From Octopus bimaculoides (Eukaryota), in assembly GCF_001194135.2 (NCBI RefSeq), contig NC_068993.1:23662215-23726214 (forward strand): a stretch of 64,000 nt of DNA. The letters are read 5' to 3'. Each line of letters begins with the position of its first letter. Positions within the stretch are counted from its first letter, which is position 1. Shown in pieces: positions 1 through 64,000 of this stretch. A program made the translations under genes and the position numbers. The notes under the pieces are model-generated. The model did no database searches. It had not been told where the DNA came from and worked only from the letters and a program-made list of their open reading frames with translations.

Positions 1-12084: not shown

Positions 12085-13482
12085 GTATGTATATATAGGA
12101 ACTTAGAAGAAAGCCTGAGATTGTGTATATTATTGACCACAAAAACGCATAGCGAATCTAACGTGAAGCACTTACAAGATCACTGGATTGCACTTCGAAG
12201 AAATAAAGTCTAAACGTAAACGAGAAGGAAATGAAATATAATAACTGCAAATAAGCCAAGCATAACCTATGCCTAATTTATGCATTTATATGGCCAAAAT
12301 GTTATTCATTGGATGCACCACACTTAGATACAAATTAACTTGGCGAACGACCTTTTGAGAACAACATAGGATAATTATTCGCGTTACGGGGCCATGTTTA
12401 CATTACTGGATACACTCAAATGAGATTTGAGTACGCTTACTATATTAAAAGTATGGTTGATGGATGTGAAATATTTTCCGAAAAATTGCACCATATTTTT
12501 ATTAAAATCTTCTACACTGTCTAACGAGAAGTGTATTTGGGGAAACAAGAACCTTGCACCACCGCTCCCAGTTCCCTTATTCATATATTTTCAACTATTG
12601 TGGAGAAAAGGCTATGTATTATTCCACTTGTAAATAATGAAATCGTGAATATGATTTCTAGCACGAGGAGGCATGCCAGATAACATTAAAACTGTCGCCG
12701 TTTTCGTATTCTCGATGAAAACAATAGAAAGAGTACGCAAGTTTTACAATGGTTTGCTCTATCGAATTGGTAACCTGGTGTATTACACATACAGTGAATT
12801 AGAGCTCTTCTGACATTTACAGATGTATCTATCAGCTTGTATTATTTGAAACACAGGAATAACATAAATTTCTTTCCATATAGATATTGACAGATTATCT
12901 ATAGGATTAGACAAAAAATTCTTCCAGCAGAACACACTGACCAAAACTATACATAATGCTAGGACATTGTCCCACAACATTTGGTAATCTTGAACAGTTG
13001 AAAATCTTTAAACATTCCCTTTAGCCCTGCACATCATTACTAACCCACCCACCTCTTTCTTTTTTTGATCTAATCTATGCAATAGTTCTTGTAAGAAAGA
13101 GAACACTCATTATATTTCTGAGACAGTGATTTATACTGACGCCACAATATATGTGCCATATGTACTGACTGGAAGATGTAGTTTAGCCAACCAGATATTG
13201 TTGTCAAAAGCAAACAACAAAAGCAGAATTTTCTACGATTCGACGTATGATTTCAAACAGATAGTGATATCAGAATTTAGAGAATGGACATTAGAGATAA
13301 CCCAGAATCGGAGCCGAAAATCTTTAACGAACTATAAGACATTTGGGAGTGATGAAAAATAGGCAGCATAACACATTACAAAAACGGTGAGAATAGCGCC
13401 GATATGCCACTCATATAACTGTGCTTAATAGTAAAGTGAAAGCACACGGTAAAAAATATACACTGAATGAATATATAAATAA

Positions 13483-13520
<38 letters not shown>

Positions 13521-13570
13521 CAACAACAACAACAACAACAGCAACAACAACAACAACAATAATAATAATG

Positions 13571-13628
<58 letters not shown>

Positions 13629-13644
13629 CAATAATAATAATAAT

Positions 13645-13900
13645 AATCCCGGAGCACTGACAACCAGGTTCGAGAAATATATCATAGAAATCGGAATTGA
13701 CATGAGAGCAGGACAAGCACCAAAACTGTTCTGCTGGGGATAGCTAGGATTTTCAGATCGCTACTTAGATTTTGAATGGGATCCACGATAATTAGCAACC
13801 CCAAGTATAAAAGCTAATAATGTGCGAAAAGAGATCGTGTGAGACCTCGGAGAGGGCTGCTGTCCACTCTCACAGAATCTACCAGAACAAACAAGACCGA
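13645..13900 (+). mobile_element. R4/Dong 3'-terminal fragment
   Basis: Follows (AAT)n; peptide IPGALTTRFEKYIIEIGI...KTVLLGIARIFR equals the conserved xKxxLLGTARILR C-terminus of RLE-type ORFs. Confidence 0.65.
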
Positions 13901-13929
13901 GCGTTCTGAGTAGTACAACGAAGTTAAAA

Positions 13930-15085
13930 ATAAGGAAAACTTAAAAACCAGGAAAAACAACAGAAGTTTTCTGACTGGCAGGAGAAGTCTTTGCAGAGTA
14001 GTTTCCCAAAGATAGTTGTAGCAAATAGCAATAGTTAGACACGGTTATGATTGCAGAAATGAAGGCTGAAAAGGGAGACAAAAAGGTTGTTAGTAGCAGC
14101 ACAAAATCAAGCATTAAGGACTAATTGGAGGAAAATCAAGATAACCAAAAGCCAAGTAGATTCCCAGTGTAGGTTATACAAAGCAAAAGAGGAAATCGAT
14201 ACTCACACAGGGTTGGCCAAAAGTCACCCGAGAGTAAATCAAAATTCCATAAATACTTAATATTCAACTTTACGATGAAAGTAAACAAACAAAATTTGTC
14301 TTTAGAAGCATTGAGATGTATTGTAAGATACAGAAATAAATTTATTTCTCAAACGCGTGATAATGCTATAAATAGCTTGATCAGGATAAATTATCCATAT
14401 AATGCAGAAAAATACGTTACCGGCCAGCCTATTCATTCCAAGTATGAATGTCTAATAATAATAAAATAATTGTTTTAAAGTTGGAATTAGGTGGTTTTGA
14501 TTTACTGTCAGATGACTTTTGGCCATCCCAGTATAGTAAGAGAATGTAGCATGCTGGCACAGAAAGAATACAAGAAAAGTCATAACAACTTAAGGAGCCT
14601 ATGTAAAAAGCTAGGAGCTGAACACACAAATAAATAGTATGAACTGAACCTAGTAAAGTACTAGAAAGTAAGAAATATAAGATATTGTGGTACTTAAACA
14701 TTCAGACTGACAGAGTAATAGAAGCTAGAAGGCCTTATTTAGTAGTAGTAGATAAAAAGATTGGAAAGTGCTAGATAATTGACTTTAGAGACCCAGATGA
14801 TGAAAAAATCTATATTAGAGGTGTAGAAAAAAATAACAAAGTACCAGAACCTAGCTATTGAATTACAGAGACTATGAGAATTGCGGGTAAAATGTATCGC
14901 AGTTGTTATAGGTCCGTTTGAACAGATGGGTAGAGGAAATAGACAGCTTAGAACAGTTCCAGAAAACAGTGTTATTAGGAACAGGTAGGATACTTAGAAG
15001 GGTTCTTGTAATCTAAGGTTACTTGTATCTCCAAGTTATGAATTTTTTTTTCCAACAGTCTAATCTGTTGTGTGCATATGAATTA
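13930..15085 (+). mobile_element. R4/Dong C-terminal region (CCHC knuckle and PD-(D/E)xK RLE nuclease) interrupted by a MITE
   Basis: DSQCRL..KEEIDT[H | MITE | I]VRECSMLAQKEYKK...ILWYLNIQTDRVIEARRPYLVVVDK...IID...QKTVLLGTGRILRRVL*; ends in an (AAC/AAT)n tail. Confidence 0.85.
14208..14531. mobile_element. Tc1/mariner-type MITE (~324 bp)
   Basis: TIRs CAGGGTTGGCCAAAAGTCACCCG and CAGATGACTTTTGGCCATCCCAG; flanked by CA (presumed mutated TA) and TA; removing it restores the Dong reading T-H-I-V-R-E-C. Confidence 0.8.
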
Positions 15086-15099
15086 CAACAACAATAATA

Positions 15100-15420
15100 A
15101 TACGGAAAACAAAGAGAAGAAGTACAAAAGAACATGGTGTATCATTTTGTAACAGGGAACTTCACAACCACTTGCATGTAGCCACAAGAGAAGTTGCCGG
15201 AAAATAGGTGGGATTAGATCTGGCAAGGTATACTGAAGGGACAGAGAACTACACAGGTAGCGCAGGACCAAGGTTTGACTACGAATTGGAGATTCAACTT
15301 TAGAAATGAGTGAGTGTCTCCGCTGTGCCGCATCTGCAATAGAGTAGATGAAACCAATGCCCTAGACTTGCGCAGAACCACTACAAGTTGTGGTGACACG
15401 ATCAAGCCCCGCACGCAGCC
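15100..15420 (+). mobile_element. R4/Dong fragment (pre-knuckle and CCHC region)
   Basis: Peptides ..QVAQDQGLTTNW, VSPLCRICNRVDET and LAQNHYKLW.HDQ; bounded by (AAT/AAC)n. Confidence 0.7.
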
Positions 15421-15656
15421 TGTGTAAAGCAATGTCAGTATAATAAAATTAACACCACCAAAACAAACCACAGTACATACTAATGGCACATACAGCAATA
15501 AAAACAATAACAACACCAACAACAGCAACAACAATAATAATAGTAATAATAATGATGATGATGATGAGGAGGAGGAGGAGGAGGAGGAGGATAATAATAA
15601 TAATATTAATAATAATATAGAAAGGATTGAGGTAACTCCTCCTGAAGATATAGAGC

Positions 15657-15748
15657 CAAAATTAAAAGAAGAGTGCCATTTGTTATCTTGTGAACAATGT
15701 CGGAATATTGTTCACAAGATAACAAATGGCACTCACCTTTTAATTTTG
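15657..15748. repeat. 92-nt near-perfect inverted repeat (42-bp stem, 8-nt loop)
   Basis: Arms 15657-15698 and 15707-15748 are complementary at 40/42 positions. Confidence 0.95.
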
Positions 15749-15750
15749 AC

Positions 15751-15782
<32 letters not shown>

Positions 15783-15785
<3 letters not shown>

Positions 15786-18465
15786 GTAGAAACGACGCAT
15801 TGAAATGGACATAATGCGGGCAAGGCAAGATCTTGGAAAACTTGAGAAATGGTTAAGAGGACACTGGAAAATTGAAAAGGATCGACCGAGAGAAAATAGA
15901 GAAGAAATATAAAATACGGAAGAACTAGTTTGATGCAGTACCAGAACAGTTAAAACAGAGGATCAGATTTGTGAACATAAAATAAGCAGTTCCAGGAGAA
16001 CAGATTGTTCAAAAATAACCCGAAGCAATTCTTCCGAAAGTTAGGTGGAGACAACTGGGAAAATGTTTCTCCTGATGCAAATCAAGCCAAGGAGTTCTGG
16101 AGCGGATTATTGGGAAATAATGTGGCGGATAAAAGGGATGTGCTGTGGATAGGGGCTATCAAGGCAGAATTACAAGGAGGAAAGACATAAAGGAATATTT
16201 TTATAAGCACAGTTGACTTGAAAGAACAAGTGGTTAAAGTGCCTAAATGGAAAGCCCCCGGACCAAATGGGATTCATGGTCTTTGGCTGAAAAGATTCCA
16301 GCGGTGCATGAAAGACTAGCAGCCCAGTTGAATGAGTCTGTCCAGAAAGGTAGAGTCCCCGCGTGAATGGTGACTGGGAGGACATCACTTATAATGAAAA
16401 ATAGAAGAAAGGGGAATATTGTGGGGAGACTACCGTCTCGTACCATGCCTTAAAAATAATCTGGAAGACACTCACTGGAATATGCGTGACAAAGACATAC
16501 TTTCCTGACACAAGAAGAAATACTACAAGGGGAACAATAAGGAAGTAGGAAGAGTTCTGAGGACACCAAGGATCACCTGGTCATCGTTAAAACAGTTTAG
16601 AGGCATTGTAAAAAATGTCATACACCCATGTCTATGGCTTAGATTTACTTTAAGAAGGCATATGATATGATGCCTCATTCTTGGATCGTTGGATGCCTGC
16701 AGATGTTTGGTCTTGCTGACAATATCACAAATTTTGTGATACATAAGATGAAAGCGTGCAAAACCAGTTGTATGTAAGTAATGTATTCCTTGGAGAAGTT
16801 AATATTAAAAGGGGAATCTTCCAAGGTAACTGGTTTTCTCCGTTAGTATTTGTAATTGTAATAACACCCGTAAGAATCACACTTAGGAATGTTAAGATGC
16901 GTTGCCGATGTGGGAAGAAAGGCCCATCATTGAACCATCTTCTGTTTATGGATGACCTGAAATTATTAGGGACAACTGAAAAACAGATTCCTTAACCAAA
17001 ACGGTCCAGAAGTGTGGTAGGGCCATCGGTATGGAATTTCGGATTATCAAATGCTCAGTACTTAATATGAAAAGAAAGAATAACGCATCCTGCAGAGAAT
17101 TGCAGTTACCATTAGCAGAGACCATGGGTGACTCCGACTGTAGAGGGTATAGGCATATAGGGATTTTGGAGCTGGATGAAATTCTACGCAGATAAATGAA
17201 AGTCAGGTCAGCGAGGCATATCAAAAAAGAGTGAAGATAGTTTTGAAATCCAGCCTGAGTGCCAAAATTTGATTACTGCAACAAATATCTGAGCAGTTGC
17301 GGTGATCAGATATAGTGCGCCCTTCTTCAAATGAACTAAGGAGGAAATATGAACACTGGATAGAAGAACGAGAAAATTTATGACGCTGTTTGGGTCTCTA
17401 CACCCTAAAGCAAACATAAATGGACTGCTTATGAAAAGAAAGAATGGTGGCAGAGGACTAATTTGTATAGACCATTGTATAAGGAGTGAAAGGTGAACGC
17501 TTGCCAAGTATTTGATAGATAGTGATGAAGATCTGCTGCAATATGCCGCGAAATATGTGGGTATAAATGCAGATGAAATTATGGGCAAGGAAGAGTTTAA
17601 CCTAGGAGCTGAGAAGAAAAAAGAAGACCTTCTTGACATGAGAATGCTTGGACTGTTTGAAAGGAATACACTGGATGTTAAGGAAAATAGAGCATTTCGG
17701 GCATGGCGTGAGCGAGGTAATTTGAAGCGTGCCACCGAAGCCTGATCATTGCTGCACAAGACCAGGCTCTCGCTACCAAGTCAGAGAAATATATCATCTA
17801 TAAAACTTCTGACACCCAGAAATGCAGACTCAATGGAAAGAGTGTGGAGAATGCGACCCACTTGCTAAGTCGATGTGAGAGCCTTGCACAATGAGAATAC
17901 AAGAGCCGCTACGATAAAGTGAGTGTGTATCTTCATTGACTCTTATGCCATCAATACCGATATGAAGTAACAGAGAATGTGTATGACCATGTATCAAGTA
18001 AAGTTATGCAGGAGGATGGAAAAGTAACAATACTCTGGGACTATGATTTGCAGATGGATCGAAAACCGTCGGCCAGATATTGTCAAATTGAATAGAAGAG
18101 ACAAATACTGTCAGATCACTGATGTAACTATACCAAATGAAATGAATGTTGTGAGTAAAGTGGCTGAAAAAATTACCAAGTACTCCGAATTGAAAGTGAA
18201 AATATTAAGACTCAATGGAGTGCAAGATTGTATGGAATGTAAAAGTGATACCAGTGGTGATCAGAGCTTTGGGATCTATTCCATTGAAATTTCAAGACGT
18301 CTTATGGCAACTGGAAATCCCATGCAAGATTGATGTCTTGTAAAGCAGCCTTATTGGGCACAGCGCACATCTTAAGGAAAAAGTTATGTGTCTGAGGTCC
18401 TTGTTGTGACTTGACGAATGACAAGACTCCGGTACATTTTTACCTACACTGTGTTAAGAAGAAAT
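15783..18465 (+). mobile_element. R4/Dong-clade non-LTR retrotransposon, 5'-truncated ~2.7-kb pseudogene (RT, CCHC, RLE endonuclease, 3'UTR)
   Basis: Across frameshifts: KAPGPNGIHGLWLK, KKAYDMMPHSWI, RGIFQGNWFSPLVF, HLLFMDDLKL, AAQDQALAT, LWDYD..RRPDIV...ITDVTIP, AALLGTAHILRK; (AAT)n at the 5' junction and AAT/GAT repeats at the 3' junction. Confidence 0.92.
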
Positions 18466-18469
18466 AGTA

Positions 18470-18500
<31 letters not shown>

Positions 18501-20384
18501 GGAGGAGGAGGANNNNNNNNNNNNNNNNNNNNNNNNNNNNNNNNNNNNNNNNNNNNNNNNNNNNNNNNNNNNNNNNNNNNNNNNNNNNNNNNNNNNNNNN
18601 NNNNNNNNNNNNNNNNNNNNNNNNNNNNNNNNNNNNNNNNNNNNNNNNNNNNNNNNNNNNNNNNNNNNNNNNNNNNNNNNNNNNNNNNNNNNNNNNNNNN
18701 NNNNNNNNNNNNNNNNNNNNNNNNNNNNNNNNNNNNNNNNNNNNNNTATGTCATAAAAACAAAATAATAAATAATTATAAACAATATCACATAATTTATT
18801 CCGTTATCATCAAGAAGACACAAATCTTTTAAATAGCGAAGTAAATATTAAGGAAATCTAACATAATAGAAAAAGAGTACCAGAAATCAAAGGAATCGTG
18901 ATTCAAATAAGATAATCTTGTAACGTCTCAAAATATACGTCGTGTTCATGTGTGAAAATGTGTCTTTGAGCAAAAGAAACAATTAGATTCAAAAGATGCT
19001 AAGTAACATAGAATTCAATAGGATAAAAGTACAATATAATTTTAGAAGTATACAAACAACACACATTGTCGCATAACAGAAATTTCAAAGCAAGAGAAGC
19101 CAGCAGCATTGAAACCACAAACGTATGAATTGTGCGACTACGAGAAAGAAATATTGGAAGCATCACAAGGTGATAAATTCACCAACACATAGATGAAACG
19201 TAAACATTTTCCATGAAAGAAGCAGAATCTTAATTGCCGAGCACGGGGAATCATTCCAGCATCAAAAGCATAAAGATATATAAGACGTTGAAAAACAGAG
19301 AACATGAAATTTCTGCATTCAATATACATTTCGGTCACTGATATATTTACAAAGACCAAACAGAAAATTGAATAAGTGAGGTGCAGAATGAACTTAGTAT
19401 GCATTGGACTGTATAACATTGCACAATTATCTACAAAACAAAGTAGTGGATAAAAAATTGTAAGTAAATCAGGAGGTAAATCATTATATGTAGTTAATAT
19501 ACATGAAAATCGTGATTGCGGGAATAAGTATATTTCAAATAGGCTGTCTCTCTCTATTGACACCTTGTCCAATACAACTATAGCAGATGCATTCATTTTG
19601 AACTTAGATCTGTATGACATGAAATGACTAGTAGCTTTCTTTTGTTTGTGAATTTCCCTATCCCTACAGGTGGAGTATTCAGATGAGATATATACTATAC
19701 CATACATAGGAATTTGTGAAGTAGGCAGTGTGCAACATCTACCATAGAAAGTTTAGGTTTAGGTGTAAATAATTTAACATTTGAAACTAAGTTAATAAAC
19801 CAATACTCGACATGCACGCTCAAAACAGAATTTATACGAAGCTCTGGCTGATGCATATTATGAGATTCCAGCAATTAGGTCCTGTGTTCCTAGTTCCAAT
19901 GTTGCTGGTTACTGTGAGAAAATATTCTCACTCAGCTTACATTTTACTCATCTGTAAATCTACAAGCTTCTGGTTTCGTTGTTTGTGAAAATTGCTACAA
20001 AATGGCAGTTGTTTGCTTCTAATAGACATTTACATTTCTCATCTTCGTCGCATTCCGACCCAATATCTGATAAATTCTCTTAATTCTTTGCACTTGATTT
20101 ACGTAACGCATTGGTTGTCATATACGTCACCTCTGCTTTAATATTGTTGTCAGTTTTATAGGTTTAATTGTTCCACACCGTTTTCATCCCCGTTTCTATT
20201 TAGGACTATACTTGGCCTCCTTCTCACTGATGTGTTGTGTCTTTACATGATGCGTAACCGTATATGTTCCCCTCTGAGCGTCTAACATTACTGCGGTTAT
20301 TAATAACACTTTCTTATGCCAGTCAAAAAAAAAAATTGATGTGAACAGGCAGTTACTTGCTGCTTATTTTAGTGCTGCGCTCGT

Positions 20385-20740
20385 TTGAGGGTGTACAAGG
20401 TTTGGCTGTAAAGTCCATAGGCTGACTAAGTTACCCTCATGGAATATGACCAAATGAGGTATATTTTTCAACATAGTCTCCCTTCCAGTCCATCCACTTC
20501 TTCCATCGGCGTTGCAGTGCTTGGATCTAATTGAAGAAGCTTTCATCCTGTTTCTTTAACCAAGTCATCAGTTGCAGATAAGACGTCATCATCATTTCGA
20601 TAATGGACCCCATTCGATGGTTTGTCTATGATGGAGAACTGATGATTGTCAGATGGAGCCAAACCAGACGAATGAGGAGGGTGAACAACCAGTTCAAAGC
20701 TACTGTCACACAGAGCAGTCATTTTATTAGTCTCTGCGCT
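20385..20740 (-). mobile_element. mariner 3' end: transposase C-terminus plus right TIR
   Basis: Minus-strand FELVVHPPHSSGLAPSD (YSPDLAPSD-like) ...IQALQRRWKKWMDWKGDYVEK*; TIR-like GGTTTGGCTGTAAAGTCCATAGGCTGAC at ~20400-20428. Confidence 0.85.
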
Positions 20741-21065
20741 GACAGCTGTAATAATTATAAAACTGGTAGTATTGTGTAGGGCTATGATGAGTGCTTTGGT
20801 GCTTTTGCTGGTATTCTTAGGACTGATAGTTTTGAGAGTGTTATTTCGTTGTTGCTGAAATGACTAACATTACTTTTGTTAATGTTATCATATTTTGCTT
20901 TTAATCTCATTATACTTATTAGTGCGACTCAGGTTTTATATTTAAAGGTCAAACTTCTTCATAGCTTAATTAGAATAATATACTGCTAACAGCTGCATCT
21001 TCTACAATTAGAAATCTTACTGGAGATACTTAAAGACCAATTGCTTATAAATGTTTTATGCACAT

Positions 21066-21443
21066 AGGCGGAGGAGTGGCTGTGTGGTAAGTAGCTTGCT
21101 TACCAACGACATGGTCCCGGGTTCAGTCCAACTGCGTGGCATCTTGGGCAAGTGTCTTCTACTATAGCCTCGGGCCGACCAAAGCCTTGTGAGTGGATTT
21201 GGTAGACGGAAACTGAAAGAAGCCCGTCGTATATGTGTATATATATATGTGTGTATGTGTTTGTGTGTCTGTGTTTGTCCCCCCAACATCGCCCCCGTAA
21301 CTTAGCGGTTCGGCAAAAGAGACCGATAGAATAAGTACTAGGCTTCTAAAGAATAAGTCATGGGGGTGATTTGCTCGACTAAAGGCGGTGCTCCAGTATG
21401 GCCGCGGTCAAATAACTGAAACAAGTAAAAGAATAAAAAGAAT
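21066..21443 (+). mobile_element. tRNA-derived SINE family A, full length
   Basis: A-box-like TGGCTGTGTGG, B-box-like GGTTCAGTCC, central (TA/TG) microsatellite, tail GGCGGTGCTCCAGTATGGCC...ACTGAAACAAGTAAAAGAATAAAAAG. Confidence 0.85.
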
Positions 21444-21489
21444 TTAACTAAACTCCCGAATCGGTAAATAATGTTTTATCATCATTATC

Positions 21490-21627
21490 GTCATTTTGCC
21501 TTTCATACTTTCGGGGTCGATAGATTAAGTACCAGTCCAATAAGAGGGTCTATGTAATCGATTATTCCTCTTTCCCAACATTTCAGGCCGTGTGCCAATA
21601 ATGCAAAGGATTATTATTACTATTATT
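21490..21627 (+). mobile_element. SINE family B 3' half ending in (ATT)n
   Basis: TTTGCCTTTCAT.CTTTCGGGGTCGATA.ATTAAGTACCAG...TTTCAGGCC.TGTGCC...AAAGGATTATTATT. Confidence 0.75.
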
Positions 21628-22070
21628 GAGTGAGAGAGCAGTGCATGCCATCAAAGTGACACTGCGGTAAAATATACGAAGCCCATTATACCCACCATGA
21701 CTACCCGTCTGATAAGGGTACACAAGGCACATGCATCACATTATATCTGCGCAACATGGTGATCTCATACCGAGATAAACAGCGCATGACCTCGCAGGTG
21801 GGGCCCAGTTAGAATTTTCTTCAGGTCGAGTAGCCCATCCCGCTCAAAATGTCTCTGAATAAGGGTTGGTTAAGGATGTTGCGCATAAAACCCATGTTTC
21901 CAAAGGTGAATTATTCAAACCCCAAAGAATTCCTCTCAACACATGGCTATGATGCCCCCACAACTACTTCTGCTCATGATCAGAAATGCCCATATCGTTA
22001 CCCACCAAGGGACATGCTCAACTGGTTAAAGTCAAACAACTGACAAGCAAATCTGTGGTATTAAGCAGAA

Positions 22071-22074
<4 letters not shown>
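21628..22074 (-). mobile_element. Unclassified ~560-bp microsatellite-associated repeat, copy A (truncated)
   Basis: Aligns by eye with 23281-23843; (ATT)n on both sides. Strand is assigned only by convention, taking (AAT)n as sense. Confidence 0.85.
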
Positions 22075-22108
<34 letters not shown>

Positions 22109-22133
22109 TTATTATTATTATTATTATTATTAT

Positions 22134-22195
<62 letters not shown>

Positions 22196-22209
22196 TCATT
22201 ATTATTATT

Positions 22210-22740
22210 GAGGGAAAGAGCAGCACATACCATCAAAATGATATTGGGGTATATATCCGTCAAATATAAATAATGTAAATAATGTACGAATATGCGAGCC
22301 CAATATAACCAGGCATATGCAGCACACACATATGCACGTGACATACTGATCCCATATCGAGATAAACAGCGCATGCAAAAATTTTCTTCAAGTTGTATCA
22401 GTCATACCACTCAAAAGGAACCTGAATAAGGGTTGTTCAACGATGTTGACCGAAACACCTGTTACCCAAGGGGAATTATTCAAACCCCAAACAATTCCTC
22501 TCATTACATGGCTATGATGCTCTCCAATAATTTCTGCTCGTGATCAGAGATGCACATATCGTCAGTCACCAAGGGACATGCTCAACTGGTTAAGGTCAAG
22601 CAACTGACAAGCACATTGTGGTATCTAGCAGAATATCTGCCATAGCCCATCTCTTATACCAAGACAAAACATGTCCATCATAACACTTTGAATCAGTTAA
22701 GATCAGACGCCATAAGAACCACTGCCTGGTATTGCATCAG
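22210..22740 (-). mobile_element. ~560-bp repeat, copy B
   Basis: Homologous to copies A and D along its length; more diverged; (ATT)n on the left. Confidence 0.85.
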
Positions 22741-22789
22741 TGCAGTATGTCGCGCATATGCAGTGACGCGTGCGTCATAATGCTCCCGT

Positions 22790-23177
22790 CTAGATAAACG
22801 GCACATGACCTTGCAGGTGAGGGCCAATTAGAATTTTCTTCATGTCGGGTAGCCCATTCCGGTGAAAATGTCCCTGAATGAGGGTTGTTTAAGGATGATG
22901 AACAAAATACCCATATTTCCGAAGGTGAATTATCCAAAGGATTCCTCTCAACACATGGCTATGATCGTAACCCACTACTTCTTCTCGTGATCAGAAATGC
23001 ACATATCGTCAGCGACTAAGGAACATACTCAACTGGTTAAGGCCGAGCAACTGACAAGCAAATTGTGGTATTGAGCAGAATATTTGCTGTAGACCATCTT
23101 TTATTAAACAATGTACATGATAACACTGCAAATCAGTTAAGGTCAGAAGCCATGAGAACCACTGCCTGGTACTGCAT
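22790..23177 (-). mobile_element. ~560-bp repeat, copy C (truncated)
   Basis: GATAAAC.GC.CATGACCTTGCAGGTG...CCACTGCCTGGTACTGCAT is shared with the other copies. Confidence 0.85.
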
Positions 23178-23280
23178 AATTATCATCAACCCCTTCCTCT
23201 TCCTCTTCCTCCTCCTCCTCCTCCTCCTCCCCCTCCTCCTCCTCCTCGTCATCATCATCATCATCATTATTATTATTATT

Positions 23281-23841
23281 GAGTGAGAGAGCAGTGTATG
23301 CTATCAAAGTGACACTAGGGTAAAATATACGAAGCCCATTATACCCATCATGACTACACGTCTGATAAGGGTACACCAGGCACATGCATCACCACCATAT
23401 GTGCACGGCATGGGTGATATCATATCAAGATAAACAGAACATGGCCTTGCAGGTGGGGCCCAGTTAGAATTTTCTTCAGGTCGAGTAGCCCATCTCGCTC
23501 AAAGGGTCCCTGAATAAGGTTTGTTTGAGGATGTTGAGCAAAACACCCACGTTTCCAAAGGTGAATTATTAAAACCCCAAAGAACTCCTCTCAACACATG
23601 GCTATGATGCTCCGCCACTACTTCTGCTCATGATCAAAGATGCTCATATCATCAGCCACCAAGGGACATGCTCAACTGGTTAAGATCAAACAACTGACAA
23701 GCAAGTCTGTGGTATTAAGCAGAATATTTGCTGTAGCCCATCTTTTATACCAAGACAAAACAATGTACATGATAACACTTCCAATCAATTAAGATCAGAA
23801 TCCATTGGAGCCACTGCCCGCCTATTACTGCATCAGGGCAT

Positions 23842-23843
<2 letters not shown>
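23281..23843 (-). mobile_element. ~560-bp repeat, copy D (full length)
   Basis: Termini GAGTGAGAGAGCAGTG... and ...CTGCATCAGGGCATTC, each abutting (ATT)n. Confidence 0.9.
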
Positions 23844-23896
<53 letters not shown>

Positions 23897-24289
23897 CATC
23901 ATTGCTATTATCATTATCATCATCATCATCATCATCATCATCAGTATCTCCCAGAGCTCTCGGTGCTACTAGTTCTGGTTGATTCAGTGACAGCGGACAG
24001 AAGCCTGTTGTCTGCGGTCTCATAGAGTTGCTTTGTGCAAATTATTTAAGCTTTGGTACATAGAAGTTAACTTATCGTAGAAGATACTCAAACCCCAAGC
24101 AATCTCAAAATCCTAGCTCTTCCCAATGGAGCAGTTTTGGGGGTCTGCTCTGTCTTTATGTCAATTTCAATTTCTCCAACATTTATCCAGTATCTCATTA
24201 TCATTATTATCTGATTTCTATTATTTTTTCTTTAAAATTTATTTCCATTTCTTGCCGAGTGTTTTACAGTATACATTGATAGACCATTA

Positions 24290-24493
24290 ATCTAAACGCA
24301 CCCTCGAGGTCGACTCTTGCCTTTCATCCTTTCAGATTCGATTAAATAAGTGCCAGTTACACACTGGGATCGATGTAATCGACTTAATAGCTTCCCCAAA
24401 ATTTCAGGCCCTGTACCTACAATAGAAAGTATTATTATTGTTGTTGTTGCTGTTGTTGTTGTTATTATTATTATTATCATTATTATTATTATT

Positions 24494-24527
<34 letters not shown>

Positions 24528-24660
24528 TTGTTATTATTATTATTATTCTGCCAACGTCGATTTTGCATTTCATCCTTATGGGGCCAATAAAATAAGTACC
24601 AATTGGGCACTGGTATCCACGTACTTGACTTAACACCTTCCCTCGAAACTGTGGGCTGCT
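24290..24660 (+). mobile_element. Two SINE family B fragments separated by an (ATT/GTT)n array
   Basis: GAGGTCGACT.TTGCCTTTCATCCTTTC...AAATAAGT.CCAG at 24305-24430 and again at ~24550-24650. Confidence 0.75.
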
Positions 24661-24721
24661 GAAACCATTATTTTTTATAGTCGTAGAAGTAGATGTGGTA
24701 TTAGTAGTGGCAGCATCAGCA

Positions 24722-24769
24722 ATAGTAGAAGAAGAAGAAGAAGAAGAAGAAGAAGAAGAAGAAGAAGAA

Positions 24770-24801
<32 letters not shown>

Positions 24802-25859
24802 AGTAGAAGAAGAAGAAGAATAAAAAGAAGGAGAAGGAGAAGGAGGAGAAGAAGAAGAAGAAGAAGAAGACGAAGAAAAAGAAGGAGAACAAAAAGAAGA
24901 AGAAGAAGATGAAGAAGAAAAGAAGAAGAAGAAGAAAAAGAAGAAGAAAAAGAAGAAGAAAAAGAAGAAGAAAAAGAAGGAGGAGGAGGAGGAGAAAAAG
25001 AAGAAGAAGAAGAAGAAGAAGAAAAAGAAGGAGAAGGAGAAGGAGAAGGAGAAAAAGAAGAAGAAGAAGAAGAAGAAGAAAAAGAAGAAGGAGAAGAAAG
25101 AGAAGAAGGAGAAGAAGAAGAAGAAGAAGAAGAAGAAGAAGAAGAAGAAAAAGAAGGAGAAGGAGAAGAAGAAGAAGAAGAAGAAGAAGAAGAAAAGAAG
25201 GAGAAGGAGAAGAAGAAGAAGAAGAAGAAGAAGAAGANNNNNNNNNNNNNNNNNNNNNNNNNNNNNNNNNNNNNNNNNNNNNNNNNNNNNNNNNNNNNNN
25301 NNNNNNNNNNNNNNNNNNNNNNNNNNNNNNNNNNNNNNNNNNNNNNNNNNNNNNNNNNNNNNNNNNNNNNNNNNNNNNNNNNNNNNNNNNNNNNNNNNNN
25401 NNNNNNNNNNNNNNNNNNNNNNNNNNNNNNNNNNNNNNNNNNNNNNNNNNNNNNNNNNNNNNNNNNNNNNNNNNNNNNNNNAAGAAGAAGAAGAAGAAGA
25501 AGAAGAAAAAGAAGAAGAAGAAGAAGAAGAAGAAAAAGAAGAAGAAGAAGAAGAAGAAGAAGAAAAAGAAGAAGAAGAATAAGAAGAAGAAGAAGAAGCA
25601 GAAGAAGAAAAAGAAGAAGAAAAAGAAGGAGAAGGAGAAGAAGAAAAAGAAGAAGAGGAAGAAGAAGGAGAAGAAAAAGAAGAAGAAGTAGAAGAAGAAG
25701 AAAAGAAGAGGAAGAAGAAGAAAAAGAAGAAAAAGAAGAAGAAGAAGAAGAAAAAGAAGAAGAAAAAGAAGAGGAAGAAGAAGAAGAAGAAGAAAAAGAA
25801 GAAGAAGAAGAAGAAGAAGAAGGAGAAGAAGAAGAAGAAAAAGAAGAAGAAGAAGAAGA

Positions 25860-25907
<48 letters not shown>
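24722..25907. repeat. ~1.2-kb (GAA)n-dominated polypurine tract (includes an N gap) ending in (GTA)n
   Basis: Directly visible; GAA units interrupted by AAA/GGA variants. Confidence 0.97.
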
Positions 25908-25909
<2 letters not shown>

Positions 25910-27198
25910 AATTGTCGTCAACATTGTTGCTTATCAAATTTAATCTCGGTTCCAATATTTGACTGCTACTTTAATTTATCGGCAGTGAAATGAGCATTAC
26001 AGTTTGTTATCCAGAATTGAATCATATGCAAAAATAAGACAAAAGACATCAAAGCGCCTGGCGATATATATGTTAGTTATATTTCTAGTATTTTCAATTA
26101 GTCGCTGAAAACCTTGTGAGTCTCGGAAAAAAAAAAGAAAAACTTTAGTTAGAACTTTTATACTTAGAAATAATCTGACATAAAATGTATATAAAAAAGC
26201 GTGGATTTAAGTGCATTTTGCGATTAAGAAATTTCCATGCAACATTCTTTGTATGTCTATACAGAGTTTTGGGGAAAATGAGAAACTAAACAGAATCTAC
26301 GGATGGGCGAACGTCTAAACTAAAAATAGAAGAGATGCCAAATCGGGTATTTCTCATTCTTTCTTATTGTCTCTCTGTTTAAAAACATTACTTTGTAATA
26401 ATCGTTTGGTACTGTTACATAATATTTGGGAGTAAAAATTGGTCAGCATGGTTGTTGTCGCTAATAGAATTTGAAAGGTTTCTTCAAACTTGACCCGAAT
26501 GCAATTGCGGATATTAAAAAAATTATCTGGATAATTTTTGGTGTATAACAATCAACGCGTTTTTCTCTGTGGCATTGCAAGACAATTTTACCCTCCACAC
26601 TATTGTCTAATTTGGTTATTTTGAATTTTCAAAAAATAATGCCCACAGTGGTGTAAAATAAGCAATCAGTAATCTCAATGACTCCTCTCTAACGGCACGG
26701 TGCGTAGATATATGACGTTGAGGTCCACTCCACTAGATCGTGAAGACGCTGTAGGGAATGTTTTATGTTGAGCTTTTAGGGCTAGTTGAGTTTCGTTAAT
26801 TTCATATCATGTGTCTATACTCGATAACCTAGTTTCATTTGACCGAGATTTTTTAGTTTTTGGTGCATTTCTGATGTCTCTGATGTCGCAAGATGGACAT
26901 CGATGTGTATGAGTCTTTACGCAAATACAAATGAGGAAAACTGAAAAGGTAAATTTACATTATTTTGTGTTATCCATTTTGCTCCACCTCAATTTATATT
27001 TTATATGTTGAAAGAGATCAGAGATAATTGTCTGAAATAGTGTTCTGAATATGTTAATGTATTTTTTAATGCATTTAATCAGTCATTTACTTAGCTGATT
27101 TAAATTTTGCAAGGTAGTGAACATTTGTAATATTATTTTCTCATTAAAAAATACAGTAAATATTATTCATTGTGCCCTACGTTGCACTAAGCTCATAG

Positions 27199-27385
27199 AA
27201 CTTCATGATAAAACGATGACGTATAAGCAGTTTGCGCTGCCTACTCTTAAGATAAAGCTGAATGCAAAGAAAACTGACATACTGCATTCGCTGAAAGTGC
27301 AGGGATCGAACAAGAATCTATATGACAGCACATATTACAAGCCTTTTATTGAGACAGCCAGAAAGCATGTAATGAATAAGAATAC
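27199..27385 (+). CDS. Candidate host-gene coding exon (unknown product)
   Basis: AG acceptor at 27197-98, open frame ELHDKTMTYKQFALPTLKIK...TARKHVMNKN, strong GTAAGT donor at 27386 with the in-frame stop falling inside the donor. No homology recognised. Confidence 0.4.
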
Positions 27386-27576
27386 GTAAGTAATTGCAGA
27401 ATATATGACTGTGGAAGAACAAATAGCCACATCTTTTCCTGTTTCCAATCATGAATTGCGATAAATGCTTAACATTTCGAGGCATTCAACTACAAAGAAA
27501 GAAATCAATGATAACCAGTCACTTATTGCCATTAAGTCACTTTAAGAAAGGAAGTGTCAAATAATTGAAATTTCAG

Positions 27577-27718
27577 TCTCGAAAGATATTCAGATATATC
27601 TCAAAGAAAGCAAAAGCTTACTCAAAAATATAGATTTGGTCTGCGGCATGAAAGAGGAAACAACGTGTGGCTTGAAATTAGATTCAGTTCCCATAATAAT
27701 AGCAACATAGTAATTATG
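27577..27718 (+). CDS. Candidate host-gene coding exon 2
   Basis: TTTCAG acceptor; phase-2 junction with the previous exon gives T-LERYSDISQRKQKLTQKYRFGLRHERGNNVWLEIRF...IVIM; weak GTAAAA donor. Confidence 0.33.
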
Positions 27719-28214
27719 GTAAAATTCTAGACATTTGACATGTACAAGACACAGAAAATAGCACAGCCATCCATTTTGCATATAGTATTTTGAGTATCAT
27801 AGAAAATACGGAATGAAAAGAACACTTTGCGCATTCTTAAGGTATAAATAGTGGTGATACATATTACAGTGAATGAAATCAATGGAAGAAAGACGAGTAG
27901 TAACAATGCATATATTAACTTTGATATAAATAATTAATATAATACTCCTAAACTGAAATATACAGGAAATCCTTTCACAAACATTTAATAATGACAGTGC
28001 TTTTTCTTTTCGTTCATGATGTTCTCTAAATGTAATATCCACAGCTTTTCTTTTGATATCTTTATCTATCCAAATATATAAAATTATTATCCTGTTGTAA
28101 AACAAAAATGTATTGCTATTTTGATATTCCTTAAATAATCGTATCCTTCAAAAACAGGAATAACATACTTTCCTAGGATTCTAATATATTCATATTCCTA
28201 ATAATTACATGCAG

Positions 28215-28306
28215 GACAATTTCCCCAATGTTATCATTTGCTTAGATTATTATATATGGGAGAATAGAACAAAGAATATGATGAAATTTCTTTCAGATAT
28301 TTATTC
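28215..28306 (+). CDS. Candidate host-gene coding exon 3
   Basis: TGCAG acceptor, phase-0 compatible, open frame DNFPNVIICLDYYIWENRTKNMMKFLSDIY, GTAAGA donor. Confidence 0.33.
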
Positions 28307-30169
28307 GTAAGACACTGTGCTTCCATATTGTAATTGAAATGCCGATCAGGAAAAGTTAAATTAAGCCAACTGTCTTAAAGGAGAATATTACACTTATTTC
28401 ATATATATTCCAGCGAGAAAATAATCGATACTGTGTTATTTTGATTTACATTTATTCCTCTAGTTACTTCTTGTTGCCCATGAAGTTTGAGTGTGTGAAT
28501 AATCTAGCAGCATGTCGGTCTTGTGGATTCAGTGCGCTCTTCTGTAATTATTGTATTTGATAAATTTTCGTACACTGAGAGGTGAGTTATGTGAGATATA
28601 AATCTAGTTTTACTTTCGAATCATTGACCTAGTGGGTGAGGATATTATTATTCTTAGTTTAGAAAAACATTCGTTGTTGGAGATCAGTTTATTTACTCAT
28701 CACATAAGCATTTTGATTAGATAACGATCGGTTATATAACCCACGTGAATACAATATAGATATAGTTACTTAGCTTTTCCATACATCATCCTGTGGTACA
28801 CACCTGATTATATCAAGGGGGATGTTTCCAGGAATCACTGAGAGTTACGGGATTTTTACCAATGAAATACTCTTACTCAGGCAATTCCGCCGTGGTGGTC
28901 CAGTGAGCACCACTACTATAGCACTAGTCACACCTCCCATTTTCATTCCTTCAAAACCATCTTGATTGTATTCTTGTTACCTAACCCGGAGATACCTCTT
29001 GTGATACAAACCGCAATAGAATCAGTCAATGTTTGCAACCATTGATTAAATGTCAGAGTGAGACATTAGGAAAATCTTCTGAGAAATACTCATCCTATAG
29101 ATATATTTCCTTTTTCAGTTAGAATGAAGCCAGTTATACTTAAATAACATACTTGATGCATGAAAATACTATGTATGGTACTTGTATAGCATTCGTTTCT
29201 AAAACTATCACCCATTTGGTGAAGGAAACCTATATAGTTAAGCGACAATTTACATCAGATTCACAGTCAAAAAGCAATGTGCAATGTTAAGAATAATTGG
29301 ACAACGCATCCAAGTGCATCGATATAGATGAATCAAACACTTGATTAAATCAATTCTAGCATCTCCAGGGTTTTAAAGATATATTACTCAAAATACTTGA
29401 AATAGGAAATGAGGGCATCTGTTGCTGTGGTATTGAAACACAGAACATCAATTAATAAAGCCACATACTTCTTTATCCAACAGGAATTGTGTTTATGTAT
29501 CTAATACCGTTCTAAGAGGAAGAAGTGACATTTTGTAGCTGTAATGTTCACATATTTGTAAATGTTAAATAGCTGAAAAATGTTAACCACAGTTTGTTTT
29601 GCAGTGTGCTGGTATTATATTTGTTATGCAAATGAGAAGCTATTGTATACTGCATTCTTGAGTAGGAGCACATCGTTAAATTCATTGAAGAAGATATATT
29701 TTTTATGATTAAAATTACTGCTATTCTGAAGCGAATAAATTTAAACGCCTCCAGGATGGTAGCAAAGCAATGAACTTTCTGAACTACGATAAACTTCCAT
29801 TAGCCTTATGATATCCAATAAGTGCTAAGAAACAAACTAGAAATAATGAAAGGTCATGATAGCCAAGTCAACATGAACAGAGCAGCTGTTCTTAGTTTTA
29901 ACTATAAAAAATAAAACATCATTTACTGCTACAAATAATCCATAAGAGGACATCATATGTTACAACATATCTAATGCTCAAACATCCTAAAAGTGAAATA
30001 AATCAATGTAAAGCATTTCCACATATACACACAGTTTCTCCCCTCCATTCTTACTTAGATAGAATATTCTCCATTCTTTCATAGAAAGAATATGAATAAC
30101 AAATANNNNNNNNNNATATATATAGAATTCATTACGCATGAACACGATTATGCATACGTTCATATATAT

Positions 30170-30281
30170 GTACTAGTTACGGCTGTACATATTCTAAAAT
30201 TGGAACGATACAGTGAAGATTAGCATGGCCCCTGCGCAACGATGACACGCAAATTCGTGAAGCGTTCCATATTTTTTTTTT
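30170..30281 (+). ncRNA. U6: U6 spliceosomal snRNA, full-length copy, probably a (retro)pseudogene
   Basis: GTAC...GTACATATTCTAAAATTGGAACGATACAGTGAAGATTAGCATGGCCCCTGCGCAACGATGACACGCAAATTCGTGAAGCGTTCCATAT(T)n is nearly identical to metazoan U6. Substitutions: ACAGAGA>ACAGTGA (30214), ISL AAGGAT>AACGAT, and an altered 5' stem-loop. No TATA box at about -30. Confidence 0.95.
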
Positions 30282-30353
30282 AATGGCGGTACCCCAGCAT
30301 GGCCACAGCTCATGAGCTGAAGCTAGATAAAATGAAGAATAAAAAATGAAAAA
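30282..30353 (+). mobile_element. SINE-type 3' tail fused to the U6 oligo-T
   Basis: AATGGCGGTACCCCAGCATGGCCACAG...CTGAAGCTAGATAAAA..AAGAATAAAA aligns with the family A tail AAAGGCGGTGCTCCAGTATGGCCGCGG...CTGAAACAAGTAAAAGAATAAAA (21381-21440). Confidence 0.75.
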
Positions 30354-30355
30354 TA

Positions 30356-30742
30356 TCGTGGCGCTCCGTCGGTTATGATGACGAGGGTTCCAGATGATCT
30401 GATTATCGGAACAGACTGCTCGTGGAATTAACCTGCAAGGGACTGAGCACTCCACAGGCACATGTACACTTAACGTAGTTCGCGGGGAGATTCAACGTGA
30501 CACAGAATATGACAAGGCTGGCTGTTGAAATGCAGGTACAACAGAAACAGGAAGAAAGAGTGGGAGAAAGCTGTGGTCAAAAATTGCAGCAGGGTTCGCC
30601 ATCACCCACCGCCAAGCCTCGTGAAAACACCTTTAGGTGTTTTCGCTCAATAAACACTCACAACGCCCGGTCTGGGAATCGAAACCGTGACCCCACGACT
30701 GCGTGTCCGCTGTCCTAATCACTGGGCCATTGCGCCTCTACA
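30356..30742 (-). mobile_element. tRNA-derived SINE family C, full length
   Basis: Minus strand begins TGTAGAGGCGCAATGGCCCAGTGATTAGG (A box) ...GGTTTCGATTCCC (B box); a related head occurs at 57580-57695. Confidence 0.8.
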
Positions 30743-30830
30743 CAGAAACACACACATACACACACACACACATAAATATATATATATATATATATAAATA
30801 TATATATATATACATACATACGTACATACA

Positions 30831-30862
<32 letters not shown>

Positions 30863-31479
30863 CGTATATAGCATATATACATATATGTAATGATTGCATT
30901 ACTTAATTAAATGGACCCGTTTGGTACTGCATGACTACTTGCTTAGTTTAATTATATATATTTGAAAGACTATGCGGATTATGTAATACAGTTTTCGATG
31001 TGTAAGGATCATTTTTTTAAAGCTATGTTTCTTTTAAATATTATGAAATCTTCTATGAGGATGTTACTAATCTTTTGGGGAAAGAATTTTTTTTGGTCGG
31101 GGTTTGATGTGTTTTATTATTGTATTTGAAAAAAAGTTTACATTATTGAAGTGTGTTAGACATTAAAAATTATTAGTAATGTTCATGAAGTTCAATTAGC
31201 GTTTTCATACGTTCGTATTAATCATCATTGTATTGACTGACAGTCGTGTTGCGTTCTTGACAACCTTAGTAAAATGACTGATTTTTTTTCCCATTTTATA
31301 CCTTTTAGAAGGTTCCGATAAGTTGCATTTTTCGAATACGATTTTGACCAATCAGCATGCAGCTTAAGCGACACAATTTGTCGGGCGCACCGATATTGCT
31401 AGCACAGATCCCGCCTTTATATTAACCAATTTGCTTGTGGCTTACATGTATGGTTTTATGAGTGGGCAAACTTAGTTGG

Positions 31480-32990
31480 CTTCGATTGTTTTTATTTCAA
31501 TCGATAGGTTTCTTTTGTAATTTGTTTATATTCATATATCAAATATATTTTTAAATCTACATTATTATTCTTGTTATTTCCGTTCAGAATAGGTTTGAAC
31601 ATTTTAATGAAACGTTTTTCTTCTATCTTTCTTCCAATCATACTTGTGTCAAGTAGTTTGTGGAAGGGAAAAATTAGAAACATTTTCTGGCCACATGTTT
31701 CTATATGTTCACTGAATAGAATTTGGGAAACATTAGTGTTCCTGATTTATTATCTGTGAACTGGTGAGAAATTCCGATAATGCATTCCCTATGTCACCAA
31801 TGTATAGTTCCTCGTAATTAATGCAGTAGATCAAATTTCTGCTTTTTCAGTTCATATCTACATTTGAAAATATCTGTCCATTCGTTGTCTTAATGAATCT
31901 ACCAGTACGCATATATTGACACGTTCCATATCAGTTATCATTACTCTTTGATACAGTGAATGTTTTATCCTGTTTGTTCACGTTGAATTTTGCCTTTCTT
32001 AATTGTTTCTTTAGATTATGCGTTTGCCTTTTGCTTAAGATAAGTATTTGATTAGTTATTATGTTTATTTATTTAATTATTCACATTCTTTCATGATTGG
32101 TAAATTTGTTTTGATGATGATAAAAATGTATTAGTGATGCAGAAGGTGTGTTACTAGAAATGGCATTGTGATTCGTTGATGGGTTCATCTTTCTCGTGTT
32201 GCTTTTAGTCGTTCTATAGGTATCACTTTTTTCATTGTATGCTATTTTCTTTAAGTAGGAGAGGGTAGTTTTACTTTAGCAGAAATTCTTTGAGTTCTAT
32301 AAGTCGTATGTTCCTGGTATTTGGGTCATGTACTATAGTAAAACTTTTCCTGGCTAGACAGTACGGGATGTTGCGTTTTGTGTGTGTTAGGTGACATGAT
32401 GGAAATTTAGGTACTGGGGGGTATCTTGGCTTTTGTAATAGATATCAGTTCTAATTGTGGTGTTGCTTTTAATTACCACTATGTCAAGAAATGGGAATTC
32501 TGTGTTACTCATTTCTCTCGTTAATTTGAGACCAGGGTGTAAATTGTTGAGGAGGATGCTGAATTCCTCCAGATTGTTAGGGATTTGGTCCAAATTAGGA
32601 AACGATCATCGAGGTATCTTTTCCATGTGTCTTCTATATGCTTTCTAGAGCTCATGCCGTTATTTTCTTCAATTTTTAATATAGGTTTTGTTCCAACTAT
32701 TCCAGTACTGAGTTCGTAAACACTGGAGCAAATTGCGTCCCCATAGCTAATCTTAAATTTCGAGGTAGATTTTTTCCGTTGAAAAAGAATGTGTTCTTTT
32801 CGAGGATGAGGATGACCGCGTCTAGTATGAAGGTTACACTAAGCCTACTGGGAATCACTTCTCTATTTCTATTTCTTAACCATCAAAGCCAGAATCACAG
32901 CATGCCTTTTCATTTCATTAATAAGCTTTAGGCTTGTCACCGTCATTTTCTGAAATAGAAGTTCAATAATAATTAGTCAAATAAAATAAT
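31480..32990 (-). mobile_element. Penelope-like element: RT and GIY-YIG pseudogene
   Basis: LNNLHPGLKLTREMSNTEFPFLDIVVIK..TIRTDIYYKSQDTPQYLNF (PLE RT), INYEELYIGD.GNAL (GIY-YIG), IFPFHKL...RKIEEKRFIKMFKPILNG (C-terminus); the 31000-31480 flank may be the pseudo-LTR. Confidence 0.88.
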
Positions 32991-33024
32991 GACTCACATT
33001 ACATGTATCCTCGAATACCATCCG

Positions 33025-33055
<31 letters not shown>

Positions 33056-33389
33056 NNNNNNNNNNNNNNNNNNNNNNNNNNNNNNNNNNNNNNNNNNNNN
33101 NNNNNNNNNNNNNNNNNNNNNNNNNNNNNNNNNNNNNNNNNNNNNNNNNNNNNNNNNNNNNNNNNNNNNNNNNNNNNNNNNNNNNNNNNNNNNNNNNNNN
33201 NNNNNNNNNNNNNNNNNNNNNNNNNNNNNNNNNNNNNNNNNNNNNNNNNNNNNNNNNNNNNNNNNNNNNNNNNNNNNNNNNNNNNNNNNNNNNNNNNNNN
33301 NNNNNNNNNNNNNNNNNNNNNNNNNNNNNNNNNNNNNNNNNNNNNNNNNNNNNNNNNNNNNNNNNNNNNNNNNNNNNNNNNNNNNNNNN

Positions 33390-33449
<60 letters not shown>

Positions 33450-33567
33450 ATAGTGTATTGTTCCACGCTGGTAAGGTACAACAAAATGTACTCCATTTGG
33501 CGAGAAATAAATATTATTTAATAAACACAGTATATGTATTTATGTAATACTATTAGATTCATGTGCA

Positions 33568-33873
33568 GAGAGCATGCCAAATATATTTTTCAAACATGTG
33601 AGTTGTCCTAGCACAATCATCAGATACTATCCATGTGGCATAACGATCTAAATTTGGACGATAGCGTGCGAGAAAAAGCGAGAAATGGCGAAAATGAAGT
33701 AGATATAAAAACTAGAGTTTGATTTCCAGTTTTCAATCTTCCGCTCTTTATATCTACTTTTTTCTCGCCTTTTCTCGCTTTTTCTCTCATTCTATCGTCC
33801 CATTTTAGTTTGTTATGCCATGCGAAGAGTCTCTGATGATAGTTCTAAGAAACTAGGCGTTTGACATTGCTCT
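33568..33873. repeat. ~300-bp imperfect palindrome (core arms 33636-33710 and 33747-33820)
   Basis: TGGCATAAC...GGACGATAG...AGAAAAAGCGAGAAA...AGTAGATATAAA is mirrored; outer matches TCATCAGA.ACT and AGAGCA.TG.CAAA extend the symmetry. Confidence 0.85.
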
Positions 33874-33933
33874 CAGCACATGAAACTAATAATCGCGCAT
33901 AAATACATACATTGCGTTTATTAAATTATGTAT

Positions 33934-34066
<133 letters not shown>

Positions 34067-34138
34067 TGTGTGTGTGTGTATGTGTGTGTGTATGTGTGTC
34101 TGTGCGTTTTGCATATATATATATATATATATATATAC

Positions 34139-34337
34139 TATTATATCCTTGAATTTGGATATAGACTACACTGTAAAATGATATAACACTACAAAACTAA
34201 ATCAGTAACAAACACGAAACAAACTTCTTCGATTGCCTTCACAAATGCGACTGCACGCACCACCAGTACGCATGCACCTTTATAAGTTTTAGGACAGTTC
34301 AGTTGCTATCCCACAAAGGTAGCATGATTTTACCACA
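34139..34337 (-). repeat. 3' LTR of the Gypsy element
   Basis: Homologous to 38139-38382; begins TG on the minus strand (CA at 34336-37). Confidence 0.85.
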
Positions 34338-34931
34338 TCTCTTGGAAGTCAATATTTTTCTTTTATTTATTATATATTCATTATCACACTCCTCCCATTT
34401 TTTTACTTAATTCCCCGCAAATAAATTGGAATAATTTTTCGTTTTGGCTCTACTTCCAAAAGTTCTGTTTGTTTTTCTTTTTCTAGTCGATATACTTGTT
34501 TTTTTTTTTTTGGCTCTTACTTGAGCTATCGGGACGTCAAAAATATCATAAAGAAATTCCATTGGTTGTTCATAACTTATTTTCTCCTCCGTAAACTTTT
34601 TTTGTTTTCAATTGGTTTAGATGTCCTTTGTGTTCCCACGTATGACTTTTTACCATACACGTTATTTTTCCTAAACATTTACTTATTATATCTTCTTCCC
34701 AGCTCTCTTTTCCGTTTCTATATTTTAAAAAACACCTTGTAACTGAATTTGAAGTATTTTATCTTAATTTCGATGTTTCCATTTTTTCTTTTCTTCCAGG
34801 TAGTAACTGGTTAATCACTGACCAGATTTTCCTTTCCAACGTTCGTTCATCCGTTGACATTCCTGAAGTGGTGGTTTTGGGGTTAGGTGTTATTCGCTAG
34901 GCACTGAAGAATTGCGTCAATGCAGTATCAG

Positions 34932-35366
34932 CTAGTAGCTCATTCCTAGTCTTTTCAGTGCCGTCTTAAACGTGTCTTCAAATCGTTCCGATAGTCCATT
35001 CGATTTCGGATGGTATAGTAGAGTAGTAATATGCTCCATTGCATGAATTTTGCAAACGTTTTTTAATTCCTTCGACATGAACTGTGTTCCGTTATCAGAC
35101 ACTAGAGTGTCAGTGATGCCATATCGCGCAAAAAGTTCGTCAAGATATTCCATTGTTATTTTGGAGGTTGGCATCATACATTTACATATTTCTGGCCATT
35201 TCATGTAACTGTCCACAGCTATCAGATAATACCCTCCATTTAACAGTCCTGCGAAGTCTATGTGTAATCTGGACCAAAGTATGTCAGTCTTGGACCAAAG
35301 GTGAATTTTTATAGGTGGTGCAATTGCTGCCAGGGCACATACCTGCCGGCTTTTACCAATTTTCAA
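34932..35366 (-). pseudogene. Gypsy integrase core (rve)
   Basis: LWSRLHIDFAG...VDSYMKWPE...FARYGITDTLVSDNGTQF...YHPKSNGLSERFEDTFK: DDE motifs visible. Confidence 0.92.
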
Positions 35367-35754
35367 TATCCTGATCCATATTCGGCCAGTACACGTAGCT
35401 CCTCATCATTGCTTTCATTTTCGCGATTCTTGGATGTCCCATGTGGAAGTCTTTTAGCATACAATTTTGCAAAGAAACAGCTATTATTACAACCATCTGG
35501 TTGTACATAAGTACGTCATCACATGTCGAATATCATTTTGAAACTGCGTTACGCTCGGCTATATGAGATTTCGTAATTTGTTTCTGAATTCACTATTTTT
35601 TTTCATTTATGTTATAAGCACAACCTTCTCGGCATTAATTTTAATTTCCTCCAATATGACTGGTAGTTGGCGTACTACGTTGTAGAGTATATTTTTTATT
35701 TCGATTTCCGCTTTTAATGCCGCTATTACTGTGTCTTCTAACGGTTCATTTTAT

Positions 35755-36609
35755 TTAGGTATAAAAGTGCCATAATGAGAGATCCGATGTTAAAATTGTT
35801 TTAAATTTCTTCGAAAATTTATGGCACCTGTCCGACCAATACCATTTAACCTCTTTTTTCAATATGTTGTTTAGTGGTGTTCTTAGCTCATGTATGTTCC
35901 CTATATATGTTTGATAATAGTTTGCGAGCCCTAAGAGTGCTTTTAACGTTGTAACATTTTTCGGGGGAGTCATAATTTGTATTGCAGTCGATCTTGAAGG
36001 ATCTGATCTGCAAACATCTTTATCGATAACTTACCCTAAATACTTTATTTCTAGCATGAAAAATTCGCATTTGACTCACTCCTTTGTTCCTTCAAATACC
36101 TTTTTGACATGTTCCTCATGCTGGCCACGAGACTCACTTTTTATGAGTAATGTCATCCAAGTAAGCTATAGCGAAATCCGTATCCCTTATGGGTGTTTAT
36201 CGTTAATATTTTCGAACATTTCTCCTCGACTTGTATCTGTAAATACGCCTCCGACAAGTCCAACTCTGAAACAAATTTCTTCCATTGAATTTCGCAAAAC
36301 TTTCCTCCGGACATGGTAATGGATAATTGTATGTCATCAGATATTCGTTATGCCTATTGAGAAATCAGCGCATACTCGTATTTTATTATTTTGTTTCTTT
36401 ACATAAACAGTTGGTGATGCCCATTCTGAATAATCAATTTTTTCTATAACTCCAAGCCTTTCAAGTCTATCCAATTTCTCGTTGACTTGATCCAACACCG
36501 TGAAAGTTACAGCTAGCTTCGGTTTAAATACCGCCACAGCGTTCTCTTCCACTTGAAATTTTACTTTTGTCTTGGTGCATCTACCTAATTCTTCAGAAAA
36601 AAAAAACAT
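35755..36609 (-). pseudogene. Gypsy reverse transcriptase remnants
   Basis: LERLGVIEKIDYSEWASPTVYVKKQNNKIRVCADFS; ELDLSEAYLQI; AYLDDI; LLGLANYY; frameshifts and an internal deletion. Confidence 0.9.
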
Positions 36610-37499
36610 CAGGAAAAATCTTTTTTAACTTCTTTTTTAACTCCTCCCATGCCTTAGTTGAACTGGCGTAAGAACCGTTTACATTATTGCAAAGAATATT
36701 TATGGGAATGTCCTTTAACTTAAATAGTTCCATCCAGTCTGTGCAAAATAGGTTTGTCGTATTTTTGAATACAAAATCTTTGGTTTTCAAAGTTTTTCAA
36801 CGAAATGATAACTCATTTATAATTTCGCCCCAAAATCGCGATTGTTTCCCTGTAATATCGCGTAATTTTCGAAGATTATTTCAACGTAGGCTTTTTTATT
36901 ATTCTTCCTGCATCATTGTTAATTTTCTTGATATTACTACCTATGTCAAACTGTAGTCTCGTATTCACATTATTTATTTTTATGGAGATAAATTTTCATT
37001 TTTGTGCCTCACTTTGCATTTGTGTTGACAATAAATTTTTCTCGAATTTCTTTATTTCGACCATAATGTGAATTCTTATGTCCGATTTTTCCACAGCCAA
37101 AGCATTTTATATTTTTATAAGGAGAATTTCTTTTAAAATGTATTTCTCCACACCCATACCATGTTTTGGTTCTTGACTGTTCTTTTTCTTTTTCTTTATC
37201 TGTTACAGGTCGACACATATATATTTGAATAATCTGTTTCAATTTTTTCTGCGTCCTGTTGTAAATATATAATCCTTTGGTATTCTTCAGCCACGGCCGG
37301 TAGAGTTAGTTTTGAATATTGTTCTAGTTTTGCCAATATCTTAGCCCGTTTCACTGCATCTTTTCTTGCAGTTAATCCTCGCACAAAGATTAGACATTCG
37401 AACATGTCCAGGATTAATTCATTTAGTTTAAAATTTTCATATTCACAGTTTATGATTTCGGCATACGTGACGAAATCCTCAGTTCCTTTTTTTTTTTTT

Positions 37500-38096
37500 T
37501 TAATTCAAGCACACCCAGCGAATATTAAATAGTGAACTTCTTTCACTGAATATTTTAGATAACAGGTTAATTGCTTTCTCGAAACAAATTTCGGATGGTT
37601 TTCTCGGCAGGATGTAATTACAATACTTTTCATGTTCTGCGGGTGATAATTTCTTCAAACGAAATCGTACATTCTTTCCTTCCGTCCAGATTTTACATTC
37701 TTCTTTGAATGTTCCTTCATATCTTCTGAAGTATGCAGAAAACGTAATCCCTTCTCCTGAATTATAAGTAAATTCTTCAATTGAATTAGCAATCCCGTCT
37801 GCCGAAAATGATCCTGAAATGTTTTTCGACTGCACCAATAATTTCAACAACTGTTGATTTTGCTGCTTTTGTTGTTGTAGTTGCTGTTGTACCTGTTGTT
37901 GCTGTTTCTGTTGTTCTTGTTGCTGTTTCTGTTGTTCTTGTTGCTGTTGTAGTTGCAGTTGCAACTGTTGCTGCTGTTGCTGTTGTTCTTGGTGTTGTAG
38001 TTGCAGTTGCAACTGTTGCTGCTGTTGCTGTTGTTCTTGCTGTTGTTGTTTTAGTTGCCGTTGCAACTGTACCAGGGAAGCTAATAGGTCTTCCAT
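37500..38096 (-). CDS. Gypsy gag N-terminal ORF with an expanded polyglutamine tract
   Basis: ATG at 38096 (MEDLLASL...), a long Q-rich tract, then DGIANSIEEFTY...FSAYFRRYE...YCNYILP...IFSERSSLFNIRW typical of this gag family; frame ends at a poly-T run. Confidence 0.8.
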   Translation of the reverse strand: MEDLLASLVQLQRQLKQQQQEQQQQQQQLQLQLQHQEQQQQQQQLQLQLQQQQEQQKQQQEQQKQQQQVQQQLQQQKQQNQQLLKLLVQSKNISGSFSADGIANSIEEFTYNSGEGITFSAYFRRYEGTFKEECKIWTEGKNVRFRLKKLSPAEHEKYCNYILPRKPSEICFEKAINLLSKIFSERSSLFNIRWVCLN

Positions 38097-38138
38097 GCTA
38101 AGAACGTCCACAGTGAGTTTCGAATGTCTCGCCACCAC

Positions 38139-38382
38139 TCTTATATCATTGAGTTTCGATATAGACTGCACTGTAAAAACATTATAACATTACAAAACCT
38201 AAATCAGTAACAGCGACCGTAACAAACTTATATCTCTTCCCAACGACTTCTACAACTGCCTTCATAGATGCGACTACACACACACTACACTGCACGTCGC
38301 ACTGTCAGTACGCATGCGCCTTTATAAGGTTTAGGACAGTTCACTTGCCCTGCTACAAGATTGTTAGGATTTCCCCTTAACA
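38139..38382 (-). repeat. 5' LTR of the Gypsy element
   Basis: Begins TGTTAAGG on the minus strand; contains a TATAAAG box; followed by the PBS. Confidence 0.85.
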
Positions 38383-40329
38383 TATACACACTTACTCTCT
38401 CACACACACATATATACATATATTACTGAACATGTGCTTACATGTGTATAGGTATTTATGTTTGCTTTCGTTTGTGTGGTTCGATTTCTGTGTTAACATA
38501 ATCTTAAGCGTAAAAATCGGAGAAAAGCTGCACGACGACCGATGTTTTTCATTTCTATTTCTTCGAAATTCCGTCACACAGATGCACCCAACTCATGCTT
38601 GCCATCGATATACAAACATAGCTCTGGCTGTTACACTCGTTTCCGGTTACCAACTATATCAATTTTTACAAGCACGTTACACGAAAAAATGTCAAGAAAT
38701 TTACTCACAGCCAGGTTTCTCTAATGCTTGTTTCTTGGACAAAAAAGTTTTCCGATTCCTTATCTGTTTGACTATTCTATTCGTTTTTTTTTATCCAATT
38801 ATTTTAAAAGCATTGAATATATATTATCAGCTGACTGTATTCAGATAGTCACTTAATTTGCTGCAGCTGCTACTTAAATGTTGAAATGCCAGTTACCTTT
38901 AATAAATAATATGCTCAACCAAAATGGCTTTCTCTCTGTATTTCAACAGCAATAATGAGATAACGTAATACGTTCAGTCTTTTTTTGTTTTCTTCCCTAG
39001 CTGCACGGTATATTGTCCTTATTTTGTGTATCTCGTTATTTTTCTAAACTAATACACATTTTACAATGCAATTTTTCTTTGAAAAGGAAAATTATTTTAA
39101 CTATGTTGATATGAGCTATTGACAAAACGTTTCACGTTGAGCTACATATCTAATGCATTTCTGATTTACATTCTGGAATGGAAAAACATGTTTTATAAAT
39201 CTTTACTGGTATTCTTAAGCTCTTCTTCTTCTTCTTCTTCTTCTTCTTCTTCTTCTTCTTCTTCTTCTTCTTCTTCTTCTTCTTCTTTAAAATTTACCTT
39301 CAACCTTTTATTTATTGAAAGCTTAACTCGAAATTCTTGCTGAAGTTACTATTTAACTTTGTTAGATGCAATTTTGTACCTCTATGGGTCGAGACCTAGA
39401 TAGAGTATTAAAATGTGGTTCGCTGAATGGAAGAATCATTGCCACTTTATGACAGAATCATTAATCATTGTTTTTCTTTAGCAGTAACCTTAATCTATTT
39501 TGAAAAGTAATCTTGCTATTCTTTTTCTTTCTCTTTTTATGACATATGCTGGCCTTCATAAATTTTGAGCATATTGTCCATTATTTTATTCTCAATGGTT
39601 CATTTCACTAAGACATTCTATCAAAGACGGAGGAAAATACTGAAACACATTTAACTCTCTTTATTTGTATTAGCAATCGTGAAGCAGGAGTTAGGATAGT
39701 TTCGTTTCAGAATATTGGTGAGCTGACTCAAAGTTGATAAAAGATAATGTTGTAGGATATAGAAATAAATACATGATAAGAAAATTATGTATCTCCTTGT
39801 TATTTCAAATATTAAAACTTGTATGAACAAAAATAAATAATGCCTAAGAATGAGCAATTGAGTTAAGTACGTAATGAGATAATATTAAAATTTTATATGC
39901 ATCAAATGTAGCGTAATAGAAATCAGTAACTCTACCGAAACGCGTTTTTTCAAGTTTGCATAGATAAATCTAATCGAGCTGATAAAGTGTTTAAATTGTA
40001 AAGGATTTCAACAAAGAAATAATGCTTTGGTATTATTTTTATATATTTTGTCGCATCACTTCATTAATTGACAGATTAAAGAAAAAAATTAACATTTAGC
40101 CCACATGTATTTTATGTTTCCTGCATAGCACCTTTCATGTCTAAGAGCATTTATAACTTGCCTGTTACTTCTTTCAATTTATTTGGCTTCTTGCGTCACA
40201 TCTCCATTGTCTTTATCCAAAGAAAATATTATTCCGACAGAAAAAGAGTTGGCTAAAGGTATGGCAACTTAATATATCGAGTGTCACATAATGCCTTGTT
40301 CTATCATGGCCACAGTCTAATATCTGAAA

Positions 40330-40725
40330 TAATTATATCAATGGTTTTCTCGGTGGTGGTAGTTGCAGGACATCAAGATCTTGCCTCATCTTCGAGACTC
40401 ACCCTTCCCTCCTAAATTCAGCTGCCCACATTTGCACTGTTGACAAAGCTGTAGCGTCATTCCCTAACGTAGCAACCATGTCAGCATGAATTTTATTGAG
40501 GGATAAATACTTTTGTTGCAAGTACTTAGTAACACAACGATGCCAAATTTTGTCAATTTTCTAGAGAGCTCACTATTAGTTGCATTTGAAGTTTTCATTG
40601 AAGTGTCAGACAATTTACCTGAATAGACACAACGCAGTTATTGATAAAAATAGTTGAAATTAATGCATAGGTCGAGCATCCCTTCTTCATAGTCAGCTGA
40701 TGGACGCTTCAGCCCAACCAGCCAC
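40330..40725 (-). mobile_element. mariner 5' end: left TIR plus transposase HTH
   Basis: Minus-strand KIWHRCVTKYLQQK..IHADMVATLGNDATALSTVQMWAAEFRR...PATTTTEKTID; TIR-like GGTTGGGCTGAAGCGTCCATCAGCTGAC at ~40692-40720 resembles the TIR at ~20400. Confidence 0.85.
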
Positions 40726-41599
40726 GCCAAATATTTTTTTTTAATATAGTCCTTATAGACTAAGTAGCGTGGAAACATTTGAGAAACATAATAGTACGTT
40801 GATAACCAATGACATGAGCTTACTTAGAGGAACACAATATATTACCTAGAATGGATAATATGCATGTTTATTCTAAACACGTTTAGTGGGGTTCAGGCGC
40901 AAAATACGCTGGGCAGTGTAGTATATGGCTTGGGAGAATAACTTCTCACTTTTACAAGAGCAATGTGCTTAACACACTCGTCTCGTTGGTGCACAGTATT
41001 CTGGGAATGTTGTGGCAACATTTTGTGTCTCGTCAATCAGAAGCAGCCGGGAGTTTGATACTACCCAAAACCGTTGACTTTGGTTGTGCTTTAGACAAAA
41101 GTCATTGTTTGTTGCTCGATGCCAATTTTATAGGAATAGTTTTCAAACACTTCGATGTAGACTTTAGTAAAGAAAACATTTCGACTTACGAGGGTGGTCA
41201 TATGATAATAGTCATTTGCACTGTGTATTGCGACATCTGGATTGAATACTTGCTTATTTATTCTTGACACCACTACACAGGTTCACATGCAAAATATGCT
41301 GGGCGTTGTTGCGTTATATCTTAAGGTAATAACTTTTCCCTTTTACGACAACGGTGTGTTGAACACACTTATCTATTTGACAAGTAATCAATTTGCTGAA
41401 AGCATAAAGAAGAACCAGCGAATTTAGGCACTGCTAACAATGAACATAACGCTGTTGCAGATGAGGTGTTTTTCTTTTCATTTTTCATGTGCTGCATTTA
41501 TTAATACTCTTTTTGCTGTTGGTTGTGCTGGTGCTATTGTTCGCTTCCATGCTGCTACATTTACTACTATAATTCACTGCTGTTTTGGGGAGGTTTGGT

Positions 41600-42381
41600 G
41601 TCAGATATAATGGAAGACTCGTCTCCTCTGCCTTTTGATGAGGACAGTAAACTCTGAAGTGACTTTCTAAATCATCGAATTGACATTTTCAATTCTGTCC
41701 TCTATTGCAACACGCAGCTCCACTCCACTGAGCAGCTGACTAACGCCTGGAAGCCTTTCTACTTTATCAAGTTTGATCTGGAGGACAATTTCGCCAGTAC
41801 TTCAAACCAAACGCTTCCTATCGATTAGTTTGGCGTTGAGAAGGCTGTCGTTGTAGTCCACACAGTCCAACAAAAACCAGATACACTACATTTTCATCTG
41901 TTATATTTGACAAATAGTGAGGAGTACTTTATTAGCCTTCATTTCGAATACACTTCAAAATGATGTATCGATAGAATCATCTTAAAGAAAACACTGAAGT
42001 TTAGCATTTTGTCATGCATCAGGGAAAAGCATTTCAGTTTTATTTATGTAAATACAAAAGAGTAACGTCAGTGTGAACTTCACACATGCACCATGACTAT
42101 AAATCACAAGATTAGCATGCAACAGAGTTGTAACGTCCCCTAAAGTTGGTGTCGTTTCAAACATAATAGTGGCTGTGTTACCTATAATAAGCATGTGATT
42201 ATGTATAATACCTGTGGGTTTTTTATGGTACCAGAGTACATACGGGTTCCATGAGAATTAAAAAAATTGTCTTTCGAAAACTTTAGGTCATGATTTGTAG
42301 AAATAAACAGTGAAGTGGGTGTGCTGCAAGATATTTCAAGAAGATTTTCTCCATCTCTCTCTCTGTCTCTGTCTCTGTCTC

Positions 42382-42451
<70 letters not shown>

Positions 42452-42930
42452 CTTCTCTCTCTCTCACTATCTCTCTCTCTCTCTTATCATGTTTGCTTAT
42501 AGGAAGCATACAGAAAAATCTAGGCCTGCCTATGAGAATACTACATCTTTGCATATAATAATATAATAATAATACAATTATCTATATATGCGAGACAGTA
42601 TCTTTTCGACATAATTCCGCAATCTGCAATTCACCGGCTCTGCACGAGTGCTTGCAGTATAGTTTCGTCGTTCTGCACGCATCTCGGGCAGTTCACTGCA
42701 TATAGAATTTATCTCGATCCGGCATTCCACTTCAGTAGCAATACCTAGTCAGAGATATTTTAAGTTTACCGTAGGTAATTTCCGTCCTGAAACTCCTAGG
42801 TAACAGGCCAAATAGTCCGTCCTTGTTGTTACTCAGAGTTGCCCCGAGGAGGCCATCGCTCTTGCACAAAACCACAAATCTATATACTACTGACGTAGAA
42901 CTTCCGTCGACTACATTGCCCAATTAATAG
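41600..42930 (-). mobile_element. Possible LINE ORF1-like remnants (41600-41880 and 42600-42930)
   Basis: Relatively GC-rich, coding-like minus frames with scattered stops (ERLPGVSQLLSGVELRVAIEDR; YIDLWFCARAM...GRKLPTV). Family not confidently recognised. Confidence 0.25.
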
Positions 42931-42984
42931 GGGCCAGAAGAGGTCTGACAAAATTGCAGGCGTCAAACGTCAAATAATAATAAT

Positions 42985-45440
42985 TAAGACATGGGCCCAC
43001 CACACAGTAATGCGAAGGGCACAGGCCCAACTTATGGGTAGTAAGAGCTCTGCAGGCTTGGCTGATAATCTTACTAGAGATGGTGTCTCGATAAAAATAT
43101 CGGTTGAAGGCTAACCTTAAAACACAAACCTCATTGCTGAGTGAAAATGTCTAATACAAATGTATCAAACAACGATGTTAATGAGGCTGGAACCAAAGGT
43201 GAAAGCCTTTCGCCTGGTAGGTGCCCTGTCGTTTGGCAGCGCAGGCCCGATTGATATCCAGAGACTGCTTGTAGACAAAGCCAGAGGCAGAGAATAAGGT
43301 GGGATAAGGAGGTAAACCGAATGATGATTCAATGCTGGATCAGGATTGAACCCAGTAGAAAGGTATTCCGACAACGAACGAAAGGAAATTGAGATAGCGC
43401 CCAGTAGAACCGTTACTAAATGTTTGTCTCCTTGCCACGGCCAGAATAGTCAGGGAAGTATTAGATAGTTGGAAAGACTGGATAGCCTGGTACCGTAGGC
43501 TGCAGATAAGATGAATGATTTTCCCGGGAGACTCACTGTCAGGCCTGATTTTCTGTCTTTCTTTGATCCCGCTAACAAATGTGTTAAAGGAAACCACCAT
43601 GGGCTGTTGATGCTACGGACAAATATAAAGTATTTTCTGTACATGGACAACCGAAAACTTTTCGCTAAAGGCACCATGGAACAGAGATACTTTACTAAAA
43701 TTGTTCAGCGTTTCAGCAATGACATCGGAACGAGCATGGGTCTGCACAAATGTGCCGGTATCACACTGAGAAGAGGCAAATTATTCAACACTGAAAACAC
43801 TTCACTCAATATAGACATAGAAAGTAGAGAATTAGACCACAACAACCCATACAAATATCTAGGAATAGAAGAAACACCTAAAATACAACACACAGACATG
43901 CAAAGGAAATTTAGGATAGACAATTACAGATTACAGAAGAGTTACACTAATATCAAACACTGAATTTAATGCTAAAAGTAAGATGATAGATAAACACCCT
44001 AGCCATACCAGTCATGAATTACAGCTTTAACATAATAAACTGGAAGCTCAGTGAATTGAGAAACCTAGATAGGAAAACCAGAAAACAACTAACATCGTGC
44101 CGACGACACCACCCCAAAGCAGACGCAGGAAGAATATATATATATACTCTGCTGAGAAGGGGGTCGTGACCTGATAAAGATAGAAAACTACTATAAAATA
44201 ACAACAGTTGGACTAACAAAGAACCTTGAAACAAAGAGTGGAAGACTACTGCATTTAGTAAAACAGTATGAGAACAAGAATACAAAATACAAAATAGCAG
44301 TAAACTACATTGATACACTCACCTCAGATGACAACATAGCAGAAATGGTCAGAGAGACAAAAAACATGGAAACTGAATTAGAAAAGATACTGAAGAAGAA
44401 ATGGAGAGAAAATCCCTTCTTGGCCAATACCCTGCAAGGCTTGACAGAGAAGAAGTGAGCCTATATATAAGCCAACAATGGCCTCAAAAGCTCTGGACTA
44501 AAAACCGAAATGGAAGGACCGATTCTCGCTGCATAATACCAATGCCTGACTACAGAATATGCAGAATGTGCAACCAGCCCAATGAGACAGTTGACAACAT
44601 CATTTCGGGTTGCCCAGTCCTTGCCAAGTCTGAATATGTATACAGGCATAAGAAAGTAAGCAGTTATATCAACCGGACCACATGCCAACATTATAACATC
44701 AATACTGACAGCAGGTGGTATAAGCATGCTCCAAGCAAGGTGCAAGAAAATATGTAGGCCACAATCATCTAGGATATGGTGGTTCAAACCGACAAACAAA
44801 TAAAAGCTAATTACTCAGACATAATAGTCGAGGATTGAGGAACAAAACACCTGCTTACCGACAGACATTGCAGTCTCTTCTGATCAAAATGTTGTCAAAA
44901 AGAAGTGGAGAAATTTTCGAAGTACAAATACCTCGAAATTGAAGTATTCTAAACGTGAAGCATTAAGGTAAAAAAACAATACCAATAATAACTGGAGCAT
45001 TGGGCATGATAAACAATCATATAAACAAAAGTGTAGAAACTATACCTAGATACTCAGCACTACACACTGTCATAAAAAAATAGCCCTGCTAGGAACCGCC
45101 CACATCCTACGCAAGAGACTATCAATCGAATAATGCAACCGAAACAAAACAACTAACTGCACACACTCTATACAGTAGTTACCCAGTGAAATACATTCCC
45201 ACCAGCAAGCGAGAAAGCCAAAGCATTACACACTCAATACTCAATGCATGCAGTAACACAAAAAAAGATAGCATGATACCTCGAGGAAAAATAAAACTAA
45301 CACAATACAGAACTGGGAAGAGTTCGCACACTGCCAAAAAAGAACACACAATACTGCACACACTCCAGCAAAACAGAGGTGTAGTAAGTGATGCAGTAGA
45401 AATTTGCCTCAATCTAGCAAATATTGAACAGTTATATACT
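42985..45440 (+). mobile_element. R4/Dong-clade element, internally deleted or composite: 5'UTR and N-terminus, then RT C-half, CCHC, RLE and 3'UTR
   Basis: After AATAATAATAAT: RIRWDKEVNRMMIQCW..EPS (N-terminal motif); YMDN(D)RKLFAK, YKYLGI, CRMCNQPNETVDNIISGCPVLAKSEYVYRH, LGTAHILRKRLSIE*; ends in (AAT)(GAT)n. Confidence 0.88.
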
Positions 45441-45465
45441 AATAATAATAATAATAATAATAATA

Positions 45466-45545
<80 letters not shown>

Positions 45546-45686
45546 NNNNNNNNNNNNNNNNNNNNNNNNNNNNNNNNNNNNNNNNNNNNNNNNNNNNNNN
45601 NNNNNNNNNNNNNNNNNNNNNNNNNNNNNNNNNNNNNNNNNNNNNNNNNNNNNNNNNNNNNNNNNNNNNNNNNNNNNNNNNNNNNN

Positions 45687-45750
<64 letters not shown>

Positions 45751-45751
<1 letters not shown>

Positions 45752-45955
45752 GTTTCTATCAGGATTAAAACTATTGGAGCGGCTGTCAGGCTAGAAGTGA
45801 ACCAGAAGACAGCATTGTTGAACACAGCTCTCATTCTAAGGAGGATATTGTCTCTTTGAGTCACAGGAGAAGGCATTATTTGCAACCTTTGGTGACTTGT
45901 TATCGCCTGCTTTCGAGTAGAGAACGACCGGCAATAAAGAACTAGCCGTGTGTCT

Positions 45956-45958
<3 letters not shown>
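45751..45958 (+). mobile_element. R4/Dong 3'-terminal fragment
   Basis: Follows (AAT)n; QKTALLNTALILRRILSL* plus 3'UTR, then (CAT)(AAT)n. Confidence 0.75.
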
Positions 45959-46052
<94 letters not shown>

Positions 46053-46344
46053 TGATAATAATAATAATGATAATAATAATAATAACAACACTAATAATAA
46101 TAAGGATTCAGCTCTTCGCTGAATAACATGGACGTTATACACCGGGCTCTGAATACAAAAGCAAATCTAATGTAATAACATCGGTGGAATGGGAAAAAGG
46201 AAACTGTGGAAGAGTTGAAGCAAGCGGCCTTTTAACGAAAATAATCATAAGAAACGAATTTTTACTGCCATACAAAGAACAGTATCTCCCATGCACGGTG
46301 TCTCAATAAAACATGTACGAAAGACACGTGTGAAATCCACTCTA

Positions 46345-48325
46345 GAAATATAGTTTAGTAATATAATACCCCAGCGTTGCAACCTATTAGCAGTATGGGT
46401 GGGGATTCCTTTCTTCGACTTGTAAAAATAAATGATTTTTTTATGGCAAAAATAATCACTAGAGCCTTTTTGTCAATTTGGCTGTAATTTCTTTTTCTGT
46501 AGGTAATAGCGAACGTGAGGCATGCACCACGGCCTTTCATGTTACCGTCTATATATTTATGTATCATTACTGCTCCGCTCCGATACTACACTCACAAACA
46601 TCTGAAGCTACTACGATCTCCGCTGCAGGATCGAGATGTTCTAAAGACACATAAGATATTAATATCTTTTTTATTGTGTCGAAAGTCCTCTGACAATTTT
46701 AAGACCAATTCCAATTTATTTCTTTTTAAATAGATTATTTAGTGGAACTTTTATCTTGTACATATTTGGCATATGAACTTGATAATAATTTGCAAGTCCA
46801 AAAAGCTTGTAAGATAGATATATTTGTCGGAGGCGGTATATGTTTAATCCCATCTGCCGTCGACGGACCTGGTCGAGAACTATTTTTATAAATGATTTGT
46901 CATAGATATTTAATTTTAGGTAAGAAAATTTCACGTTTCTCCTCACTCACATCGATCATGTAAAATACATTTTACATGCTGATCACGGTAAATACTTTTA
47001 ATTCCTATATCATCTACATAGGGCATGGCCAAGTCACACTCTGCAACCATCATATCCATCGCTTTTTGGAATATAGCTGAAATAATTGTTATGCCAAACG
47101 GAAGCAGGTTAAATTTGTACAGGCATGTATGGATATTAATTGTTAGAAGTTTGCTACATTTATCTCGTGTTTGTATTTGCAAGCAAGCGTTAGAAAGACC
47201 TAATTTCGAGAACAAGTTAGCACTATTTAGTTTCGAGACTTCCTCTTGGCTAGGTAATGGGTAGCTATACTGTCTTAAAAGTTCGTGTAGTCCCATTGAG
47301 AAATCTGCACAAACACGAATTTCATTGTTCTTCTTTTTAACATACACTGAGGAGTCGATGTTTTCAAGCACTCTCATTTTTCTAGTCTGTCTAATTCCTT
47401 ATTCACTTGTTCCGGTGCTGCAAACAATACATTACGTTTGGGTATGAAAACTGCTAATAAATTTTCTTTTACGTGAAATTTGGCTTTAAATTTATTGCAC
47501 CGATCCAACTCGTCCGAAAATACACCAGGAAACAACATTTACACACTTTTTAAAAATATTTCTGACTTACATTTTTACAAAAAATATTTATGTGTAAATC
47601 CCACAAGTCGAACAGTTCCATCCAGCTAGTTGTTAAAACAGATTACTTGTATTTTTTAATACATAAGCTTTCACTTTTATAATCTTACAGCGAAATAAAG
47701 TTACAAATAATTTCGCCTTTAAAAATTGATCTAGTTCCTGAGACCCCATGTGCAATCTTCAATGTTTTTTGCACTGTAGGTTTCCCGATTTTTTCCCCGT
47801 TTTCATTAATTAATGTCATTACGTGTATCTACGTGTAACTTTATATTTGTATTGTTAAATTTTACATACACAAAATTCCTTTGTATTTCTTGTCACTGAT
47901 AAACTGTTTACATGATTTTTTATGTTGAACCGCTTTCTAGGTTTTGTTTTACAGTGTGATTTTTTATGGCTTATCTTACCACACTTGAAGCATTTTAGAT
48001 TTTTATAAGGTCAGGTTGAATTAGCAGCGTAATTCCCCATATCCAAAACATGGGCTAATTTTCTGCATTCATTAATTACTTTCGGTCGCACCGATTGTAT
48101 ATGTGAGCAGTTTCGTACATCACTTTGTTCCATATCGTGTTGTTTATTATTTTCTGACATTGCTCAGATATTTCATGTACTGTTAGATTCTGATTCTACT
48201 CTAATTTAGTCAGAAATTGGTTACGAATTTCCGCGCCTTTCTTTGCCGTTAAACCTTGAATGAAAATTAGGTATTTAAACATGTCTAGTGTTACTTCATT
48301 AATTTCAAATTTCTCGCATTCCTTA
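46345..48325 (-). mobile_element. Second Gypsy element, internal fragment (gag C-half, PR, RT, part of RNase H)
   Basis: LIFIQGLTAKKGAEIR (gag), VYVKKKNNEIRVCADFS...LYKFNLLPFGI...PYVDDI (RT), RNYSQIDKKALVIIFAIKK (RNase H); no LTR or integrase seen. Confidence 0.88.
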
Positions 48326-48329
48326 TTTT

Positions 48330-48850
48330 ATTTCATACGATTCCAGCGTAATAAAATCTTCATCCTCGTCAGGGTTTTCTTAGTACAAGGTATGATGTCT
48401 AGGCTATAATACACCATCGAGGCGTTATATGCATTTGCTACTTTTATCCGGCCTTTCAGAGGCAGCTTTCTTTCTGCCCATTTCTGGGCGAGTTTGGTCA
48501 CCTTAGTCATGACACTTTCCAGTTCCTATCTACCTGGAAATCTGGTCCGAACCAGACTCTGAGCGATTTTACCGTACACTCCGACTAGCAACAGATATCG
48601 CTGTTAGTCCACATGGATTTGCCCCTCCAAGACCCTAGTTGCTAACATACTCTTCGTTCTGGTTTATGAGTGCCTCTGTTCATTTGTGATATTTTTTCTG
48701 TATAGTGTCGATTCTTTCTATGTCCGAAGAGTCCGACACCATGATAGTGACATTGTCCGTGTATGCAATCACAGCTCCCCTGTGATCTAGTTCCAATGGA
48801 ATACTCCCCCATCTCCTGCCTTCGCAGTAAGGTGTAAGACACTCGGCAAG
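48330..48850 (-). mobile_element. Tx1/L1-clade LINE RT fragment
   Basis: VIAYTDNVTIMVS (AYADDVT-like) and KWAERKLPLKGRIKVANAY (Tx1-type W..R.L.L.GR motif). Confidence 0.65.
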
Positions 48851-48885
48851 AAATGGAAACAGAATTGAAAGAAGATGCTAATGAA

Positions 48886-48969
<84 letters not shown>

Positions 48970-49524
48970 TCCTCTGATGAAGTAACAGGCAGTGGCTCTC
49001 ATTTGCTCTCTGGTCGTAACTGATTGGAAGTGTTATCAAGTACATTGTTTTGACTTGGTACAAAAGATGGGCTACAGCAAATATTCTGCTCAATATCTTA
49101 GATTTGCTTGTCAGTCGCGTGACCTTAATCAGTTGAACATGTCACTTAGTACCTGTCGATATGTGCATCTCTGATCACGAACCGATGTAGTGTAGAAGGA
49201 TCACAGCCATGTCATGAGAGGAATTCTTTATGGTTTGGATAATTCACCTTTGGAGACATTGGTGTTTCGTTCAACATCGGTAAACAACCCTTATTCAGGG
49301 AGTTTTGAGTGGGATGGGCTACTCAACCTGAATAAATTTCTAACTGGGCCTCATCTGCAAGGTCATGCGGTGTTTATCTTGATATCAGATGACCATGTCA
49401 CACACATGTTTGTGATGCATGTGCCTGGTGTACCCTTATCAGACGGGTAGTCATGATGGTTATACTGGGCTTCGTATATGTTTACACCAGTGTCACTTTG
49501 ATGGCATGTACTGCTCTCTCACTA
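48970..49524 (+). mobile_element. ~560-bp repeat, copy E (opposite orientation to A-D)
   Basis: Reverse complement of 23281-23843; flanked by (AAT)n on both sides. Confidence 0.9.
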
Positions 49525-49537
49525 AATAATAATAATG

Positions 49538-49587
<50 letters not shown>

Positions 49588-52500
49588 TGTATAGAATAAA
49601 GCCGTGGTACGTAGAAGAGATAGACAGTCGTAAATCCAGGGGATGTATTGACCTAATGTGATCATAAACTTGAAAATCAAATTCCGGATAGTGATTGTGA
49701 ATAAAGAAGGAAAACTGTCGTTATAGAAGAAGGGGAATGCTATAGCTGTTGTTCGGAAAGGAGGGGATAAAGGAAGGAACTGGAGGGGATGAAGTAAAGA
49801 ACAGGTAGTGGAGAGAAGGAGGGGATGGTAAGTGGAGGAAGGGAAATGACGGAGATGAGGGGAGCAACAGGTAGGGTTAGGGAAGGATGGGAAACCAATA
49901 AGTGTCTGGTGATTTTACAAAATTATTTGGAGAGCATTGAAGATACTAATCGAATTCAGCACAATATTGTATTCGACAATATTAGAGAAGAAATGTATGA
50001 TTACTGTGATAGAAACTTCAATTATATATATTCTTCTGAGCCAAGAAATTTATATCATTTTGAATTAAACTATCACATACAATAATCTGAAATTTAGTTA
50101 AAGTTACCAATATATTTGATTTACGATGAAGGCAATCTGATAATTCTCCTAACAAATTATCGCCAAATTTAAATAACGTGTAAAGCTCCACCCGTCTAAA
50201 GTAAATATTCAGAACTTCGAAATCCAAAGATTTCGATATTGATAAGTGAATTCTGTGCGTAGATGATAAAGCAATTTTACATTTTGTCTTTAACTTGCCA
50301 AGAAGGGCATAGAATATTGAAATTTCTTCGATTAGTTTTACCGGAAACGTTTCCCCATTTACTAACATTATGATATTCGTGTGTTATCTGATGCTTCGTT
50401 AATAACATAATACTAGTCCTCTATATACTGCTTCTCGAAATTTAATCACAGTGATATATTTCTTAGCGCAATCAAAATGCTTCCAGATTGGGAATTAGAA
50501 TATAAAAGCTGTGTTCTATATTTACCCACGAAGTAATGATACATAATTTAAGACAGTAACCATAATAAGAGTAATATTTTAACCAGGATCAAAGTATTTA
50601 GTTGATAGAGCATGAAACAATCTATTTAGAATCATCTAATGAGGGAAAACAATAGGTCGCAATGACAGTTATTTCCCATATTTTGTCGACCACTTAAACA
50701 TTTGCTCGTGCGAAGCATTTAATGCACTAATCTCAATTCAACGAAATATAGATTGAATGATTGCTAGAAACTAAATGGAAATATAACTTTTATCTTTCAA
50801 ACATGAAGTGCATTAATCAAATAAATTATAGTAAGTGAATATTCCTTGAGAAGAATCGCTATGAAAGTCTTTTTCGAATTCATGTAAGGTATGTCCATGT
50901 TCTATCCGGAGACATGGCAGAATTACATAGGATGTGCACGCATCAGTCATGCTTAAATTTTTGAAAGGAATTGTGATTACGTTTATCGGCATATACATAC
51001 ACTGGTTCTCTTGCTCTTCCTCACACACAAACAAAAATTTCACTTCATTCACATATTAATATCTATAAAAATAGTTAATACATGTGGATAAATCGATAAA
51101 GTATGCGAAAATTATCTGAACAGAATTTATTTGAATGCTATATTCTATATCCATACATATACTATAAGAAAGTAGTTATGCGCCTGCTTGGCTAGTCCGT
51201 TATTTTCTCTTAATTCACTTTCCTTTAAACAAACATTGACCTCCCTTGAATTTGTTGCTGCCACCAAAACGTCTAAATACATCTGAATACAAAACAATGG
51301 CAATTAAAACTCCTTAATACCCTGCTATAATATATGCATGACTCTTAGCTTGGTCAAAAACGTAGTTACGATACGAATCAACTCACTCAAATACCTCACT
51401 GGAACGTTTCTTCCGATGGCTATGCTCTTGTCTCTTTTTAAACAGTTTATTTCCACAATCCAATAATCTACTGCTGTTACAAGATTATTAATTGCATTAA
51501 TCTCAGAAATCTGCTACCTCTGATCTCACATTCTATGGAAATAAAACTACTTCGAGCACTAATTCCTAGATGCAGTTTACTCCTTAATAAAAGTTAGTAC
51601 TTATTTCAATATAATTATGCCTTAAGGCGTGACAAAGTAACAATGAACTGAGACTCCACACTGAGAGAAAAAGAAAAATATGGAAGTCCGGAAATTCCTT
51701 CATTATAGCCTTGGAATAGAAATTTTGAATATATTTATTTAAATTGTTCATTGACCTGAATAATTAATGGTTTGATATTTATATAATTCATTTGTTCTAC
51801 GGAAATTTAATAATTCACCAAATAGGTCCTACCTGATTACAAATACATTCCTAATTTTACCTTCCGTTTCTCCGTTCTTCATTTAGCTAATGATAATTTG
51901 TTTCCTGACAGTGTGATGTGAAAACTAATAAATTCTATAGTAAATATAATGGTTTGGAGGATAAATGTCTGCTGAAAACTATGTAGCAATTAAAAAATAA
52001 TTAGTGAATACAATGTGAATTATATCGCTACGATATATCTTTCTGAAACAAATTAAAGAAGTTGTATTGAACGATGAGTTAAACGTGTTTAAGTTGATAT
52101 GCTGGTATGTAAGGAGACGGTTACCATTGTATAAGAAAGATAGTGGTCAGTTGAACAGAGAACAGAATTCTATGCAAATTCAAAATAATGTTACTTCACT
52201 CGTACTACTAATGTTCTTCAGAATTCCATTATGCATACATTTTCATATTCATTTCCATTAAAATCTCACTTCCAAGATATCCTACGATAGATAGTTTTAT
52301 TCCTTTATTGTACATCTGGAAAATATTTTCTGAATGAATTATTATAAAAATTATACAATGTATTTCTGCATGTTATTGAAATGATCAGTAGCGTGACGAG
52401 AGGGATAATAACGTTAAATAAAACAATTTACAATGATTGGCTACAATGATTCGAAATAATACCATACTTATGAGAAAAGCAATACCATACTTATGAGAAA

Positions 52501-53670
52501 AGTCGAAAAGTTTTGATGGAAGAAGAGAGTTGCCTGTAGAATATTCCTAACACCACTATTAGGATGATATGATTTCTTCTTTAAGCAATTCATCGCATAT
52601 CAGTTTAAAACCCGAAAATGCTGTATAACATTTATTCGAGCACACACTTTAATAAGTTACTTGAATCAATCTAGTGTAATAGCTTGAAACAATTATATTA
52701 ATATATAAACTACTGAAAATCAAAAGTAAAATATCCAAATCTAGAATCACTAAATTGCAATTTAATGTTTACTAAAAAATATCTTGACTTGCAAAAAGCA
52801 CCACATTGAATACATTGATTAGCTATTTAATTATGAACTGACGCTTATTATATATNNNNNNNNNNNNNNNNNNNNNNNNNNNNNNNNNNNNNNNNNNNNN
52901 NNNNNNNNNNNNNNNNNNNNNNNNNNNNNNNNNNNNNNNNNNNNNNNNNNNNNNNNNNNNNNNNNNNNNNNNNNNNNNNNNNNNNNNNNNNNNNNNNNNN
53001 NNNNNNNNNNNNNNNNNNNNNNNNNNNNNNNNNNNNNNNNNNNNNNNNNNNNNNNNNNNNNNNNNNNNNNNNNNNNNNNNNNNNNNNNNNNNNNNNNNNN
53101 NNNNNNNNNNNNNNNNNNNNNNNNNNNNNNNNNNNNNNNNNNNNNNNNNNNNNNNNNNNNNNNNNNNNNNNNNNNNNNNNNNNNNNNNNNNNNNNNNNNN
53201 NNNNNNNNNNNNNNNNNNNNNNNNNNNNNNNNNNNNNNNNNNNNNNNNNNNNNNNNNNNNNNNNNNNNNNNNNNNNNNNNNNNNNNNNNNNNNNNNNNNN
53301 NNNNNNNNNNNNNNNNNNNNNNNNNNNNNNNNNNNNNNNNNNNNNNNNNNNNNNNNNNNNNNNTTTATCAGAATATTTGGACTGAAGATTGGAATAGAGA
53401 AATTTTCTTTCGCTTAACCATGAAACGATTCGTATCCAATTAACTAAAGACTTGTTTTGTTTATGCTTTTCCCTCCGGTTTTTTGTTCTATGTGTGCCAT
53501 AAATATCGCCATCCGTTTAGAGAAAAAATTGTAGTTTAGAATCAGTAGTTCTTTGACTGCTATTTCTAAATTTTCAGTATGTTGGAGAAGCAACTCAATG
53601 CTAATCCCTGTATATTTATGATTATATATATTATATACATACATGCATTCATACATACATAGATACACAC

Positions 53671-53705
<35 letters not shown>

Positions 53706-56269
53706 TACATACATATATATACTCACACACATTAGCTTATGATTTATATTTTTTTTCAAATCCCCGTCCTCCATTCAGAATCGATTTTGGCATTTATTTT
53801 TCACTTCACACTTAAAGGCGATGGGAGAATAGCTGAAATTTTAAAAACGAAAATCGTTGAAAGTCGCCATCATCATTATGATCGTCACTTCCTGTATTTT
53901 CAAACAAACAATGAAACGTAATTTAAAGAAAATAATCAAATATTGTCCCTCTATAATCCGTAAAAGTTTGGCGTTTTTTTTTTTGTTTTTTTTCCAAATC
54001 TGATTTGTATTAATAATTTTTAAATACAGGGTGTCCGAATCTCCAATTTTTTTCTCTTTAAACACATTGGGCCCTGATCCATTGCTGGTATATAAGCAAC
54101 AGCAACATAAAAAAGGTAATTTAAAGCTTTAAGCTGCTACATCACATCAAGCGAGTGTGTATGTGTGTGTGTGCGCGTGCGTATGAAAATACATTTACTT
54201 TCAGAAAAGTATGGTATTAAAATAAAATATCGTTCTATTGAAATTCCTTATACACAAGCTTACACTCACAAGGAAACACCATGCATACACACACACTGAC
54301 GGATGCACACACATGCAGCATAAGCGATGTGTGTACATTTTCTGGGAGTTAGAGAGAGGCTGGTAAAAACGCATATATATAGAGAGTAAGTTTACCATGA
54401 GAAAAGTGAAAAAATAAAGAGAGAGAGACAGACAGAGGGAACGGGAAAGAGAGGGAAGGAGAGAGAGGGAGCGAGAGAGATGTTTTCTATTTCTATCACA
54501 AATTTTTAAATTTTGAAGTTAGATGAAAGTTTTCAAGTTTGGTGTGTATAAGTATTTTTTCACGCTGAAACCGATTTACGTGATTCATTTATTCCAGAAA
54601 AAAATTGCGAACAATGTTACAGAAGTCTAAAGTTCGATCATTTTTAGCCAATCACAAAACAGCACTTCTGCGTAATAATTGTCATAAAATGACCATAATT
54701 GTCATGAAAGAAGATGAGGTCTTAAACAAAATGAAAGCAATGCGTAAGAGTTAATGCATATACAAAGAGATTGAGTGTCAAAGAGTAGAGCAAATATACT
54801 TAGAGAGACACAATTGTGGTAAAACATAGAGACTGTGAGAGTTGTCGATGTAAAAGATATTTCACTTAGAAATTTATGTTTTTTATAATTATGTATAGAG
54901 GACCATTACTTTGGGAGGTAAATTACGAAAATCAAATTTGTTATTCCAAAGATGCACCATTTCAGAACCTTTCTGGACGAAACACACATAATCACATGGA
55001 TAATCACATGGATCAGCGTTTATATAGTACACACTCCCCCATACACACACATGAGATATTGATTAATTGAAGTGCTAAGTATTAGCTTAACAGAAAGTTG
55101 TTGTAACGTAGTTTTTGTTGAATAATAATGCTTCTCGTTATTGAAAAAATGTAAAGCAATAAACATTAAATTTTTTAAATATGCCTACATTTTCCTAGTA
55201 CGTTTGTTTCAATGTAGGAGGTCAAATTTATTATTTTATGTCAATGAAACAAGAAAAATGAGAGGACATTCGAATACTATGCCATAGAAATAGTTTCATA
55301 CACATATGCTGTGATCGTATGATCTCATAGAAAACTACCGATAGAAAAATGAAGCCATTGGGTATGACGTTTGATATAATTTTCGCATGATAGGCAATAT
55401 CAAAAGCGATATTAATGATGAAGATAACGGCATTTCTTAAATGAAATATATCTAAAACAAGACTCCACCCGCGAATGATGTAAATGAGTACAGCTGTAAT
55501 TGTAGGAAACGTAAAATTATGTTATAATTACACGTAAAATACAAAATATTGTGTTGAACAAAAAACTCTAACGAAAGCAGCTTTGTTTCTAATTGTTTTT
55601 AACTTGTATCCCATTAAACTTGTTATCGAAATCGATGATTGCATATCCGTTTTGTCTAATTAAATTTAAATGGAACATAATGACGGTTAAACTGCATTAA
55701 TTGCATGTATAATTTTCTGTGATTGTTTTCAAAAATTATCCATATTCAATTACTTGCGTGTTGCGAAGGTACCTGTTCTTGCAAATTGTTCGACTGTTTA
55801 TATTAACGAACGTCAAATTGAAATATGGAGAACAGGAACCACTTCAGTTTAATAATTACCACTTCCATTCAATACAAACGCTTTCAAGATTTTTTCTGGG
55901 TAAAAAATATATTTAGTAGTAGATCAACCAGTTAGAGTAAATTATTACCAGATGCATACCAGAAAAGATGAAAAAATTGTCAAATATGGAACTCCTTTTT
56001 AAGATGATGGAATCTATTATTATTGGGATTTGGCTGCACTTTCTAAGAAAACAACCGTTGACAAAATGGGTTGCGTTTTGGTTTCCGAAATGTGCATTGA
56101 CAGAAATGCCATTACTTTGGCCTCGTCACAGTAAATTTGTTCCACAAGAAAGTCGAGCTCTCTATTTTAACAATAACAAAATTAATATCCCATTCTACTT
56201 TAGGCACAACGACCGAATTTTTTTTTTTCTTGGGTGCGGGGAGGCAGTCGATTACATTAAACCCCCCCC

Positions 56270-56422
56270 CCCCAGTACGTAACTGGTACTTAATTTATCG
56301 GCCCTGAAAGGATGAAAGGCAAAGTCGACCTCGACGGAATTTGAACTCAGAACGTAGAGACAGACGAAATACCGCTAAGCAGTTCGCCCGGCGTGTTAAC
56401 GTCTCTGCCAGCTCGCTGCCTT
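56270..56422 (-). mobile_element. SINE family B
   Basis: Clean copy CTGGTACTTAATTTATCGGCCCTGAAAGGATGAAAGGCAAAGTCGACCTCGACGGAATTTGAACTCAGAACG... Confidence 0.85.
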
Positions 56423-56689
56423 AGAACAAAATTAATATCACGCTAAAAAAAAACTTAAGTGGACTAAATAGTATTCATTTGAAAATAATGTTCAAAGTTC
56501 TGGTTTCAATAACGAATATATTTGAACACATCTAAAACACATAACTTCTCTGTTCACAGCTGTGAAGCTACGTGGATTCAGATTTCATTCTTTAATTCTT
56601 TTACTCTTTAATTTTTTCACTCCGTCATATTGAGCATTGCTTTAAAGAGATTTGTCAAATAAACTCCAGTACTTAAAGAAAGATCAGGC

Positions 56690-56815
56690 GCTTATCTATC
56701 AGCATCTGTTGCCGATCCACAAAGTTACAGGAACGTAACCCGAAGATGTCACGCTGGAAAATTGAACCCAAAACCATATGGATGAAAAGCGAGTTTCTTA
56801 ACTTCACAACCACGA
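56690..56815 (-). mobile_element. Decayed SINE family A head
   Basis: Minus strand GTGGTTGTGAAGTTAAGAAACTCGCTT...ATGGTTTTGGGTTCAAT resembles the head at 21070-21140. Confidence 0.55.
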
Positions 56816-57579
56816 GACTCTCACTCTTCCTTTCAGTTGTACATTTACTTTACACATCCATAAGAAACCATCTGTAACCAGTTATATATATACACTGGCA
56901 TCTGCTTTTCATTTCCATATGTCGTAATTTTCCCTTCTTGTACATGCTGAGAAACATATGAATATCATGTCTGTTTATTTTCTTTCAGTGGCAAACAGTA
57001 ATTCCATACCAATTTATAAAATAATTTTAATATAATGTGAACAAGATTAGTATGTTGAATACAGAACTCTTAAAATTTCCTGATGGAGTAGATTTCTAGT
57101 ATTTAGGACTCTTAAGCTTTTCTGGAAGCATAATATTGATTGTTTGAAATGTTTAGCTTTCTTACCTGCAGGGAACTCAATACAATGGATAGGCAAAGCT
57201 TTACATATATTTCTTTCGGATTTAATTTTATCACAATAGTGACTAAAATTGTTTGTTAGTTTAAGATTCCATTAAATGCATTTCTCGCCTTTGGGTCTTT
57301 CAATTCCATTCAATATTGATATTACTTTATATTTTAACACATTTTCTACTGTAAACATTTCGTGAGACATATATTTTCTAAACGTTAACTTCTGGTTATA
57401 TCTCAGAATTCCATTGTGCAAAAACCTTTCTCTACACTTTAATTCGACTGTATGAATATGAGTTGAAAATAGCCTCAGCGCATATCTGTGTGCATTAGTG
57501 TGCATCAGCGTATACATAAGTGTGTGTGCATTTTATCCTGCTGGGATGTATGTATGCGTGTGTGTATGTGTTGTTTGTG

Positions 57580-57770
57580 AAGGAGTGGTCAAGTGGTTAC
57601 GGTGATGCACTCACAATCGTTAGATAATGGGCTAAATTTCTGAACCGGGCGGTGCGCTTTGTTCTAGAGCAAAACATTTCATTTCAAGTTGCTCTGCGCG
57701 TGGGAGGGTGGCAGAATAGTTAACACGCCGGCAGAGTTGCTTAAGGTAGTTCGATTCGAAATTTCAATAG
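57580..57770 (+). mobile_element. Decayed SINE heads (family C followed by family B)
   Basis: GTGGTTA.GG....C.ACTC.C.ATCGT.. and GGCAGAATAGTTAACACGCCGG. Confidence 0.5.
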
Positions 57771-59277
57771 AATGTGATTATATCTAATACCTATGCATGT
57801 GTTAAAGCTAAACTTTTCTTTCAATATTGCTCTGATCGTCAATTTTCGACTCCCCCAAATAAAGTTGGTGTCTATGGGGATTTAGAAATCACAGATTTCG
57901 AAACGATCCCTCGTGATGTATAAATTTAATGCACTATTCTGCACAATGGAAGGTGAGAAAGCCTTTAGTGTAAGCTATTTGCATATATTTACAGATTGAC
58001 TAAACAGAAGAATTGCTTAAATTTCTTATAATAATACAATAGTCCGTGTTTAAGCGTAGAAATTATTACTAGCTGGGACTTCTGGGGTGTGTGCTATACT
58101 TTAATGTCTCATCCATCAAAAGCTTTTAAGCTTCGTTGGCTTATCATTTCCAATTAACTCTGAATCGATTAAAAAGTGATGGGTTGAAACAATAGTTTTT
58201 GCGTAGGAATCAATACAATATCACACGACAAAGATACCGATGCTTTTAAAACATTACTGCGTTGAAATATGCAAACAACGTATTAGTATATATTTCAAAA
58301 GTCATATGTTATCTCAAGTTCATTGAAAAAATTACAAACCCCGAAGCACTATTGCACAATTTTACGAGATAATGACAATCTTTTCATGCATTAAAATGAC
58401 ACGCGACTGTGACGACAAAGTTCACTCATTACACTAAAAATTTGCCTCTCACTTTAGTAGTAGAAATTATGTCAATCCTGTTGGAACATCTGTATTACAA
58501 CGGAAGCATACTGCTATATCTGTATGCAAAAGAAGAATACACTTCAAAAGGAAATGTTTAATATATTTTGCCTCATAAATTTATTCAGTAACTTGAAAGA
58601 TACGAATTAATAAGCTATCGCAAGCTACTTATAAAAGAGGTTGTTCACAAATAAAATGTGTGAGAACATATGTCTCGGCACGCTTTGTAATGTATGCAAG
58701 CACATTGATACAAAATTCGAGGCCATACAAACATCGTGATCTATTGTAAAAACAACCGATCAGACCTGGTAATCATTTTGACTATAGTGACACAAATGAC
58801 TTTGTATCTCGACACAAAATATATCGAATTATTGATGAAAGTCTCGATGAAATGCCCATTATCAATAAAAAGTCTGCATCAGCCAAGAAGCCTGCTTTCG
58901 ATATTATTGGATTTAAATATTTGATCGGCTACAAAAGGCGGGAATAAGTATATATTTTTAGTAAACATCCAAGCGAGTATTTTCAAAAGAACAAGGCATT
59001 TTTAATATTGTAATCCAAATTTCTCTGAACAGTTTTTCCAAAAATATTGCACAATACAATTTTAGTACATAAAGGGCATTGCATTATGACCCAACGAAGT
59101 ACCTAAGTCAAAGGTACTGCTACTAGCAGAAATTGCAATCTGCAACAGCTTTCATTGTTAAACACCGCGAGCATGTCTGTCAATTTTTGAAGTATATAAC
59201 CACTATGACGAATAAGAAAACTTCTCGAATATCCCAACAAATATTGGACAAGTCACTTGTTTCATTTTATCATACAA

Positions 59278-59615
59278 CTAGCAATGTTACCCGGCGTTAC
59301 TCGGGATTAAAATGGTAGAGAGTTTTATTGCTCATATTGTTTCGGTCATGTGGCTCATGACATGGTGGAGCCCCACATTTAGTCGAAGAAATGGACCCCA
59401 GTATTTATTCTTTGCATGCATAGTACTTATTCTATCGGAGTGTTTTGCCAAATGGCTAAGTTGTGGGGGCGTAAACACAGAAACATCGATTGTCAAGCAA
59501 ATGTGGGGGTACAAACACAGACATACACGCACATACATATATACATATATATATACATACTTATATATACACGTGTATGTATATATATATACATATATAT
59601 AAATATGTATATATA
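59278..59615 (+). mobile_element. Helentron/DINE-1-like (HINE) non-autonomous element
   Basis: ACTAGC...ACCCGGCGTTACTCGGG 5' sub-terminal hairpin followed ~250 bp later by an (AC/AT) microsatellite; a second similar head ACTAGC...ACTCGG.AATTCCCGGG at ~59938. Confidence 0.5.
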
Positions 59616-59852
59616 NNNNNNNNNNNNNNNNNNNNNNNNNNNNNNNNNNNNNNNNNNNNNNNNNNNNNNNNNNNNNNNNNNNNNNNNNNNNNNNNNNNNN
59701 NNNNNNNNNNNNNNNNNNNNNNNNNNNNNNNNNNNNNNNNNNNNNNNNNNNNNNNNNNNNNNNNNNNNNNNNNNNNNNNNNNNNNNNNNNNNNNNNNNNN
59801 NNNNNNNNNNNNNNNNNNNNNNNNNNNNNNNNNNNNNNNNNNNNNNNNNNNN

Positions 59853-59904
<52 letters not shown>

Positions 59905-60299
59905 TGTATATACATATATATATAGATATATATGTATACTAGCTGGTGTACTCGGTAATTCCCGGGGGCATAGAAGTTCTATTAAGACGCATTATTACTC
60001 TGGTATAAGAAAACAATTTCGTTATAACTGACACAAAAGGTGTATTTTCCGACGCGAAAAAGTACAAAAGACTGTCAGCTGGAGGAGGGAGAGATTGTTG
60101 GACGTTGGCGAGAAAGTACTGTGACTCGTCGTTGCATTTTAAAGGAAAATGAGAACACTATTACAGAAGGAAGAACAAATATGATCACCTGTAATAACTC
60201 TGCTTACAGAACCGGAGAAGGCAATATAACAGGTTACTTCAAACGGAAAATGGAATGCAGTTTAGCAACAAGTGCATGATAAAGAATGTGGCTTAGTAA

Positions 60300-60640
60300 A
60301 GTGAGGTGAAGGCGAGTACACAAAAATACGAGTACATTGATTGTACCGGAAACACCATGAAAAATCGTCTGCACAAGCCTTAAGACTTATTCCAATGTTA
60401 AGAAAAGATATTCATCATCATTATCTAACCTCATCGGTAGGCTTAAACACAATGCCGTGGAGCATAGACAAACTGAACTATAATAAAAACGCTTCACCTT
60501 ACAATAGAACATCACAGGTGTGCTATATATTCCTAGAAGAAACCCTGGGGATCATCACATCAAGAGAAAAAATAATTAATAAACACTCCGAAGTAATCAT
60601 ATCATATAAGGATACAAGCAGTGCCTCATTCCTAGAATTC
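60300..60640 (+). mobile_element. Penelope-like GIY-YIG endonuclease remnant
   Basis: KYEYIDCTGNTMKNRLHK (YIG-like) and WSI...ASPYNRTSQVCYIFLEE..II....IINKHSEVI (PLE C-terminal motif). Confidence 0.6.
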
Positions 60641-61343
60641 GAAAAGGAACATATTGAAATAGAAAAACAGTATCCACCTGAGTAGACGTGAAGAACATAG
60701 AAACAACTAAACGAAATGACTATTATTTTCATATTATATATGCTATAAGTTACATACACCAAGAGTAATCAAAAAGGCTTTTAAAGAAAAATATTGTTTG
60801 TCAAATCAAACAATGAACCCCATGAATAGCTACACTTTCTGACCCTATGGCATCAGAATTCATTGAAGAGGACGCCTGCTGTGACGAAGGTCAAACTAAT
60901 TAACTAGCTACCTATTCTGACATCCACATATTCAAATATCAAAATAAGTTTAGCATCTACACAGACACCTCCCTCTCTTTCACAATTACTATTCCTTTCT
61001 ATCGTTCCATCACCTTTCACACCTCCCCACCAAATACACACAGATTTGCCCACATGCCCTAATCAACCTTTCCATTGGTCAAAACTATTAAACAACTCTC
61101 AATTATACATCCACTGTTTCCAAGATTAATGCCCAGGAATACGGACTTTGATCGTAGAAAACCATGAATTGTGGAAACGCGCGTTGCGATGCATTCACAT
61201 ATTTATAAATTCCATCCATTGATTATTATTGTCATTATTATACACACACGCGCACACACTCACACGCACACGCGCGCGCACCCACACACACATACGTTCA
61301 CACATATATGTTCACACACATATAAGCATCTCTTATATATATC

Positions 61344-61375
<32 letters not shown>

Positions 61376-62607
61376 TGTATGTATGTATGTATGTATGTAT
61401 GCATATACGTATGTATATATATATAAGTATGAAATTCGTTTCGATTCGTTATCACACACTATATATATAAAAGATACATGACACACAAATGAAAGAAAGC
61501 TAAAATAATGGGACTATATCTAAAATCAGTTCATATTGTGCGTAACGGGATGCAAGCACAAAGAAATAGAACCAGATTAAAATAGAACAAACGTTCTTTA
61601 AAAATCCGGTCACATAGTCCATTAATAAAAGAAACGAAAATAAAACAATATACTCTTGTTAGTGTGTATGATGAATATCGTTGTAAGTGTTAAAACGTAC
61701 TCGCTATGAAGTAAATGTACCATGAACATCAGAAGCGGTGTCCTTTGTAAAGTTTATTTCCCAACAACTATAACACCAACCTACAGCATTTAGCTTCAAT
61801 TATAATTATCGCTCCACATACACAATCGTTGGATCAATGGACATGTGAGGTCTTTCAAGTACAGTATTCTTCCACATTTCAGACAAATACAACACAAACA
61901 ACGTATATATAAGACTTCCTACTTGACAAGAGAAGTAGAAAGAAAAGGAAGAATTTCTGAATACGCCTGCGAGCGGATGTAAGTTCAAAATTGTTAATCG
62001 AAGCATAAAAGACTGACATAGTATAGACGCAGAAGACACCGAAAAAATCACGAGACACAAAAATAGAAAAGCTTCCACAATCCAATAACAATGTCAGCAG
62101 TTAAAACATATAGGAAACATTTTCCATTAGTTAAATTACAGAAAGGAAAAAGTCACATTGCACATACATTAGCCCTATAATAAAATAAAAGTGCAGAAGT
62201 ACTCATAAAATACGCAAATATATATAGTTATTTACATAAAACCAAATCTACAGAAAGAAAAAAAATAGACACATCGCACTTTTAATACAATAAAAGCGCA
62301 GCAGTACTCCTGGAACATGGAAATAGATGCAGCTATTTTCATAAAAGCAAAAGCAGACAAAAGAAATATAATAACCCTAACGTAAACGTCGATGATGACT
62401 ATGTGGAAATTTATTAAAGCTTCAATCCATCTCTTCAATATAAAAAGAATATAAATATATCAGTGTTATTTAACTAAAAACAGATTTACATGATGCAAAA
62501 TTCCTACCCAGCATACAAGTAAGCTAATAGTTCTATTAATCACCTGATGAAAATTTTCGGAAGAGAATGGAAGTCGAATAGTAGAAACAATGATATAAAT
62601 CATTTAA

Positions 62608-64000
62608 CCCTCTGTCTACCAATGGGTCCATTTAAGCTTTTTCAGTTGCTTTTTCCTACTGTTTAGATTATTTGATTCTGCTGATTTCTCGTGACTCTCA
62701 TTTTTTCTTGACTCTTTTATTTGTCAAATGGGAAATTTTCCATATGTTTATAAAAGCTAGAAAATTTCACTTTATACATTAATTATCGTATGGTTCCATT
62801 TGACCCTCAAATTAAATTCAGACAATACTCTTGTCATTCTCAACAGAATAAAAGCAGTATCATATATATTATTTTCCTAGATATTTATCAAATACAAAAT
62901 AGATAAAATTGTATTCAATTTATTTGCTGATTTTTAGATAAAATAGGAAAAAGTATGAAAATATTCCTGTAAATTTGTGTGGAATCGCATCCCCTTCAAT
63001 CTGCTATGTTATAGGGTGATGCAATATTTCTATGTGATGACACAATTCTTACAACATATTGCATCATCTTTCAGGGGAGTATAAATATGTGAGAGAGCAC
63101 ATATACCTTTAGTCTGCTATCAAATTTCATAACCAGATATCGACAAGCTTATTGGAATTAGATGAAGAATGGGCAGAGGATAGTAGTGATTCCATCTGTT
63201 GCTCTGAAGATGAAGGTGAAAGTGATTGGGTGTTGGACAGATTAGGTTCTGTGTCATCAAATGATGAATATACACAAAAGCAAATATCTGTAAGCCAACC
63301 AATTATGAATGAGTAATATGTTTCTACAGATAGACAAGAAGTTTGGCATTCTAATCACCTTACTTGCAATAGCATTGAAACGTGTTTTACTATCTTTATG
63401 CGCCAGAATCTTCTTGAAGTTATTCGTAAATGGACAAATGTTGAAGATCAGGTTCTTTACAAAAAATAAATGGAAGGAAATTGATCACTGTGAACTAAAG
63501 AAATTTATTGGACTTATTATTCTTATAGGTGTTTATAAATCTAAACAAAAAAATGTCACACAGTTATGGAGTCAAGAAGATGGTCGCCCAATATTCAACA
63601 AAATATTGAATCGGGAAGAATTCAACAGATTTTACAAGAATTGCGTTTTGATGATGCTAATGCAAGAAGAAAAAAAAGTGAAGTGATGATAAATTGGAGC
63701 CCATAAGAGAAGTATTTGAAATGTGGAATCAGAATTTGAAAAATAAATATGTTCCAAGTTCATGCATGACAGTTAATGAACAATTAGTTTTATTCAGAGA
63801 GCGCTACCCATTCCGGGTATATATTCCTTCAAAACTAGGGAAATATAGAATTAAAATTTGGGCAATATGTGACAGTGAAATATTTTATGCCTGGAAAATG
63901 CAAATCTACACTGGAAAAGACTTAGTAAAAGGGAGAAAGATAAATCAAGGTTCAAGAGTTGTTGAAGACCTCGTAAAAGAACTTGAAAATACTGGTCGCA
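62608..64000 (+). mobile_element. piggyBac DNA transposon, left end and transposase pseudogene (truncated by window edge)
   Basis: TTAA (62604-07) followed by a CCCT terminus; internal repeat ATGG(G/T)TCCATTT at ~62622 and ~62790; across frameshifts ELKKFIGLIILIGVYKS..LWSQEDGRPIF..LRFDD..TVNEQLVLFRERYPFRVYIPSKLGKYRIKIW (PGBD4-like). Confidence 0.92.

What the first reader, a model, noticed from the sequence alone, without database searches (positions are those of the whole stretch)
30170..30353. Full-length U6 snRNA fused directly to a SINE-type 3' tail: U6 retro-chimera or U6-headed SINE
Seen: a complete U6 (5' GTAC stem to CCATAT plus 10 T) is followed with no spacer by ~70 nt that aligns with the 3' tail of SINE family A in this window (21381-21440). 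It lacks an upstream TATA at about -30 and carries likely inactivating changes (ACAGTGA; broken ISL pair). Known: U6/LINE-1 3' chimeras form during retrotransposition in vertebrates (template switching or RtcB ligation), and snRNA-headed SINEs (SINEU, from U1/U2) exist in crocodilians. Inference: this is the analogous product in a non-vertebrate genome, using the LINE-recognised SINE tail. If multicopy, it would be a U6-derived SINE family, a type I am not aware of being described.
Basis: partly seen in the sequence, partly recalled or inferred. Interest (0 to 1): 0.72.

Follow-up and report, generated by a model that had tools for sequence, protein, structure and literature searches.

The report
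U6 pseudogene fused to SINE tail
A dead copy of the spliceosomal U6 RNA is joined head-to-tail to the last ~72 bases of a local SINE/LINE 3' tail, which is most likely one retrotransposition accident of a kind already described in platypus and lizard, here in what looks like an octopus genome.

Summary
Rfam finds one full-length U6 at 30170-30276 (102.8 bits). It ends in a run of 10 T (30272-30281) and continues without a spacer into ~72 nt (to ~30353). That stretch aligns significantly with the 3' end of the tRNA-SINE at 21067-21445 and with a truncated tail at 3175-3241 (0 of 2000 shuffles reach either score).

The U6 looks dead. It reads ACAGUGA instead of ACAGAGA, has a G-to-C change in the internal stem-loop, and has no TATA box at -30.

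The best reading is a single chimeric retrocopy: U6 RNA joined to a 5'-truncated SINE/LINE tail RNA, then inserted by the LINE machinery that recognises that tail. Doucet et al. 2015 describe this class for stringent LINEs and their SINEs (platypus L2/Mon-1; lizard L2, RTE, AnolisSINE2), so it is a new member of a known kind.

The "U6-headed SINE family" idea could not be tested. No route to the source genome or its reads was available. The T10 tract, a Pol III terminator between head and tail, and the lack of an internal promoter argue against it. No target-site duplication was found, and a 10-N gap lies 55 nt upstream. Interest is modest.

The parts
30170..30271 (+). Body of a full-length U6 snRNA copy, from the 5' stem-loop GUAC...GUAC to CCATA. 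It is a pseudogene: ACAGUGA at 30210-30216 and a G-to-C change in the ISL within 30236-30244.
   Evidence: Rfam RF00026 at 102.8 bits, model positions 1-105.
30272..30281 (+). T10 tract: the U6 3' U-tract or terminator, and the junction. The last 1-2 T may already belong to the tail (TTAAWGG in the other tails).
   Evidence: alignments.
30282..30353 (+). 5'-truncated SINE/LINE-type 3' tail (AATGGCGGTACCCCAGCATGGCC...GAATAAAAAATGAAAAAT) that runs to the usual A-rich, GAAT/TGAA-like 3' terminus.
   Evidence: Local alignment against two independent tails, 0 of 2000 shuffles reach either score; nhmmer E 1.2e-15; multiple alignment A1.
30106..30115 (.). 10-N assembly gap at -64 to -55 of the U6. 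It hides the place where a proximal sequence element (PSE) would lie.
30117..30169 (+). 5' flank of the U6. No TATA box at -31 to -24 (T-GAACACG); (TA)n at -9 to -1 and at -53 to -45.
   Evidence: For comparison, real U6 genes in L040 and L041 have TATATAA / TATAAATA at about -31 to -24.
30355..30741 (-). Neighbouring tRNA-derived SINE ('SINE B') in the opposite orientation. Its 3' end abuts the 3' end of the tail. This is context, not part of the chimera.
   Evidence: Reverse-complemented A-box and B-box motifs (CACTGGGCCAT at 30720-30730; GGGAATCGAAACC at 30674-30686).
21067..21445 (+). Reference full-length tRNA-SINE ('SINE A'). Its last ~67 nt (21379-21445) are the closest in-window match to the tail.
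3175..3241 (-). Second tail copy, 5'-truncated and not attached to a SINE head. It shares GTACCCCAGCATG exactly with the U6-linked tail.

Best explanation
This is a single-event chimeric retropseudogene. Shown: a complete U6 sequence, ending in its U-tract, is joined directly and in the same orientation to the last ~72 nt of a tail that SINEs in this genome carry at their 3' ends. Inferred: during target-primed reverse transcription, a LINE reverse transcriptase that recognises this tail began copying a SINE or LINE RNA from its 3' end. After about 72 nt it reached a break or fell off, then continued on a U6 snRNA from its 3' U-tract to its 5' end (template switch). Alternatively, the two RNAs were ligated beforehand (RtcB-type joining of U6 to a 5'-OH RNA fragment) and copied as one molecule. 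Either way the product was inserted as one piece. Without the external U6 promoter it is transcriptionally dead. It has since gained, or inherited from a variant source gene, three changes at otherwise invariant U6 positions. A tRNA-SINE inserted tail-to-tail next to it in a separate event.
For: (1) Full-length U6, model positions 1-105 at 102.8 bits. (2) The junction lies exactly at the U-tract, with no spacer and no poly(A). (3) The tail homology is significant against two independent copies and extends to the normal SINE 3' terminus. (4) There is no TATA box at -30, whereas two real U6 genes fetched for comparison have one at about -31 to -24. (5) ACAGAGA has become ACAGUGA and one ISL pair is broken. 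(6) Chance adjacency is unlikely. There are 7 tail-like hits in 60,283 non-N bases. My arithmetic puts the chance of a same-strand tail starting within +/-3 nt of the U6 end at about 4e-4. (7) Precedent: U6 chimeras with stringent LINEs and their SINEs are known in platypus (40 of 47 analysed U6 copies, with L2/Mon-1) and in lizard (six with AnolisSINE2, three each with L1, L2 and RTE) (PMC4476161). RNA ligation route: PMC6789731. Fungal WEIRD-MgSINE chimeras: PMC2104539.
Against: No target-site duplication brackets the unit; the only shared flank sequence is (TA)n low complexity. This is weak evidence against, because platypus chimeras have TSDs of only 1-9 bp, and only in 72.5% of cases, and because the 3' side is occupied by another SINE. 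The T-run has 10 T, more than the 4-5 U of mature human U6. That fits a nascent or oligouridylated U6, later slippage, or a genomic terminator; one real U6 gene fetched here has T9. Only one locus could be examined. No reads, orthologous locus or copy count were available.
Confidence: 0.62

Rival explanations
1. Two independent events. A U6 copy (a decayed gene duplicate or an older pseudogene) was already here, and a 5'-truncated SINE/LINE tail later inserted by chance, or by endonuclease preference, exactly at its T-rich terminator.
For: Truncated tails not attached to a SINE head do occur in the window (3175-3241, about 40293-40330). Homopolymer T/A runs are common LINE endonuclease targets (general knowledge). 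Real U6 genes can have T9 terminators. The PSE position is hidden by the gap. No TSD supports a single event.
Against: The expected chance of a same-strand tail starting within a few nt of the U6 end is about 4e-4 from the window's tail density. No TSD flanks the tail alone either: a T-run on the left, ATCGTGG on the right. There is no TATA box at -30, so the U6 does not look like a former gene. A tail-less U6 retrocopy would be hard to make with a LINE that needs its own tail (PMC4476161).
Confidence: 0.17
2. One copy of a multicopy, self-propagating U6-headed SINE family.
For: The architecture (small-RNA head plus LINE-recognised tail) is that of a SINE. snRNA-headed SINEs without known internal promoters exist (SINEU, with U1/U2 heads; PMC4494074). 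The copy number in the source genome is unknown.
Against: Only one U6 and one such junction occur in the 64 kb window. [quoted passage not shown] About 650 U6-antisense ORFs turned up in the protein libraries, 225 sequences were inspected, and none carries the tail. That negative is weak, because octopus SINE ORFs are absent from those libraries.
Confidence: 0.07
3. Assembly artefact: two repeats (U6 and a SINE tail) joined wrongly in a gap-rich draft assembly.
For: The window has 13 N-runs (3,717 N), one of them 55 nt upstream of the U6. Both parts are repeated sequences.
Against: The junction lies in uninterrupted sequence about 165 nt from the gap. The two parts share nothing but a short T/A run that could mislead an assembler.
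Confidence: 0.05
4. A working variant U6 gene that merely has a SINE fragment downstream.
For: The 5' stem-loop keeps its pairing through a double change (G3-C17 to A3-U17) and has a UACG (UNCG-type) loop. Nucleotides 20-107 are 96.6% identical to canonical U6.
Against: The ACAGAGA box is changed, an ISL pair is broken, and there is no TATA box at -30. The 5' stem-loop differences may simply be the lineage's normal U6 form.
Confidence: 0.04

Closest known systems
U6 chimeras with stringent LINEs and their SINEs (platypus U6-L2 / U6-Mon-1; Anolis U6-L2, U6-RTE, U6-AnolisSINE2), Doucet et al. 2015, PMC4476161
   Same: U6 in sense orientation, joined directly to a short 5'-truncated LINE/SINE 3' part that ends in the element's own simple-repeat terminus. 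No poly(A). TSDs tiny or absent. No U6 promoter.
   Different: Here the host is apparently an octopus rather than a vertebrate. The U6 is full-length, whereas almost all platypus U6-L2 chimeras have a 5'-truncated U6. The partner LINE is unidentified, and only one locus has been seen.
Mammalian U6/LINE-1 chimeric pseudogenes (Buzdin 2002; Garcia-Perez 2007; Moldovan 2019, PMC6789731)
   Same: Full-length U6, sense orientation, junction at the U-tract, 5'-truncated retroelement 3' part. Template switching or RtcB ligation are the candidate mechanisms.
   Different: The L1 chimeras end in poly(A) and have 7-20 bp TSDs. Here the 3' part is a non-poly(A) tail and no TSD is seen. The U-tract is 10 T rather than 4-5.
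SINEU (U1/U2-headed SINEs of crocodilians), Kojima 2015, PMC4494074
   Same: An snRNA-derived 5' part plus a retrotransposon-type 3' part, probably born by template switching.
   Different: SINEU are proven multicopy families with subfamilies and shared internal deletions, with heads from Pol II snRNAs. Here the head is U6, a Pol III terminator sits between head and tail, and there is no evidence of more than one copy.
Fungal bipartite chimeras (MINE = WEIRD-MGL; WEIRD-MgSINE), Gogvadze et al. 2007, PMC2104539
   Same: A full-length cellular non-coding RNA fused to a 5'-truncated LINE or SINE outside vertebrates.
   Different: The 5' partner there is not U6, and those chimeras are flanked by 10-20 bp direct repeats.

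Membership tests
U6 spliceosomal snRNA (Rfam RF00026), as a sequence family | Covariance-model score above the gathering threshold over the full model | tested here: met
   102.8 bits against a gathering score of 44, model positions 1-105 of 105.
Functional U6 snRNA gene | Invariant ACAGAGA box | tested here: not met
   ACAGUGA at 30210-30216. All but one of the 90 U6-antisense ORFs retrieved from other organisms encode the canonical box.
Functional U6 snRNA gene | Intact internal stem-loop (ISL) | tested here: not met
   G-to-C change at position 71. The predicted energy of the 24-nt ISL segment goes from -2.7 to -0.5 kcal/mol and the canonical helix is lost.
Functional U6 snRNA gene | TATA box at about -30 (type 3 Pol III promoter) | tested here: not met
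   -31 to -24 reads T-GAACACG. Comparison genes in L040 and L041 have TATATAA / TATAAATA there.
Functional U6 snRNA gene | Proximal sequence element (PSE) at about -55 to -65 | not testable with these tools
   A 10-N gap covers -64 to -55, and no cephalopod PSE consensus was at hand.
Functional U6 snRNA gene | Pol III terminator T-run after the 3' end | tested here: met
   T10 at 30272-30281.
U6/retroelement chimeric retropseudogene (Doucet 2015 group 'associated with repeats') | U6 in sense orientation, directly joined at its 3' U-tract to a retroelement 3' part | tested here: met
   No spacer between T10 and the tail, and both parts are on the + strand.
U6/retroelement chimeric retropseudogene | The retroelement part is 5'-truncated and reaches the element's own 3' terminus | tested here: met
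   It aligns with the last ~67 nt of the SINE at 21379-21445, through the A-rich GAAT end.
U6/retroelement chimeric retropseudogene | Target-site duplication bracketing the whole unit | tested here: inconclusive
   Only (TA)n matches between the flanks. The 3' flank is occupied by another SINE. TSDs of 1-9 bp or none are normal for L2-type chimeras.
U6/retroelement chimeric retropseudogene | Empty orthologous site, or insertion as one unit | not testable with these tools
No cephalopod DNA was found in the reachable collections.
SINE family (U6-headed) | Many dispersed copies with the same head-tail junction | not testable with these tools
   One copy in the 64 kb window. The external searches were uninformative.
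SINE family (U6-headed) | Can be transcribed as one unit from an internal promoter through to the tail | tested here: not met
   T10, a Pol III terminator, lies between head and tail. No internal snRNA promoter is known (PMC4494074). That this blocks propagation is inference, not experiment.
SINEU (Kojima 2015) | Head derived from U1 or U2 snRNA | tested here: not met
   The head is U6.

The most novel reading that the evidence does not exclude
The locus is one member of a multicopy U6-headed SINE family in octopods. It would be propagated from a master copy that sits behind a foreign promoter, and would be the first SINE with a U6 head.
Probability: 0.07. Interest if true: 0.7.

Novelty: new member of a known kind. 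Interest (0 to 1): 0.3.

Why it matters
If the reading is right, joining U6 to a LINE-recognised tail, which Doucet et al. 2015 called a general property of non-LTR retrotransposons on vertebrate evidence, also operates in a mollusc whose genome is dominated by tRNA-SINEs. Chimeras like this are the proposed first step in the birth of new SINEs: a small RNA acquires a LINE tail. A census of them in cephalopods would show which small RNAs get captured and why only tRNA heads went on to amplify. As a single locus it is a tidy example, not a surprise.

Tried and rejected

(2) Antisense-ORF trick: the minus-strand ORF 30177-30461 reads through the tail and the U6.
- A search with its 61-aa tail+U6 part gave 90 U6-antisense ORFs from other eukaryotes.
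- The exhaustive HMMER search with the 94-aa ORF gave 650 hits, of which 150 were listed.
- None carries the tail peptide. Alignments that seemed to reach into the tail were low-complexity K/F-rich extensions.
- The window's own ORF is not in these libraries, and a SINE-B ORF found nothing. These negatives therefore say little about the source genome.

(3) Metagenome scan for the junction: 0 hits. The control scan for the tail core returned 39 GC-rich bacterial chance matches and no SINE. The collection holds no such host DNA.

(4) ENA contigs reached through TE and U6 proteins (L040-L043) contain no SINE A or SINE B, so they are not close relatives. They served only as examples of real U6 genes with TATA boxes.

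(5) TSD search: nothing beyond (TA)n.

(6) Conserved hairpin in the tail: the U6-linked tail has a perfect palindrome, CAGCTCATGAGCTG, at 30306-30319. RNAalifold on seven tails gives only -0.79 kcal/mol and places its weak helix elsewhere. No claim is made.

(7) Partner LINE: the RT fragments in the window have no tail-like 3' end nearby, so the LINE clade remains unknown. The TGAA/GAAT-like terminus hints at an L2/CR1-type partner, but that was not tested.

(8) Twin priming with the neighbouring SINE B was considered and rejected. In twin priming the RNA 3' ends lie at the outer borders; here they meet in the middle.

(9) Reading the T10 as the poly(A) of a minus-strand element was rejected, because the tail homology is on the + strand.

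(10) Scans of genome contigs (prokaryotes) and viral contigs were not run, because they cannot contain the host genome.

Full report
WHAT IS THERE

Rfam's U6 model (RF00026) matches 30170-30276 on the + strand at 102.8 bits (gathering score 44), covering model positions 1-105 of 105. It is the only gathering-level Rfam match in the window. No second U6 is found by BLAST.

After CCATA (30267-30271) come exactly 10 T (30272-30281), then AATGGCGGTACCCCAGCATGGCC....

The ~72 nt that follow the T-run align with two other sequences. One is the 3' end of the + strand tRNA-derived SINE at 21067-21445. The other is a separate, 5'-truncated tail on the minus strand at 3175-3241. The local alignment scores are 38 and 35. 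Dinucleotide shuffles give a mean of about 15 and maxima of 33 and 30, and 0 of 2000 reach either observed score.

A three-sequence nhmmer profile recovers these tails at E about 1e-14 to 1e-15. It also finds four weaker tails, most at the ends of further SINE-A fragments (SINE-A copies).

The homology starts at T(T)AAWGGCGGT and runs to the A-rich GAAT/TGAA-like terminus where the full SINE also ends.

STATE OF THE U6

The three later differences all hit positions that are otherwise constant:
- A24U.
- A45U, which turns the ACAGAGA box into ACAGUGA.
- G71C, in the internal stem-loop (ISL). The predicted energy of the 24-nt ISL segment drops from -2.7 to -0.5 kcal/mol and the canonical helix is lost.

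Of the 90 U6-antisense ORFs retrieved from other organisms, all but one encode the canonical box.

The 5' stem-loop still folds (-3.2 kcal/mol). It keeps pair 3-17 through a double change (G-C to A-U) and has a UACG loop. This may simply be the lineage's normal form. I could not obtain a bona fide U6 gene of this organism to check.

Upstream, -31 to -24 reads T-GAACACG, which is not a TATA box. Two genuine U6 genes fetched from unrelated ENA contigs have TATATAA or TATAAATA at about -31 to -24, with T6 and T9 terminators. The place where a proximal sequence element (PSE) would lie, -64 to -55, is a 10-N assembly gap. The copy therefore looks like a pseudogene without a promoter, with the PSE untestable.

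SURROUNDINGS

Directly after the tail, at 30355-30741, lies a second type of tRNA-derived SINE on the minus strand. Its reverse-complemented B box is at 30674-30686 and its A box at 30720-30730. The two elements therefore meet 3' end to 3' end. It is the only copy of that SINE in the window.

The flanks 28000-30169 and 30742-33000 are otherwise unique within the window.

No direct repeat brackets the U6+tail unit, with or without the neighbouring SINE. Only (TA)n is shared.

The window is a gap-rich draft with 13 N-runs, full of retroelement debris. The best named relative of its integrase fragment is an Octopus bimaculoides protein at 62% identity. This agrees with my recollection that these SINEs are octopus SINEs, but the organism was not proven.

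HOW IT MOST LIKELY AROSE

The anatomy is that of the chimeric retropseudogenes first described for U6/L1: a full-length U6 in sense orientation, a junction at the U-tract, and then a 5'-truncated retroelement part that reaches its own 3' end.

Doucet et al. 2015 (PMC4476161) showed that the same products form with stringent LINEs and with the SINEs those LINEs mobilise:
- In platypus, 40 of 47 analysed U6 copies are joined to L2 or Mon-1. TSDs are only 1-9 bp and occur in 72.5% of cases. L2 primes from a TGAA repeat.
- In Anolis, six are joined to AnolisSINE2 and three each to L1, L2 and RTE.

They argue that a LINE which must recognise its own tail can only carry U6 along if U6 is attached to that tail. 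This explains why such genomes lack U6-poly(A) copies.

The present tail has no poly(A) and ends ...AATGAAGAATAAAAAATGAAAAAT. That fits this class, although the partner LINE was not identified.

Two routes to the joint are known. One is a template switch of the reverse transcriptase from the tail RNA to the 3' end of U6. The other is prior RNA ligation by RtcB (PMC6789731). The sequence cannot separate them. The 10-T tract is longer than the 4-5 U of mature human U6. That leans toward a 3'-extended U6 and hence toward template switching, but slippage after insertion would give the same picture.

Steps shown: the two parts, their orientation, the exact junction, the missing TATA box, and the disabling substitutions. 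Steps inferred: that they arrived in one event, and by which enzyme.

RIVALS

(a) Two separate events. The density of tail-like sequences is 7 in 60,283 non-N bases. From that, the chance of a same-strand tail beginning within +/-3 nt of the U6 end is about 4e-4 (my arithmetic). Target preference for T-runs could raise this. The tail alone has no TSD either. A tail-less U6 retrocopy would be hard to explain with a stringent LINE. I give this 0.17.

(b) A U6-headed SINE family. This could not be tested, because no route to the source genome worked:
- The junction is absent from the metagenome collection. So is the SINE tail itself, apart from bacterial chance hits.
- About 650 U6-antisense ORFs exist in the protein libraries, but none of the 225 sequences inspected carries the tail.
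- A SINE-B ORF finds nothing there, which shows that the host genome is simply not represented.

Mechanistically, a T10 tract between head and tail would terminate Pol III before the tail. Metazoan U6 also relies on an external promoter that retrocopies lose (quotes the lack of internal snRNA promoters). SINEU shows that snRNA-headed families can nevertheless exist, so I keep 0.07.

(c) Assembly artefact: 0.05. The junction is in continuous sequence about 165 nt from the nearest gap.

(d) A working variant U6 gene: 0.04. This is contradicted by ACAGUGA, the broken ISL pair and the missing TATA box.

COMPARISON AND NOVELTY

It works like, and meets the testable criteria of, the U6/retroelement chimeras of Doucet et al. 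2015. Only the TSD criterion is inconclusive, and the empty-site criterion is untestable here.

It is not a SINEU, because the head is U6 rather than U1 or U2. It cannot be called a SINE without evidence of copy number.

In the papers I searched, I found no report of U6-tail chimeras in molluscs or other invertebrates. The non-vertebrate precedent I found involves a different RNA: WEIRD-MGL and WEIRD-MgSINE in a fungus. The finding is therefore a new member of a known kind in a new phylum. It is not a new kind.

VERDICT

The more exciting family reading remains possible but unlikely, and could be settled by a single BLAST against the source genome. Interest is 0.3.

Noticed in passing
window 30355-30741 (-): A ~390-nt tRNA-derived SINE of a second type ('SINE B'). 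Its 3' end abuts the 3' end of the U6-linked tail. It is the only copy in the window. On its strand, the A-rich tail end reads as T5/T6 runs, which would serve as its Pol III terminator.
   Followed up: partly
window 21067-21445 (+); fragments 2574-2975 (+), 11013-11150 (+), 59310-59471 (-): Copies of a tRNA-SINE ('SINE A') with an internal (TG/TA)n microsatellite and the shared 3' tail. Several copies abut N-gaps, which suggests the internal microsatellite breaks the assembly.
   Followed up: partly
window 3175-3290 (-) and about 40287-40345 (+): Tail-only, 5'-truncated copies not attached to a SINE head. Heavy 5' truncation is more typical of LINE 3' ends, so a LINE with this tail probably exists in the genome.
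   Followed up: partly
window 30306-30319 (+): A perfect 14-nt palindrome, CAGCTCATGAGCTG, inside the U6-linked tail. Other tails have imperfect versions (CAGACTAATGACTG, CGGTCAAATAACTG). It could be a reverse-transcriptase recognition hairpin, but RNAalifold on 7 tails gave no support (-0.79 kcal/mol).
   Followed up: yes
window 34932-38171 (-): Remains of an LTR retrotransposon. The integrase core (Pfam rve, 2.8e-8) has its best named hit in Octopus bimaculoides XP_014780156 at 62%. A 223-aa ORF with a long polyQ tract matches DUF7083 (7.8e-15).
   Followed up: partly
window 7435-7908 (+), 16756-16995 (+), 43511-43963 (+), 46946-47377 (-): Reverse-transcriptase fragments (Pfam RVT_1, mostly below the gathering score), from LINE-like and LTR-like elements. 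None has a tail-like sequence at its 3' side.
   Followed up: partly
window 63309-63686 (+): piggyBac-type transposase fragment (Pfam DDE_Tnp_1_7, 1.7e-7).
   Followed up: no
window 30750-30900: Sub-threshold Rfam 'miRNA' hits (mir-297 at 52 bits against a gathering score of 90, mir-3149, mir-1277 and others) all fall on a (CA)n/(TA)n/(CATA)n microsatellite. They are low-complexity artefacts.
   Followed up: yes
window, 13 N-runs (e.g. 5678-6440, 8280-9104, 30106-30115): 3,717 N (5.8% of the window). Most gaps are bordered by TA/CA microsatellites or homopolymeric-codon repeats, which is typical of a short-read draft assembly.
   Followed up: no
window 24675-25955: More than 1 kb of CT/AG-rich low-complexity sequence (long poly-S/L/F or poly-K/R/E 'ORFs'), interrupted by a gap.
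   Followed up: no
L040 3057-3162 (-), L041 303-409 (-): Intact U6 genes on unrelated ENA contigs (114.9 and 114.3 bits), with TATA boxes at about -31 to -24 and T6 / T9 terminators. The protein libraries hold hundreds of spurious 'proteins' that are antisense translations of U6.
   Followed up: yes
protein P0031 (ncbi/jgi, 1,067-bp contig): Another organism's U6-antisense ORF encodes the same ACAGTGA variant of the ACAGAGA box. This is probably an unrelated pseudogene.
   Followed up: no
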